DNA of 64,000 bases. It comes from Candidatus Hydrogenedentota bacterium (GTDB lineage Bacteria > Hydrogenedentota > Hydrogenedentia > Hydrogenedentales > SLHB01). The notes under the pieces are model-generated. The model was not told the origin of the DNA, made no database searches, and saw nothing but the letters and a program-made list of their open reading frames with translations. The position numbers and the translations under genes were made by a program. Of this stretch, positions 1-64,000 are shown piece after piece (position 1 is the first letter of the stretch; each line of letters opens with the position of its first letter). The stretch lies in the NCBI GenBank assembly GCA_045863335.1, contig BTVY01000037.1, forward strand, positions 10,653-74,652, given 5' to 3'.

Positions 1-2
1 GA

Positions 3-602
3 TTTCAATTCGCTGCCGGTTTCAATGACATGAAGAGATCGATCGAGCAGGCCCACATAGTTCTGCTTGAACTGGAGGACCGCCTTGGCAATTTTTCCTA
101 CCACCAGTATCTCGCGGAGAATGAGATCGAGCAGGCAAGCTGGCGCCCTCAGGTCCTTTTCCTGTTGCGTGAACTGCGTTTCGACCCATCAAGACATTCA
201 AATGCCAAGGCCTGGCACACAGCAGCCAAAGACCTGCTAGCGGAACATCTCACGCTGAAGAACGAACCTGGACTCTCTCAACGGTTCAAATGGAACAAGA
301 ATATCGCAGACGCACTGGTTCCGGTGCCATCTGCGACTGCAATGCCACGCACCATACACTCGGTAAAGGGAATGGAGTTTCCGGCAGTTTGTGTCGTTAC
401 CACAGCGCGTACTCTCGGACGTATTCTTGACTACCTGGAAACAGGGGAACCCGCTGATATGGCGGAGGACACTCGCAAGCTCTACGTAGCGGCTTCGCGG
501 GCGGAAAGATTGCTGGTGATTGCAGCTCCGCGGAGTCAGGCGAACCGGCTAGCTGCACACTTGCGCGGCCACGGGGCCAAAGTGGAAATTGAGGACATTT
601 AG
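3..602 (+). CDS. UvrD/Rep-family (SF1) helicase, C-terminal part; 5'-truncated by the window edge
   Basis: Frame is open from base 3 with no stop before the ORF-track ATG at 30. It has the SF1 motif V TIHSVKGMEF and motif VI RKLYVAASRA. Confidence 0.8.
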   Translation, partial: FQFAAGFNDMKRSIEQAHIVLLELEDRLGNFSYHQYLAENEIEQASWRPQVLFLLRELRFDPSRHSNAKAWHTAAKDLLAEHLTLKNEPGLSQRFKWNKNIADALVPVPSATAMPRTIHSVKGMEFPAVCVVTTARTLGRILDYLETGEPADMAEDTRKLYVAASRAERLLVIAAPRSQANRLAAHLRGHGAKVEIEDI

Positions 603-640
603 CCGCTCCCCTCAGCGGCACTAAAGCCAACTCCCCCTAG

Positions 641-2788
641 TCACCCCACGCGTTCCACCCGCACCGCCTTCAGGTCGATCGCCATCTCCCCCGCAATCTT
701 CGTCGCCCGCACCGTCAGCGTGGCGCGGCCCGGTGCGAGTTCGAGTTGGCCCATGGGCAACTCGGCCCAGTGCATTTCGTAGACCTCGTTGCGTTCGACG
801 CGGTCTGGGGAGGGGATGGGGGGACGGGGGAAATGAGGAGTGATGAATGATGAATGATGAGGCGCGGTCAGGACCTTGGTGAGGCGTTTGGTGACGATTG
901 GTGTCCGGAGACTGGAGTCTGGAGGAAGAGGTGCGGATGGCGTTGGGGTTGCGTGATCGCGTTGGTAGTCGATTTCGAGGGCGACTTCGGTTCCGAGGGC
1001 GGATTCGGGGCTGGTAAACAGGAGGGCGAACGTGTAGGTCCCCGCGCGGACGATGTCGATATCCCAGGTGACGTGGTCTTCGGGGCTGGTCCAGTTGGTG
1101 ATCCAGTCGTTGGCCCAACCTTTGTCGCCCGCGAACGTGACGCCGCCGTGGAGTTGGGCGTCGGGCGCGGGGAGGGTCACGACGGGCATTTGTTCGTAGC
1201 CGATGGGAATCGGAATGGGGCCGCCGGCTTCGCGCATCATCTCGTCGTACCACCGGTCGTAGGCGGCGCGGAGCTTGGCGGCGACGTCGGGGTGCGACTC
1301 GGTGATGTCGGTGGTTTGGCCGGGGTCGGCGTGCATGTCGAAGAGGGTGTGGCGATCGCGTTCGATGACGAGCCGGTATTGCTGCGTGCGGACGGCGCCG
1401 CGGCCTTTCCAGTGGGAGAAGAGCATGCGGTCCGGCCAATCGACGGGTTCGCCGGTCAGCAGCGGCGCGAGGCTGAGACCATCGAGCGGCCGCGCGGAAG
1501 AGGCAGTAGTCTCTGGGACAGCAGGGACACCAGAGACAGCAGAGACGAGACCTCGTATGTTATCCGGAGAATTCGTGTCAACTCCCGAAGCACCATGCGC
1601 CTCGAAGCCGGGAGTACTTGAGTACGTTGTCACTGGTGTCCCTGATGTCTCTGTTGTCCCTTCACTTTTGCCGGCTTCGAAAGGGGATTGAGGATTGGCC
1701 GATCGTTGGGTCGTGGTGGCGTCGACGTTTGCATCATTACTCAAGGCGCCTCGTTCACGGGCGGGGACGCCCGTGCTCCTTACCGGCACGTCCGCAAGTT
1801 CGGCGAGGGTGGGCAGGAGATCGATCGCGGCGGCGATGGGTTTGACCTCGGTGCCGGGCGGGATGTGGCCGGGCCAGCGCATGAACAGCGCGTTGCGGAC
1901 GCCGCCTTCGTGAACGGATCCTTTCCGGCCGAGCATGCCGCCGTTGTAGCGTTCGCTGTTGGGGCCGTTGTCGCCGAAGAACACGACGATGGTGTCGTCC
2001 GCGAGGCCGTGGGATTCGAGGCGGTCGAGCAGACGGCCCACGTTGTCGTCGATGCTTTTGACCATGCCGTACACGCAGGCAAGCGTGTCGTCGAGCCCCT
2101 GTTCCTTGAAGGGATCGAAGTAGCGGTCCGGCACCTGGAAGGGCGAATGGGGCGTGTTGTAGGGCACGTAACAGAAGAAGGGCGCGTCCGCGTGGGCGTC
2201 GATGAAATCGAGGGCCGCGTCGGTCACCACGTCGTTGATGTAGCCCTTGGTCTCGACGGGATTGCCGTTGCGTTCGAGGGTGGTGTCGAAATAGTTGTTC
2301 CAGTGGCCCGCGCAGAATCCGAAGAACTCGTCAAACCCCTGGCCGTTGGGATGATTGGGATACTGCGCCCCGTTGTGCCATTTGCCGAAACAGCCGGTCG
2401 CGTAGCCCGCGTCTTTGAGGACCTCCGCGAGGGTGCGTTCTTCGCTGCGCATGACTTCTTCGCGGTGGGTGACGCCGTCGACGCCGGTGCGGAGGTAGTA
2501 GCGTCCCGTGAGGAACGCGGCGCGGGTCGGCGCGCACACGGGGCTCACGTAGAACCGGTCAAACCGCGCGCCTTCCGACGCAAGGCGATCGAGCACCGGC
2601 GTGACGATAGTGTCGTTGCCGTGGGAATGGATGTCGCCCCAGCCCTGGTCGTCCGTGAGGATGACGAGGATGTTCGGACGCCGCGCGGATTCGGCGGCGC
2701 GGGCGATCGGCGCTCCGCACAAGGCAGCCGTGCCCAGCGCCACGCGTCCAAGAAACGCGCGGCGGTTGAGAAGGTCTACACTAGTCAA
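641..2788 (-). CDS. Tat-exported arylsulfatase (Cys-type), carrying in-frame low-complexity insertions
   Basis: Twin-arginine signal RRAFL; RPNILVILTDDQG; FGly motif CAPTRAAFLTG; GKWH; GDNG. Confidence 0.95.
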   Translation of the reverse strand: MTSVDLLNRRAFLGRVALGTAALCGAPIARAAESARRPNILVILTDDQGWGDIHSHGNDTIVTPVLDRLASEGARFDRFYVSPVCAPTRAAFLTGRYYLRTGVDGVTHREEVMRSEERTLAEVLKDAGYATGCFGKWHNGAQYPNHPNGQGFDEFFGFCAGHWNNYFDTTLERNGNPVETKGYINDVVTDAALDFIDAHADAPFFCYVPYNTPHSPFQVPDRYFDPFKEQGLDDTLACVYGMVKSIDDNVGRLLDRLESHGLADDTIVVFFGDNGPNSERYNGGMLGRKGSVHEGGVRNALFMRWPGHIPPGTEVKPIAAAIDLLPTLAELADVPVRSTGVPARERGALSNDANVDATTTQRSANPQSPFEAGKSEGTTETSGTPVTTYSSTPGFEAHGASGVDTNSPDNIRGLVSAVSGVPAVPETTASSARPLDGLSLAPLLTGEPVDWPDRMLFSHWKGRGAVRTQQYRLVIERDRHTLFDMHADPGQTTDITESHPDVAAKLRAAYDRWYDEMMREAGGPIPIPIGYEQMPVVTLPAPDAQLHGGVTFAGDKGWANDWITNWTSPEDHVTWDIDIVRAGTYTFALLFTSPESALGTEVALEIDYQRDHATPTPSAPLPPDSSLRTPIVTKRLTKVLTAPHHSSFITPHFPRPPIPSPDRVERNEVYEMHWAELPMGQLELAPGRATLTVRATKIAGEMAIDLKAVRVERVG
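1495..1782. repeat. Composite repeat insert inside the sulfatase: REP-like hairpin plus two oppositely oriented 9-bp arrays
   Basis: Hairpin CACGGGCG-GGGA-CGCCCGTG at 1756-1775. Array GGGACAGCA/GGGACACCA/GAGACAGCA/GAGACGAGA at 1515-1550. Array GTCACTGGT/GTCCCTGAT/GTCTCTGTT/GTCCCTTCA at 1629-1664. Boundaries approximate. Confidence 0.75.
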
Positions 2789-2832
2789 CGTCGTTGGTTC
2801 CCTTTCACGTCTTCAATGCCGCAGGGCTTTCT

Positions 2833-2949
2833 GAGGTGGCATGGCCTTCCAGGCCATGATTCGAGGTGTCATCGCCTTCCAGGCGATGACTTAAGAGTCT
2901 CATGGGCAGGATGCCCATGAGACCACGGGCTGGAAGCCCGTGCCACCTC
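2833..2949. repeat. Cluster of four REP-like palindromes (BIME-like)
   Basis: CATGGCCTTCCAGGCCATG, GTCATCGCCTTCCAGGCGATGAC, CATGGGCAGGATGCCCATG, CACGGGCTGGAAGCCCGTG. The outer ends are inverted (GAGGTGGCA...TGCCACCTC). Confidence 0.8.
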
Positions 2950-3036
2950 GAAGAGCGCGCCCACAGCTATTCGAATTCATCCACGAGCGCCGCTCGCTTC
3001 TACAAGTTCCCACTCCCAATTCCCATTCATCATTCA

Positions 3037-4425
<1,389 letters not shown>

Positions 4426-4532
4426 ATCGATGGCTCCTCGCCCCAACGCCCTCAGAAGTTTCAGTATAACGGACCGATGCTTGAAGACAAGCAGTTTCAG
4501 TCAAACGTGCCTCAGTCGAACGGTTCTCATCT

Positions 4533-4754
4533 GGCCCAACGGGCCTGCATACTCTTAGCCCCAGGTTGCTCCGACCGACGGGAGGAGCTACCTGGGGATC
4601 TGAGCACCCGTAAAACCAAACTTACCCTGAAGGGGTTAAACATGCACTATGTATCTCTTTCAGAGAATCACGAGAACACATTGCTGAGTACCCCGGCTAG
4701 GCCTTGCTTCGCGGCGGCCAAACCGGGGCTGAGCGTATCTAGGCCCGTTGGGCC
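4533..4754. repeat. ~220-bp intergenic element with 30-bp imperfect terminal inverted repeats (REP/MITE-like)
   Basis: GGCCCAACGGGCCTGCATACTCTTAGCCCC (4533-4562) matches the reverse complement of 4725-4754 (GGCCCAACGGGCCTAGATACGCTCAGCCCC) at 26/30. Internal hairpins are present. Confidence 0.75.
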
Positions 4755-4905
4755 ACTGCGGCGCCTCGGCGGCGCCGTTCACTGCCGATCCCGATCAGCC
4801 GTCGGTAGAACCAGTCCGACAAGTCGTTGATCCCGCCCGGGCGAGGCTCTACAATCGGAGTCCTGCTGCGAGGGTTGTGTTGAACTGCTGGAGCGATGAT
4901 TCCTC

Positions 4906-5358
4906 ATGGGCCAATTGGAAGATCAGGTGAAGCGCCTTTCGGTGTTGCTGGAATTGGCGGACCCCTTGCGGGAACGGGTTGCGGCGACGCTGCTGCGGAT
5001 CTCGACGTTCTCGAACATGGAACCGGGCGACGTGCTGTACACGGAAGGCGACGCGCGTGCCGGCGACGGGTTCGTGCTGCTGCAAGGCGAAGTGACCGTG
5101 CGCAAGTCGGACGGATTCGAGGCCCGCGTGCAGGCGCCCGCGCTGCTGGGCGAGATGCAGCAGTTTCACCTCGAAGACGAGGAGAAACGGTTCGCCAGCG
5201 TCATCGCGGGCCAGAACGTCGCCGTCCTCCACTTCGACTGGCAGGAATTCTACCAAGCGCTCGAAGCAGACATCTCCCCCGACGACCAGACCCACGTCCG
5301 CGACGCCCTCCGCAACCAGGCCTGGATGCACTACCTCGAAATCGACGACGAGATCTGA
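4906..5358 (+). CDS. Stand-alone cyclic-nucleotide-binding domain protein
   Basis: PGDVLYTEGD...FVLLQGEV...LLGEM...RFASV pattern of cNMP beta-barrels; no HTH. Confidence 0.75.
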   Translation: MGQLEDQVKRLSVLLELADPLRERVAATLLRISTFSNMEPGDVLYTEGDARAGDGFVLLQGEVTVRKSDGFEARVQAPALLGEMQQFHLEDEEKRFASVIAGQNVAVLHFDWQEFYQALEADISPDDQTHVRDALRNQAWMHYLEIDDEI

Positions 5359-5378
5359 GGCGCGCTTTTCACTTCCAT

Positions 5379-7301
5379 CTACTCCACATCCTTCACGCAG
5401 CGGAATCCGCTGTTGTAATTCCCGGTCGTGTTTGGCGGGAGATAGTAGCGGTGGGTGGTGCGCATCATGGCGAGGTCGTTGAAGTTTGAACCGCCGCGCA
5501 TGACCTTGTTCTTCTCGCCGTACTCGTCGCAGGAAACCGGATTGCCTTCGTAGGGTTGATACCAGCTTGAGGTCCATTCGTAGGCGCTGCCGGCCATGTC
5601 GTAGCAGCCGTAGGGGCTCGTTGGATTCGCGATGGTTTCGCCGCGGCCGATGGACCGGTCGTACGCGATGAAGGTCGGATCATAGGTGTCGCCCCAGGGA
5701 TAAAGGCGGCCGTCGATGCCGCGCGCGGCTTTCTCCCATTCGGCTTCGGTGGGGAGGCGTTTGCCCATAGCCGCGGCGTAGGCGTCCGCCTGCTCCCAAG
5801 TGACCACAGCGGGGAAGTTTTCCTTGCCCTCGGGATACGAGTAGTTCGGGTCGAACTTCTTGAAGTCGGCGTGGCTCACCTCGTACGCGTCGATGAAGAA
5901 AGCGCCGGTCGTGGCGACGTGTTGCGGCGACTCGTCGGGGTCGCCGAAGTCGCTTCCCATAATGAAGGGTCCGGCGGGCACGTAAACCATGCCTTCCGGC
6001 GCGGCGGGATCGTTGGACGGCTCGGGGTTGGCTTCTTTCCACGCGTAGGTGCCGACTTGGGGCTCCGGTGCCGCTTCCGGGCCATCGACAAAGCCGTAGT
6101 GGCGCGCGAACCAGTAGTTCCTGATTACATCCACGTTAATCTCTTCCTCCAGAGATTCCATGGTCTTTGAACCATCCGGCGTCGGAACGGTAAAGGTCTT
6201 CATCTCACGCCGGCCGGGCCACATGCCGTCAATCTCTCCGCGGACTTTCTCGTCGATGACCACATCGCCGGTCAACACTTCGTAAAGCATGAAGTAGTAC
6301 GGCACCGCGCCGTACTCGAATCCCAACCGCTTCCACGAAAACAGATGGCGATTCAACGCCATGCGATACTTGGTCAGCAAAGTCGGATCGGTCTCGTACC
6401 GCAGCAACATCCAATACGACTTGGCCGCAAGGTTGTCGTCCCATGGCACCGCCCACTCGTCGGGCCACAAGACCTTGGCCATGATGGCTTGATCGTCGTA
6501 GTGATGCGTCTTGATCAGCTTGTTGTAGGCGGCACGGTAGCGTTCTTTGCCCGTCATGCGGTGCGCGGTCTTCAATCCCGCGAGCATCTCGAGGGCGTTC
6601 AGGTTCTCGTGTGGCAGGTCGGGACAGAAGTTGCCCCACAACGTCATCTTGCCATCGAGATCCACGAGTTTGAAGTTGTTGTCCACACAACGGCCAATGA
6701 AGCGGTCGAGAAAGTCCGCCGCGATTTGCCGGTGCTTCTCGTCCGCGCAGATCTCCCAATAGGTGCCGACGCCGTAGAAGAGATCGACAAACTTGTCACT
6801 GCTGAGATCGCCTACCCAGCGATAGCCCGGCATGGACGACGAATCGTGCCATTCATTGGAAAAGAAGTAGGCCTGTTCGTGCCACAAGGGCTCGTCGGTC
6901 TTGTAAAAACCGCGCGCAACCAACCCCGGCACGCCGGTTACCCGCTCGAGGGTGAGAATGCCTTCCATGAGTTCGTCGGCCAGCTTGCGATGCCGGGGGT
7001 CCTGCGTAACCGCGTACCGGTGCGAATACCCCGCGAGGAGCACGGCGGTGCGGCCGCAAACATCTTCGTGGTTCCCTGTTATAGGCCGCTTCTCTCCGGC
7101 GGGTGGGAAGATCACCTGCGTCTGAATGACGCCTTCGTTCCAATGACGCTCGCGGAGAATCTCATCGAACCGCTCGATACGATCGCCGAGAGGAGCTTCG
7201 CGGGACGGGAACCCGCCGTCCTCTTCTGCGATAGCGTTCGACACGCCTGAAGCAAGCAACGCGATGAACAGGACGCGCTTGAACATGTGATGGTACGGCA
7301 T
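5379..7301 (-). CDS. Secreted protein: uncharacterised helical N-terminal domain plus C-terminal FGE-sulfatase (SUMF1/EgtB/PvdO) domain
   Basis: Signal-peptide-like N-terminus. C-terminal MVYVPAGPFIMGS, RLPTEAEWEKAARG, YDMAGSAYEW, RGGS, GFRC. Confidence 0.85.
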   Translation of the reverse strand: MPYHHMFKRVLFIALLASGVSNAIAEEDGGFPSREAPLGDRIERFDEILRERHWNEGVIQTQVIFPPAGEKRPITGNHEDVCGRTAVLLAGYSHRYAVTQDPRHRKLADELMEGILTLERVTGVPGLVARGFYKTDEPLWHEQAYFFSNEWHDSSSMPGYRWVGDLSSDKFVDLFYGVGTYWEICADEKHRQIAADFLDRFIGRCVDNNFKLVDLDGKMTLWGNFCPDLPHENLNALEMLAGLKTAHRMTGKERYRAAYNKLIKTHHYDDQAIMAKVLWPDEWAVPWDDNLAAKSYWMLLRYETDPTLLTKYRMALNRHLFSWKRLGFEYGAVPYYFMLYEVLTGDVVIDEKVRGEIDGMWPGRREMKTFTVPTPDGSKTMESLEEEINVDVIRNYWFARHYGFVDGPEAAPEPQVGTYAWKEANPEPSNDPAAPEGMVYVPAGPFIMGSDFGDPDESPQHVATTGAFFIDAYEVSHADFKKFDPNYSYPEGKENFPAVVTWEQADAYAAAMGKRLPTEAEWEKAARGIDGRLYPWGDTYDPTFIAYDRSIGRGETIANPTSPYGCYDMAGSAYEWTSSWYQPYEGNPVSCDEYGEKNKVMRGGSNFNDLAMMRTTHRYYLPPNTTGNYNSGFRCVKDVE

Positions 7302-7432
7302 TGGTCAATACTCCTCGAACCCCGCGAGCGCGGGTACACAACCCAGAGATGCAGTATAGGCCGTGCCGTTGGCGGCCTGCAATGGGGCGGGTGAAATTGA
7401 GAACGAACACGGACAACCGCCGACGTAAAAGA

Positions 7433-7605
7433 GCGGACTAGTAGTCCTTCTTGTAACGGATGCCGACGCCGCTGCCGCCTTCGGCGCCGGCGCGGCCTTC
7501 GACGGAGAGTTCGGGCGTGATCTGATATTCGACGCGGCCCTGACTGCTTTCGTCTTTGAGGCCGCGCTCGATCTCGACGTAGACATCGTCGCTGAGGTAT
7601 TTGCC
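7433..7605 (-). repeat. Second copy of the tamB 3' end (last ~55 codons, stop and 5 bp); direct repeat of 14429-14601
   Basis: 172/173 identical to 14429-14601 by eye. The only difference is A7456 vs G14452 (synonymous Arg CGT/CGC). Confidence 0.95.
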
Positions 7606-7617
7606 TCTATGCCGACG

Positions 7618-8682
7618 CTAACTTGCAAACACGCGGATGTGGCGCGGGCGAACGTAAACGATGCTGCCCGTATTAAGAAGCATAGTGGCAAAACGCTCTT
7701 GGGAGACTTCCGCAGCGAGGTGCTGTCCATCGTCGGTGAGAAGTTCGACGCGAACGAGCGGTCCGGCGGACTGGATGCGTGACACTTCGGCCTGCAACGA
7801 CGGCATGCCCTTGGGTTGTGTGTCGATTGTCAGATCGTGAGGACGCACGAAGACGCGCGCGTCGCCAAGTATCTGCTGGCGGTCTTCGGGATAAGGCAGT
7901 TGGAGCGACCCAAACTGAACCGTTCCCTCGTCCACCCGGCCGTGGAAGTCGTTGGTTTCCCCGAGAAACCGCATGACGAATTCGGTCGCCGGATGGTGAA
8001 ATACCTCGTCCGGCGTGCCCACTTGCTCGATACGTCCCGCGTTCATCACGACGATGCGGTCGGCGACTTCGAGCGCCTCATCCTGATCGTGAGTAACGAA
8101 GACGCTGGTAACATGAATCTCATCGTGAAGCCGGCGCAGCCACGCGCGGAGTTCCTTGCGCACCTTAGCGTCCAGCGCGCCAAAGGGTTCATCGAGAAGC
8201 AGAACCCTCGGCTCGACCGCCAGCGCGCGGGCGAGGGCGACCCGCTGGCGCTGTCCTCCGGACAACTGATGCGGGTAGCGCTTCGCAAGGCCTTCGAGCT
8301 GCACGAGGCGCAACAGGGTTTGGACGCGCTCGCGGATCTCGTCCCTGCGGGGACGGTTCCGTCGCGGCAAGACGCGAAGGCCGAAGGCGACATTCTCAAA
8401 AACGCTCATGTGCCGGAACAGAGCGTAGTGCTGAAAGACGAAACCCACACGGCGTCTTCCGACGGTCACCCGCGCGACGTCCTCCTCGTGGAACCGGATT
8501 TGGGTTCCGGGATCGGCGTCGGGGATTTCGAGTCCCGCGATGATGCGCAGCAGCGTGGTCTTGCCGGATCCCGACGGTCCAAGCAACGCGACCAACTCGC
8601 CTGCGCCCACCGTGAGCGATACGTTGTCAAGCGCCTTGAAGGCGCCAAAACTCTTCGATACATTCGTAACTTCGATACTCAT
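7618..8682 (-). CDS. cysA: Sulfate/thiosulfate ABC transporter ATP-binding protein CysA
   Basis: MSIEV start with GGAGG RBS; Walker A GPSGSGKT; [10 protein letters not shown]; LSGGQRQR; [11 protein letters not shown]; C-terminal TOBE-like region. Confidence 0.95.
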
Positions 8683-8710
8683 TCCATGTCTCCTCCCCGC
8701 GTGGGGTCGT

Positions 8711-9583
8711 TCATGCGGCGCTGGCTGCGTGGGCGCGCTTCTCGACAATAGCTTTCAGGACCAGTGTCACCAGCGCCAATAGGGTGAGCAGCGAGGCCAC
8801 GGCAAAGGCGGCCACGAAGTTGTATTCGTTGTAGAGAATCTCGACGTGCAGCGGCAGCGTGTTGGTCTTGCCACGGATATGTCCGGATACGACCGATACG
8901 GCGCCGAACTCGCCCATGGCGCGTGCGTTGCAAAGAATGACGCCGTACAAGAGCGCCCATTTGACGTTTGGCAATGTAACCCGCCAGAAGGTCTGCCAAC
9001 CCGACGCCCCCAAGGTGAGCGCCGCCTGCTCATCTTCCGTTCCTTGTTCCTGCATTAGCGGAATCAGTTCGCGCGCGACAAAGGGGAATGTGACGAAGAT
9101 CGTCGCTAGTACGATACCCGGTACCGCGAAGATGATCTGGATGTCGCGGTCGGATAGCCACGGGCCGAGCCATCCTTGCAGTCCGAATAGCAGCACGTAA
9201 ACGAGCCCGGAGATGACCGGCGACACCGCGAAGGGCAGATCGATAAGGGTGATGAGCACGCTCCGGCCGCGGAATTGAAATTTGGCCAGCGCCCAACTCG
9301 CGGCGAGCCCGAAGATCAGATTCAGCGGCACGGATATCCCCGCAACCAAGAGCGTTAGTTTGATCGCGGAGAACGCGGCGGGTTCCCGGAAGCTCTCGAA
9401 ATACGCCTGGATACCTTTGCGAAGCGCCTCGGTAAACACGGCGAGCAGCGGCACCATGAGAAACGACGCGAGAAACAGGATAGCCAAGCCCGTAAGCGCC
9501 AGGCGCACCCACCAAGGCTCGCTGGTTGCGGCCTTAATGCGAGGCGCCGCGACGCCCATTGACGATGTAATCTGACCGGCCAC
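8711..9583 (-). CDS. cysW: Sulfate ABC transporter permease CysW
   Basis: [44 protein letters not shown]. The GTG start overlaps the cysT stop (TAGTG). Confidence 0.95.
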
Positions 9584-10425
9584 TATGCGACCCCTCCCTG
9601 GTACCGGCGCACGCTCCACCACTGCAACAGGTTGATGAGAAGCAGTAGCGCGAACGAAGCCACCAGCATCACCGCTGCGATGGCCGTTGCCCCGGCGTAG
9701 TCATACTGTTCGAGCTTCGTGATGATCAGAAGGCTCGTAATCTCCGTGCGCATTGGCATGTTCCCGGAAATGAACACGACCGATCCGTACTCGCCGATGG
9801 CGCGCGCAAAAGCGAGCGCAAATCCCGTTAGTATCGGTGGCACTAGAGGCGGAAGCAGGACTCGCAAGAAGGTCTTCCACCGCGTGGCGCCCAAACTGGC
9901 TGCCGCTTCCTCGAGTTCCTTGTCGAGATCGGCGAGCGCGGGTTGTAGTGTCCGCACGACAAATGGCAGTCCGATGAACGTGAGGGCGATACAAATGCCA
10001 AGCGGACTGAATGCCGTCTTGATGCCCAGGGGTTCGAGATACTGGCCGATCCAGCCGTTTTGCGAGTAGATGGTCGTGAGGGCAATGCCCGAAACCGCGG
10101 TTGGCAACGCGAAAGGGAGGTCCACCATCCCATCGATCACGCGCTTGCCCGGAAAGCGATAGCGCACGAGAACCCACGCGGTGATGAATCCAAATACGAT
10201 GTTGACCGCCGCGGCCACGAAGGATGCGCCAAAGGTCAACTTGTAGGAGGCCACAACCCGCGGCGCGGTCACCGCCTGCCAAAACTCCGCCCACCCCATG
10301 GTCGCTGACTTTGCGAATAACGCCGCCAGCGGGATGAGCACGATGAGACTCAGGTACACCACCGTGTATCCAAGGGTCAGACCGAAGCCCGGGAGTACGC
10401 TATGGGCCTTCCATCTTCCTGACAT
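9583..10425 (-). CDS. cysT: Sulfate ABC transporter permease CysT
   Basis: [43 protein letters not shown]; AAGGAG RBS. Confidence 0.95.
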
Positions 10426-10463
10426 TGTTGTGAAGACTCCTTTGTCCAAAGACTGTGAATGCT

Positions 10464-10536
10464 GCCCCTCCTAGCTCCCCCCCCGTACACAGGGGGAGAA
10501 TCTCGCCCCCTGGACGGGGAGGGTCAGGGTGGGGTC
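10464..10536. repeat. C-rich/G-rich REP-like hairpin element between sbp and cysT
   Basis: CTCCCCCCCGTACACAGGGGGAG followed by GGACGGGGAGGGTCAGGGTGGGG; resembles 61111-61147. Confidence 0.55.
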
Positions 10537-10626
10537 CACTATTTCATCGTCCTCAACTTGCTGACATTTGAAATACTCGAGCACGAACGCGAGTACGAAT
10601 TTGATGGCTTGTGGAACTCAATCGGG

Positions 10627-11718
10627 TTAGCCGGCTGGGGCATAGATTTCGTCGAACACGCCGCCATCGTTGAAGTGCGTCTCCTGTGCGTTCTTCCACC
10701 CGCCGAAAACGTTATCGATGGTCACGAGTTCGACTTCGGGAAACCGGGCGAGATCCGCCGGATCTGCGCTTTCAGGATTCACCGGCCGGTAGAAGTGTTT
10801 TGCAGCCAGGCGCTGACCTTCGGGGGAGTACAGGTACTCGAGGTAGGCCTGGGCCACCTCAAGGGTGCCGTGCTTCTTGGCGTTTCGGTCAACTACGGTC
10901 ACCGGCGGTTCGGCCAGAATGCTGAGGCTGGGCAGGATGATTTCAAACTTGTCCGGCCCGAGTTCGTTCACGGCCAAGAACGCCTCGTTCTCCCAGGATA
11001 GGAACACGTCGCCAATCCCGCGCTGCACAAACGTTGTCGTGCTTCCTCGTGCGCCGGAATCCAACACGGGAACGTTCTTGAGCAACGCGGCGACAAAATC
11101 GCGGGCTTTCGCCTCTGCCTTCTTCACGTCCTCGCTGAATTGCGGGTCGTGGAGTTTCTCCAAGTCGCCCAGTTCCTGTTCTAAGACGTAGGCCCAAGCG
11201 GCCAGATAGTTCCACCGCGCCCCGCCCGAGGTCTTCGGGTTAGGCGTGATCACTTCGATCCCCGGCTTAACCAGGTCGCTCCAATCCCTAATCCCTTTTG
11301 GATTGCCCTTTCGGACGAGAAACACGATCGTGCTGGTGTACGGGGCGCTGTTGTGCGGCAGCCGCGACTGCCAATCCTCGGGCAGCAACTTGGCTTTCTC
11401 CGCGATGGCGGATATGTCGTAGGCCAGCGCCAAGGTCACCACGTCTGCTTCCAAACCGTCGATTACCGCGCGCGCCTGCTTGCCCGCGCCCCCGTGAGAC
11501 TGTTCGATGGTGACGTTCTGGCCCGTCTTCTCTTTCCAATACGAGGCGAAAGCCTTGTTGAAATCCACATAGAGTTCACGTGTGGGATCGTACGATACGT
11601 TTAAGAGTTGGATATCGGCCCCGTATGCGAACACTGTCGCCGCCACAATGACAAGCACTGTCCCTCTCACTAATTCGCGCAGCCGGCCATGAATGGTTGG
11701 TAGAAATCGATTTGTCAT
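10627..11718 (-). CDS. sbp: Sulfate-binding periplasmic protein Sbp
   Basis: [51 protein letters not shown]. Confidence 0.95.
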
Positions 11719-11755
11719 TAATTCTCTCCTGAGTCTTCGGTAATGGTTCGCGCGC

Positions 11756-11947
11756 TTACCCTTGTTTGTTTTCCTGAATGGCTTCCCAGGTGTTCAGGAT
11801 GATGTTGTTGAACGTATTGAATGCCGTGCCGAAAGCGCCAAGTGCTGATCCAAAAGCGCCGAGGATCACTCCCAATTGCTGTAGCTCGAGCAGTGAGACA
11901 GCAAACGCGGGACGGGTGGTCTTTGTGATCGGATTGATGTGCGACAT
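11756..11947 (-). CDS. 63-aa small hydrophobic/amphipathic protein of unknown function
   Basis: ATG preceded by GAAAGGAAG RBS; fills the gap between the porin and sbp in the same orientation. Confidence 0.65.
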
Positions 11948-11986
11948 GATTGATACTTCCTTTCATCCGTTGTGTTGATTGAGACG

Positions 11987-13432
11987 TCAGAATTCGAACT
12001 GAAACCGTGTTTGAAATAGATCGAAGTTGCCGTCGTACCGGACGTGGTCGACTTGGTTGTGGATGTAATTCCACGTGATGCGGACGTTGGGATTGAGGTA
12101 CCAGTTCAGGCCGAGCGTAATGGAGTCTTGTTCGCCACCCCAGATGGGACGATCCGACAGGTCCACGCTGGAATAGCGCGCCGTAACTTCCCACGCGCCC
12201 CAGCCGTCCCGCATCTTCCAGTTGAAATTACGCTCGGGAATCACGCGATCGAACGATCCCCGGTCGTTGCGGTACGGGCGGTTCTCCCCGGTGAGAAAGT
12301 AACTCGCTTGAACGTAATACCCGTCAAACGCGAGATCGCCGCCGAATGTGGTCTCAACATCGGAGCGAATGTATTCGCCTTGTAGCGAGAACGGTCCGAG
12401 TACCGTTGCTGCTTCCAGGCCCAGCAGGTCTACGTCATCCGCGCGGGCGTCCCGAAGCCGGAATGACTGAGGCAGGTTGTCGGGGTCGATGTAGCGAAAC
12501 TGGGCCAGCCGCGATTCGGGACGAACTCCGTAGTTCACGCGCGCGCCGTCCGGATTCCGGAGACTGTACGCCACGCCCAGGTGCAGCAACTTTCTGCCAT
12601 CATCCGAATACCATGGAAGCCCTGTGACTCGGCCGGTAATCTGATAGCCCTGGTCCTCGTCGGAGTCGTTTCCACTCGGCCAATCGTCTGTATCCTTGAA
12701 TGCGCCTACGGCCCATGTCAGCCGCTCTTTCTTCGGCTCCCCCAAAAGAGCGTCACTGAGTTGAAGGCCCGCATTTCGCGATGGCACGAAGACATTCGCC
12801 AGCGAACGCTCGACAAAGGTCCGGTAGGGAATGGGCGTCAACTCCTCCAGACTGAACGGCTCTCGGTAATGGCCAGCGCGGAAGCTCATCTCGCGGCCTC
12901 CTCCGTATGGGATCGCCGTGTATTCCAGGTAGACGTCGCGAAACTTCGGCGTGTCCTCGCCGCTTTCCCCGGCAAAGTCGTATTCAGTCAGAAAATTGAA
13001 ATCGTCGTACAGTTTTCCCTGCAGCCGAATCCGGGCAAATCGGAAGCCGGTGCCGTCTTGCTCATCACCGACAGCACGTACAAGTTCATCATCCTGATCG
13101 AACCACGCGATGTCGTAGCCCGCGCGGGCGCGGACCCGGAGTTGGAACGCGCCGTCAGCCGAACCGATGGCAAGACCATCGGAATCGACCTTGATCTTGG
13201 GAAGCTGCTTCGCCTTTTCTGCCTCCGTCTTCTTATCCTCCTCCAATTGGACTTCAAGCTGCCTCAACTGTTTGTTCAATTCGTAAACCTGCTGTCGCAG
13301 CGACTCGACCTGCGCCGCCGAAGCGGGCACGTCTAGCGCCCCGGTATCGTTCTGAGTCTCTTGGCCCCGGACCGGGCCAGTTGCAAGCACTCCTATAGCC
13401 CCTGCGATCCAGATATGCTTCCAGGTCTCCAT
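11987..13432 (-). CDS. OprO/OprP-family anion-selective porin
   Basis: Signal peptide, N-terminal coiled coil, RFARIRLQG, EPFSLEE, GAWEVTARYS, LGLNWYLN; terminal aromatic FQFEF. Confidence 0.9.
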   Translation of the reverse strand: METWKHIWIAGAIGVLATGPVRGQETQNDTGALDVPASAAQVESLRQQVYELNKQLRQLEVQLEEDKKTEAEKAKQLPKIKVDSDGLAIGSADGAFQLRVRARAGYDIAWFDQDDELVRAVGDEQDGTGFRFARIRLQGKLYDDFNFLTEYDFAGESGEDTPKFRDVYLEYTAIPYGGGREMSFRAGHYREPFSLEELTPIPYRTFVERSLANVFVPSRNAGLQLSDALLGEPKKERLTWAVGAFKDTDDWPSGNDSDEDQGYQITGRVTGLPWYSDDGRKLLHLGVAYSLRNPDGARVNYGVRPESRLAQFRYIDPDNLPQSFRLRDARADDVDLLGLEAATVLGPFSLQGEYIRSDVETTFGGDLAFDGYYVQASYFLTGENRPYRNDRGSFDRVIPERNFNWKMRDGWGAWEVTARYSSVDLSDRPIWGGEQDSITLGLNWYLNPNVRITWNYIHNQVDHVRYDGNFDLFQTRFQFEF

Positions 13433-13547
13433 CAGCTAAACTCCAAATTTGCGAGGGAGACCTCCGGAAGTCCGGTCGAGAATCCAACTCACGGTTCTAC
13501 TTTCATTGAAATGTCTCCGGGCCGTCCGGTAGACACGCCAGGCATTC

Positions 13548-13748
13548 TCATTTCCGCTGTGTGGCCTCTAGGCGAATCCGCTCCTTTCGATCGATTTGCA
13601 CTACACGCCCGTCGTGAATCGTCACTTCCACGCTTCCATATCTAAGCGAGGCAATGGCCTCCAGGATCCGTCGTCTAACCTCCGGCTCCGGGTACGGATT
13701 CGCGGGCGGTTCGTTCCCAATGGCATCGTGAGGGTGTGTATTATTCAT
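13548..13748 (-). CDS. YezD/DUF2292-family small protein
   Basis: ILEAIASLRYGSVEVTIHDGRVVQIDRKERIR; this family typically accompanies sulfate-uptake operons. Confidence 0.85.
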   Translation of the reverse strand: MNNTHPHDAIGNEPPANPYPEPEVRRRILEAIASLRYGSVEVTIHDGRVVQIDRKERIRLEATQRK

Positions 13749-13773
13749 AAATCCTATAGACTTAATAGGGTTT
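13749..13773. promoter_or_regulatory. Candidate Rrf2 operator (palindrome) abutting the yezD start codon
   Basis: AAATCCTAT-N7-ATAGGGTTT. Related sites at 14277-14301 and 14337-14357. Confidence 0.6.
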
Positions 13774-13800
13774 TGGCTCCAAAAAAAACGCCCCTAACTT

Positions 13801-14262
13801 CTAAATATTGTACATCGGGATATACTGAGACATCCCACGCCCCGGGGAACCAACAACAAGATCTTTCACGGTCCGCCTTTCCAACACCTCTGCCATCGCG
13901 TCGCGTACTTCCCGCATGATGGGGCGAATCATGCACAACTCCATATTGTCACAGCCCTCGCATCGGACCGGATTCCTGGTGCGCGAACACGTCGTCGGCG
14001 CAAAAGGACCATCCAGCGTTCGAATCACCTCAGCCAGACTGATTTCCTCTGGCGGTCTGGCCAGTACGAACCCGCCAGCGGGTCCCCGGCGGCTAATCAG
14101 CAGCCCTCGCTTTCGCAATTGCGTTAACGTCGCTTCGAGAAACTTTATGGGAATGTCTTCAGCCTCGGCGATTTCTTCGACCGAGATGAGAGTCCCCTCG
14201 GCAAATCGCCGGGCTAAAACAGACATTGCTTTTAGGCCATACCTGGCTTTCGAAGTTAGCAC
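13801..14262 (-). CDS. Rrf2-family transcriptional regulator (CymR/IscR-like, Cys-rich C-terminus)
   Basis: LTSKARYGL, EIAEAEDIPIKFLE, SRRGPAGGF, four Cys in CSRTRNPVRCEGCDNMELC. Confidence 0.92.
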   Translation of the reverse strand: MLTSKARYGLKAMSVLARRFAEGTLISVEEIAEAEDIPIKFLEATLTQLRKRGLLISRRGPAGGFVLARPPEEISLAEVIRTLDGPFAPTTCSRTRNPVRCEGCDNMELCMIRPIMREVRDAMAEVLERRTVKDLVVGSPGRGMSQYIPMYNI

Positions 14263-14356
14263 CGGCGCGTACCACCTATTCCTATTGGCTTAGTTGGCAT
14301 TATGATACCAGTGCGGAACTCGAATTAAAAAATTATATTTCCTATCGAATAAGTAG

Positions 14357-14385
14357 ATAATACCACGCGATTACCCGTTTGTCAA
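14357..14385 (-). promoter_or_regulatory. Sigma70-type promoter for rrf2 and the sulfate operon
   Basis: Minus strand TTGACA-17 bp-TATTAT with an extended TG element; AT-rich context. Confidence 0.75.
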
Positions 14386-14428
14386 CCTCAAAGAAATCCC
14401 TACCAACAACGCCGCAATATCCGACTGT

Positions 14429-14601
14429 GCGGACTAGTAGTCCTTCTTGTAGCGGATGCCGACGCCGCTGCCGCCTTCGGCGCCGGCGCGGCCTTCGACG
14501 GAGAGTTCGGGCGTGATCTGATATTCGACGCGGCCCTGACTGCTTTCGTCTTTGAGGCCGCGCTCGATCTCGACGTAGACATCGTCGCTGAGGTATTTGC
14601 C
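14429..14601 (-). repeat. tamB 3' end; direct repeat of 7433-7605
   Basis: See 7433-7605. Confidence 0.95.
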
Positions 14602-17600
14602 GATGGAGAGCGTACTCTCACCAAATCCTTCGCCGCGATGCACCTGGACGCGAAAGCCTGCGAGCGTCCGCGAAGATCTGGCGAGCGCGCTGAGCCCGTC
14701 GTTCCCGCGCATGGATTCGAGCATGGCCGTAAGTTGCACGGCCTGGAAAGCGGTGATGTCGCTGAGGTCCCGGTCGAAAAGCAGGCGCGCGAGGATCTCG
14801 TCTTCGGGTAGCGCGGGGTCCGATTGCAGTTCCAGTTTCACGTCGGGATACACGCCGTAGAGATGAAGCTGCGCGGTCAGATCCGCCGTTCGTGTCGATG
14901 CATTCAGATCGAGATACGGCGAAGGCGGTGAACTGCCGTCCAACGTGATCGTGCTTTCCTGCAGTTCGAAAGTCCGATCGAGGAAATATATCTGCCCGCG
15001 CACCGGGGACAACGTCCCCGTGATTTCGGGTGCATCCGCCGTTCCCGCAACTTGGAGATTCCCTTTCCATTCCGTATCGAGCGACTGATTGCGCACGTAG
15101 ACCTTTCCCGGAATCGCGCAATCCACATTCAACGCGATCTCGATGGGCGTCTTCTTCTCGTCCTCCGCATCCGGCGCAGCCGTGGCGACCTCGCCATCCG
15201 GATCGCCCACTTCGGTGACCTCCAGTTCGGGATATTCAACGCGGCCCTTGTTGGGAAGTACCACGGTCGCAGGGCCTATCGCCAGAGAGCCGTCGATTTC
15301 AGCCCGTTCCATGTCACCCGCGACGGACAACGTCCCATCCACTTGCCCAGTCAAGTCGTCGCGGCTCGCGACGCGGAGATTGCCCAAGCGCGCGTCTAAT
15401 GAGAATGGAAAACTCTCGCGCGGAAGAACGTCCACCTTTCCTTCCGCGTTCAGCGTGCCGCCCACGCCGTCGGTCGCCGCGAATTCCGTAACCGTGAGTT
15501 CCCGATTGCGCCCTTCGATCACAACCCGGAGGTCTTCCAGGATCGTCCCGGTCTTGAGATTCTCATAGCGGGCGTCCACGATGGTCGCCTCCCCGGTCAC
15601 CTCCGGTTCCGAGACGTTCCGGGCGATCGCAAGTTCCGCGTTCAACTGTCCGCGCACCACGTGATCTTGAAGATCGAATAACAGAGGAAACACGGACAGG
15701 TCCGCATTCGCCGTGCATTGGCCCCGGATGGGCCGTTGCCGGTTGACGGCCACCTCGACGGGTTGCAGCGAGAATTGCACGGGAATTCGCAGCGTCGCGT
15801 CCGCTTCGATTTGGTCGTTCATGGCAATCTGCACACGCGTCTCGGTGACTCCTTGGGAGAGTTCCGTATCCAGCCGGATTTCAACCGGCGGGTATGCCGC
15901 GCCCGGTTCCCGCACATTGCGAAACACGAGGTTGCCGTTGCCCACGGGTTGCGAGGAAGGTCCACGGAGTTGGACCGTTCCACCGACAGTACCTTCCAAG
16001 TCAGTGCCACCAAAGGCGGCGATCAGGGAGAGCGGGAGATCGTCGAGTTCCGCCGTTACGCGCACGTCGCCTTCAGCGCGGTTGCCCCGAAACGAAACTG
16101 TTCCGTCATCGACCGCGAGCCGGCTAATCGATGCGCTGAGCACTTCGCCTTCTTGATTGATACGGGCGTCGCTTTGCAATGCAATGGCATGTTCGCCGAC
16201 TGTGGCGTCCAGCGCGGCGACTTCGATCCATGCGTCGTTGATACTTCCTACGAGACGCGCATCCAGCGCGATCTTCGATTCCTGAATCGTGCCTTCGACC
16301 ACGGCGAGCGTGAGTGTTGCTTGCTCCTTGTCTCCATCCAGTTGCACGGAGAACGAAGCGAGGTTCGCCTCGCCCGTCCGCAAACCGGCCCCGTTTGCTT
16401 CGCCATCAATCCGCATTTCACCGAACGGGTCCGTGGCATCTGCGGTCAAGTGGAGCGTCTGAAGTTGTGTGTCCTGATATTGGAGGTTCGAACCGTTGAT
16501 ATCGGCGTGCATCCGCTGCGCATCGCCCGATCCGTCAAGCGACGCGCTCAATTGCATTTCGCCTGCGACATCGATCCCCAGCAACTCACCAACCGTGGAA
16601 AGATTGTCGAAGTTCCCCGTGATAGAACCGCTGCCCTGTTTTACACTCGTGTCGAATGTCCCGCTGCCTTGCAGACGATTCTCACCCGCGCGCATCTGAA
16701 TGTTCGAGACGTCGATGAGCGAATCGGTCATCGCGAAGGTTGCATCCGTGGTCAATTCCTCCGTGTCGCTCTCCAACGTCAACTGCGCGTTACCCGCTGG
16801 CGACTTCGGCAGCCCATCCAGTTCCGCCCGCAAAGTCGCCTCGCGCACGGTTGCGTCGCCTGCCGTCAGACGTTCCCCCTCGACGTCGACTTCGGCCTGG
16901 AATGCGTCAAAAGGTCCGTTAACCGAAAACTCACCGGCGATCTCTCCCGCGGTTGGACGATCGAGCACCGCGGACAGCACCTCCGCGTCCGGAATACGGA
17001 AGGACCCCCCCAAGTCGAGGTTCTTTGATTCCGTGTCCACCGTGCCGGACGCAGTTGCGCTCATCGCGGTACTCTTCAGATCCAAGGACTCGATGGACAG
17101 ACTTCCCTCGTCGAACGTGATTTCGGTCTCGCCGTTGACCCGTTCCGCAGCCAGCGCGAGCGCCGCCTCAGGAAGTCCCGCGAGGTCGGTTATGTGAAAC
17201 GTGGCGTTGGCCGCGAGGAGTGTCTCCGCGGAGGTTGTTATGTTTGCTGTCGCACCCGCGGTCCACTCGACCTCGCCTACCTCATCCGCTTGGCTGAGGA
17301 GGCTGGACTGCACCCGCGGGATTTCAACCACAAATTCGCCACCTTTTGACTCTATATTATAGTCGCCACGCGCACGAACCTGCGCCGATTCCGACTCCAG
17401 GTCGGCCCGCGTAATCCTTAGCGTCTCTGCGTCAGGGGTCTCGATTTCGAATTCGAAGCGTACCTGCTCCTGCGCGACCGTGCCAGCAGACAACGCGCTT
17501 GCGTCAGCGTGGCCGGTGACGCTCACGTTCTGCAGATTGGCGGGAGTCCATGTATCCCCCGAGCCGTCGAGGTTCAACGAAAGCGACGTGGACTCGAAGG

Positions 17601-19191
17601 TCGCGACATGGACATCTGACCCGGTACCGGACACGGTCGCGGACCAACCCGATTCCCCACCTTCGATCTGGCCGGAAAGCGATACGGTCCCGCGCGCATT
17701 CTCGGGCAGCAATCCGGCGAGATTCGCCAGGTCGAGTTCCGCAATGTTCACCTCGGCGTTCAGTTCCTCTGCTGCGCGGTCGTACTCACCGGAGACCCGA
17801 GCATCGGCGCCGACGGCCCGAAGGTGCGCCTGGTCGATTCGGAGTACTCCGTCCTGCGATCGAAATCCTTCGATCTGCGCCACGATCCCCTCGCGCACCG
17901 CATTCGCCGCCTGTTCCGCGAGGAGTGGTTCGCGAGGCCAAGCCGAGGCCTCCAGATCGAAGCCATACCCTTCCGACAAGTCGAGCGCTCCCGTCACGGC
18001 AAGCAACTTCTCGCCTTCGAGTTCGGCATCCAGATCGACGGACGGCGTTTCGAGTGGGCCATCAAGACTTAGGTGTCCTTTCAACGCACCCTGCAACCGC
18101 GGATTGTCCGGATCGCCGGCAAGCCGGGCCAGCGATGCCGTATCGAGATTGCTTTTGATCGTGATCTGATCGGAGTTCGGATCGTAGGTGAGCGAACCGG
18201 TCAGCGAGTTCCCGTCGCCGCTGACACTGAACGACGGCACTTCAATCGTGCGGTCGTCGTGACGCGCAAGGGCCGCTTTGATTTCAACCGTGTTTCCGAG
18301 TCGTTCCTCCAGCGCGCGCGTGGGCGGCAAGACGTTTGCGTACAACGTCCCGTCGATGCGGCACTCAACCGTGTCGTTCATGCTGACGTCGAGTCCGGCA
18401 TCCCAGAACGGCTCCTCGCCCAAGGTGCCGCGAATCGTTCCGTCCCACGACTCGGAAGCGCCGTCGCCTTCGAGTGTAAGCCGAAAGGTCTGATTCGAAT
18501 CGAGATCGAGGGCGGCCGGTATGAAGGCGGAGTCTTCAATGCGCGCGTCGAGACCCAACGTAGACGCACCGCCGCCCAAATCGAGTTGCAGTGTAGCCGA
18601 GGTTGTCGGTTCATCGATCCGCTTCAATTCGAGATCCGCAACAAGGGTCTCAATCGTGCGCCCCGTGAGTTGCCCGTGCAGTTCGAAAACGGCATCTCTT
18701 CCGACGATAGCCTCCGCCACTTCGATGCGGTCGATGGCCAGCCGGTCGATCCGCGCGCTACGCAGCGCGTTGGGAATGGCGCGGAGCACGTCCAGCGGAC
18801 GTGCGTCAGGATTGAGGGGAGGGCGTTTGAGGACTTCCACCCGTTCCACCAAGGCGTCATAGATGTGGTATGGCTTGCGCGCAATGGATCGCACGGACCA
18901 GCGCGCGGCAATATCATGCGCGATGAGCACCTCGCCGTCGTCATCGCTGATCGTGAAGGTCTCGATGTGAATCGAACCGGGCAGTGTGCCCGATACGCCA
19001 GACACGTCGAAATCCAGACGCGGGTGTTTGGATAGCGTATCGGAGAGGAATCGCGCGAGGCGCTGCTTTCCCGGACCGGAATTGACTGCGGCAAACACGA
19101 TGACGGCAAGGCACACGACGGCCAGTGCCGCCCAGAGCATCCACCGAACGACACGCGGAACGCGACGGGCTTTGTTAGAAGGCTTGTCCAA
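14434..19191 (-). CDS. tamB: Translocation/assembly module TamB (DUF490)
   Basis: N-terminal membrane anchor, long beta-rich body, C-terminal SDPALPEDEILARLLF...GKYLSDDVYV...YKKDY; directly downstream of tamA. Confidence 0.9.
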   Translation of the reverse strand: MDKPSNKARRVPRVVRWMLWAALAVVCLAVIVFAAVNSGPGKQRLARFLSDTLSKHPRLDFDVSGVSGTLPGSIHIETFTISDDDGEVLIAHDIAARWSVRSIARKPYHIYDALVERVEVLKRPPLNPDARPLDVLRAIPNALRSARIDRLAIDRIEVAEAIVGRDAVFELHGQLTGRTIETLVADLELKRIDEPTTSATLQLDLGGGASTLGLDARIEDSAFIPAALDLDSNQTFRLTLEGDGASESWDGTIRGTLGEEPFWDAGLDVSMNDTVECRIDGTLYANVLPPTRALEERLGNTVEIKAALARHDDRTIEVPSFSVSGDGNSLTGSLTYDPNSDQITIKSNLDTASLARLAGDPDNPRLQGALKGHLSLDGPLETPSVDLDAELEGEKLLAVTGALDLSEGYGFDLEASAWPREPLLAEQAANAVREGIVAQIEGFRSQDGVLRIDQAHLRAVGADARVSGEYDRAAEELNAEVNIAELDLANLAGLLPENARGTVSLSGQIEGGESGWSATVSGTGSDVHVATFESTSLSLNLDGSGDTWTPANLQNVSVTGHADASALSAGTVAQEQVRFEFEIETPDAETLRITRADLESESAQVRARGDYNIESKGGEFVVEIPRVQSSLLSQADEVGEVEWTAGATANITTSAETLLAANATFHITDLAGLPEAALALAAERVNGETEITFDEGSLSIESLDLKSTAMSATASGTVDTESKNLDLGGSFRIPDAEVLSAVLDRPTAGEIAGEFSVNGPFDAFQAEVDVEGERLTAGDATVREATLRAELDGLPKSPAGNAQLTLESDTEELTTDATFAMTDSLIDVSNIQMRAGENRLQGSGTFDTSVKQGSGSITGNFDNLSTVGELLGIDVAGEMQLSASLDGSGDAQRMHADINGSNLQYQDTQLQTLHLTADATDPFGEMRIDGEANGAGLRTGEANLASFSVQLDGDKEQATLTLAVVEGTIQESKIALDARLVGSINDAWIEVAALDATVGEHAIALQSDARINQEGEVLSASISRLAVDDGTVSFRGNRAEGDVRVTAELDDLPLSLIAAFGGTDLEGTVGGTVQLRGPSSQPVGNGNLVFRNVREPGAAYPPVEIRLDTELSQGVTETRVQIAMNDQIEADATLRIPVQFSLQPVEVAVNRQRPIRGQCTANADLSVFPLLFDLQDHVVRGQLNAELAIARNVSEPEVTGEATIVDARYENLKTGTILEDLRVVIEGRNRELTVTEFAATDGVGGTLNAEGKVDVLPRESFPFSLDARLGNLRVASRDDLTGQVDGTLSVAGDMERAEIDGSLAIGPATVVLPNKGRVEYPELEVTEVGDPDGEVATAAPDAEDEKKTPIEIALNVDCAIPGKVYVRNQSLDTEWKGNLQVAGTADAPEITGTLSPVRGQIYFLDRTFELQESTITLDGSSPPSPYLDLNASTRTADLTAQLHLYGVYPDVKLELQSDPALPEDEILARLLFDRDLSDITAFQAVQLTAMLESMRGNDGLSALARSSRTLAGFRVQVHRGEGFGESTLSIGKYLSDDVYVEIERGLKDESSQGRVEYQITPELSVEGRAGAEGGSGVGIRYKKDY

Positions 19192-21046
19192 AACTGACGT
19201 AGACTCCGAAGCTGTCGTCCAATTCCGATCGCGCGTTCACGGGGACCGCTACGTCGACCCTCAAGGGACCCAGGGGCGTGAAGTACCGTATGCCCGCGCC
19301 CACGCCCCACCGCAACTCTTCTGCAAAATCCGGAAATGCCGACGAATAGGCGTTGCCGCCATCGACAAACACCGCCACGCCGATCTGCTCGGTGATCCGC
19401 CGCCGCAGTTCGACACTCACTTCGACGAGAGAAGCGCCTCCGGTGGGATCGCCGCCTTTCAATGGGCTGACCGTCTTATACGCAAATCCGCGGATCGAGC
19501 CGCCGCCGCCGGCATAAAACCGCTCATCTGGAGGAATGTTATCGACATCCGTGCCGAGCATGGCGCCAAGCTTGACCCGTGCCGCGATAACCCAGTACCC
19601 CTCCTCGTCCAACGCATGATAGCCCCGCCATTCCACGGTCCCCCGCAAAAACGAGAGCGCTGGATCGGTGACTTCGATAAACGGTTCGGCCCTCAGGTCC
19701 AACCGCTTCCCTTCAGTGGGATTCATGGAATCGTCGCGGTCGTCCATGACGCCGTAGACGGGAAAGGAGAGAAGATGATAGGTCTCGTCGAGTCGCCGTT
19801 GCTCTTGCATACTGTACTTGAACGCAACGCCCGCCCCGGCCGTCCAGCGCGGTCCCAGCTTTCGTTCCACGGTGACACCGGTCTCGAAACGGGTGCTGTC
19901 ATAAGCCTCGACGGATTCCTGCCCCAGCTTCAGCTCCCAGCGCAAGTTCTGATCCTCCCGTTTCCATCCGGGTACCAGATAGCGTGCGCTGAACTCCTGC
20001 CGATCGCGTGAGAGATCCCCTTTCAAGGTCAATTGGTGCCCCAACTGCCGGATGTTGCGGTGCTCCCAACTCGCGCGCGCGTTCGGGCCTGCATCGGTGT
20101 CAAAGCCCGCACCCAGGGTGATGGTCCGGTGCTTGGACTCCGCCACCTTGATGTGCATGGGGATGAGGCCTTCGTCAGTGACACCGTCCGCCGTCGTGAT
20201 GCGGACAAGGGAGAAAAGGTTCTGATCGTAGAGCCGCTCCTGCGTTTCATTCACAACGCGGGCGTCGTAGGGTTGGCCTTCGCGCCATTCGATGGCGCGC
20301 CGCACCGTCTCTTCTTTTACGGCGTCCAATCCCTCGATTTGCGTCGTGCCAAATACGGCGGACGGGCCGGGCTCCACGATGTACGTCACGTCGAGCGTGC
20401 GATTGCCGTGGTCGACGATGATTTTCCGGTCTGCGATCCTGGGAAAGGGGTAACCGTTGTTACGCGCGCGCGCAAGGATGGGCCCCTCCGCATCGACGAT
20501 CGTACGGGAGACGGCCGGTTCGCCGCCGGTCACTTGAAGCGATTCCGGTTTCGGCCAGACGAAGACCACGTCTCGCGTGGATTCGATGGAAATCGACCCA
20601 AAGGTGTAGCGAGGACCGGGATCGATCGTAAACACGACAGCCGGCGGGGTCTCAGATTCCACGACGCCCAACTGGACCGTTGCCGCGTAGTATCCCTCCG
20701 CCTTCAAGATTTGCTGGAACCGTTCCAGGTCCCGGTTGGCGCGCCGTTCGAGATGACTGATGCTGGCGGGAGGACGATCCTGGTTTGATACCGTGTCCGA
20801 TTCCCGGCGAAGTACTTCCCGGAGGGACTCGTCAACGGCACCCTCGAACCGTACCGAGTACGCGCCAGTCCCAGTCGGGTTCTGAGCAAGGGCGGCCTCA
20901 GGCACGAAAAAAACCACGCCGGAGAGTGCCACGGCAAGCCATACCGCCACCAGCCGGTTGCGAGGATTATGTAAACCGGTGTAGCGCAAAACAACACCTG
21001 TGGAATTCGCTGAAACGCTCTTGTCGCCGGGTTCAGCGTAGCGCAA
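19175..21046 (-). CDS. tamA: Autotransporter assembly outer-membrane protein TamA (Omp85 family); start uncertain
   Basis: POTRA-like repeats, RFYAGGGGSIRGF, GAGIRYFTPLGPLRVD, terminal SFGQAF. Confidence 0.9.
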   Translation of the reverse strand: MRYAEPGDKSVSANSTGVVLRYTGLHNPRNRLVAVWLAVALSGVVFFVPEAALAQNPTGTGAYSVRFEGAVDESLREVLRRESDTVSNQDRPPASISHLERRANRDLERFQQILKAEGYYAATVQLGVVESETPPAVVFTIDPGPRYTFGSISIESTRDVVFVWPKPESLQVTGGEPAVSRTIVDAEGPILARARNNGYPFPRIADRKIIVDHGNRTLDVTYIVEPGPSAVFGTTQIEGLDAVKEETVRRAIEWREGQPYDARVVNETQERLYDQNLFSLVRITTADGVTDEGLIPMHIKVAESKHRTITLGAGFDTDAGPNARASWEHRNIRQLGHQLTLKGDLSRDRQEFSARYLVPGWKREDQNLRWELKLGQESVEAYDSTRFETGVTVERKLGPRWTAGAGVAFKYSMQEQRRLDETYHLLSFPVYGVMDDRDDSMNPTEGKRLDLRAEPFIEVTDPALSFLRGTVEWRGYHALDEEGYWVIAARVKLGAMLGTDVDNIPPDERFYAGGGGSIRGFAYKTVSPLKGGDPTGGASLVEVSVELRRRITEQIGVAVFVDGGNAYSSAFPDFAEELRWGVGAGIRYFTPLGPLRVDVAVPVNARSELDDSFGVYVSFGQAF

Positions 21047-21097
21047 CTGCGGTGAAAAAAGCCAACCGGGCGCGGTCTCGCTCGGGCGTCCTTCGCC

Positions 21098-21463
21098 TTA
21101 GGGTCCGAGCACGTCGCCCTGCGCAACCCCCAGCCGTTGCATGATCTCCACAACAGCAAGTTCGGGAACTTGCGCTTCTTCGAGCGCCTCGCGAAAATAG
21201 ACGGTGAACGACGCCAAATGGGCCTCGTTGAGCCCCTGCTCCACCGCTCGGGAATGGGCCGCGGTCAGTTCGATGCTCGTGCGCGACTGGGGACCGCCGG
21301 AAACGGTGTGTAGAAAGGCGCGGAACTTCCGCCGCTGCAGCTTCATGTCCACCCCTGAGAAGAATGCCGCCAAATCGGGGTCGTTGAGGATTCGAGCATA
21401 CAGGGACTCGACCAACGCCTCGATACCGTGGTCTCCACCCAGCAATACGTATAGGGATCCCAC
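21098..21463 (-). CDS. Group I truncated hemoglobin
   Basis: SLYVLLGG, LYARILNDPDLAAFF, SGGP, proximal His in AAH; GTG start with strong RBS. Confidence 0.85.
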   Translation of the reverse strand: MGSLYVLLGGDHGIEALVESLYARILNDPDLAAFFSGVDMKLQRRKFRAFLHTVSGGPQSRTSIELTAAHSRAVEQGLNEAHLASFTVYFREALEEAQVPELAVVEIMQRLGVAQGDVLGP

Positions 21464-21667
21464 TCCCCTTCCCTCCCGCCAGTATGCGCACCGATTGAAA
21501 GGAGATTATAGACCGAATGACCTCGCAGCTGCCAGTATTTGCTTGCACCGAAGCTTGGTATACTATGCGGTGTCGCTTTCTCTTCGTTGAAAGCGATCCG
21601 GAAAGAACGCGCCGCGAGACACCAGGATATTGAGCGGTCCCCGGCGTATCCACAAGGAAGATCGGCA

Positions 21668-22396
21668 GTGCGAAAATTTGACTACAACACCAGAGTTCTA
21701 TTTAAGATGAATGGCGAAACCCACCGGGGCCGCGTGACCGGTCTCGAACACGCGTCCCGGCGTGTCGTAACGGATTCCGGCAAACGGCTGCTCGTGTCCG
21801 TACGCAATCTGCGATCGTCTCAGGAGCGCTCGCTTATTCTCGAGACGCGGCTGGACCGAAGTTTGCGCTCGAACCGGACCTACGGCCCCATGATGCAGCA
21901 AATGCTCTACGCCTTCGACGTCGAAGCCCTCTACGAACGGGTTCACACCGTGGACTCCATGCGCCGGTTCCTGCGTCATGAGGGGAAGAATCCGGCGACG
22001 CGGTTCATCCACGTGATGAGTCACGGCACCGTGGGTCCCAAGCCAGGCAGCGCTATGCTCCACCTGACCTTTGACGATCTGGACTTGGTCAAGCAGGCGG
22101 ACGTGTTCAAAGGGCTGCGCGACAAGATACTGCTTTTTTCTTGCTGCCAGATCGGTCAGGACCGAGACGTCCTTCATTTGATTAAGGAGGTCAGCCAGGC
22201 GGCGGCCGTGATTTCGTACCGCGTCGACGTCAATGATTGGTACACGAACATCGCGGAAGCCCTGCTGTACGAGCGGCTCATCAAGACGACCATGTCGCCA
22301 AAACGCGCAGTCGCACTGGTGGGCGAAGTCCTCCACACGCTGGGCGTCAAGGTGGATGGCGTGGTTACGCGTAAACCCGTGCTCGTCTGCGTATGA
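21668..22396 (+). CDS. Hypothetical protein: short N-terminal SH3/KOW-like segment plus CHAT/caspase-like (DUF6642-like) domain
   Basis: FIHVMSHG and ILLFSCC resemble the His-Gly and Cys motifs of clan CD folds. GTG start at 21668 after AAGGAAG is inferred. Confidence 0.55.
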   Translation: MRKFDYNTRVLFKMNGETHRGRVTGLEHASRRVVTDSGKRLLVSVRNLRSSQERSLILETRLDRSLRSNRTYGPMMQQMLYAFDVEALYERVHTVDSMRRFLRHEGKNPATRFIHVMSHGTVGPKPGSAMLHLTFDDLDLVKQADVFKGLRDKILLFSCCQIGQDRDVLHLIKEVSQAAAVISYRVDVNDWYTNIAEALLYERLIKTTMSPKRAVALVGEVLHTLGVKVDGVVTRKPVLVCV

Positions 22397-24016
22397 TCAG
22401 CCGCTCGACCGCGATCCGCTTTCCATTCCGGCGCGGACCCGATTGAACACGTGCAGGGCATCGCGCGCGGTAATTCCCAACACTTTGAGAACCTCTTCCC
22501 CTTCCTGGATTGCGTGTGCCGGCTCCGCCTCTTCGGCAATGTATGCGTCGGCGAGGATCGCAGCGAATCCCGTTGCCGATGCGAGCGGTCCCGCCAACGC
22601 GGCCGCATGCAGATCGCGATGGAGTCGAATCGCGTCCGCGATGGACTTGGGAATACCCCATTCGTCGGCCAGGATCCCCCCCGCTTCGGGATAACCGATA
22701 CCGAACAACCGGGTCTCGTCGCTGATCCGTTCAAACGCCGTCACCTCGTCGCTCAGCGCGGCCGCGCGATCGGGGAAGGCACTCGCCAATGCAAGGGATC
22801 CGATTCCATGGAGCAAGCCTCCTATATAGGCTTGATAGCGAAGCGACGGATCGGCGAGCGCCGCCAGTGCAAACGCTGCCGACGCGCCGAACTGCGCCCT
22901 CCGCATGAATCGGTCAAAATCCACCGGAGGCTCGTCATACTGATTCGCGGCAATGACCGATAGCATCGCGATTTCGCATACGCCGTCCGTGCCGAGCAAC
23001 ACCGCAGCCAGGTTGGCATCGCTGACATCGCCCGGCATTCCGTAGGGGGCGGCATTCGCTGTACTCAGGAGCTTGGCAACGATGGGCGGATCCACCGCAA
23101 TGATATCGATGATATCTCTTGCTGTGGCGCTGCCCCGCTCGAGCCGTTCCTTCACCCGGCTGACCGTGTCGGTGAACGTGGGGAGCGCATCGATCCGCGC
23201 AAAGCGCTCCAATAGCTCCGAACGCAGCGGCACAACCGGCGCGGGCACGGCGGATACTGGCGGAGCGCTCGACTCCGCCGCGGAAGATGCCGAACGCGCC
23301 GCAGGCCCTTCCTGCTCCAGGTCCAGATCGATTTCGCCACGCTCAGGCGGCGGCTGCGCCGGGGCCGCCTTCGCAGGCGCCGGAGTTTCCACGGGGTAGT
23401 ACCGCTCGATGGTCGCGAGGATATCGTCCAGCTTGCACAACATGGGTTTGACGGTAAGACCAGTGATTTGCTCGAGCCGGTAAACGGTGTCGGTATCGAG
23501 CGGACACGCCATGCCAACCGTCAATAGGCGCCCCAGCTTATCGATTGGAAGAACCAGGCATTCCTGTGCGATCTCCTTCGGAACGAGGGAAATGAGCTCT
23601 TTGGGAATGTAATAACTCTTGAGGTCGATACTCGCGATGCCCGGTTTGCGGGAAAGGTAGTCGTGAAGGGACAGCTTATCCAGGTAACCCAACTGGAGCA
23701 CGATGGGAAGAATCTGTCCCCCCTCACGCTCCTGCACGGCAATGGCTTCCCGAACCTGATCCGCAGTGAGCATGCCGTCATCCAGGAGAATCTCCCCGAT
23801 ATGCCTTGCTGCCTGCTTGACAGTCGATTCGGTTGTCTTGTCTCCCGAAGCGGGACCGGCGCCCTGCGGTTCGGGGGCGCCCGGCGGCGACAGGGGGCTG
23901 GTATTCCTCTTGGTGACAGCGACTTGCTCGCCACAGCGGACGCATTTGACGGTCTTGCCCAATAGGCTGGGCGGACCTTTCATTCGTTGGCCGCAATCAC
24001 ATGAAATGACCAGCAT
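22397..24016 (-). CDS. Zn-ribbon + MshEN/T2SSE_N + HDOD domain signalling protein
   Basis: CDCG...CVRC; RHIGEILLDDGMLTADQVREAIAVQ; LTVGMACPLD; LPTF...DPPIVAKLLSTAN...GLLHGIG...IRLH. Confidence 0.85.
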   Translation of the reverse strand: MLVISCDCGQRMKGPPSLLGKTVKCVRCGEQVAVTKRNTSPLSPPGAPEPQGAGPASGDKTTESTVKQAARHIGEILLDDGMLTADQVREAIAVQEREGGQILPIVLQLGYLDKLSLHDYLSRKPGIASIDLKSYYIPKELISLVPKEIAQECLVLPIDKLGRLLTVGMACPLDTDTVYRLEQITGLTVKPMLCKLDDILATIERYYPVETPAPAKAAPAQPPPERGEIDLDLEQEGPAARSASSAAESSAPPVSAVPAPVVPLRSELLERFARIDALPTFTDTVSRVKERLERGSATARDIIDIIAVDPPIVAKLLSTANAAPYGMPGDVSDANLAAVLLGTDGVCEIAMLSVIAANQYDEPPVDFDRFMRRAQFGASAAFALAALADPSLRYQAYIGGLLHGIGSLALASAFPDRAAALSDEVTAFERISDETRLFGIGYPEAGGILADEWGIPKSIADAIRLHRDLHAAALAGPLASATGFAAILADAYIAEEAEPAHAIQEGEEVLKVLGITARDALHVFNRVRAGMESGSRSSG

Positions 24017-24212
24017 TCGAATCCTATCACCTGAAGTTGCGGCCCCATTATCGGCAACCCTACGTAGATTCTACCGGAAACTCACCATATTCGCGGGGAA
24101 AACCGGTCCACCACACGATGCGGGTTCCGCCGGCCGACTCGTTCTAAGTGTAGGAGCGAACAGCTTTAGAGTCAAGAGTTGAGCCGTTCTAAGAATAATG
24201 CGCACAAGAGGA

Positions 24213-24241
24213 TTGCCCCATTCAGCCAATCCCCGTAATAT
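24213..24241 (+). promoter_or_regulatory. Possible sigma70 promoter for the coiled-coil gene
   Basis: TTGCCC-17 bp-TAATAT in the divergent intergenic region. Confidence 0.35.
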
Positions 24242-24311
24242 GGTACAAGTTTGAGCAGGAAAAGGGAGTCACGGCGCGGGTTTGCGGACCCCTGCGAGGG
24301 TTGGGTGGTGG

Positions 24312-27300
24312 ATGTCACTTTCCAGTATCAATGAAAAGTTTGAACAGGCAATAAAACTCCAGGCGGCGGACGCCCATGTCTGGGCGCTGGACGTCATTAC
24401 CCAATTGGACCAGACGCTTCCAAACAGCCCTCGCCTCATGGCCATGCGCGTGCGCAGCCTCGCCACCATGGGCCTACTCGATGATGCGGACAAGGTCGGC
24501 CGATTACTGCAAATGCGCATTCGAGATGCGCAAGCGGACTTCGACGCCATGCGGGAACTGCTCGACGAGAATCAGCTTTCCGCGCTCTCCCAACTCCTCG
24601 AAGAGCACGAACAAGCTGCGGCGGACACGGAAGCGCTGGTCAGCCGCAAGCGAACCGAAGCTTCCGAACAGGTCAACCTCCGCGAACGGATCGCAACGCT
24701 GGAAGAACAGTTGGATACCGTTCGGTCCAAAGCGAGTCAAGCCACGCAAGCCGAGCTGGACCTCGCGACCGAGCTGGAGCAGTTGCGAGCCCTCCAACAG
24801 GAGCGTGACGTTGAACTCGATGGCGCGCGCTCTGAAATGGAATCCCTCCGGGGCGCTTTGGTCGAGCGCGAAGCCGCCATCCGCGACGCCGAACAACGCA
24901 GTGAGGAAAGTCGTAAGGCGGCCGACTCCCTGCGCAAGGAACTCCAGGCCCTACAGGCCCGCGCTGAATTGGCCTCCTCGGCCCAGCAAGCCCTCTCCGC
25001 AGAACTGGAGCGGCTACGCGCAAACGAATCCACGAAAGCGCAAGCCCTCGACTCAGCCCGCAAGGAACTCGATTCATTGCGAGGCGCGCTGAGCGACCGC
25101 GAAGCCGCGATCAAAGCCGCGGAACAGCGCAGCGCCGAAAGCGAGAAGACTGCCGCCGAACTTCGCAAACAACTCGCGAACATCCGCGTACAGGCGGAGA
25201 AGGCGTCGACCTCCGAGGCGGCCCTTGCGGGCGAACTCGAGCGCGTCCGCGCGAACGAAACAGAGAAGGCCGAGGCGCTGGAAGTCGCACGTGCGGAATT
25301 GGAATCGCTGCGCAACGATCTCGCCGACCGCGAAGCGGCCATCCTCGCCGCGGAAAAGCGGAACCAGGAAAGCGAAGCGGCGGCCGCCCGTCTGCGCGAG
25401 CAACTGGACGAAATCCGGACGCAGGCGCAGCAGGCATCCTCGTCAGAAGCCGCACTGGCTTCCGAGCTTGAACGGTTGCGCGCCAATGAATCCGACAAGG
25501 CAAAAGCCCTGGAATCCGCGCGGGCGGAACTGGAAAGCCTGCGGGGCACGCTTCAAGAACGTGAGACAGCCATTGCCGATGCGGAAGCGCGCAGTGCCGA
25601 AAGCGAACGCGCAGCCGCTCAGCTCCGTGAAGAATTAAACGCCATCCGCAATCAGGCGGCGCAGGCGTCTACGTCAGAGCAACAGCTAGCCGTCGAGTTG
25701 GATCAGTTGCGCAATCGCGAATCCACGAAAGCCCGGGAACTGGACCGCGCCCGCGCGGAAATGGAGTCGTTGAAACAGGCTCTCGCGACGCGGGAACGCG
25801 ATGTTGCAGAAGCCAAGAAGGACAAAACCCAGAGCGCCGACGCCATCGCGCTGCTTCAGAAAGAACTGGAAACCATTCGCGAGCAGGCGGATCATGCATC
25901 GTCGTCGGAACAATCGCTCGCCGCGGAAGTCGCGCAATTGCGCGCCAACGAGTCGGAGAAGGCAAGCGCGCTCGATAACGCGCGGGCCGAGTTGGAGGCC
26001 TTACGGAAATCGTTGGAGGATCGTGAATCGGCGGTCGCCCGGGCGGAGCAGGTCAGCGCGGACAGCGGGCGCGCCGTGGCCGAGTTGCAGTCGGAACTCG
26101 CTGCCTTGCGGGAGCGAGCGGAGGCCGCCTCCTCGCGGGAAGCGGCCAGCGCGCGGGAGATGGCCGGACTCCAACAGGCAGTGGAAGAGAAGTCGCAGGC
26201 GCTGGAAGACGCCCGTTCCGAATTGACGAGTCTGAAGAATACGCTGCTTGAACAGGAAGAAGCCGTCGAGACTGCGGCGCGCGACCGCGAACAGCAACAG
26301 AAAGAGATCGCCACGTTGCGGGGCGCGCTGGAGAAACTCGTATCGCAGACGGAGGAGGTAACTTCGTCCGAGCGCGGTCTCGCCAAAGAAGTGGAACAAC
26401 TCCGGGCCGTGGAGAGTGAAAAGTCGGCGGCGCTGGATCAGGCCCGCGCAGAACTGGAGTCGTTGCGGGGGACCTTGTCGGCTCGTGAACGCGAGGCCGA
26501 GGCGGCTGCGGAACACCGTGCAAGACACGAACAAACGATCGATGCGTTGCAGTCGGAGCTGAAGGCGCTTCGGGTTCAAGCCGCTGATACGACATCAGCG
26601 GAGGCCGGCTTGGCGAAGGAACTCGACGTGTTGCGCGCCGCACAGCAGGAGAAGGCCGCCGCCCTGGACGATGCCCAACGCGAAGTGCAGGCGCTCAAGG
26701 AAGCCCTGGCGGAGCGCGACGCCGCACCGCGCGTGCCACCCATTGTTGTCGTCAAAGAGGGCGCCCATCGCAAGGTAGGCTTCGCGGCCGTCGTAGGAAC
26801 AATTGCTGTGCTGGCCGCCGCGGGCATCGCCGCGTACATCTTCGTGCCTCGATTGTGGAGCGCCTACCAATCTCAGCGTTCGATCGCACGCCAGGATATA
26901 TCGCAGAACCGCCTGCGCTTCCCGTCCGACAAGGCCGTGGGTGCCGTCTTCAGCAGAGACGCGACGGATCCCGAGGCGGCGTGGGTGGAACTCGGGCCCG
27001 CCCGGGGCGCGTTGGAGACTCCGGAGAACGCCGCGATCCGAATCGCATTTACCATAGACGGCGTGAACGCCGCTACGCTTCCGTCGATACTGGAATCGGA
27101 TGCGGTCCAGTCGGTACAGATTCCCGGTGCCGCACTCACGCCTGAAGTGGCCAGCGTCCTCGCTTCGACCGGCCACCTGCAGGAGATCCTCATCGATGGA
27201 GCTGCGGCCGATGAGACCGTGGTCGCCACATTGCGCGGGGTCGCGCCACAGATTTCCATTTCGACGGTCGAAGCCGCGCCGACGCCCCCCCCGGTAGTCG

Positions 27301-27986
27301 CCGATGAAGAGCCGGATGTCGCGCCACCGGCACGTACGCTTCGCTTCGCCGGAAACGCGTCCATTGGACGGCTCCAGACGCGTCCCTGGAACTCTTCCGA
27401 TTCGAACGCGTGGCGCAACTCGGGCAATGCCCACGGCGCGGTCTCCGTGCCAGAAGGACGCGTCGTCAAACTTATCGTCGACTTTGAAGCCGCCCGCGAC
27501 CTTTCCGCACTCGAAGGACTCGACTCCGATGCGTTGTTCTCTATCGTGCTCTACGGAAAGAACGTGTCCAACGAGAGCCTTCGCCAGTTGCGGCATCTTA
27601 CCGGCCTTCGGGAACTGGATGTGACTGCGCCCAACGTCACCGATGCGGGCTTCGACCACCTTCGCCAACACACGCGGATGCGCTTGCTCGCGGTTGCGGA
27701 AGCGGCGCTGACCGACGTGGGCATGATGCATTTTCACAACATGCACGACCTTCGCGAATTGCGGCTGTACGACGTTCAGGTCGGGGACCAGGGAATGGTC
27801 GTTCTGGACAGTTTTCCAAAGCTCGCGACGCTATCGGTGGTGAATGCAGGGATAAGCAACACGTGCCTGCCCACGATTCGAAAGCTCGAGAATCTCCGCT
27901 ATCTGCGTATCGAGGGCACAAAGGTCTCCCGCGAAGGCATCACCCTGTTGAAATACGACCTGCCCAATTGCGAGATCGTCTCGTGA
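24312..27986 (+). CDS. Giant coiled-coil membrane protein with 77-aa repeats, one TM helix and C-terminal leucine-rich repeats
   Basis: ELxxLR units recur every 231 bp from 24771 to 26619; TM segment VGFAAVVGTIAVLAAAGIAAYIFV; LRRs such as LRHLTGLRELDV and LRYLRIEGTKVS. Confidence 0.85.
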   Translation: MSLSSINEKFEQAIKLQAADAHVWALDVITQLDQTLPNSPRLMAMRVRSLATMGLLDDADKVGRLLQMRIRDAQADFDAMRELLDENQLSALSQLLEEHEQAAADTEALVSRKRTEASEQVNLRERIATLEEQLDTVRSKASQATQAELDLATELEQLRALQQERDVELDGARSEMESLRGALVEREAAIRDAEQRSEESRKAADSLRKELQALQARAELASSAQQALSAELERLRANESTKAQALDSARKELDSLRGALSDREAAIKAAEQRSAESEKTAAELRKQLANIRVQAEKASTSEAALAGELERVRANETEKAEALEVARAELESLRNDLADREAAILAAEKRNQESEAAAARLREQLDEIRTQAQQASSSEAALASELERLRANESDKAKALESARAELESLRGTLQERETAIADAEARSAESERAAAQLREELNAIRNQAAQASTSEQQLAVELDQLRNRESTKARELDRARAEMESLKQALATRERDVAEAKKDKTQSADAIALLQKELETIREQADHASSSEQSLAAEVAQLRANESEKASALDNARAELEALRKSLEDRESAVARAEQVSADSGRAVAELQSELAALRERAEAASSREAASAREMAGLQQAVEEKSQALEDARSELTSLKNTLLEQEEAVETAARDREQQQKEIATLRGALEKLVSQTEEVTSSERGLAKEVEQLRAVESEKSAALDQARAELESLRGTLSAREREAEAAAEHRARHEQTIDALQSELKALRVQAADTTSAEAGLAKELDVLRAAQQEKAAALDDAQREVQALKEALAERDAAPRVPPIVVVKEGAHRKVGFAAVVGTIAVLAAAGIAAYIFVPRLWSAYQSQRSIARQDISQNRLRFPSDKAVGAVFSRDATDPEAAWVELGPARGALETPENAAIRIAFTIDGVNAATLPSILESDAVQSVQIPGAALTPEVASVLASTGHLQEILIDGAAADETVVATLRGVAPQISISTVEAAPTPPPVVADEEPDVAPPARTLRFAGNASIGRLQTRPWNSSDSNAWRNSGNAHGAVSVPEGRVVKLIVDFEAARDLSALEGLDSDALFSIVLYGKNVSNESLRQLRHLTGLRELDVTAPNVTDAGFDHLRQHTRMRLLAVAEAALTDVGMMHFHNMHDLRELRLYDVQVGDQGMVVLDSFPKLATLSVVNAGISNTCLPTIRKLENLRYLRIEGTKVSREGITLLKYDLPNCEIVS

Positions 27987-28161
27987 CTGGCGGGCCGGCA
28001 GCTATCTCAACGCAAGAGGTTTCGCCAGAAACGCTTTCGTGTATAATTAGGTCGGGACAAGCGGGACCGTACGCGTGGTTGATGGGTCATCGTCCCGAAC
28101 GGGGAAGACTGACGGGAACCCCCTCTTGCAGGGGCTGGGGACGAACGAGCCAGGAGCGATC

Positions 28162-29424
28162 ATGAACGATCAATTTCTCGACGAGTTCTGTGCCAAACTC
28201 CAAGCCGCCCTCACGGAGAACGAATCCCTATCCACCGCCGCCGATCAGGAGATCGGCTCCCATCTCTCGCGCCTGACGCGACGGATGGAACTCCTCGCAG
28301 AAACGGTTAAGAAACGAAAGCAAGCGGAAAAGTCCCTCCGCGAAACCGTGCTCGGCGAGCTAACTGGCTTCCGCTCAGCCCTCGCCGATGAATTGTCCAG
28401 CGGAACCGGCAAACAGGAACGAATTGAGCAGCTTGAACGCGATCTAGCAGCACAGGCGGACGCAGTGCAGGCCGGCCGCAGACGCGTGGATGAACTCCTG
28501 CAAACCGTCGAAGCGCGTGACGGAGAGTTGATGCAACTCCGCAACAAGGTCGTCGAACTGGAATCGCAGTTGACCGGCACCCGTGCGGAATTCGAAGCCC
28601 TATCGGCAGAGCGGGACCGCGCGGCCGATTCCGAAACGGCCCTCAGCGAAGCCACGGCGGAGTTGGAGCAAGCCCGGGATGAGTTGGACCAGCTCCGCGC
28701 CTCCGCGGAGAAGGTAGGCGCGGCGGAGCGGCTGCTTGAAGCCGAGCGGCAGCGGGCCAACGAACTGGAGGAACGGCTGCGCGCGGAAACCGCACACGGA
28801 ACGAAAGCGATTATCGCACAGCAACTGGCGGACGCATTGCGCGACGGGGAAGCGGCGCGCGAGGAAGCCGCATCGCTACGGGTGGAGTTGCAGAACCTGC
28901 GCCGGGAGGCGGAGGAAAGAGCCGCCGAAATGGAGCGGGTCACGACGCCGAAACGCCCAAAGCTGGGCCGCGACGTGCAGAAGCGCCAGCTTGGCGAAAT
29001 GCTCATGGAAGCCGGGGTCATTTCGCAGGACCAATTGGACTCCGCATTGGCGGCGCAAGCGGATTCGCCGGACCGTTCGCTCGCGGAAATTCTCGTCGAT
29101 CAGGGGGCCGTGGGAGAGGAAGTGGTGGCCCAGGCGGCGGCCGCCCAGCATCGCGTGCTCTATGTGAACCTGAACGACAATAGCGTGGACCCGGCGGCCG
29201 CGGCTCTGATCAGCTTCAAGATTGCGCAGCAACATCACTGCGTTCCTGTGCGCGCGACGGAGGACTCCCTCGTCCTCGCCATGGCCGATCCGCTCAACGT
29301 CATCGCCATCGAAGACGTCGAACGCGCAAGCAGCCGGTCCGTGCGTCCCGTGATGGCCACCCAAAGCGCCATTGCCGCCGCAATCGAGCGAGTCTACCAG
29401 TCTCAGGAAGAACAGCTTCAGTAG
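28162..29424 (+). CDS. Coiled-coil protein with C-terminal MshEN/T2SSE_N domain (no ATPase)
   Basis: AGGAG RBS; RQLGEMLMEAGVISQDQLDSALAAQ; LVLAMADPLN. Confidence 0.85.
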   Translation: MNDQFLDEFCAKLQAALTENESLSTAADQEIGSHLSRLTRRMELLAETVKKRKQAEKSLRETVLGELTGFRSALADELSSGTGKQERIEQLERDLAAQADAVQAGRRRVDELLQTVEARDGELMQLRNKVVELESQLTGTRAEFEALSAERDRAADSETALSEATAELEQARDELDQLRASAEKVGAAERLLEAERQRANELEERLRAETAHGTKAIIAQQLADALRDGEAAREEAASLRVELQNLRREAEERAAEMERVTTPKRPKLGRDVQKRQLGEMLMEAGVISQDQLDSALAAQADSPDRSLAEILVDQGAVGEEVVAQAAAAQHRVLYVNLNDNSVDPAAAALISFKIAQQHHCVPVRATEDSLVLAMADPLNVIAIEDVERASSRSVRPVMATQSAIAAAIERVYQSQEEQLQ

Positions 29425-29429
29425 GAAAC

Positions 29430-29513
29430 AAATAGGGACAGCCACCGTTTTCTTTCTGAGGTGCTCCGTCGTTTTTCCGCGAATCAGAAAGAAAATGGTG
29501 GATGTCCCTATTT
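29430..29513. repeat. 84-bp inverted-repeat element between convergent genes (REP/MITE-like, may act as a bidirectional terminator)
   Basis: AAATAGGGACAGCCACCGTTTTCTTTCTGA matches the reverse complement of 29484-29513 at 28/30. Confidence 0.8.
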
Positions 29514-32500
29514 ATTTCGCCTCACCGGCCTCATCATTCCTCGCAACTTGATCCGCCAGCTTCAACTGAATCGGATCGCAAAGAAACACCGGCTTCAGCG
29601 GTGATTGTGTTTCGATCTGCGCCTGCACGTAGATGGTGCGGTCAACGTCTTTCACCCACGGCTCCGCGTAAATCTCCACCGTCCGCTCCAACTCGCCTTC
29701 ACGCACGAGGATTCCGTTCAACCCCGTATTCATGACGTACACGCCGAACGGAAGGTTTAAGACGTCGATGGGGACGCGGCTGTTGAAACCGTTGTGCCGG
29801 TCGAGCTTGACGGACAGCGTCGCCACGTTGCCGGGGACCAGCGCCACCTGTTGACGGTCCGTGTTGACCTTCAGATCGGGCTGCATCGCGCTGACCGTGA
29901 TCGCGCCGATGGCACTCTCCCGCAGGATGGGCTCGCCGTTCACCGTCGACTCGGCCGTTAGTCTGAATTGAGCGTCCGTTGGCGTGGACTGCGCGTTCGG
30001 CCCGGCCAACAACGAAAGCCGAATGAGATCGTCGCCGGGTTTGATGATGGCCGGTTCGATGGTAATCCCCTCGGGCAAATCGTGAAACTCCACCTTGACC
30101 TCGCCGTCGAAACCGTCCTTCCTCACCACGCGCACGTCAATCGGAACGCGGCTGCCTTGCGCGACGTTCACGCGATACGGACCCGTGGATACGTCGAAGT
30201 CCGGCTCCAGAGGTCGCGCCGTCAGGCGGTAGGCGAACTGCTCTCCCTCATTCCCAGCCGCATCCGTCACGCGGACAAAATAGTCACCGTCTTCAGGGGC
30301 CATGAAGTCGAGGCGCGAATCTCCCTTCGTGTCGCCATTCGCGGTGAAACCGTCGTCGTTGCGCCAATACAACGGGAAAACCGGCATGCCGTTCGGCGCG
30401 AAAGATGTCCCCGGCGGGTGAACTTCCACTTTGTAGATCTTCGTGTAGACGGCGTGGTGCTCCGGCGTGGTGCCGAAGTATGGGATTCGTTGGCCGTTCG
30501 GGTACGCGCTGAACACCACGTCTTCATCTGCGTAATCGGGAATCTTGGAGACGCGCAGGATTTCGCCTCCCAGCATGACATAGTCGTTGAGCCGAAGATC
30601 GCGCCACACATCGAGTCGCAACCCCGCGGACCGCGAATCCCGCGGGGAAAGCGTGAGGAAGGTCTCCGCTACGCAGCGCACGACGCCTTGCTCGATCAGA
30701 TTGCCCGAGGCGTCCAACACTTCAATCACGGAATCCAGCGGCGAACCGAGCGTGGCCGCGGCGGTTTCCAGAACGATCATCTGTCCCTTCTGCGCAGAGA
30801 ATCGGTAGACGTCGGCATCCTGACCTTCACCATCGACGCGCCCGTTTACGGTCATGGGAAAAGCCAGCGGATTTGCATTCTCAACCCGGTCGTTGGGTTC
30901 CGATTCCAGCGACTCCTCGTACGCAGCCACAGCCAGAACCGGCGCACTCACGGGGCTCCCTTCGACTGCCGTAAGCGGGACGCGCGTTGTCGCATCCTGG
31001 CGAACGGCATCCGGAGGATCGACCTCAATGGTGTCGCCCGCCAGGTTGAACCCCGCGACCTGCACGCTTTGCGGATCGCCCGCGCGTAGGCCGAGCGGCC
31101 ACATCCCGGTCACCATCGGATACGCGCCGACATGCAACCGGTAGCCGAGGCCGCCTCGTAAGTCGACGTCGCTGACCTCTACAACGATGGCGCCGTCTGT
31201 TTCCGCGCGATAGCCGAGCGTGTCATTCGACGACGCGCCGAGAGCGCGAGCGGTCGCAAGCTCCTTGCCTTCGGAGTCCACGAACCGCATGCCGGCATTC
31301 AGCGCGGTATCCGTCAGGGCACAGACAATCTCCTGCCCCGCGGTCACATCGATTCGATACCGGTCCACGTCGCCGGGCTGCGCGATCTGACCGATCACCA
31401 CATTGGGCCATTCGATGGCATGCGCTTCGTCCTCTCCATCGTTAGGTTCGGCTTCACCCACGTCCGCTTTCGGCAAAACGGTAAAGCCCGTGGTATTTGT
31501 CATGCCGATGGGCGTCCGGAACATGAGTTGATGAGTCCCGACCGGGGCATCTTCGGCAATGGCGAATTTCAGCTTGAGCCGGTAGGGCTGGGCGTTATCC
31601 AGAATGTCCGCGCCGGTACCCCGGGGGCCTTCGCCCAGCTTGAGTTCCGGCATGGGCAGCGCCTCGCGTTCCACCACCTCGACCGCGATCTTCCCATTCG
31701 TCACAATCGGCTCGGCCTGGTCGAGGTTCTTGCCGTTCACCGTGAGTTCCACTTCGGCACCCCGATGCCACCGCACCGGCGAGATGGACGAAATCGATGG
31801 CGGCACCGTCGCTTCGATAATCACCGCTTCCACGCTCAGGCTGGAGACCTTCTTGCGCGCAGCGGGCGTTGCTTCTACGGTCGTGTCCGTTTGGGCTACG
31901 TCCTTGGATTCCGCGGCGGGCTCCTCCCCCACACGCTGCCCCGTTTCCGCGACGTACACATCGCTGGACGCGTCGTACCGGCCCGCGGCCAGGTACGCGC
32001 CGTCGGGGCTCACCGACAACGCCGTCACCCAGTCCGATTGCCCTTCGATGGCCAGCTTCTCTTCCAGCGTCTCCGCGTTCCACGCCTTGATCCGCAGATC
32101 TTCGGACGTTGAATACAGTGTCGCACCGTCGGGTGAGTACGCGATGCGCAGCACCGACCCTTCGTGGGCGAACGTGGATCGCAGCAGCGTGCCGGAAGTC
32201 GTCGCCGACTGTTGCACAGGACCGTCGGACTCTTTCATGTCCCAGATGCGGATCATCTTGTCCGCCCCCGCGCCGGCCAGTTGCGTACCGTCCGGTGAGA
32301 AGGCCAACGTCAGCACGTTATCCAAGGAATCGGAAATCGTCGCGCGCAAGGTGCCGGTCTCTGCATCCCAGATCTTGACCGTCCGGTCGCCCGCGCCAGA
32401 GGCGATGGTCTTGCCATCCGGACTCCATGCGACGGCATAGACAGCGTCAACGTGGTTGCTGAGAGTCTGCAAGATCTCACCCGTCTGCGTGTTCCACACA

Positions 32501-33303
32501 ACGATCGTCTTGTCGTAGCTGCACGTCGCCAAGCGGGTGCCGTCCGGGCTGAACGCCACGTCCAGAATATTGTCCTTGTGCCCTTCGAGGGTCTGCACCA
32601 GCCGGTGCTCCCCGACGTTCCAAATCTTCACTTCCCCGTTGCGGCCCGGCTTGCCGCCTGCTGCCGCGAGGAGTGCGCCATCCGGCGAAAACGCGAGCGC
32701 GCGCACCATCTCCGAATGTCCGCCTAACGTGAACTTGGGCGTTGGCGCGCCTGTGGCGGCATCGACTCCGAGCACGTCCACCCGTCCCAGAGTACCGCGC
32801 GCGAGCAGCACTTCCGGACCCGCAGGCGAATAGGCAAGCGACGATACCGGCGCCGACTCCACGACGGCCGCGGGCACAGTTACTGGGGTCGTAGCTTCGG
32901 GAGCGGGTGCCGCCGCCGGCGTGACGACGGCCCCTTCGTTGATCCATTGCCGGACGATGGCGACTGATTCCGGAGTCAACCGTTCGCCCTTGCCTTCGGG
33001 CGGCATGTGGGGCTCTTCCGCAAACTCGATCAGCCGTACGAGCAGACTCTCGTCAGCCTTGCCCGCGACAATGGCTGGACCGCTCGAACCGCCGGCGATC
33101 AAGGTCTCCGGCGTCGATACGTCCAATTTCGCCTTGAGCGAATCGGCCTCGGGGAAGTGACACCCGGAACAACTCTTCTGAAAGATGGGCTTCACGTCGC
33201 GATTGAAATCGACCGCGTCGGCCAAAGCCGGAATCGATGCGACAAGACACCCTGCCAGTCCGGCGGTCAGCGTCTGCCGGAAACGGTGACGTACACGAGC
33301 CAT
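29512..33303 (-). CDS. Planctomycete-type cytochrome c (PSCyt1) + WD40 repeats + PPC domains protein
   Basis: VDFNRDVKPIFQKSCSGCH; multiple AFSPDG...VKIWD repeats; EAEPND/ESEPND PPC motifs. Confidence 0.9.
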   Translation of the reverse strand: MARVRHRFRQTLTAGLAGCLVASIPALADAVDFNRDVKPIFQKSCSGCHFPEADSLKAKLDVSTPETLIAGGSSGPAIVAGKADESLLVRLIEFAEEPHMPPEGKGERLTPESVAIVRQWINEGAVVTPAAAPAPEATTPVTVPAAVVESAPVSSLAYSPAGPEVLLARGTLGRVDVLGVDAATGAPTPKFTLGGHSEMVRALAFSPDGALLAAAGGKPGRNGEVKIWNVGEHRLVQTLEGHKDNILDVAFSPDGTRLATCSYDKTIVVWNTQTGEILQTLSNHVDAVYAVAWSPDGKTIASGAGDRTVKIWDAETGTLRATISDSLDNVLTLAFSPDGTQLAGAGADKMIRIWDMKESDGPVQQSATTSGTLLRSTFAHEGSVLRIAYSPDGATLYSTSEDLRIKAWNAETLEEKLAIEGQSDWVTALSVSPDGAYLAAGRYDASSDVYVAETGQRVGEEPAAESKDVAQTDTTVEATPAARKKVSSLSVEAVIIEATVPPSISSISPVRWHRGAEVELTVNGKNLDQAEPIVTNGKIAVEVVEREALPMPELKLGEGPRGTGADILDNAQPYRLKLKFAIAEDAPVGTHQLMFRTPIGMTNTTGFTVLPKADVGEAEPNDGEDEAHAIEWPNVVIGQIAQPGDVDRYRIDVTAGQEIVCALTDTALNAGMRFVDSEGKELATARALGASSNDTLGYRAETDGAIVVEVSDVDLRGGLGYRLHVGAYPMVTGMWPLGLRAGDPQSVQVAGFNLAGDTIEVDPPDAVRQDATTRVPLTAVEGSPVSAPVLAVAAYEESLESEPNDRVENANPLAFPMTVNGRVDGEGQDADVYRFSAQKGQMIVLETAAATLGSPLDSVIEVLDASGNLIEQGVVRCVAETFLTLSPRDSRSAGLRLDVWRDLRLNDYVMLGGEILRVSKIPDYADEDVVFSAYPNGQRIPYFGTTPEHHAVYTKIYKVEVHPPGTSFAPNGMPVFPLYWRNDDGFTANGDTKGDSRLDFMAPEDGDYFVRVTDAAGNEGEQFAYRLTARPLEPDFDVSTGPYRVNVAQGSRVPIDVRVVRKDGFDGEVKVEFHDLPEGITIEPAIIKPGDDLIRLSLLAGPNAQSTPTDAQFRLTAESTVNGEPILRESAIGAITVSAMQPDLKVNTDRQQVALVPGNVATLSVKLDRHNGFNSRVPIDVLNLPFGVYVMNTGLNGILVREGELERTVEIYAEPWVKDVDRTIYVQAQIETQSPLKPVFLCDPIQLKLADQVARNDEAGEAK

Positions 33304-33323
33304 TCCGTTCTTCCTTTTCTTCG

Positions 33324-35765
33324 TCAGTGGGTAAACAGAAATTCCTTGCCGGAGAGAACCGCCCAGGTGAGGTCCTCCAACGCGGCGCGCCGTTCCGCCT
33401 CGCACTCGGGTCCGTCCTTGCGCACCGCGGCGAGAATCGTCAATGCCGGTTCCCGCTCTTCCGGGCGGGGCATGCGCGCCAGGGCGCGAAGATAAATCGT
33501 GTTGAGCGCCTCTTCATCGCTGACCTGTTCGTTCATCAACGTCGCAACGATAGAGCGGTCGTCCCGTAGCTTGCCATTGAGCGTTTCGCCATTAGCCACG
33601 TGAAGCGTCTGCGCGACGCTGGAGTCCTCCGTGCGCTCGCAGGAACAGGCCTGCTTCCGCTCCGGCCTCCCGAAGGCTTCGAGGAAGTACGAGCCAACCT
33701 GCGAATCCGGCAACTGCAACGCGCGGAACCCTTCAGGATAGCCGTCAAACTTCGTCGGCACGCCCGTCACCTGCGAATACGCATCGAGAATCACCTCGGC
33801 GCTCAGACGGCGCACGATGTACTGCGAGTAATGCTTGTCGTCCGGCTGGGCCGGGTCCGAAGGCTGGGACGAGCGGCGATACGCCGCGGACTGCATGATG
33901 GTCCGCATGAGATGTCTGACATCGTATTCGTGCTCCACGAGGTCTCGCGCCAACGCGTCCAACAAATCCGGGTTCGACGGCGGATTGGTCAAGCGCAGAT
34001 CGTCTTCCGGCTCCACGAGACCGCGTCCCATGAAGTTCTTCCAAACGCGATTCACAATGGACTTCGTAAAATACGGATTGTCCGGCGAGGTGATCCATTC
34101 CGCAAGGTAGTCGCGTCGATCCACATCGGCGTTCAGCTCGATCGGCTCGCCGTCCAGGGGTTGAGGATTTACCGGCGCTCCAACGCGCGGATGAATCACA
34201 TCGCCAAACGCCGCGCTGATCACTTCCGTGTCATTTCCCCGGCGGCCGTTCTTGAACTTCACGCGCGAGAAGAGATTCGCCATGCCGTAGTAATCGTCTT
34301 GCGTCCACTTTTCCAGCGGATGGTTATGACATCGCGCACAAGTGATGGAGAACCCAAGAAAGGTCTGCGACGTGGTCTCGGTCAGGTCGACCGTTTCCTT
34401 GTGCATGGTGAAATAGTTGGCCGCGCCGTTCTCCAGCGTGCTGCCTTGCGCGGTGAGAATATCGCGAACGAATACATCCCAAGGCGTGTTCGCCTCGACG
34501 TTGCTGCGAATGTAGCGGTAGAAGGCGTTGAGTTCCTCGCGCCGCGGCAGGTTCTTCGACGACAGCAGCAGCACGTCGGACCACTTGTAGGACCAGTAGT
34601 CCACGAACTCGGGCCGGTCGAGCAGCCGATCCACCAGCCGGTCCCGCTTCGCCGGATCGGGGTCCATCACAAAGGCGGATACTTCTTCCGGTGTCGGCAG
34701 CATGCCGATCGTGTCAAGCGTAGCGCGGCGGATGAACTCCGAATCTCCCGCTTCGGCGGCGGGCGCAATCTTCAAGCGTTCGAGTTGCTGCAGAACCAGT
34801 TCATCGATGTAGTTCCGCCGTTCGGCGTTCGCGAAGAGCGATGCGTCCACCGGAGTCTCGCGCGGAACGATGATGCGCGCCGAAGAAACCTTGCTCGCGT
34901 AATAGACTGTGATGGACGCGGCGCCCGAGCCGGTGATCGCCACCTTTCCCAAATCGTCAACGGTCGCCACGGAATCATCGGTCGTGCCGAAACTAACCCA
35001 GCGCGTGACGTCTTCGTAGGTACCGTCGCTGTAATGCGCCCGCACCAGGATCTGCTGGTTCGCGCCGTTGTCGAGCGTGACGGATTCCGGCATCACCTCG
35101 AGTCGTTCCACCACGGGATCGTCCTTGGACGCCGCGGGTGCGCCCGCCTCGATCCATTCCAGCAGAATGCGGTAAGCCTCGGAATCCTTCGTGAACCGTT
35201 CGCCGCCCGCGTGCGGAACATCCATCACGGGTTTCAACAGCACTAAACTCTGTTCGGGATCGCCGGGCGACAGTCGGCGGCCGTTGGCCTGGCGGGTAAG
35301 GGACTTGTGGTCCCAGTCATGATCGAAGCCGCGAAGCGAGAGCCGGAAGCCGTTCTTCCCCGCAGCGGCGCCATGGCAGGCGCCCGTGTTGCAGCCCATC
35401 TTGAACAGGACGGGTTGCACGTGGTTGCGAAAACTCTGCACGTACGGCGCATCCGTTCCCGATACGGTCACGGGCGTCGTCACCGTCTGGCCACCGATCG
35501 TCGCGGTGATGGTCGCGTCCCCATTGCCGACGGCGGTCACCACACCTTTTTCGTCAACGGTTGCGACCGCGGGATCGGAGGATTGAAACGTAGCTTGTTC
35601 AGTCACGTCGCCACGCCAGTCGTTCCCGGCCTTCTGCTCGACTACGAGGGAATGAATCGCGCCCGCATTGTACAACGCGATCTCGCCGGGGATGGTCGCA
35701 AGTTCATCGGCTCGGCTTGACAACACGCAGACCGCGCCCATGAAAAGAATCGTCAGTAAACGCAT
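33324..35765 (-). CDS. DUF1549/DUF1553 (PSCyt2/PSD1) protein with Ig-like domains
   Basis: SFRNHVQP, CNTGACHG, NYIDELV, CARCHNHP, NPYF...VNRVW, RRLSAEVILD, CSCER. Start MRLL at 35765. Confidence 0.9.
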   Translation of the reverse strand: MRLLTILFMGAVCVLSSRADELATIPGEIALYNAGAIHSLVVEQKAGNDWRGDVTEQATFQSSDPAVATVDEKGVVTAVGNGDATITATIGGQTVTTPVTVSGTDAPYVQSFRNHVQPVLFKMGCNTGACHGAAAGKNGFRLSLRGFDHDWDHKSLTRQANGRRLSPGDPEQSLVLLKPVMDVPHAGGERFTKDSEAYRILLEWIEAGAPAASKDDPVVERLEVMPESVTLDNGANQQILVRAHYSDGTYEDVTRWVSFGTTDDSVATVDDLGKVAITGSGAASITVYYASKVSSARIIVPRETPVDASLFANAERRNYIDELVLQQLERLKIAPAAEAGDSEFIRRATLDTIGMLPTPEEVSAFVMDPDPAKRDRLVDRLLDRPEFVDYWSYKWSDVLLLSSKNLPRREELNAFYRYIRSNVEANTPWDVFVRDILTAQGSTLENGAANYFTMHKETVDLTETTSQTFLGFSITCARCHNHPLEKWTQDDYYGMANLFSRVKFKNGRRGNDTEVISAAFGDVIHPRVGAPVNPQPLDGEPIELNADVDRRDYLAEWITSPDNPYFTKSIVNRVWKNFMGRGLVEPEDDLRLTNPPSNPDLLDALARDLVEHEYDVRHLMRTIMQSAAYRRSSQPSDPAQPDDKHYSQYIVRRLSAEVILDAYSQVTGVPTKFDGYPEGFRALQLPDSQVGSYFLEAFGRPERKQACSCERTEDSSVAQTLHVANGETLNGKLRDDRSIVATLMNEQVSDEEALNTIYLRALARMPRPEEREPALTILAAVRKDGPECEAERRAALEDLTWAVLSGKEFLFTH

Positions 35766-35767
35766 CG

Positions 35768-37141
35768 TCACACCAGTTCCATAATCGGTTTCGTTCCGTA
35801 ATCCACAACGGGAATGGGCCGCTTGCCGGGCCCGGGGAGTTCGGTTTCGATATCGATGCCGAGGCAATGATAAACCGTCGCCACAACTTCCGCGGGCGTC
35901 GTCGGGCGCTCCACCGGAAACGCGCCGATGTCGTCCGTCTTGCCGACGATGCGTCCGCCCTGAATCCCGCCCCCTGCCATGAGAATGGACCAGACCTGCG
36001 GCCAGTGATCGCGGCCGCCTGCCGGGTTGATCTTCGGGGTGCGGCCGAATTCGCCCATGGCGACGATCAGTGTGTTCTCCAGCATGCCGCGCTGCTTGAG
36101 GTCTTCGAGAAGTGAACTCAGGCCGTAGTCGAGCATGGGACCGACCAGGTCGCTGTAACACTCGATAGGGCTGAACGGCGCGGACCCGTGAATGTCCCAG
36201 GTGATCTCATTGAACACCGTTTCAAACATGTTGATCGTGCAGAAGCGAACGCCCCGTTCGATCAGTCGCCGCGCGAGCAGGCAACTTTGTCCAAACTTGT
36301 TGTTGCCGTACGCCTCCCGCAACACCTCGGGTTCCTGGCTCAGATCGAAAGCCTCGCGCGCGGCCTCCGACGACATCAGGGTATAGGCCTGCTGGAAGTT
36401 CTCGTCCAGCAACCGCGCGTCGGGATTCGCTTCGAGCTGCGCGACGGATTGGTCCACGATGTCGCGGAGTTTCCGACGCCGGTCAATGCGCATCGACGAA
36501 ATGTAATCGGGTGGCAACAGGTCTGGCACTTCAAAGTCGGGCGCGTCGGGTTCCGCGTTGAGCACGAAAGGATCGTGCGACTTTCCGAGGAACCCCGCCG
36601 TCTGGCCGTGGGGCATGTTGCCGCCCGTCGGCCCGATGGGCCGCGGCATGAGTACATGAGCCGGCAGGTCGTTCTTGCCGCCGCGCAAGTAGCCGAGCAC
36701 GCAGCCCGCATGGGGATGCTCCATGCCGTTCTGAAACAACCGCCCCGTCTGCATCATCTGATGGCCCGTGTCGTGCACGCCGGCCGCCTTGTGATGGAGC
36801 GTCCGCACGATGGAAAACTTGTCCGCATGATTCGCGAGCTTCGGAAAGATCTCGGAGATCTGAATGTCGGGGTTGTTCGTGCGGATCGCTTTGTAAGGAC
36901 CCCGGATCTCAGCGGGTGCGTCGGGCTTCATGTCGAAGGTATCGAGCTGGCTCGGTCCGCCCACGAGAAATAGAAAAATGCAGTTCATGTCCTTGTCCGG
37001 AGAGACCGCGCCGGCGGCTTTCAGGCCCATGAACCCGGGCAGCGTAAGGCCCAGCGTGGCCAGCGCGCCGGCGTGAAGGAAATCGCGGCGGCTCATGCCG
37101 TCACAGAAATGAACCCGCTTGTTGGCATCAATCCGGTACAT
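35768..37141 (-). CDS. DUF1501-family Tat protein
   Basis: SRRDFLHAG, GGPSQLDTFDMKP, CLLARRLIERG, WDIH, GEFGRTPKIN, GRDHW. Confidence 0.93.
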   Translation of the reverse strand: MYRIDANKRVHFCDGMSRRDFLHAGALATLGLTLPGFMGLKAAGAVSPDKDMNCIFLFLVGGPSQLDTFDMKPDAPAEIRGPYKAIRTNNPDIQISEIFPKLANHADKFSIVRTLHHKAAGVHDTGHQMMQTGRLFQNGMEHPHAGCVLGYLRGGKNDLPAHVLMPRPIGPTGGNMPHGQTAGFLGKSHDPFVLNAEPDAPDFEVPDLLPPDYISSMRIDRRRKLRDIVDQSVAQLEANPDARLLDENFQQAYTLMSSEAAREAFDLSQEPEVLREAYGNNKFGQSCLLARRLIERGVRFCTINMFETVFNEITWDIHGSAPFSPIECYSDLVGPMLDYGLSSLLEDLKQRGMLENTLIVAMGEFGRTPKINPAGGRDHWPQVWSILMAGGGIQGGRIVGKTDDIGAFPVERPTTPAEVVATVYHCLGIDIETELPGPGKRPIPVVDYGTKPIMELV

Positions 37142-37500
37142 GGCAAAGCATCTCCTGAAACGTGACCTTGGCGCCCGGCGAACATGCCGGTGCCGCATTT
37201 CATAATCCGGAATGGGACGGGCCAGACGGGACGTAGTGCACGCGTGTAATCACCCGTTGCGCCCGGCTCCCCAATCAAATACCTTGCAGCGTTGTAACCA
37301 GTATACGGCATCCGCCTGAAATCGGCAACCCCTTGTAAAACGGCTGGTTACACTGATTGTCGTCGTTGGACCGCACGGGGTTGCACGAATTTCTACCGCA
37401 GAACGGCGCAGGTTGAGGTATTATCTATGCAGGATTACTCGGCACAACGCCGGGTTCTCAGGGCTGCGGCGCCACGGATGCCGCAGAGTTTGGGGGAACG

Positions 37501-38424
37501 TTGAACACGCCGCGCGACGCCTTTCAACCGACCGATCGCGTCTTCGAAACCCTCATGGATCACCTTCAGGAAGGGGTCTATTTCGTCGACCGGTTCCGCA
37601 CCATCCAATATTGGAACCGCGGCGCCGAGGAACTGACCGGTTACACCCGCCTGGATGTCACAGGCCGGTGTTGCGCATCGAATATCCTGAGTCACGTAAG
37701 CGGGGAGGGGGAGAAGATGTGTACCGGATCCTGTCCCCTGTTGCGTTCGATGGCGGACGGGCAATCCCGGCAAACGGCAGCCTACCTCCTGCACAAAGAC
37801 GGTCACCGTCTCCCCGTGATGATCCGGACGTCCCCAATTCGCGACGACTCCGGCACGATCGTCGGCGCCCTGGAAAGCTTTACGGACAACACCCAGCAGA
37901 TTTCCGCCATCGAGCGGATCGCCGCGCTGGAACAACAGGCGCTGATCTGCCCGTTAACGCTGGTGGGCAACCGGCGGTGTTCTGAGATGGTGCTGGAAGA
38001 AAAGTTCGCGGAACTGAAGCGATACCGGCGAACATTCGGCGTGGCGTTCATTGACTTGGATCATTTCAAGGCGATCAACGACCGGTACGGTCACACCGTC
38101 GGGGACGTGTGCCTGAAGATCGTCGCCGGGACAATCCGGAATGACCTTCGCTCCTTCGATTTCGTGGGACGCTGGGGCGGCGAGGAATTCATCGTCGTCG
38201 TCGATACGGCGGACACTCACGTGCTGGAAGGCATGGCAAACCGGCTGTGCACGCTCGTGTCCCACTCCTCGGAGCGGGCCAGCGGCCACAAAATTGAACT
38301 CACCATCTCGGTGGGCGCAACCCTGGCCACGCTGGGCGACTCGCCAGCGACCCTCGTGGAACGGGCCGACGAGGCCATGTACGAAAGCAAACGAGGCGGC
38401 CGCAATCGCGTCACGATGGTCTGA
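37501..38424 (+). CDS. PAS-GGDEF diguanylate cyclase
   Basis: PAS WNRGAEELTGY; DLDHFKAINDRYGH; RxxD (RSFD) I-site; GGEEF. Confidence 0.92.
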   Translation: MNTPRDAFQPTDRVFETLMDHLQEGVYFVDRFRTIQYWNRGAEELTGYTRLDVTGRCCASNILSHVSGEGEKMCTGSCPLLRSMADGQSRQTAAYLLHKDGHRLPVMIRTSPIRDDSGTIVGALESFTDNTQQISAIERIAALEQQALICPLTLVGNRRCSEMVLEEKFAELKRYRRTFGVAFIDLDHFKAINDRYGHTVGDVCLKIVAGTIRNDLRSFDFVGRWGGEEFIVVVDTADTHVLEGMANRLCTLVSHSSERASGHKIELTISVGATLATLGDSPATLVERADEAMYESKRGGRNRVTMV

Positions 38425-38434
38425 GCGCCGCGAC

Positions 38435-39466
38435 CTACCCCCGCGTCTTCGACAGTGACGTCAGAAAGGCCTGCGACCTGCCCGCCAATTCGTCCACCCA
38501 CGGCATGGCGTCCACAGGCGCATGAACGTTCGCTTCGTCCATCCACGACACCGTGCGCCGCACGCCTTCCTCCCAGGACACGAGATCGGTGAACTCGGGG
38601 ACATCCGTCTGAAGCGCGGCGTTTGAGTACGCGCCATGATACTGAAAGATCTCGCGCAGCATGGCCGACCTATCGGTTGGAGCTCCCGCGAGCAACTGCT
38701 CGGTCGTAAGACAAACGATGTTGGGTTCGCAACCGATCGCCTGTGCCATACGCTCGTGAAACGCCCGCCAGTCCATGATCTCGTCGCCGACGATGTTGTA
38801 GGCCCGGCCTAGGGTACGCTCGTTACCAAGCGCGCCGGCAAAGCCCTTCGCCACGTCGTCGATGTACCCCGGCTGCCACAGTCCGTGCCCGTCGCCGGGT
38901 ACGAGGATCGGCAATCCCGCACGGATACGCGCCACGAGTGAGGGGTTGTATCCCCAGATATCCAACAGCGGCGCGCCGGGACCATAACAATGGGCGGGCC
39001 GGAAAATGGTCACGGGAAAACTGGACTGTTGCCATGCCGTCAGAAAGACGTGTTCCGCGTCACGCTTGCCGCGCCCATAGTCGCTCACGGGCCGCAACGG
39101 CTCGTGTTCATCGGCCGGTATCGACGCTAAGGGACCGCCGTAGACGCAAACCGTGCTGCAGAACACGTAATGCTGCACGCGATCCTGAAATACCTCCACG
39201 GCGTGAGCGGCCGTGCGCGGATCGAAGGTAATCATGTCGATGACTGCGTCGAACTCGGTCCCGGCGATGGCGCGCTGGAAAACCTCGAAATCTTGACGGT
39301 CCCCCGCGATGCATTCCACGTCTCCGTCCAGCCGTGATGGCGTCTTGCCGCGGTTGAACAAGACCGGCTCATGTCCCGTCGCAAGAAGCCGTCGAACGAT
39401 AGGCGTACTGATTAATCCGGTGCCACCAAGCACGAGAACTCGCAAAGAAACCCTCCAATCTATCAC
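38435..39466 (-). CDS. NAD-dependent epimerase/dehydratase family protein
   Basis: VLGGTGLIS Rossmann motif, FNRG, YGRGK. Confidence 0.88.
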   Translation of the reverse strand: MIDWRVSLRVLVLGGTGLISTPIVRRLLATGHEPVLFNRGKTPSRLDGDVECIAGDRQDFEVFQRAIAGTEFDAVIDMITFDPRTAAHAVEVFQDRVQHYVFCSTVCVYGGPLASIPADEHEPLRPVSDYGRGKRDAEHVFLTAWQQSSFPVTIFRPAHCYGPGAPLLDIWGYNPSLVARIRAGLPILVPGDGHGLWQPGYIDDVAKGFAGALGNERTLGRAYNIVGDEIMDWRAFHERMAQAIGCEPNIVCLTTEQLLAGAPTDRSAMLREIFQYHGAYSNAALQTDVPEFTDLVSWEEGVRRTVSWMDEANVHAPVDAMPWVDELAGRSQAFLTSLSKTRG

Positions 39467-39487
39467 GCATGAAATCGGGCGGCTGGT

Positions 39488-40786
39488 TCAGAAAATGTAG
39501 CGGATTGCGACGTACACGCTTGCAATGAGCAGCGTGACGAAGGTGTACGGCACCCCGTACCGCATAAACCGGGCAAATGATATCTCCAGTCCGTTCCGCC
39601 GTGCAATGTCGATGACGACGATATTGGCCGCGCCGCCGAGGATGGTCCCATTACTTCCGAGGCAGACCCCAAGGGCCAGCGACCACCATAAGGCGTACGA
39701 CACCGTTTGAATGCTCGCATCTGCGCCGGCGGCGACTCCGGGGATCATGCTTTGTACCATGGGTATCAGGGTCGCGGTTATGGGCACCGCGCCAACAAAC
39801 ATGGCGGCAAATGCCGAAAGCCAAAGCAGCACCATGGAGGTGATAAAGAGGTCGCCGCCCGTCATGCGCAACGCAAGATCGGCCAGTTGTTGTATCACAC
39901 CAGCCTCGACGAGTCCGGCGACGAGCATAAACAGCCCAACGAAGAAGAATAAGGTGGACCACTCAACCACCTTGAAAGCTTCATCCGGTTCCGTTCGGGC
40001 GAGGACCATGATGAGCGCCGCGCCGCTCAGTGCGATCGAGGCAGGCGGGACATGGAAGACGCCGTGCAGCAGGAACCCGCACAACACCGCCAGAAGGACC
40101 GACCCGCTCTTGATCAGAAGCGGCATGCTGCGGATAGCGCGTCGCGGGTGCATCTCGCGTACCCGCACGCGCACATCCATGGGCACAAACCGGTCGTGAC
40201 GCACAAGCACGATTGCGACCACGATCAGGACGAGATGACACACCGCCACTATCGGCGCAAGGTGCATCAAGAACTCGTTGAATGACAAGCCCGCCTTGGA
40301 ACCGATGAGGATATTGGGCGGATCACCAATGAGCGTGGCGGTACCGCCTTCATTGCACGCGAGGATCTGCACGATGAGATACGGCCCCGGCTTAAGTTCT
40401 AGCTGCTGGCATACCAGGAACGTCACCGGCGCGACGAGGAGCACCGTCGTCACGTTGTCCACCAGCGCCGAGAGCACCGCCGTGAGGGTCGACATAAGAA
40501 TGATCAGCGGGATGGGCCGGCCCTGCGATACTTGGACCATGTGGATCGCCACGAACTCGAAGAAGCCGCTTTCGGCAAGATAGTGCGTCAGAATCATCAT
40601 TCCGGTGAGCAGCAGGATGACGCTGAGGTCGATGGACGCAAAGGCAGTTTCCTCGCTGACCACCCCCAGGATCACCATGGCCACGCCACCGGCGAGGGCG
40701 GCCACGGTTTTGTGGACCTTTTCGGTCAGGATCGCCACGTATGCGGCGCCGAAGATCACGCAGGCTATGATGGCCGTGGTCGTCAT
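39488..40786 (-). CDS. ArsB/NhaD-family (IT superfamily) ion transporter
   Basis: Highly hydrophobic; SALVDNVTT, GGTATLIGDPPN, LGSNGTILGGAAN. Confidence 0.9.
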   Translation of the reverse strand: MTTTAIIACVIFGAAYVAILTEKVHKTVAALAGGVAMVILGVVSEETAFASIDLSVILLLTGMMILTHYLAESGFFEFVAIHMVQVSQGRPIPLIILMSTLTAVLSALVDNVTTVLLVAPVTFLVCQQLELKPGPYLIVQILACNEGGTATLIGDPPNILIGSKAGLSFNEFLMHLAPIVAVCHLVLIVVAIVLVRHDRFVPMDVRVRVREMHPRRAIRSMPLLIKSGSVLLAVLCGFLLHGVFHVPPASIALSGAALIMVLARTEPDEAFKVVEWSTLFFFVGLFMLVAGLVEAGVIQQLADLALRMTGGDLFITSMVLLWLSAFAAMFVGAVPITATLIPMVQSMIPGVAAGADASIQTVSYALWWSLALGVCLGSNGTILGGAANIVVIDIARRNGLEISFARFMRYGVPYTFVTLLIASVYVAIRYIF

Positions 40787-40787
40787 G

Positions 40788-41693
40788 TCAGGGCCGCAGG
40801 ATGCGCTCGCAGATGTCGTCTCGATCGACGACGCCTACACACCGTTCATCGTCCACCACGAACGCGAACCGTTCGCCTTGTTTGTGCATGCGGAAGACAA
40901 CCTGAATGAGCGGATCACCAGCCTGCACGATGAGCGGCCGCCGATTCATGATGGCCGCAACCCGAGTGGTAGCCTCCCGCTGGAAGAATTCGAGAAACGA
41001 TTCCGAGTCGTTCAGAAACGAGATGTCCCGGAGGCCCGACATGTATTCAGGAAAACCGGCGTCCACAATCTCGCGGGACGTAACCGAGCCAACGAGTCTT
41101 CCTCGTTCGTCGCATACCGGCGCGTAATGCACGCCCGCCGCGGAGCACCGATCGAGGAGTTCGCCAAGCAGCATTCCTTCAGACGCGACCATCTTCGCAG
41201 GTCGCATGATATCGTGGGCGTACAAACCCGTCTTGATCGCGATCCCGCTTTTATCGATGGCGTGCCAGACTTCGTCGCGACTGCGCGCCTCTCGTATTCG
41301 GGCCAGCAAGGCTTCGTCGTGGGATAGGACGCCGACTGCGGCCAGGGTCTGCAGCATGAGCGTGTTCTTCTGATCGTTGCAGACGGTAAGAAACAGAAGG
41401 TCAACAGGCTGTCCGGCAGCATCGCAATCGTCCAACGGCGTCGCCGTGCGCCCGAGCACGACGTAGAAATCGCGCAGTTCGGAAATCCGCGCGTGCGGCA
41501 CAGCGATGCCCTTCGATGTTACGGTCGGCGCCATGTCCTCCCGCTTGAGCAGGGCGTCCAGTATCGGTGGAACCGGCAACCGAAGGTGGTGGCTTGCGAC
41601 GCGCTCGAGGAGTTCCGGGAGCGCGTCTCGCAACGTCCGCGCGCTCAAATCGAGAACGATGTGATTGGGTACAAGTACGCTGGACAGCTTCAT
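40788..41693 (-). CDS. PTS EIIA-like domain fused to a CBS pair
   Basis: LLKRED...GIAVPHAR (phospho-His motif), then two CBS repeats. Confidence 0.85.
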   Translation of the reverse strand: MKLSSVLVPNHIVLDLSARTLRDALPELLERVASHHLRLPVPPILDALLKREDMAPTVTSKGIAVPHARISELRDFYVVLGRTATPLDDCDAAGQPVDLLFLTVCNDQKNTLMLQTLAAVGVLSHDEALLARIREARSRDEVWHAIDKSGIAIKTGLYAHDIMRPAKMVASEGMLLGELLDRCSAAGVHYAPVCDERGRLVGSVTSREIVDAGFPEYMSGLRDISFLNDSESFLEFFQREATTRVAAIMNRRPLIVQAGDPLIQVVFRMHKQGERFAFVVDDERCVGVVDRDDICERILRP

Positions 41694-41756
41694 AACACCC
41701 CCGCGGGGCCGCCACCCATCGCCCCGGCCGCACCCGGCGCGCAGCCCCTGATACTA

Positions 41757-42215
41757 TTATACCGCAGGCGTATTCAGAAGGCTCACGACTTCGTCCGGCG
41801 TGGCGCACGCGCCGAGCTTTTCCCGAAAACCCGGCGCCTTCATGGTCGTCATCACCTGAGCCAGGAGTCCGAGATACTCCTTTTGGGATCCCGAGGGCAT
41901 CGCGAACAGCACGATAATGTGCACCGGCTTGTTGTCGAGCGTGTTGAAATCGATCCCGTCACGCGATATCCCCACCCCCACGGACGCAGAATTGATCGCG
42001 TCGATGCGAACGTGCGGGATCGCCACCCCGGATCCGATCCCCGTGCTCATGACCGACTCGCGTTCGCGCACCGCCCGCCGGAATGCTTCAGCGTCGTCCA
42101 CTGTACCGGTCACGGCAATGGCGTCCACAAGACGATCCAAGGCCTCGTGCTTCGATACGGGTCGCTCGAAAATGCAAACGGATCGCGCATCTATCGTAAG
42201 TCCAAATAGACTCAT
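41757..42215 (-). CDS. PTS EIIA (Fru/Ntr type)
   Basis: RERESVMSTGIGSGVAIPH; GIDFNTLDNKPVH. Confidence 0.9.
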   Translation of the reverse strand: MSLFGLTIDARSVCIFERPVSKHEALDRLVDAIAVTGTVDDAEAFRRAVRERESVMSTGIGSGVAIPHVRIDAINSASVGVGISRDGIDFNTLDNKPVHIIVLFAMPSGSQKEYLGLLAQVMTTMKAPGFREKLGACATPDEVVSLLNTPAV

Positions 42216-42783
42216 GTCCACCTCAGTTTCTTGACATCCCTATGGGCTCCGCTGCGCCCACCGGTCTGGCAAGATTATCCCACATAGGCGAGAAAACGAT
42301 TCGGACCGCATACGCTATCACGCGTGGAACGATGCAAACGCGCTTCCCATCCGCCGGCTGCGCGTTCGTACTTGGCGCGCCGCCTACCCCTGATGCCACT
42401 ATACCCAAAGTTCAACCGTTGCCGAAAAAACCCAATCCTCGGGAAGTTGCCGGCCCGGCGTGATTCCTCCAAGTGTACTCCGCTTCCTCGCCGTAATCAA
42501 TGAAACGATCCGTCGACACCGCAAACAGTGCGTAACTTCTGTCCTCTGTCGGACTTGCCCGTTCCATGCGAATCTCGCGCGCCGACGTTAACGAATTTGC
42601 TTGCAAATCGGTGTCAAATCCCGCAGTATCAAGCTTGGATTTCTCACCAGTTGGCCCGCATGTTTTCTCGGGAGCATTTCGCAGCGTCTCCCGGGACATC
42701 GAGATTTCGACGAGACCCATTCGGGCGGTGAGCAATGCGGACGAGACGCTACCGCGAGAACGCAAGGATTAGGGGATTCGCTT

Positions 42784-44991
42784 ATGAGCATCGAGCAACA
42801 CGCCGAACGACGCAACTGGGCTTTTGAAGCCTTGGACTCACTTCAACACTTCACGGACGATCCCGACTTCGAGGGAATGGTCGACCACGAGCTTGCCGGA
42901 ATCGAGGGGAAACGCACCGAACTGCGCGACGGTAAATACCGCGTCGTGTTCTTGGGCGCGTTTAACGTGGGCAAGTCCACCATGATCAACGCGTTGCTTG
43001 GCGATGAGTACCTGCCCACGGTACTCGAAGAATGCACGACCAAGATTACGCACGTCATGCGCGGCGAACGCATGCGCGCCGCGCTCCGCCTTCACACGCC
43101 ATGCAGCGACGAGGAAGTGGCGGGCCTGCGCGATCTGCTCGCAGCCTTCGGCATCGGCGCGGAAGTTGCCTGTAGCGACGGGCATGACGAGTTGGCGCTC
43201 GAGTACGAAGAGTGTAACCCCCGCGCCCTGCTGAACACGCTCCGCGCCCTTGTCACCATGAACGCAACCGACGACTTCCCCCAGCTCGATTCGTTACGGC
43301 ACAAGTTCGACGAATTGATCGTGCAGTTGCCCAACGACAACATCGCGGAAGATATCGCCCTCGTCGATTCGCCGGGCGCCCATACCATTTCCGATACCAG
43401 CACGCGGATCACCCAGGACATCATTCCCAATTGCCATCTCGTGATCTGCCTCCTCGACAGCCAGAACGCGGGGAACGAGCAAAACCGCGAGTTCATCGAA
43501 GGGGTCGTGAAGCACAAGCACCGCAAAGTGTTTTTCGTGCTGAACAAGTCCGATCAACTCAGCCCGCACGAAATCGATCCCATGGGACGGCGCGGTCCGG
43601 CGAAGGATTTGATCCGAAGCCTTCAGGGCATCGTGCAGAATCCCGAGATTTTCTTTATCTCCAGCCTCTACGCGCTGGTCGCCACGCACCTCGAGGCGGA
43701 ACACGTCGGACTCGAGGAAGTGGACAAGAACGCGAAGATTCGGATTCCCTACCAGGTGCGGCGCGCCATCGATGACTCCGAGAATCCGTCGCAGGACGCC
43801 GCGCAGTACTTGATGGAGCGGAGCAATTTCAATGCGTTGCAGGACCGCCTGCTCGACTATCTGTACACGGAGAACCGGGAAGGCGCGATCGTGGAATCGA
43901 TCTGCAGCTTTATCGACGCCACGGCCTACCGCTACGCGCGGCCGCTGGAAACAAAGCTGGAACTGACCCGCAACGTTCCGCGGCTTGACGACCTGCGCCG
44001 TCATCGCGAGCAGTTGTCGCTCACCTTGCAGCGCTACAAGGCGCAGGGACAGCGCGTGCTCGACGAGTTCGATACCATGTCGAACGGCGGCAACCTCGGC
44101 GGCACGGACTTCCCCGGGTACAAGACGATCGTCGAGAACCACATGACCAAGGACGCCATCGAAGGCGCCATCTTGAAGCCCTTGCGCGATTGGTTGAACG
44201 CCGGCGAGAACATGAAGAACGCCAAGAAGGAAGACTTCCAACCGCTCACGAAGGAGCTGGAATCAAGAATCGACGCCTACATCACTTCGCTGCAGCAAAA
44301 GGTGAACGCGGAAGTGGAGGAGGTCGAAGGACGCGCGCGCGCGCGGGCGGCGCAGATCGTACCGGACGCGGCGAATGTCACCGGTCGCGGCTCCATCGAT
44401 GCGACACGCGCCAGCATCGTCGCGGTTGATGCCGGCATGGGAAGCTCCTACGCGCTGTTCGGCTTCATCGGACTCGTGCTCGGCGCAGGCGCGGGCGCGG
44501 GGCTCGGCTACGCCGCGCTGCAGAGTCCGCCTATCGTCGACATGGTGACGACCTCCCTTCCCGAAGTGCCGGTCACGTTGCAAACGTTCCTAGCGGCGGG
44601 TGTCGTCGCGGGCGCGGTACTCGGGTTGATTCTTGGTCTCATTGCCCGCACCTTCGGCAGCAACGAAGCGCGCAAGGCAAAATTGAACCAGCGTATCGGC
44701 GAACGCGTCGAAGCGGTATTGCAGAAAGCCACGAAAGAACAATTGACCCAGGCGCTGGACAATCGCCGCGGTACCTTCCGCCTCGCGCTTCAAGGCGCCT
44801 TCGACAAGGCAACCGCGGGTCTTAACGAGCAAATCAGCAAGATCCTCGCGGAAGAGGAAGCGATCAAGAAAGAACAGGAAGCGATCATCGCGCGGCTGGA
44901 GCCGAAGATTAATTCGCTTCATGAACTCGGTGACAAGGCACGGGAGATTGTCTCGGTTGGGCTTTCCAAAAAAGACGCCGAGGTCGCATAG
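42784..44991 (+). CDS. Bacterial dynamin-like GTPase with two hydrophobic membrane segments
   Basis: G1 GAFNVGKST, G2 ECTT, G3 DSPG, G4 NKSD; helical stalk; two Gly-rich TM-like segments. Confidence 0.88.
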   Translation: MSIEQHAERRNWAFEALDSLQHFTDDPDFEGMVDHELAGIEGKRTELRDGKYRVVFLGAFNVGKSTMINALLGDEYLPTVLEECTTKITHVMRGERMRAALRLHTPCSDEEVAGLRDLLAAFGIGAEVACSDGHDELALEYEECNPRALLNTLRALVTMNATDDFPQLDSLRHKFDELIVQLPNDNIAEDIALVDSPGAHTISDTSTRITQDIIPNCHLVICLLDSQNAGNEQNREFIEGVVKHKHRKVFFVLNKSDQLSPHEIDPMGRRGPAKDLIRSLQGIVQNPEIFFISSLYALVATHLEAEHVGLEEVDKNAKIRIPYQVRRAIDDSENPSQDAAQYLMERSNFNALQDRLLDYLYTENREGAIVESICSFIDATAYRYARPLETKLELTRNVPRLDDLRRHREQLSLTLQRYKAQGQRVLDEFDTMSNGGNLGGTDFPGYKTIVENHMTKDAIEGAILKPLRDWLNAGENMKNAKKEDFQPLTKELESRIDAYITSLQQKVNAEVEEVEGRARARAAQIVPDAANVTGRGSIDATRASIVAVDAGMGSSYALFGFIGLVLGAGAGAGLGYAALQSPPIVDMVTTSLPEVPVTLQTFLAAGVVAGAVLGLILGLIARTFGSNEARKAKLNQRIGERVEAVLQKATKEQLTQALDNRRGTFRLALQGAFDKATAGLNEQISKILAEEEAIKKEQEAIIARLEPKINSLHELGDKAREIVSVGLSKKDAEVA

Positions 44992-45036
44992 CGATTGCAC
45001 AACGATTGACTTGCGAAAGCAGGTGAATGAATACTA

Positions 45037-45069
45037 GATGCCGAGGGTGCGCAAATCACCCTCGGCATC
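45037..45069 (+). terminator. 13-bp stem-loop downstream of the dynamin gene
   Basis: GATGCCGAGGGTG-CGCAAAT-CACCCTCGGCATC; no clear U-tract. Confidence 0.45.
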
Positions 45070-45335
45070 GCATGTATTGGTGCAACGACCCCCAAGTCAC
45101 GATACGAATCAACTCTGGGAGACTCGAGTGTTAAGTGTCCTTGCCTTGTATCTCGCCAAAGCGCAGCCGCGGGCTCGTCGTACTTGCGGTCTTGGTTATT
45201 GAAATCTGAGATTTCAAATTTGATATTTTTGTGCTTCTGAACTCGGAATTACACGCCGCCGCATTGACCGTGGATTGCACACAACAGCGGCGTTCTTTCC
45301 CATAATTCAGCCCATGAATCGGAGTAATTCTAACT

Positions 45336-46319
45336 GTGCCAAAACGAATTCAAGTCATCGGTGCCGGAAGCTGGGGATTGGCGTTGACGCGTCTGCTCGC
45401 GCTGAACGGACACCAGGTGCGCCTCTGGTGCCGTGAGGAAGACAAACCGGACGAGTTACGCTCCACGCGCAAGAGTCCGTTCTTCCTCCGCGATATGCGC
45501 TTACCCGACGAGGTGGAAGTCTCCATGGAGATCGATAGCGGCGCGGAGATCGCTGTCCTCGCCGTCCCTTCCCACGCCATGCGCCCGGTGCTGCGCGAGT
45601 TCTCCTTATCCAAAGACACCATTCGAGTCAGCGTCGCGAAAGGAATCGAGAACGAAACGCTGCGGTGCATGCACGAAGTGATCGCGGAAGAATCCGGACC
45701 CGGCCCCGTCCTCGCCCTGTCCGGGCCGAGCCACGCGGAAGAAGTCTCGCGCGACCTGCCCGCGTCCGTCGTCGTCGCAGGTATGGACGCAGCGGCATGT
45801 GAAGCCGCGCAGGCCGCGTTCATCTCCGACATGTTCCGAGTCTACACAAGTAACGATATCGTCGGCGTGGAACTCGGCGGCGCGCTCAAAAACGTTATCG
45901 CCATCGCCGCGGGCGCCTGCGACGGCTTCGGACTCGGCGACAATGCGAAAGCTGCCCTCATCACCCGCGGTCTCGCCGAAATGGCCCGTCTCGGCGTCGC
46001 CATGGGCGCCGATCCCCTCACCTTCGCCGGCCTCAGCGGCATGGGCGACCTCATCGTCACCTGCGAAAGCCAACACTCCCGCAACCGCAACGTCGGCGAA
46101 AAGATCGCCCAAGGCATGACCCTCAACGACATCCTCGCCTCCTCCCCCATGGTCGCCGAAGGCGTCCGCACCGCCAAATCCGCCGTCGCCCTCGCGCAAA
46201 AACACGGCGTCGAACTTCCCATCACCCGTGAGGTCTACCGCGTCCTCTACGAAAACGCCAACCCCCGCGAAGTCGTCGCCAACCTCATGCAACGCGAGGC
46301 CAAACCCGAACGGGTGTGA
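45336..46319 (+). CDS. gpsA: NAD(P)H-dependent glycerol-3-phosphate dehydrogenase
   Basis: GAGSWG, LSGPSHAEEV, GGALKNVIAIAAG, GDLIVTC, SRNR, VAEGV. Confidence 0.96.
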   Translation: MPKRIQVIGAGSWGLALTRLLALNGHQVRLWCREEDKPDELRSTRKSPFFLRDMRLPDEVEVSMEIDSGAEIAVLAVPSHAMRPVLREFSLSKDTIRVSVAKGIENETLRCMHEVIAEESGPGPVLALSGPSHAEEVSRDLPASVVVAGMDAAACEAAQAAFISDMFRVYTSNDIVGVELGGALKNVIAIAAGACDGFGLGDNAKAALITRGLAEMARLGVAMGADPLTFAGLSGMGDLIVTCESQHSRNRNVGEKIAQGMTLNDILASSPMVAEGVRTAKSAVALAQKHGVELPITREVYRVLYENANPREVVANLMQREAKPERV

Positions 46320-46365
46320 CGTCGCACGCCAGAAATGTCGGGAGGTGCGGATCCGACTCCCGGCC

Positions 46366-49300
46366 TCAGGTGTCGCGTTTCTTCGGACGTGGTTTGGCAG
46401 GCTTCTTCTTCGCCACGGTTTTCGATTTAGGTTTGGATTGGGCCTTGGCCTTTGCCTTTGCCGCGGTACGGGCCTTTGGTTCCGGAATCCGTGAGGTCGC
46501 CGGCTGTCCTTCACTTTCGAGGAGCGCGTCGACACGGTAACCTGCATTCTCCGCGTCGTGTTGCAGCGTGAGCGCGCGCTGAAGTCCCGATTGCACGGCC
46601 GCCGCGCGATCGGCAGGACCCTGCCGCGTGTCGCCCAACTGCGCGATGGCCCGAATCAAAGTCAGTCGACCGACCAACGTCTCGAACTGCTCCCGATTGA
46701 AGTATTCAACGCCCTCGTACTCGTTCACCTGGAGAAACTCGCGCACGACTCCCGATGCGAAGAGCTTGCGCAGCGACAGGTCTTGGGTGCCGGCGGTGTG
46801 GCCCAGTTGCATCGCGAGAGCGATATTCAACAGCCGCAAATCCTGCCACGCGGCCCAGCCGTCGCCATCCATTTCATGAAAGACCGCTTCCAGTTCGAGA
46901 TTGAACAACCAACGGTCGAGCCAGTCGGGATATCCTTCGGAATCCATGACCTCCCCGACAGGCGCCAGGAGCGCGTAGGCCATCGGAAGCCGCCAGAACC
47001 GCGCCGCCTCCTCCTCGTTCACTCCGATCCGGCCCAGCAGGTAGGTGTCTGCTTCCGGAGAAACGGGCGCGTCGTTCAACCGGCTTTCGAATAACTGCAC
47101 GTTATGGACCGCGCCGCGTATGGCATCTTCGATCGCGGTGCGATCGAAGGCTACGCCGGCGCGATTGCCGAGGTCGTCCAAGAACCGGACTAACTCCTCA
47201 TGCCAATCCGCGCGCACGCGTTTGGCGCCGGTTTCGAGCGCGGCATCCAACTGCAGCGCTTCCACACTTGCGAACCGGCGGAACGCGTCCAGCAAGGTCG
47301 CCAGTTCCAACCGCCGTTGTTCGATGAAGATGTTCGGTACACCGCCGCCGTCCATCCGTCGCGCGACTTCCGCCCAGGTGCCGTCCTCATCGACGACCTC
47401 CTGGAAATCGAGAAACACGTGGTATTGATAGGCGTGCAACCGGACGTAGATGCCATCGTCGCAAAGTTGGCGACCCGAACGGATGTACTGAAGGTTGTCC
47501 CGGTGGTCCCGGAAGACATAGAAAACGTTGTCGTCGCCGCGCAGCGCCAGTGAATCCGCGAGGGACTTCCGGACCTGCGTGCCTTCGTCGCCACGTCCGG
47601 TGTTCAGCGGGGTGGATTCGCGAATCCAACCTTCGGTCGTGTTGTAGGCATTGTTGTAGAGCACAATGCCGCGCTCGCCGCCGGAACGGTTCGAGTAGGC
47701 GAACACATTTTCATCCACGTGACCATGGGGCGTATGGAAATCGTAGAAGGCAAAGTTCTCCACGCCACTGAAGAGATAGCGGCGGCGCATGAGGGGAAAG
47801 ATCTCCCGCTCGTGGCGGCGCACCATGTCCGTGTCTACATGTTCGTCCCAATACGCGCGGCGGTATTCCATGCCGTACTTTTCGGTAAAGCCTTCGATTT
47901 GGCCGTGACCGAACATGGGCAGGCCCGGCATGGTCACCATCAGCAGCGCGACGCCGTAGTACTTGTCGCCCTTGCCGAACTGCTCCACGGCGGTTCGTTC
48001 GTCCGGGTTGTTCATGAAGTTCACGAACCGCTTCAAGATTTCGGGGCTGAATTCGAGGACGTTCCGGACGGTCGACCGGTAGTCCGCGTTGTCCTCCATC
48101 TTGAGCATATTCATGAAGGCACTGTTGTAGACGCGGTGCATGCCGAGCGTGCGGACGAAATACCCCTCCATCAACCAGAATGCCTCCGCCAGCAGCAGCG
48201 TGTCAGGCACTTCCTGCGCCACTCGATCCACCACTTCCCGCCAGAATTCCTCGGGCACCAGCCGATCGAAATCCTCCCGCGACATACCGTGCTCCGCGCG
48301 TGACGGGATGGCGCCCGCGTCTCCGGGTTTGGGAAACCAGAGGCGCTGGAAGTGTTTCTTGGCGAGCGTCATGGCCGCGTCGAAACGGATGATCGAGAAC
48401 TTGCGGGCCACGTGAAGAATCGTCTGAATGACCGCTTCCCGCACCTCCGGCATGAGATAGTTCAACTGGGCCGTATCGTTCCACGGCATGCTGGTGCCGT
48501 CGTTGCCGTGATAAATGTACTTCGTGTCGCCGGACCAGTGGTCGACGCGCTTGAACACCACCGCGGCGTCGCTGTGGTTCCAGTAGCCGTCCTCGATGTA
48601 GATGCCGACCCGGTCGTCGTAGGATAAGTTCTTCCCCGAGTAGTTGTACGCGGGGTATGGAGGATAGTCCAGAGAGAGAAACCAGTTCGGGTGTTCGATC
48701 ACCCACCGCGAATAGATGCCCATGTGATTCGGCACCATGTCGCTGGCTAGACGGATTCCCCGTTGCCGCGCGCGGTCGCGCAGGTTCTGGTACGCCTCTT
48801 CCCCGCCCAGGTCCGCGGCGATGTCGTAGTCGTAAAGGGAATAGGCGGACGATACCGCCTCCGGATTCCCCATGATCCGCTTGATGTCGGCCGAGGCCTG
48901 CGACCGTTCCCATAATCCGATTAGCCAGAGGCCGTTGAAACCCCAACGCGCGAGCCGGTCCAATTCCTCGTCGGGGATGTGGTCGAGGCGGTAGATGTCG
49001 CGCTGATACTTTTTCGACAACTGGTCCAGCCAGACGTAGACCGTTTTCGCGATGAGCACAACATTGGACATCCAGTCCGCGTCCTGCGAAAACCGCTCCG
49101 GTTCAGGGTAGGCATCATGAAGTCCGGCGTACCGCTCGAACCGAAGGACCTCGGACGTGCCCTGGACGAAACCCCGCTGCATCGTCTCTTCGCGCACGAT
49201 GCCTTGGACCAACAGCAGCCGGTTAAGAAGCGACTTCGGGAGCAAATGCGCCCATCGTGTCCGTACAAAATTCAGTTGGTCATCCAACGAATCGGGCGCT

Positions 49301-49968
49301 TCGCGTAGCGGAGCCCGCAGGCATTCGAGCAAGGTGTCATCCAACCCGTCAACGGCCGGTTGCGACGCGAAATACGCATCCAACCCTTCCATCAGTTGCT
49401 TGTGCGGAACCTCGCGCGAAAACTCGGTATCGCGGAACAGCGGGCGAAACGGCCGAAGCGCGCGGTTGCTTCCCGAAAGCCAAAGCAGGATTTCCTCCCG
49501 GATCGCGGCGGAGCGTCTGTCGCGACCTTTCTTTTCCGATGCGAGATACTCGGACTCGGTGGTTTCCGTGACAGCCACGGCGGTAGGCGGGAAATGGTGG
49601 ACAAAAGTCAACGGCGGCGCCTCGACAACGCGATCACCTTTTGACGCGCGGACCGCGGCCAACCCGTCCGGGAGAATGCCCGGAATCTGCTCCCACCAGT
49701 ACCGGTCGATGATGTAGCGGAAGATCTCGTTGAGCAGACCCAAGGTCAGGATCTGACCGGCGGTGATGGAGCGCGTGTCCGGGGAGGCGTCATCGCGTTC
49801 CAGATTGACGCGGTGAACAAACTTCCGGATGGCGCGCAGGTCTTCGGTGTTGGTGTGACCGGGTGGGACGATGTCATGCACCGCGTACCGGTCCCAGGTT
49901 TCGCGCGATAGGTGGAACCCGAAGGGGAAATAGTCGCTCGGTTCGTAGTCGGCATTCAGAATAGGCAT
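46366..49968 (-). CDS. Large GH13 alpha-amylase-family protein with a Lys-rich C-terminal tail
   Basis: DMVPNH (region I), IRFDAAM (II), LLAEAFW (III), FMNNPDE (IV), PGLPMFGHGQ. Confidence 0.9.
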   Translation of the reverse strand: MPILNADYEPSDYFPFGFHLSRETWDRYAVHDIVPPGHTNTEDLRAIRKFVHRVNLERDDASPDTRSITAGQILTLGLLNEIFRYIIDRYWWEQIPGILPDGLAAVRASKGDRVVEAPPLTFVHHFPPTAVAVTETTESEYLASEKKGRDRRSAAIREEILLWLSGSNRALRPFRPLFRDTEFSREVPHKQLMEGLDAYFASQPAVDGLDDTLLECLRAPLREAPDSLDDQLNFVRTRWAHLLPKSLLNRLLLVQGIVREETMQRGFVQGTSEVLRFERYAGLHDAYPEPERFSQDADWMSNVVLIAKTVYVWLDQLSKKYQRDIYRLDHIPDEELDRLARWGFNGLWLIGLWERSQASADIKRIMGNPEAVSSAYSLYDYDIAADLGGEEAYQNLRDRARQRGIRLASDMVPNHMGIYSRWVIEHPNWFLSLDYPPYPAYNYSGKNLSYDDRVGIYIEDGYWNHSDAAVVFKRVDHWSGDTKYIYHGNDGTSMPWNDTAQLNYLMPEVREAVIQTILHVARKFSIIRFDAAMTLAKKHFQRLWFPKPGDAGAIPSRAEHGMSREDFDRLVPEEFWREVVDRVAQEVPDTLLLAEAFWLMEGYFVRTLGMHRVYNSAFMNMLKMEDNADYRSTVRNVLEFSPEILKRFVNFMNNPDERTAVEQFGKGDKYYGVALLMVTMPGLPMFGHGQIEGFTEKYGMEYRRAYWDEHVDTDMVRRHEREIFPLMRRRYLFSGVENFAFYDFHTPHGHVDENVFAYSNRSGGERGIVLYNNAYNTTEGWIRESTPLNTGRGDEGTQVRKSLADSLALRGDDNVFYVFRDHRDNLQYIRSGRQLCDDGIYVRLHAYQYHVFLDFQEVVDEDGTWAEVARRMDGGGVPNIFIEQRRLELATLLDAFRRFASVEALQLDAALETGAKRVRADWHEELVRFLDDLGNRAGVAFDRTAIEDAIRGAVHNVQLFESRLNDAPVSPEADTYLLGRIGVNEEEAARFWRLPMAYALLAPVGEVMDSEGYPDWLDRWLFNLELEAVFHEMDGDGWAAWQDLRLLNIALAMQLGHTAGTQDLSLRKLFASGVVREFLQVNEYEGVEYFNREQFETLVGRLTLIRAIAQLGDTRQGPADRAAAVQSGLQRALTLQHDAENAGYRVDALLESEGQPATSRIPEPKARTAAKAKAKAQSKPKSKTVAKKKPAKPRPKKRDT

Positions 49969-50219
49969 GGCAATTCCTGACGTCTTCGTGCGTCTCGATT
50001 GTCTTGTACAAAACGCCCTGTCACATGATGATACGGCTGTGAAAGGTGCTCGGCAGGGCCGCGGCCTGTCCACGAAACCGCGTCGTAGTACGCTTTTGCG
50101 TGATCTCTAGCATATACTATTCACCCTTGGCGGTACCAACGGGGCCATTTCGGTATCTAAACCTGCCACGGCCAAGACGATATGAATGAGAATAGGCAAC
50201 CGGTTCAAAACAGGAACAT

Positions 50220-51413
50220 ATGAACGCAGAAATCGTGATGATCGGTACCGAGCTGCTCTTGGGACAGATTGTGGATACCAACGCTGCCCACATCGGCCGC
50301 ACGCTCGGCGAGAACGGCATCAGCCTCTACCAGAAAACGACGGTCGGTGATAATCGGCAACGGATCGTTCGCGTGCTGGAGTCTGCGCTGGAGCGGGCCG
50401 ACGTGATTATTACTTCCGGGGGCTTGGGGCCCACCGAAGATGACCTTACGCGCGAGGCGGTGGCGGACGTGTTCGGGCGGAAGCTGGAGTATAGGCAGGA
50501 GTTGTTCGATGAACTCGTCGCCCGGTTCGCCTCCGTAAAACGTCCCATTACCGAGAATAATAAGAAGCAAGCCACGGCGCTGGAGGGGGCGGAGATTATC
50601 CCCAACCCCAACGGCACCGCGCCCGGTATCATCTGCGGCGACAGCCGGGGCGAGGTGATTTGCCTGCCCGGCGTGCCCCTCGAGTTGTACGCCATGCTTG
50701 AGGAATCGGTCCTCCCCTACCTTCGGCGGCGCTACGGCCTCAAGGCCGGCCTCTACCACCGCGTGTTGAAAGTCTGCGGCGTCGGCGAATCCTGGGTGGA
50801 CTCCCGCATGGGGGATCTGATGGCAAGCCTCGAAAACCCGACGATCGGCGTCCTCGCCTCTCCGGAATGGGTGCGCATCCGCATTACGGCCCGCGCGGAG
50901 TCCGAGGAGGAAGCGCGGGAACTACTGGAACCCGTCGAGCAGGCCGTTCGTGAACGGCTGCCGGGCCTCGTCATGGGCACGGGCGACGACACGCTGGAGG
51001 GTGTTGTGGACGGGCTCCTGCAACAGCGAGGTTGGACCCTCGCCGTGGCCGAGACCTTCACGGGCGGCATGATCGCTCAGCGATTGACCGCCGCCGGAGC
51101 CCGCGCGTTCGCCGGCAGCACCGTATTCGCCTGCTCCGGCGCCACGGGCCGGGGCATGGACGAGCGTGCACGGGATCAGGCCGAGGCTGTTCGCGTTCAG
51201 TTTCACGCCACCTGCGGCCTGGGGATCGCGGCCGACCCGGAGTCTCGCGCCCTCGCCGGCGAGTTCGTCACGCCCGACGGCCGCCACACGTGGACATCCC
51301 ACTACCGCGACCTCGATCCCTTGAACCAACTTCGCGCCGCGACCATCTTCATGGAACGCGTACGCCGCGTCCTGGCGGACGTCGACACCGAACACCAGGA
51401 CGCGAAGGTCTAG
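50220..51413 (+). CDS. cinA: CinA family competence/damage-inducible protein
   Basis: IGTELLLGQIVDTN, GGLGPTEDDLTRE, LPGVP, AVAETFTGG. The C-terminal PncC-like domain looks divergent. Confidence 0.9.
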   Translation: MNAEIVMIGTELLLGQIVDTNAAHIGRTLGENGISLYQKTTVGDNRQRIVRVLESALERADVIITSGGLGPTEDDLTREAVADVFGRKLEYRQELFDELVARFASVKRPITENNKKQATALEGAEIIPNPNGTAPGIICGDSRGEVICLPGVPLELYAMLEESVLPYLRRRYGLKAGLYHRVLKVCGVGESWVDSRMGDLMASLENPTIGVLASPEWVRIRITARAESEEEARELLEPVEQAVRERLPGLVMGTGDDTLEGVVDGLLQQRGWTLAVAETFTGGMIAQRLTAAGARAFAGSTVFACSGATGRGMDERARDQAEAVRVQFHATCGLGIAADPESRALAGEFVTPDGRHTWTSHYRDLDPLNQLRAATIFMERVRRVLADVDTEHQDAKV

Positions 51414-51582
51414 CGGGACCCCGCCCGGCTCACCATCCGGGTCCCGGCTCCCCTCCCCCGTCCCCGGGTTGATTCGGAGCTGGAGATTCGGTATTCTTCC
51501 CCGGATGGCGCGGAAGGGTGCAACGATTACCTCCCCCCGAGAGCTTCCCGCCTCCCGTCCTTGAGAGAAGGAGAACATAACG

Positions 51583-51954
51583 ATGTTCGAAGTACTCGCG
51601 CTGATGCTTCTCTCGCATCAGCCGCTGCAACCCGTGGTGCAGGGCGAAGCCTCGTACTACACCGTGGCTAGCAGCAGTCAAACTACCGCATCCGGTGAAA
51701 TCCTTGATGACAATGGGTTTACGTGCGCGATGACCGATGGTGAATTTGGCAATTACTACCTGGTTGTCGCCGACAATGGCCGATCCGTCATCTGCAAGTT
51801 GAACGACCGGGGCCCCTACGTGGGCGACCGGGTGATCGACCTGTCGAAAGCCGCCATGCGGGCCATAAGTCCAAATGCAGGAACGGTTAACGTATCCGTG
51901 TACGGACTTGGGCAGAGCATTCCGCCACAACTCATCCGACGTCCCGAAAGTTAG
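51583..51954 (+). CDS. RlpA-like double-psi beta-barrel protein
   Basis: GEASYY, TASGE, NDRGPY, RVIDLS; AAGGAG RBS. Confidence 0.85.
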   Translation: MFEVLALMLLSHQPLQPVVQGEASYYTVASSSQTTASGEILDDNGFTCAMTDGEFGNYYLVVADNGRSVICKLNDRGPYVGDRVIDLSKAAMRAISPNAGTVNVSVYGLGQSIPPQLIRRPES

Positions 51955-51973
51955 CGCAATTCAGGAATGCCGC

Positions 51974-52010
51974 AATCGGGGCTTCCCACTGGGGAAGCCC
52001 CGATTTTCCT
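51974..52010 (+). terminator. Intrinsic terminator, probably bidirectional
   Basis: 14-bp perfect stem AATCGGGGCTTCCC-ACTG-GGGAAGCCCCGATT with a short T-run, between convergent genes. Confidence 0.8.
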
Positions 52011-52027
52011 GTGTTGCCCGTCGAGCC

Positions 52028-54496
52028 TTACGCGGCGGGCGGCAGGACCGCTTTCACAAAGTCCAGGGCCGCAAGCGTTTCCAATAACTCGACCGGAATC
52101 GCGACATATAGCGTGTTCTCTGAGTGCATCTCGGCGACCACCTTGCCTCCCGCGTCGCGGATCGCTCTGGCCGTTTCCAGGTCTATTTTTTCGACCTTCA
52201 CAAATACCCGGACTATACCGTTTCGCACCTTCACGACGCCCTCGGTGTAGTTCCCGTTCCTGACTTTTGCGGCCAAACCACGGAGTTCCGGCGATAGCTT
52301 GGAGAGGACGCGCGTTTCAGACTCGGGCAAAACCTCTTGACCAACGGCCTCGTCCGCCGCGACTTCACCTTCGGACGGCGCCATTGGAGCGCTGGACTCC
52401 AACCGTATACCCTTTGACGCGGCCATTGGAGCGGACTGTGGTACCGCACCGGCGGCACGACCCATGAGCATCGCGCCGTCGTCCCGGTCGCCAAAGACGC
52501 CTTCGTAGCTCACGCCGTCCGGCATCTCAACCGGAACCTGGACCGTCCGCGGCCGGCCGTTTTCATTCACGACCCGCTCCTCGACGGCCACGAAGCTCGT
52601 GTATTGCGTGACGAGCGAGAAGTCGAGGCCAAGGTCGATGATGTCCTGCTTGATCCCCGGTTTGGGTTGACCGGCCTGCATGCCGAGCCAATCCGCCGCC
52701 ATCAGCCACTCGATCCGCTGCCGCGCCCACAACGAGGCCAGTACGTCATTCGCCGGTTCGTCGCCGGGGAGCGTCACGGGAATCGCACGCTCAAAGGGTC
52801 CCTGCGCCGTGTTGCCGCGGATGGTGACGGTGCCTTTGCCCCGGCCGGTGTAGCGGCCGGTCAGCACGATGGGCTGCGACGCGAACAGGTCGGGAATCGC
52901 ATTCGGCGCGGGATACAAGTCCGTCACGGGAAGGCCGTCAAATTCGACCGAGATATCCGTCAACACCGGACTCTGGATCCGTTCGTGGAACCGCTGGGCG
53001 GCTTCGTCGCCGTCCGATTCCAGCGTGATGACTTCAGACGCTCCACGGCCTTCGCGCCCCATCCCCTCGATGAGGAATCGGTTGACGGAACTGCCAATCC
53101 CGAAAGCAAACACCCGCGCCTGGTTCACGTTCCTGCGGATAGCATCGAGGATCGCCATGTCATTTCCGATGAACCCATCCGTCATGAAACAGACAACCCT
53201 CAGCCGTTCGGGGTCGTTCTGGTTGCCCAACGCCGCATGGATGGCCTGCATCATTTCCGTGCCACCGCCGCCTTCCAGGTTCGCGAGGTACTCGAGCGCC
53301 TTAGCGCGGTTCTGGTTCGTATTCGGCACCGCTCGGTCGAAGCAGTACCCCAACCCGCCCGCGAAAGTGACCAGGTTAAAGGTATCGTGAGGGTTCATCC
53401 CTTCGATGCACTGGCGCATGGCCGACTTGGCCTTCTCCAAGGGAAAGCCGCGCATGGAACCGCTCACATCGATGACAAAGATCATCTCCTTCGGCGTAAT
53501 GGCTTCTGGCGCGAGCCGCGCGGGCGGTTGCAGGACCAGGCTAACGAATCCACCCCGGGCGTCGGTGTGCGTGAGGATGGCGTCCTCGATACCCTCGCCG
53601 GCGACCTTGTACTTCAACACGAAGTCGCGGTTCGGGATCTCGTTCCGGTTCTGAAGCCGGATGACGGCATGATCTTCGGAAACCGATTCAACATCCACCT
53701 CGTGCAAGACCGATTGAATGTCGCGGATGGCGAATCCCGCGTTGAGGTCGACAGACAACGAGATATCGTGCCCCGCGCGCGTGCCCTTGGGTGTCACCGG
53801 CGGCGTGATGCGGTCCGCATCGGGCACGTAGCGCCCGTTATACGGGATCGGTCCGGGCCGCACGTTGGGCCGATCCGGCAACGGCTCTTCCAACGGGATC
53901 GGCTCGGGCAACGGCACCGGCCCGCCGTTCGGAATGTAACGCGGACCGACGACCATGGGGAATGAGAACTCATACTCGCCGTCTTCGTATTTCAGGTACT
54001 CCACATACAAGATGGTGATCTCAATCACATCGCCCGGCATGATGTTCGCCACGGACTGCGTGAAGATGTTCGGCCGTTCCTGGTCCAACAGGCTCGCCGT
54101 CTTCCCCGCGTCGCGCGCTTCGCGGTAGATCCGTTCCGCTTCGCTGCGCTCTTTGATGATGCCCTTGATCACACGTTCGCCGACTTTCATCAACATCGTG
54201 TCGACCGCCGACTTCTCGGACATGGGAAAGGTGTACACCGCCTCGATGGGATCGGGGTACGGATTCGCAAACCGCTGCGTCAACGTCACGCGCGCGATGA
54301 AGCCCGCAATCTCGACTTCCACATCGGTGTGCTCCAATGGACACTCCCCGACGACGTTGCCCTGGTCGTCCGGGACGATCACGCAACCGCCGGGCGCAAT
54401 GGACGCCTCCTCGGCAACCGTAGGCAGCGCCAATCCCATACACATCAACAGGGCCAACCGCAGCCCGCATCTCATTAGAGTCGCTCGTATTCGCAT
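52028..54496 (-). CDS. Secreted VIT + von Willebrand A domain protein
   Basis: Signal peptide; VIT QRFANPYPDPIEAVYTFP; MIDAS DVSGSM; GGGTEM; TDG; LVTQYTSFVAV. Confidence 0.9.
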   Translation of the reverse strand: MRIRATLMRCGLRLALLMCMGLALPTVAEEASIAPGGCVIVPDDQGNVVGECPLEHTDVEVEIAGFIARVTLTQRFANPYPDPIEAVYTFPMSEKSAVDTMLMKVGERVIKGIIKERSEAERIYREARDAGKTASLLDQERPNIFTQSVANIMPGDVIEITILYVEYLKYEDGEYEFSFPMVVGPRYIPNGGPVPLPEPIPLEEPLPDRPNVRPGPIPYNGRYVPDADRITPPVTPKGTRAGHDISLSVDLNAGFAIRDIQSVLHEVDVESVSEDHAVIRLQNRNEIPNRDFVLKYKVAGEGIEDAILTHTDARGGFVSLVLQPPARLAPEAITPKEMIFVIDVSGSMRGFPLEKAKSAMRQCIEGMNPHDTFNLVTFAGGLGYCFDRAVPNTNQNRAKALEYLANLEGGGGTEMMQAIHAALGNQNDPERLRVVCFMTDGFIGNDMAILDAIRRNVNQARVFAFGIGSSVNRFLIEGMGREGRGASEVITLESDGDEAAQRFHERIQSPVLTDISVEFDGLPVTDLYPAPNAIPDLFASQPIVLTGRYTGRGKGTVTIRGNTAQGPFERAIPVTLPGDEPANDVLASLWARQRIEWLMAADWLGMQAGQPKPGIKQDIIDLGLDFSLVTQYTSFVAVEERVVNENGRPRTVQVPVEMPDGVSYEGVFGDRDDGAMLMGRAAGAVPQSAPMAASKGIRLESSAPMAPSEGEVAADEAVGQEVLPESETRVLSKLSPELRGLAAKVRNGNYTEGVVKVRNGIVRVFVKVEKIDLETARAIRDAGGKVVAEMHSENTLYVAIPVELLETLAALDFVKAVLPPAA

Positions 54497-54610
54497 CGCT
54501 ACATCCTCCGTTCCACCGCAGGGGCGGGTTGTTCTCGCAGCATCTACGCCCCCTGAGACACCAGGAAGCAGTGGGTGTTCGCGGGATGAATGGCTCGGTA
54601 GCGCTGCGGT

Positions 54611-54639
54611 TTGCAAAAGGCGAAGGGCCGCAATAGACT
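54611..54639 (+). promoter_or_regulatory. Sigma70-type promoter of the TA operon
   Basis: TTGCAA-17 bp-TAGACT followed by a GGAGG RBS. Confidence 0.55.
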
Positions 54640-54659
54640 TGACCGTAGTGGAGGTACAT

Positions 54660-54854
54660 ATGCAAAGCGCCAAGCAATCCGCCCGCGAACTGATCGAGCA
54701 GTTGCCCGATTCCGTGACATGGGAAGATCTTATGTATGAACTGTACGTGAAGCAGAAGATCGAGGACGGTTTACGAGAATTGGACGAGGGCCGTGGAATA
54801 CCTCACGAGGAGGTAAAGAAGCGATTGCTCAACGGCTCGCATGATAAAACTTGA
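54660..54854 (+). CDS. Type II antitoxin (addiction-module component)
   Basis: MQSAKQSARELIEQLPDSVTWEDLMYELYVKQKIEDGL...IPHEEVKKR; overlaps the RelE gene. Confidence 0.8.
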   Translation: MQSAKQSARELIEQLPDSVTWEDLMYELYVKQKIEDGLRELDEGRGIPHEEVKKRLLNGSHDKT

Positions 54855-55146
54855 GTGGTCGCCCCGCGCTGAGCGCGAGCTAGCGCAATTGCGCGAGTAT
54901 ATCGCACTGGACTCCCCCCATTTTGCTCTCCTGTTTGTCGAACGGATTGTACTCTCCGTCGAAAGGCTCTCCGTCTTTCCCCGTAGCGGTCGTCCAACTC
55001 CTGAATGGGGATATAACGACCGAATTCGTGAAGTGATCGTGCAGGGTTACCGAGTCATCTACCGGATAATCGACGAAACGCACATTCAAATCGTCACGGT
55101 CGTACATGGTTCACGAAACCTGCGAATCGAACCGCCAATCCTGTAA
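54841..55146 (+). CDS. RelE/ParE-family type II toxin
   Basis: WSPRAEREL, YIALDSP, FPRSGR, IREVIVQGYRVIY, VHGSR. Confidence 0.9.
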   Translation: MIKLEWSPRAERELAQLREYIALDSPHFALLFVERIVLSVERLSVFPRSGRPTPEWGYNDRIREVIVQGYRVIYRIIDETHIQIVTVVHGSRNLRIEPPIL

Positions 55147-55157
55147 CTAACGCGCTA

Positions 55158-56498
55158 TCAAGCCGGAGCTTTGTCAAATCCCCTGGACTGCGCTCTTAAG
55201 ATTTGATAGTGCACCACGATCCCCGCAGCGATCAGGAAAAGCAGCACGTAGTAAATGGCGAAGACGGCCTCGGTCCATCCCTTAGGAGAAGCGGTGACGA
55301 GTTGGGCGATGACGTTCTGAACGATCAGGACCGTCCAGATAATCCACGCGGCGCGTGGGAACACGTTACCCTCGTAGCCTGCCGGTAGTGGACGCCTCCA
55401 GACGTAGACAATGACAGCGGCGATGCCCAGCAGCATCAGCGGCAGGATGACCATCGAGAACCGCGCGGCCCAGAGGTCCTCGTTGCCGAGATAGATGTTG
55501 GCCCAGCCTTTCAGGCCGTTGCGGATCGAAAAACCGAGTCCCAGGATCAAACCCAGATACAGGCCGAACCGTTCGAGGTTGGGCCGTTGATTGGTGAACA
55601 GCGATTTGTTGACCCTCCGCGCTTCCGCCGGGACGGGGCGGTTCACCAAAAAATACGCGACGCCGTACGCGATGCCGATGCTAATCCCGCCGGTCGATTC
55701 CCAGCAGCGCCACCAATTGAAATTGCCCCCGGGCCAGACCTCGTCCGCCCACTGCCAATTCTGCAACGCCGCCCAACCGATGCCGTTAAGGACGCCGACC
55801 GTCATGATCAGGACGACGTTCTTCCAGTCGCGCCGTCCGAATTCGTAAGCGAGAAAGCCCAGGTAAAGACCCATATGGATGATGGCGGCCCGGTTGTCGT
55901 TGATCAGACGGCGCAGATTCGGATTCGCGTCGAGGTCGTGATACCGCACTTCGAGCGAATCATAAAGTGGCAGAAAGACCTGCGGCAGATGCCGGAACAG
56001 CGCCGCTGCCAACCACGCGCCGCCAATGCCGCAGCCGATGCGGATGCCCCAATGCCAAATCGTTGTGGGCCGTACGGACCCGCACCAGGCGAGCATGCAC
56101 GCGCCGATGCCCGCCCACGGCACGCCCGCGATAAAAAGCCACAGGAATCCGTACGCCGGTGAAATCGGGACGAACTCGCCCGCGGCCGTGTTGGTCTGCA
56201 GACGGCCTTCAAAGAAGGTAGACCATTGCGCCCACCCCCGCGCGCCGGCGATCCCCATCCCCACCGTGACCGCCAGCATGATCCAGCCCGACGTGTACCG
56301 CCGCCGCTGCTCAACCACTGGTTCGCGCGCGATAAACCACCACGCCGCCCCCCACGTCACCCCCGCAAAAATGCAGCCCGCCGATCCGCCAAAACCGCTG
56401 CAACCCCGTACCGCCCACGTCATTCCCCCCAACGCCGCAAAGAGCATCGTGGGAAAGACGAGGTCATGCACGAAATCGCGTCGAGGCTGTGGGTTCAT
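55158..56498 (-). CDS. Multi-pass membrane protein of unknown function (Gly/Trp-rich)
   Basis: About 12 hydrophobic segments; AGGAG RBS. Confidence 0.75.
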   Translation of the reverse strand: MNPQPRRDFVHDLVFPTMLFAALGGMTWAVRGCSGFGGSAGCIFAGVTWGAAWWFIAREPVVEQRRRYTSGWIMLAVTVGMGIAGARGWAQWSTFFEGRLQTNTAAGEFVPISPAYGFLWLFIAGVPWAGIGACMLAWCGSVRPTTIWHWGIRIGCGIGGAWLAAALFRHLPQVFLPLYDSLEVRYHDLDANPNLRRLINDNRAAIIHMGLYLGFLAYEFGRRDWKNVVLIMTVGVLNGIGWAALQNWQWADEVWPGGNFNWWRCWESTGGISIGIAYGVAYFLVNRPVPAEARRVNKSLFTNQRPNLERFGLYLGLILGLGFSIRNGLKGWANIYLGNEDLWAARFSMVILPLMLLGIAAVIVYVWRRPLPAGYEGNVFPRAAWIIWTVLIVQNVIAQLVTASPKGWTEAVFAIYYVLLFLIAAGIVVHYQILRAQSRGFDKAPA

Positions 56499-56627
56499 GA
56501 TGAACTCCTGTCTGAATGCGAGTTGCTCGGCGCATTATGGAGGCGGCGTCGTTGAGCGCTCAAGTTTGGCGATCGGATACACAACGCGAATGGGACCATG
56601 GGCGGCGGCGACGCAACCCAAGTTCTG

Positions 56628-56686
56628 AATCCGAAGCACGAAATCCGAAACAAATCCCAATGACCAAAATCTGAATGACCAAAACA
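56628..56686. repeat. Left arm of a 7-bp-periodic inverted repeat (partner at 61471-61530)
   Basis: AATCCGAAGCACGAAATCCGAAACAAATCC (56628-56657) is the exact reverse complement of 61501-61530. Confidence 0.9.
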
Positions 56687-57025
56687 CTTTGACCGGGCTG
56701 AGGACAGCACCCCCCCAACACGTGAACGGCGGCCTACGGCAGCCCCGGATGCGGCGACTCGAATGTAGACCCGGGTGAAGCGAGGCACGAGAGGAACCAT
56801 GGGTAACGTGACCGCCCCCACCACGCAGCCCCCGAACGGGGGCCACTGAAGAGTTTCGTTCGCACGTACCGCAAGCTTAATTGTCGGACCACCAAGTATG
56901 CCTAAATGGGAGGTGATATCGGATTCTTGTTGACTCCGCACCATCTACACGTCTGGGTAGTATAATCACGTCAGATTGGGTCAACAGGAATCGCGCGTTC
57001 CACACGCAAATCAGGAAACAAAACC

Positions 57026-58042
57026 ATGGATACCATAGCCAGGGATGCGTCCCTAATGGATGAGTTGCGGATTGCACACGATCTGATTCACCGGGGGTTC
57101 GGTGAACTTCAGGAAATCGACATGGGAAACGATTTCTATCATCTCCCTCAGCAACTACTCGCCAGCGGCTTAGAACGGCTTCTAAAATGCTATTTCTGCC
57201 TCGTATTCGAAGCCAGGAATCACCAATATCCAAACTTAAGGTTTATCACGCGCTTCCGTCATGACCTACAAATGCTAAAGAGAGAGTTTGCGGAGAGTTA
57301 CTTCCACGTTACCAGCCAGCTGACGCAGGAGGACCTGGACTTTGTCAAAAACGACCAAGTTTTGGACGAAATCGTCCGTGTGCTCTCCGAGTTCGGAAAG
57401 AAAGCCCGTTACTACAATCTTGACGTCGTTACCGGAGAGGAATCTCTGCCCATTGACGCAAAAGCCGATTGGGAGAGAATCGAAAGAGGCTTACTGGACC
57501 CTGTGCCATATATGAAGGTCGAAGGTGGCGGGTCGCGCTTCCGTGAATATTACCCCGAAGTTAATGCTAGAATCATCGCGCGCCTGGAGCGCTTTGTTAG
57601 GGCCATCGCGATGCAGTTTACCTGTGGAAACCATGGCGGCAAGCTAAAGCAGTACTCTCCACTGCTCGGCAACTTTGTTTCGCTCCGCGATTCACAATTT
57701 GGGACAACCGACTATCGGCAATCCACGCTGATTCTCAAACAGCAGCGCGACACTTGGGTTCGCCGAAGCAAAGTAGAGGTACTCGCCAGCGCCTGGCCAA
57801 CTCGCCAAATTTTCCAGACAGATTTTCCCGGTGAATGGCCGTTCCGTCATGACGAAGTCGTCATTGAATGCAGGGAAAAGCTCTTCTGCATCGTCAACAT
57901 CGAAGCATACGACTTTGCACTCAACGGGGCCGCAAAAAGTCGGTTCGGTTTCCCCTTCCCGCACGATGTCGATTTGGCAATAATCGGGAAGTCAGTAGGG
58001 CCATTTATAGACATGGCGCATGCGCTGGGGTCGCCCAGATAA
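57026..58042 (+). CDS. Lower-GC hypothetical protein: HEPN-like N-terminus plus YebY/DUF2511-like C-terminus
   Basis: LASGLERLLKC...RHDL...ARYY; C-terminal WPFRHDEVVIEC...FALNGAA...KSVGPFI. Domain calls by eye only. Confidence 0.6.
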   Translation: MDTIARDASLMDELRIAHDLIHRGFGELQEIDMGNDFYHLPQQLLASGLERLLKCYFCLVFEARNHQYPNLRFITRFRHDLQMLKREFAESYFHVTSQLTQEDLDFVKNDQVLDEIVRVLSEFGKKARYYNLDVVTGEESLPIDAKADWERIERGLLDPVPYMKVEGGGSRFREYYPEVNARIIARLERFVRAIAMQFTCGNHGGKLKQYSPLLGNFVSLRDSQFGTTDYRQSTLILKQQRDTWVRRSKVEVLASAWPTRQIFQTDFPGEWPFRHDEVVIECREKLFCIVNIEAYDFALNGAAKSRFGFPFPHDVDLAIIGKSVGPFIDMAHALGSPR

Positions 58043-58176
58043 TGAGACCAATCCAACACCACTATGTGTCCAAGTGGTACCTCAACCGGTTTGTCGACCC
58101 ACAATCCGGGCTAGCTCCTATCGTTTATGAAAACGAAAGGAGAACCATTATTGTGCCTGCCGGAATCGCCCGATGA
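58042..58176 (+). pseudogene. Truncated N-terminal stub of a DUF4238-like protein
   Basis: MRPIQHHYVSKWYLNRF matches the H-Y-V-x-x-x-Y-L-x-x-F start of DUF4238. It is coupled to the upstream stop (TAATG) but ends after 44 aa. Confidence 0.55.
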
Positions 58177-58417
58177 AGTAAAGGAAGAGGACGAGCAACG
58201 GAAAAAAGCGAAAGCCAAACCCAAAGAAAAGACGAAACCCAAAGCGAAGCGCAATGCCAAGACGGAGCCAAAAGACAAGAATAGATGATGTCGCGAACGA
58301 TCAACGAGACCTCGCTACGACCAAGCGTGGCCAAAGTGCTACCCTCAGGATTGCGTGGAGAAGATTTCTGCCGCGGAGAAGGGCAAGAGAACGGACGGAG
58401 AGGATCCAGAAATCGAT

Positions 58418-59227
58418 ATGTGCGAATTTGAATCGGTAGCTAGCTTCACAATTTTTTGTGGAAGCGTCCGGAACAGAACCAGATACAACTTCGATAATGC
58501 AACAAAGAAGTTCCTCGACACTGTCCTTGAAACGGCAAAGAAACGTGTAATCGTCTTCGAGCCCGGTTTCAATCTCTGGAGAGCCCAACTTGGCTGCAGA
58601 TGGGAATGCGTGGCGGAGAATCTCAAGCAACCAAGGCCGTACGAATGCGAACGGATGAAGCCTCGAAATCTAGAGGCGACCGAAGGTCGCGTAAATGCAA
58701 AAGGTATTCCCTGTTTGTATCTCGCGACGACCTCGGATGCGGCGATAGGAGAGACTCGACCATGGGTCGGTACCAAAGTTTCCGTCGGACACTTCAGAAC
58801 GACAAAGGAGATAAGGCTTGTCAATTGTATGACGGATCGAACAGAAGACCGGTTGTCGATTTATTTCGTAGAGCCAGAGCCGGAGAAGCGCGCAGAAGTA
58901 ATATGGGAAGAGATCAACTTCGCGTTCTCAATGCCTATACAAAACACCGACTCAACCGCCGACTATGTACCGACTCAGATTATTGCGGAGAAATTTCGTC
59001 AGGCGGGATATGATGGTATCGCGTACAGTAGTTGCCTGGGCACTGGCACAAACGTCGCCCTATTTGACTTGGATGCGGCGGACATGTGCTCGTGTTCACT
59101 TCACAATGTAAAGTCCGTTTCGTACAAGCATGAAAAGTCCAAATTGAAAGGCGGACAATACGTAAATGCGGACACCCACTTGAGCGTTCATGACTGGATG
59201 CAAAAACACGTTGACAAAGAATCGTAA
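58418..59227 (+). CDS. RES-domain protein (NAD+ phosphorylase-like)
   Basis: GRVNAKGIPCLYLA (R), IGETRP (E), YDGIAYSS (S), YVPTQIIAE, NVALFD. Confidence 0.88.
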   Translation: MCEFESVASFTIFCGSVRNRTRYNFDNATKKFLDTVLETAKKRVIVFEPGFNLWRAQLGCRWECVAENLKQPRPYECERMKPRNLEATEGRVNAKGIPCLYLATTSDAAIGETRPWVGTKVSVGHFRTTKEIRLVNCMTDRTEDRLSIYFVEPEPEKRAEVIWEEINFAFSMPIQNTDSTADYVPTQIIAEKFRQAGYDGIAYSSCLGTGTNVALFDLDAADMCSCSLHNVKSVSYKHEKSKLKGGQYVNADTHLSVHDWMQKHVDKES

Positions 59228-59263
59228 CGTGAGGACCACTCATATCCCCCGAATCCTTCTCTT

Positions 59264-59447
59264 AAATCTCAAATCTGAACTCTGAAATCTTCACGAACCC
59301 AGACCCCAACTCCGCGCAGCCGTTCATCATTCATCGTTTCCCGCTCCTGACCTTCGCCAGGCTGGAGCCAGGCGCTCCCAGTACTTCCATACTCCCGTCC
59401 CGCTTCCTTCCCTGCGGGTCCGTGTCTGTCCGTGTCTGTCCGTGTCT
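59264..59447. repeat. Microrepeat patch: 7-mers, REP-like hairpin and a 10-mer x3
   Basis: AAATCTC/AAATCTG/AACTCTG/AAATCTT (59264-59291); TTCATCATTCATC; GCCAGGCTGGAGCCAGGC; (GTCCGTGTCT)x3 at 59418-59447. Confidence 0.75.
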
Positions 59448-59517
59448 TTCAAATCCGCAGTCTCCCGCCAGAAACACTGCAACACCCCGGCCGATCTCTA
59501 CAAGGAGATCTCACACC

Positions 59518-61166
59518 ATGCCAACCACCCCAATTTACACGACCCTCGGCACCCCCTGCGCCCGTTCCTGGTCCAACGACTGGATCGCCACCGTCGACGC
59601 AACCGAACGCGATCTCAACCACCGAATCTGCGGCGCCCGCCTACCCGATGGCACGCCCTGTTGCAACCAATCCGACCACCTCTCCGGACGCTGCCCCTAC
59701 CACGGCGGCTTCGACCTGACCGGCGCGCCCCCCGGCAACCGCAACCACGTCATCCACGGACTCTACTCCCGCCGCCTAAGACCCTGCACCCAAACCTGCC
59801 CCCACTGGCAAACCTGCCCAATCGCCAACACCAAAGAGCCCCAAGAGAGCCGTCATCCCCGCGCAGGCGGGGACCCATCTTCACAATTTCCCAACCCATC
59901 CGACCAATCCCACACACCCGATCCGACTGATCGGCCCGATCCGTCCGATTCTTCTCTCCAGTCTCCAGCCTCCGGACTCCAGCCTTCTCCAAATCCGCAA
60001 TCCGCACTCCGCAATCCGCAATCGAAATCTTCCCTCCAGTCTCCAGCCTCCGGACTCCAGCCTTGTCCCACTTCGTCCTATAGGTCCCATTCGTCCTATA
60101 TGTCCTATTCCCAAAACGCCAAGCCCCCGCAATCACCACCCACCTGCGTTTATCAGTTGACCGAATACAACACCGTCCTAACCGACGCCCTAGCCATCGT
60201 CGAATCCCAGCCCCATCCCAACCCCATGGGCATCCACAACGCCCACAACGTCGCCATGCTCCAGGTACTCGTCAACGCCGCCACCACCCACCTCGCCCAG
60301 GACGCGAACCTGTGGGCATCCGAAGATACTTTCGACACTCCTAACTCGAACAAGGTCCTCGCCTTCACACGCCTCATGCGCGAGTTCAGACACTCACTAA
60401 AACTCCTCCACGCACCGGGGTTGACCCCCTTGAACCGTCACAATTCCACGGGTGCACCCCCAACTGCCGAAGGCATCCTCCGCCACGCCCAGCGCATCCA
60501 ACACGACACCGGCCTCGACCCCGATTCCATCGACGCCGCCCAACTCCAACCCCAGACCCCCGAAACCCACGCCAAAGCCTTCATCCAACAAGCCGCCCTC
60601 GCCGGAGGCAAAGGCCGCGACGTAGAAATGTGCGAAGCCTTCGACAACGCCGCCCTTCTCGACGAACCCTACGCCGAATCCGAACGCAGCCACGTCTTAG
60701 CTAGCTACCGCCCGCCAGACACAGCGTCTCCGAAGAACTCGCCGAAGCCATCCTCGGCCACCTCCACATCGAACCGCCCGTACCCCAAAACAGCGCAATC
60801 ACCAACGATTCCACTGTCTCCATTCCCCCTTCGAAGAGGGACCAAGGGGGATGTTCTTCAACCAACTCGCCATCCATAGATCAAAACCACGAAGAAGAAA
60901 TCTCAATCGACACCGCCAAAGTCCTCCAGGACTACCTCGACACCCTCCGGGCCGGCGGAATACCGCCCGCAGCGTTCCCCATCGGCTCCAAAGCACGAGC
61001 CGTGGCCGAGGCGATCTATACGGGGCCACCCCACGGCGCCCAGCGTGACGTAACCCAATCGAACGCGCGCGCAGGTGTGCTCGGAGCATCCGATTGCGAG
61101 GACGTGAAGACCCCCTCCCCAGCCCTCCCCGTGGACGGGGAGGGAGTTGGTTCTCCCCCGGCGTAG
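59518..61166 (+). pseudogene. HGG-motif (HGGxSTG-like) Cys/His protein with repeat insertions and an apparent -1 frameshift near 60705-60720
   Basis: AAGGAG RBS; CGARLPDGTPC...GRCPYHGG...TGAPPGNRNHVIHGLYS. The frame from 60720 continues HSVSEELAEAILGHL...SIDTAKVLQDYLDTLRAGG to TAG at 61164-61166. Confidence 0.6.
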
Positions 61167-61453
61167 GGTTTGTCGAAAAAGATGCGAGCGTCTATGTCAC
61201 ATCGTCATCCTGAGCTTGCGAAGGATCTCATCACGCCGAGGCCTAGCTGCATAGAGATCCTTCGCAAGCTCAGGATGACGGCTGCGTCTGATGCTTCGAC
61301 AGGCTCGGTACCGTGGGAACTAAAAATCAATTTTTCTGCTTTGCTTACTCCACGTTCGTGTGCGACCGCGGCTTGGGCGTCCTCGCCCAAGAGACCCGGA
61401 GCGATGATCGGTGTGATTTGTCACGGAAAACCTTGGGCGAGGACGCCCAAGCC
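61111..61453. repeat. Stack of three unrelated REP-like hairpin families
   Basis: CCCTCCCCGT-GG-ACGGGGAGGG (61123-61144); 27-bp perfect IR CGTCATCCTGAGCTTGCGAAGGATCTC (61203-61229/61254-61280); 22-bp perfect IR GGCTTGGGCGTCCTCGCCCAAG (61370-61391/61432-61453). Confidence 0.85.
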
Positions 61454-61470
61454 ACGAGATCCCGCTCCGC

Positions 61471-61540
61471 GTTTTGGGCATTTCTCCATTTGGAACATTC
61501 GGATTTGTTTCGGATTTCGTGCTTCGGATTTCGGATTTTG
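61471..61540. repeat. Right arm of the 7-bp-periodic inverted repeat (partner at 56628-56686)
   Basis: GTTTTGGGC...GGATTTGTTTCGGATTTCGTGCTTCGGATTTCGGATTTT. Confidence 0.9.
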
Positions 61541-61687
61541 GTTCGCGTCGATAGCGCCCTGCGCCATTCCATTCCCGACGGCGCCCCGGCCAAACCACAC
61601 TTGCTAACTCCCCACGGGGGCGCGATAATGGTCGTGCAAGGTTGCTGGGCAAGCACGATAGCTACGATCCGTTCCTGGAGGACCATC

Positions 61688-63880
61688 ATGTCCGATTCCT
61701 GTTCTGCGCGGCCGGGGGTGAAATCCGGCGGGGGCTGGACTTCGATTCTGTACACGTTGCGGAAGGCGCGGCAGGCGGGCGGCATCTTCGCGTTGGCGAA
61801 GGCGATGCGCAGCAAGAACGCGTGCAAGACCTGCGCGCTGGGGATGGGCGGACAACTCGGCGGGATGGTGAACGAGCGCGGGCATTTCCCGGAGGTGTGC
61901 AAGAAGTCCATCCAGGCGATGGTGGCGGACATGCAGGGGCGGGTGCGGGAAGATTTCTTCCGCAGCTTCAGCCTGTCCGATCTGCAGGGATTCACGTCGC
62001 GGGAGTTGGAGTATTCGGGCCGTCTGGTGGAGCCGGCCGTCGCAGGTCCGGGCGACACGCATTACCAACCTATCTCTTGGGATGACGCGCTCGCGCGGAT
62101 CGTCGCGAAACTCAAGGCCACCTCGCCGGAGGATACGTTCTTCTACTTCAGCGGCCGCTCGTCGAACGAGGCCGGGTTCCTGCTGCAACTGTTCGCGCGG
62201 CAGTACGGCACGAACAACGTCAACAACTGCTCCTACTACTGCCACCAGGCTTCCGGCGTGGGGCTCGCCAGCGTGTACGGCTCCGGGACGGCGAGCGTGG
62301 TGCTGGACGACGTGGAGCATTGCGACCTGCTGTTTCTCGTCGGCGCGAATCCGGCGTCGAACCATCCGCGCTTGATGAGCACGATCGTGAACATGAAGTC
62401 GCGCGGCGGGCAGGTCGTGGTCGTCAATCCCGTTCGCGAGGTGGGGCTGGTGAATTTCAGTGTGCCGTCGAAAGTGCGGAGCCTGCTCTTCGGTTCGCCG
62501 ATCGCCGACGAGTATGTGCAACCGCACATTGGCACCGACATCGCCTTCTTTGCCGGGATCGCGAAGGCGCTCATCGAACGGGACGCGGTCGACGAGACGT
62601 ATGTCAACGAATCCTGCGAGCATTTTGACAGCGTTCGCGAATGGGTCGATGGCATCGCGTGGGAAGATATCACGGCGTCTTGCGGCGTCGATCGCGAAAT
62701 AATCGATCGCGTCACCGAACTGTACGTGGCGTCGAAGGGAACCATCTTCGCGTGGGCCATGGGCGTGACGCATCACGAGCACGGCGTACAAAACGTGCAG
62801 ATGATGGCGAATCTCGCGTTGATGCGCGGCATGTTGGGCAAGCCGCACGCCGGCCTCCTCCCCATTCGCGGGCACAGCAACGTGCAAGGCATCGGATCGA
62901 TGGGGGTGACGCCCGCGCTCAAAGCGGAAGTATTGAAGCGCTTAGAGGCGAACTTCGGTTTCACGCCGCCGTCTACGCCGGGTCTCGACACCTTGGGAAG
63001 CATGGAGCGCGCGGCGGAAGGAAAGATCCGCGTTGCCATTTGTGTGGGCGGCAACCTTTATGGATCGAATCCGGATGCGAACTATGCGCGAGAAGCTTTG
63101 GCCAAGGTCGATCTGATCGTGTATCTCAGCACGACACTGAACACGGGTCACGCGATGGGGCTCGGTAAGGAGACAATCATTCTGCCCGTGCTCGCGCGCG
63201 ACGAGGAACGGCAGTCCACCACGCAGGAATCCATGTTCAACTACGTGCGGCTGAGCGACGGCGGACCTTCGCGTTATGAAGGCCCGCGGAGTGAGGTGGA
63301 GATTGTGGCGGCGTTGGCGCAGGGGCTGTTCGATGGAGCGGGTCCTATCGATTGGCGGGCCATGGAGCAACACGACAGCATTCGCGCGGCCATTGCAAAG
63401 GTTATTCCGGGGTACGAGGCCATCGAACACGTGGCCAGCCACAAGCAGGAGTTTCAAATCGGCGGCCGCACGTTTCACGAGCCCACGTTCAAGACGCCCT
63501 CGGGCAAGGCGCAGTTTCACGTTGTCTCGCTGCCGGCGCCCCGGACGAACGGCGCACTCATGTTGATGACGCTACGTTCCGAGGGCCAGTTCAACACGGT
63601 GGTCTACGAAGAGGAAGACGTCTATCGCGGGCAGGAGCGCCGCGACGTAATTTTGATGCATCCATCGGATCGCGCGCGGCTCGGACTGGAGGTCAACCAG
63701 CCGGTCACCGTGCGGACCAGCGCGGGTACATTGAGCAACGTGCTCGTGCGCGAACTCGACATCCGCCCCGGCAACGTGGCCATGTACTATCCCGAAGCGA
63801 ACGTGTTGGTGCCGCGTTCCTGCGATCCCGCGTCGCGCACGCCCGCGTTCAAGAGCGTGCCGGTGGAGATTAAAGGGTAG
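61688..63880 (+). CDS. FdhF/YdeP-family molybdopterin oxidoreductase
   Basis: GGAGG RBS; CKTCALGMGG, EVCKK, SGRSSNEA, NNCSYYCHQASG, GANPASNHPR, RGHSNVQG, RSEGQFNT, TPAFKS. Confidence 0.93.
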   Translation: MSDSCSARPGVKSGGGWTSILYTLRKARQAGGIFALAKAMRSKNACKTCALGMGGQLGGMVNERGHFPEVCKKSIQAMVADMQGRVREDFFRSFSLSDLQGFTSRELEYSGRLVEPAVAGPGDTHYQPISWDDALARIVAKLKATSPEDTFFYFSGRSSNEAGFLLQLFARQYGTNNVNNCSYYCHQASGVGLASVYGSGTASVVLDDVEHCDLLFLVGANPASNHPRLMSTIVNMKSRGGQVVVVNPVREVGLVNFSVPSKVRSLLFGSPIADEYVQPHIGTDIAFFAGIAKALIERDAVDETYVNESCEHFDSVREWVDGIAWEDITASCGVDREIIDRVTELYVASKGTIFAWAMGVTHHEHGVQNVQMMANLALMRGMLGKPHAGLLPIRGHSNVQGIGSMGVTPALKAEVLKRLEANFGFTPPSTPGLDTLGSMERAAEGKIRVAICVGGNLYGSNPDANYAREALAKVDLIVYLSTTLNTGHAMGLGKETIILPVLARDEERQSTTQESMFNYVRLSDGGPSRYEGPRSEVEIVAALAQGLFDGAGPIDWRAMEQHDSIRAAIAKVIPGYEAIEHVASHKQEFQIGGRTFHEPTFKTPSGKAQFHVVSLPAPRTNGALMLMTLRSEGQFNTVVYEEEDVYRGQERRDVILMHPSDRARLGLEVNQPVTVRTSAGTLSNVLVRELDIRPGNVAMYYPEANVLVPRSCDPASRTPAFKSVPVEIKG

Positions 63881-63950
63881 CGCGAATGCTGCTCGGGTGA
63901 GATGGAGTAGTCGAGAAAGCCCGATGATTCTCCGGTGTTTTACAGCCCCG

Positions 63951-64000
63951 GTACTGACCGGCGACATGGGTAACAGAATAAACCGGAGACATAGGTAACA
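63951..64000 (+). mobile_element. Probable end of an IS481-family insertion sequence, running off the window
   Basis: Tandem ACCGGCGACATGGGTAACA (63957-63975) and ACCGGAGACATAGGTAACA (63982-64000), resembling iterated IS481 terminal sites. No transposase is visible. Confidence 0.55.

What the first reader, a model, noticed from the sequence alone, without database searches (positions are those of the whole stretch)
56200..62100. Local strand-skew inversions centred on repeat hot spots, with polarised microrepeats
Seen (by eye, not computed): the + strand is strongly C/A-rich at 56220-56450 and 59250-61030, then G/T-rich from ~61130 through the first ~400 bp of the FdhF gene, including synonymous positions. 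The same C-rich to G-rich flip occurs near 785 inside the first sulfatase, so there it is independent of gene direction. The 7-mers follow the polarity: C/A forms (AAATCCG, CTCCAGT, CATTCAT) lie 5' of a switch and G/T forms (CGGATTT, TGATGAA) lie 3' of it. Inference: a localised, symmetric, strand-specific mutational or DNA-synthesis process acts at these sites, for example repeated breakage and repair, or templated repeat addition. This may be an undescribed genome-diversification system.
Basis: partly seen in the sequence, partly recalled or inferred. Interest (0 to 1): 0.7.

Follow-up and report, generated by a model that had tools for sequence, protein, structure and literature searches.

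The report
Strand-skewed small-terminase-like gene at skew jump
The C-rich stretch is one copy of a phage-derived small-terminase-like gene family whose copies carry a very strong one-strand base bias and sit where the chromosome's background strand bias flips, so the bias belongs to the gene family and not to the short repeats around it.

Summary
The main observation holds. Window 59250-61030 has GC skew of -0.3 to -0.5, against a genome sd of 0.067 for 1-kb windows.

The tract is a frameshifted solo copy of a multicopy gene, 59518-61166 (+). It encodes an HGG zinc-ribbon plus a small-terminase-like (TerS-like) domain. All four copies in this genome share the bias wherever they lie, and they are the four most skewed long ORFs. 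G is avoided at synonymous sites and in the untranslated leader.

Across the phylum, 57 copies range from -0.90 to +0.90 in four-fold-site skew. The codon patterns are mirrored, even between paralogs of one genome. This points to a DNA-strand process, not to selection on codons.

Copies also sit at upward jumps of the background skew: 24 of 28 copies, 12 of 14 genomes. REP and microrepeat loci elsewhere show no such jump, and 7-mer orientation does not follow skew genome-wide.

Repeat-centred templated addition or diversification is not. The mechanism is inferred only: single-strand exposure, perhaps origin-like.

The scan had no earlier hit on this family. It had noted the orphan terminase module of this genome (e1-733287), which contains one copy.

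The parts
55158..56498 (-). Integral-membrane protein gene. Its 5' end (56199-56498) is G-rich on its own sense strand, which gives the C-rich + strand at 56220-56450.
   Evidence: Translation. Four-fold sense skew is +0.43 in the first 100 codons. This gene lies next to the oxidoreductase gene in relatives G105 and G106.
56670..61598 (.). 4.9-kb segment absent from the orthologous site of relative G105. It holds an unknown gene, a RES-domain gene, the TerS-like gene and REP-like elements.
   Evidence: In G105:C340 the two flanks are 174 bp apart. G106:C35 keeps only a C-rich 3' remnant of the TerS-like gene at this site.
58355..59227 (+). RES-domain protein gene with an unknown partner gene at 57026-58042. 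Neither has a match in same-genus genomes.
   Evidence: Pfam RES, E=9.4e-17. No match for query 9027-11228 in the genus search.
59240..59517 (+). C-rich, G-poor untranslated leader built of microrepeats: 7-mer TCTGAAA x4.4 and 10-mer GTCCGTGTCT x3. The last ~45 bp, with the ribosome-binding site, are conserved among copies.
   Evidence: The 230 bp upstream has skew -0.36 here, and -0.42 and -0.43 in two other copies.
59518..61166 (+). Solo copy of the HGG zinc-ribbon plus small-terminase-like gene family (C-type strand bias). It is read in two frames because of a 1-bp deletion in a C run near 60710. Frame 1 stops at 60879. The conserved frame continues from 60705 to 61166.
   Evidence: Paralogs share 80-89% nt identity. 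Four-fold skew is -0.77 before the shift and -0.41 after it.
59830..60130 (+). Variable linker made of genome-wide short repeats read in frame: a REP-like hairpin at 59850-59881, 7-mers (TCTCCAG, AATCCGC) and an 18-mer at 60065-60110.
60822..60859 (+). REP-like hairpin (131 other loci in the genome) inserted in frame in the second linker. It is absent from the C42 copy and doubled in the C51 copy.
61105..61538 (.). Repeat-rich spacer: a REP hairpin at 61105-61160, two long inverted repeats at about 61203-61283 and 61353-61455, and the 7-mer array TTTCGGA at 61498-61538. The array is the inverted partner of 56631-56661.
61688..63880 (+). It starts the G-rich domain.
   Evidence: Pfam Molybdopterin and Molydop_binding. 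Four-fold skew is +0.37 in the first 133 codons and +0.13 in the rest.

Best explanation
SHOWN
- The C-rich tract is a frameshifted solo paralog of a phage-derived small-terminase-like gene family of Hydrogenedentota.
- Its A+C-rich, G-poor sense strand is a property of the family, not of this site. All four copies in the genome have it, in either orientation.
- The bias covers synonymous sites and the untranslated leader.
- Across the phylum, copies form a mirrored continuum, from 80% C to 86% G at four-fold sites, and this changes often between sister paralogs.
- Copies lie at upward (origin-type) jumps of the background GC skew.

INFERRED
- One DNA strand of the transcription unit is repeatedly exposed as single-stranded DNA, for example in a stable R-loop or during origin-like unwinding.
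- The exposed strand collects C>T and A>G changes, so it becomes G+T-rich and the other strand A+C-rich.
- Which strand is exposed differs between copies.
- The same activity, or outward-moving forks started there, would give the flanking skew switch.
- The short repeats are unrelated REP-type and tandem elements that are tolerated in the gene's linkers and in the spacers.
For: - Four of the 7 most skewed regions of the genome are paralogs.
- These four are the four lowest of 3023 ORFs of 400 codons or more. Four-fold C is 0.60-0.68 and G 0.10-0.12, against a background of 0.40 and 0.35.
- G is avoided where C cannot be used: AAA 81%, CAA 76% and GAA 85%, against 36%, 35% and 53% in the background.
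- Leaders are skewed too.
- The codon patterns are mirrored. C/(C+T) at two-fold sites is 0.8-0.9 in C-type copies and falls to 0.29-0.44 in the strongest G-type copies.
- The skew state changes at least 8 times on the tree.
- Opposite extremes occur within one genome: G082 has -0.69 and +0.90.
- The downstream flank minus the upstream flank is positive in 24 of 28 copies, with mean +0.108. Random positions give mean 0, sd 0.037. Twelve of 14 genomes are positive.
- The flank difference is flat out to 9 kb and holds for flanking ORFs of both orientations.
- The sharpest jump in 400 kb of G093 (-0.16 to +0.18) lies at a copy.
- TerS identity rests on four points. HGGxSTG genes lie just upstream of the terminase large subunit (TerL) gene in a phage and a phage-like plasmid. 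The family ORF abuts TerL in G095. The C42 copy lies 1.4 kb upstream of TerL. Weak fold and feature matches point to small terminases.
Against: - No direct evidence exists for R-loops, single-stranded DNA or initiation.
- No DnaA-box cluster lies at the locus.
- GC content at four-fold sites is unchanged, so the net effect looks like a G-to-C swap. Transitions alone explain this only if combined with the genome's GC pressure.
- Terminal-branch parsimony shows C being lost now (45 C>X against 13 X>C). In this clade the bias may therefore be decaying, not being made. Parsimony is biased in skewed sequences.
- The gene's polarity correlates neither with flank skew (rho 0.04-0.25, not significant) nor with neighbour orientation.
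- 4 of 28 copies show no jump, and one G093 copy sits inside a uniform domain.
- Why this one protein family should be affected is unexplained.
Confidence: 0.5

Rival explanations
1. Selection on the transcript. The mRNA is kept G-poor (A+C-rich) so that it cannot fold, or so that termination factor Rho silences it unless it is translated. The skew is then a functional RNA property.
For: The bias covers the leader as well as the codons. An A+C-rich RNA cannot self-pair. C>G tracts are the known Rho substrate (recalled; similar readings appear in scan notes e1-273517 and e1-223904).
Against: Sister paralogs have the mirror-image G+T-rich sense strand, up to +0.90. One RNA-level function does not predict this. 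The state flips at least 8 times on the tree. This reading does not explain the flank jumps.
Confidence: 0.12
2. Foreign composition. The copies are recent arrivals from a phage or element with strongly asymmetric replication, and they have not yet drifted to host composition.
For: The family is phage-derived. Copies lie near defence and toxin-antitoxin genes. The terminal-branch counts suggest loss of C. The window copy is part of an insertion/deletion polymorphism.
Against: The family is old and vertically spread in the phylum: 32 of 135 genomes, 19 of 66 genera. Paralogs within a genome differ by 10-50% in protein and still reach opposite extremes. A copy was already at this very site before G000, G105 and G106 split. 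No match covering more than 21% of the query was found in 50,697 phage and 72,556 plasmid records.
Confidence: 0.13
3. The flank jumps are rearrangement scars. Family copies lie at ends of inverted or translocated segments. The gene's own skew is a separate matter.
For: In G093 the pattern + + [- - -] + + between 1,699.5 kb and 1,809 kb looks like a 109-kb inversion with a copy at one end. Dispersed paralogs are natural recombination substrates. The window locus differs in content between relatives.
Against: Inversions make equal numbers of upward and downward jumps, but copies sit at upward ones in 24 of 28 cases. The two ends in G093 share no repeat: only 53-65 bp weak hits. With the copies masked, G000 has 7 upward and 0 downward jumps at 15 kb and threshold 0.10, and 14 against 6 at 10 kb. 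Downward jumps could hide at contig breaks.
Confidence: 0.15
4. Repeat clusters are sites of repeated breakage and repair or templated repeat addition, forming a genome-diversification system.
For: Microrepeats and REP hairpins are dense at the locus and inside the gene's linkers, and they differ between copies.
Against: The same repeats at 128 other loci show no skew jump. Their orientation does not follow skew. No reverse transcriptase was found. The skewed sequence is conserved coding sequence, not repeats.
Confidence: 0.03

Closest known systems
Phage small terminase subunits (TerS) of headful-packaging phages, whose pac site lies inside the terS gene (P22, SPP1, Sf6; recalled), and HGGxSTG-domain genes upstream of terminase large subunit genes
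   Same: N-terminal HGG zinc-ribbon motif. Helical core with weak matches to small terminases. Position upstream of TerL for one copy in G000 and one in G095, as in Pasteurella phage Pm86 and plasmid pTG31302.
   Different: Most copies are solo, dispersed, multicopy and chromosomal, with no phage genes around. They are 330-580 aa, against about 200 aa. There is no Pfam or PHROG match. Extreme mirrored strand bias is not a known TerS trait.
Strand asymmetry of animal mitochondrial DNA (the heavy strand left single-stranded during replication; recalled)
   Same: Magnitude and kind of bias: G nearly absent and A+C favoured at synonymous sites of genes on one strand, attributed to deamination of the exposed strand.
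   Different: Here the bias is confined to a 1.5-2 kb gene unit inside a normal chromosome, and its polarity differs between copies.
R-loop-prone GC-skewed regions and R-loop-primed initiation (ColE1 origin, E. coli oriK/constitutive stable DNA replication, immunoglobulin switch regions; recalled)
   Same: Strong GC skew over a transcription unit. An upward skew switch in the flanks, as expected if forks leave the site.
   Different: No R-loop or initiation data exist. Such sites are not known to be tied to a protein family or to occur as natural secondary origins in wild-type bacteria.
Upward skew jumps at replication origins with gradual decline between them (mammalian N-domains, recalled; multiple origins next to initiator genes in archaea, PMC4010727, abstract start in a search listing only)
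   Same: More sharp upward than downward jumps in G000. Skew is strongest next to the jump in G093.
   Different: This is a bacterium with a canonical dnaA. Only 4 of the upward jumps in G000 carry a family copy. The assembly is fragmented.
REP elements with RAYT transposases, and Rickettsia palindromic elements inserted in frame in genes (recalled)
   Same: About 35-bp hairpins in 100 or more copies. 11 Y1-transposase-like matches. In-frame insertions in the TerS-like gene and in a sulfatase.
   Different: These explain the repeats only, not the skew.

Membership tests
Phage small terminase subunit (TerS) | Gene directly upstream of the terminase large subunit gene | tested here: inconclusive
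   Met for the G095 copy, whose ORF runs into a TerL-like ORF. Nearly met for G000 C42, which lies 1.4 kb upstream of TerL (phrog_2, E=1.7e-20) with a Y1-transposase-like ORF between. Not met for the window copy or the C1 and C51 copies, whose neighbours are unrelated.
Phage small terminase subunit (TerS) | Sequence-profile match to a curated TerS family | tested here: not met
   No Pfam match. No PHROG match for P0002, P0003 or P0004. No PDB sequence match below E=0.069.
Phage small terminase subunit (TerS) | TerS fold (helical oligomerisation core after a DNA-binding N-terminus) | tested here: inconclusive
   AlphaFold model pLDDT 86. BFVD hits to proteins named small terminase have E=0.045-0.97 and probability up to 1.0, and the best rows (E=1.7e-3) are unnamed. 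HK97 small terminase 8pop_A gives Z 7.5 over 93 residues, tied with unrelated helical proteins. An Atlas Terminase_4 cluster scores 0.81, a lead only.
Phage small terminase subunit (TerS) | Binds pac/cos DNA and activates the large subunit | not testable with these tools
   Needs biochemistry.
HGGxSTG domain proteins (NCBIfam NF041373) | Profile score over the curated cut-off (29 bits) | tested here: not met
   19.3-23.6 bits, E=3e-5 to 7e-4, over profile positions 1-28 of 38. tblastn gives 40-57% identity over 47-72 aa (13-21% of the query) to annotated HGGxSTG genes.
Bacterial replication origin (oriC-type or secondary) | Upward switch of GC skew | tested here: met
Bacterial replication origin (oriC-type or secondary) | Cluster of DnaA boxes | tested here: not met
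   8 matches to TTATCCACA with up to 1 mismatch in 64 kb, against 5.3 expected. None lies between 51 kb and 64 kb. The motif is recalled from E. coli. dnaA itself is on contig C19.
Bacterial replication origin (oriC-type or secondary) | Copy-number maximum in growing cells | not testable with these tools
   All runs found are kept as contigs, which give no usable depth.
REP/RAYT repeats | Short palindromic units in many copies plus Y1-transposase (RAYT-like) genes in the genome | tested here: met
   131, 30 and 13 loci for three hairpin types. 11 matches to Y1_Tnp. This applies to the repeats, not to the skewed gene.
Diversity-generating retroelement or other reverse-transcriptase-based system | Reverse transcriptase gene | tested here: not met
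   0 matches to RVT_1 in a genome that is 99.4% complete.
Rho-utilisation (rut) type C>G tract | Long C-rich, G-poor, untranslated RNA | tested here: inconclusive
   The composition fits for the leader 59240-59517. Most of the tract is an open, conserved reading frame, and G-type paralogs exist.

The most novel reading that the evidence does not exclude
Dispersed small-terminase-like genes mark, or create, secondary initiation sites of a strand-polar DNA process on the chromosome. The process could be R-loop- or protein-primed replication, or initiation of packaging and transfer by the domesticated terminase. This would give these bacteria a multi-origin-like, sawtooth skew landscape, and it would drive the genes' own sequence to mitochondria-like strand bias of either polarity.
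Probability: 0.13. Interest if true: 0.9.

Novelty: new variant of a known kind. Interest (0 to 1): 0.62.

Why it matters
If the bias is mutational, this gene family is a natural reporter of a strong, local, strand-specific DNA process in an uncultured phylum. The process is strong enough to move synonymous sites from 80% C to 86% G between sister genes.

If the skew jumps reflect forks leaving these sites, the work would give candidate secondary origins in a bacterium. That can be tested directly by marker-frequency sequencing.

If neither holds, the result still corrects the reading. The compositional island is a paralogous phage-derived gene, and the repeats are bystanders. It also documents in-frame REP insertions in proteins of this phylum.

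Tried and rejected
- Amino-acid composition as the sole cause of the bias at 56220-56450 and in the C-rich gene: rejected, because four-fold sites carry the bias.
- Position-in-gene effect: rejected.
- Optimal-codon selection: rejected. A-ending codons replace G-ending ones, and G-type copies mirror the pattern.
- Terminal inverted repeats or target duplications around the 1.6-kb unit: none seen. Homology runs from about 45 bp before the ATG to the 3' end of the gene (about 61034 in the window), 130 bp short of the stop.
- Conserved neighbours of the copies: none.
- Polarity against neighbour orientation: downstream neighbour convergent in 7 of 15 C-type and 2 of 6 G-type copies. This gives no signal, and the gene calls were crude.
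- Polarity against flank skew: no correlation.
- The other three extreme-skew regions (C19, C58, C88) are not family members. C19 is a glycosyltransferase in a polysaccharide gene cluster. C58 and C88 were not followed further.
- The other upward jumps in G000 show no common gene by ORF listing. They were not scanned against Pfam.
- Public runs: all 24 are kept as contigs. An RNA-library run holds 61% of the words, but its listed pieces lie on the flanks, not on the gene. Neither transcription nor depth can be read from this.
- The contigs laid over 60710 carry the extra C. They also carry other differences, so they may come from paralogs. The frameshift is therefore neither confirmed nor refuted.
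- Literature: 0 papers for 'HGGxSTG' and 0 for 'Hydrogenedentes' plus 'GC skew'. The 36 papers found for GC skew and multiple origins were seen only as a listing of 15, and none was read.
- The scan's own index has no look-alike of the protein.
- dN/dS among the G000 paralogs is 0.47-0.73, and 0.07-0.40 in other pairs. This is uncertain, because extreme codon bias depresses dS.

Full report
**1. What is at the coordinates**

The + strand is strongly C-rich from about 59250 to 61030. GC skew is -0.28 to -0.52 in every 200-bp window, with A>T.

In the whole genome (6.75 Mb, 105 contigs, GC 0.60), 1-kb windows have mean skew 0.004 and sd 0.067. Only 24 of 26,651 windows reach |0.3|, and they merge into 7 regions. 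This tract is one of them.

The tract is an open reading frame on the + strand:
- It starts with ATG at 59518 and is open to 60879 (453 aa).
- A 1-bp deletion in a C run near 60710 shifts the frame. The conserved frame continues from 60705 to a stop at 61164-61166.
- Whether the deletion is real or an assembly slip could not be settled.

**2. The skew belongs to a gene family, not to the site**

Four of the 7 extreme regions are copies of the same unit of about 1.6 kb: C1, C37 (this window), C42 and C51. They share 80-89% nucleotide identity, and one lies on the other strand.

The three other copies are intact, at 490, 529 and 577 aa. Homology begins about 45 bp before the ATG and ends about 130 bp before the stop, near window 61034. 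The flanks and neighbours are unrelated.

The four copies are the four most negative of 3023 ORFs of 400 codons or more. Their whole-ORF skew is -0.385 to -0.403, and the next ORF is at -0.298.

The composition shows avoidance of G and T on the sense strand, not optimal-codon use:
- At four-fold sites C is 0.60-0.68 and G 0.10-0.12, against 0.40 and 0.35 in the background.
- Where C is not an option, A replaces G: AAA 81%, CAA 76% and GAA 85%, against 36%, 35% and 53%.
- NNG codons fall to 4-15%, from 26-44%.
- The untranslated 230 bp upstream is skewed as well: -0.36 here, and -0.42 and -0.43 in two other copies.

**3. What the gene is**

No Pfam or PHROG family matches. NCBIfam HGG_STG matches below its cut-off.

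Distribution:
- The protein search gave 106 relatives. The few that carry names are from Hydrogenedentes/Hydrogenedentota.
- 32 of 135 genomes of the phylum have the family, usually in several copies.

Structure:
- The conserved parts are a cysteine-rich N-terminal HGG domain, a helical domain and a short C-terminal motif. Variable linkers separate them.
- An AlphaFold model of a compact member has pLDDT 86.
- Its helical core gives weak but repeated matches to small terminases. BFVD rows named small terminase have E=0.045-0.97, and the best rows (E=1.7e-3) are unnamed. HK97 TerS 8pop_A gives Z 7.5. An Atlas Terminase_4 cluster scores 0.81.

Gene context is stronger evidence:
- HGGxSTG genes lie immediately upstream of the terminase large subunit (TerL) gene in Pasteurella phage Pm86 and in an A. 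baumannii phage-like plasmid.
- In G095 the family ORF runs into a TerL-like ORF.
- In this genome the C42 copy lies 1.4 kb upstream of a TerL gene (phrog_2, E=1.7e-20), with a Y1-transposase-like ORF between them.
- That module is the orphan terminase noted earlier by the scan (e1-733287).

The window copy and the C1 and C51 copies are solo.

**4. The surprise: mirrored bias in the family**

In 57 copies of 220 aa or more, four-fold GC skew runs continuously from -0.90 to +0.90.

| Copy type | Four-fold sites | C/(C+T) at two-fold sites | G/(A+G) at two-fold sites |
|---|---|---|---|
| C-type | C-rich (up to C 0.80) | 0.8-0.9 | 0.13-0.25 |
| Strong G-type | G 0.79-0.86, C 0.04-0.06 | 0.29-0.44 | 0.87-0.97 |

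The pattern does not follow the gene tree or the host genome:
- Opposite extremes occur in one genome. G082 has -0.69, -0.53, -0.10, +0.34 and +0.90.
- G096 and G109 show the same spread.
- On the protein tree the state changes at least 8 times for C-type and at least 8 times for G-type.

A mirror-image bias that ignores the coding sense and includes the leader fits a DNA-strand process. The changes expected are deamination-type, C>T and A>G, on one strand. It does not fit selection on translation or on one RNA property.

Counter-evidence: terminal-branch parsimony in the clade of this genome shows net loss of C, with 45 C>X against 13 X>C. The bias may therefore be decaying here. Parsimony overcounts common-to-rare changes in skewed sequences.

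**5. The flip in the flanks is real and general**

In all four contigs the background skew, in 5-kb windows with the copy masked, is negative on one side of the copy and positive on the other.

Over family copies from 14 genomes:
- 28 of 37 copies found in the fetched 8-20-kb loci had at least 3 kb on both sides.
- Downstream minus upstream skew on the gene's sense strand is positive in 24 of 28. The mean is +0.108, Wilcoxon p=8e-6.
- Random positions in this genome give mean -0.001, sd 0.037 and a 99th percentile of 0.106.
- Per genome, 12 of 14 are positive, p=0.0017. Related genomes are not independent.

The difference has these properties:
- It is a plateau out to 9 kb on both sides.
- It holds for flanking ORFs of either orientation:

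| Flank | Co-oriented ORFs | Opposite ORFs |
|---|---|---|
| Upstream | -0.042 | -0.089 |
| Downstream | +0.057 | +0.050 |

- It is unrelated to the gene's own polarity.

In a 400-kb stretch of a 2-Mb contig of G093, the sharpest jump (-0.16 to +0.18) lies at a family copy. A second copy there lies inside a uniform domain.

With the copies masked, this genome has more sharp upward than downward jumps: 7 against 0 at 15 kb and threshold 0.10, and 14 against 6 at 10 kb. Downward jumps may hide at contig breaks.

An upward jump is the polarity expected where forks diverge. dnaA itself is on contig C19. No DnaA-box cluster lies at this locus.

**6. This locus in relatives**

In G105 and G106 the membrane-protein gene (55158-56498, minus strand) and the oxidoreductase gene (from 61688) are neighbours.
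- The 4.9 kb between them in the window (56670-61598) is absent from G105.
- G106 keeps a C-rich 3' remnant of the family gene.
- A family copy is therefore old at this site and is decaying in all three genomes.
- The RES gene pair is specific to this genome.

Both old neighbours have G-rich synonymous sites at their 5' ends. Four-fold sense skew is +0.43 for the membrane-protein gene and +0.37 for the oxidoreductase gene. These values lie at about the 98th and 97th percentiles of gene starts, and the genome-wide 5' effect is only about 0.05.

**7. The repeats**

Inside and around the gene lie pieces that match many other loci:
- REP-like hairpins: 59850-59881 (30 loci), 60822-60859 (131 loci) and 61105-61160 (13 loci).
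- 7-mer arrays.
- A 10-mer array.

They are read in frame in the linkers and differ between copies.

The flip near 785 is an in-frame insert of the same microrepeats in a minus-strand sulfatase.

The genome has 11 Y1-transposase-like (RAYT-type) matches and no reverse transcriptase.

The repeats do not explain the skew:
- At 128 repeat loci elsewhere with full flanks, none has a flank difference of 0.1 or more, and the means are near 0.
- The orientation of CGGATTT follows local skew in 52% of 1320 loci, p=0.16. Smaller motif sets give 46-78% with weak or no significance.

**8. Reading**

Shown:
- A phage-derived gene family carries an extreme, mirrored, unit-limited strand bias.
- Its copies sit at upward skew jumps.

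Inferred:
- One strand of the unit is repeatedly single-stranded, through an R-loop or origin-like unwinding.
- Outward-moving forks, or a related polar process, shape the flanks.

None accounts for both the mirrored bias and the one-sided excess of upward jumps. No direct evidence for the inferred mechanism exists, and why this family is affected is open.

Papers were seen only as search listings. Statements about mitochondrial asymmetry, R-loop origins, N-domains, pac sites and Rickettsia elements are recalled, not read here.

Noticed in passing
window 800-960 and 1460-1700: A minus-strand sulfatase (641-2788) carries two in-frame inserts built of the same microrepeats and a REP-like hairpin. 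They give low-complexity Pro/Ser/Thr-rich linkers and a local + strand skew of +0.55.
   Followed up: partly
G000 contig C42:11734-13168 (L002): A Y1-transposase/RAYT-like ORF (12304-12633) lies between the TerS-like copy and the terminase large subunit gene. So does a 97-codon C-rich ORF (12861-13154, skew -0.44) that contains a 49-bp match to the family's 3' end. This suggests the module was split by an insertion.
   Followed up: partly
window 56631-56661 and 61498-61527: A 30-bp motif (G form GGATTTGTTTCGGATTTCG...) occurs as an inverted pair flanking the 4.9-kb segment that G105 lacks. The left copy is also present at the empty site of G105. Each copy lies upstream of a gene in that gene's sense orientation. 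There are 16 loci genome-wide.
   Followed up: partly
window 57026-59227: A RES-domain gene and an upstream 338-aa gene without any family match have no counterpart in five same-genus genomes. A ParE toxin gene lies at 54841-55146.
   Followed up: no
G000 contig C1:292847-294811 (L001 6847-8812): The C1 copy of the family lies next to a Thoeris-like pair: SIR2 plus STALD/SLOG, and a ThsB-type TIR.
   Followed up: no
G000 whole genome: The skew landscape looks sawtooth-like. Sharp upward jumps are followed by gradual declines, for example on C1 between 113 kb and 295 kb. There are upward jumps without a family copy at C4 (about 46-52 kb), C5 (99 kb), C6 (150 kb) and C1 (113 kb).
   Followed up: partly
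G000 C14:23458-23931 and C69:4950-5396: Two further matches to the DnaA ATPase domain lie inside long ORFs (775 and 927 aa), besides the canonical dnaA at the start of C19.
   Followed up: no
G000 C58:29251-30500 and C88:2001-3000: Two more 1-kb regions have skew below -0.33 and are not family members. The whole 35-kb contig C58 is negative.
   Followed up: no
window 61203-61283 and 61353-61455: Two long, near-perfect inverted repeats lie in the spacer before the oxidoreductase gene. Parts of them recur at many loci in same-genus genomes.
   Followed up: no
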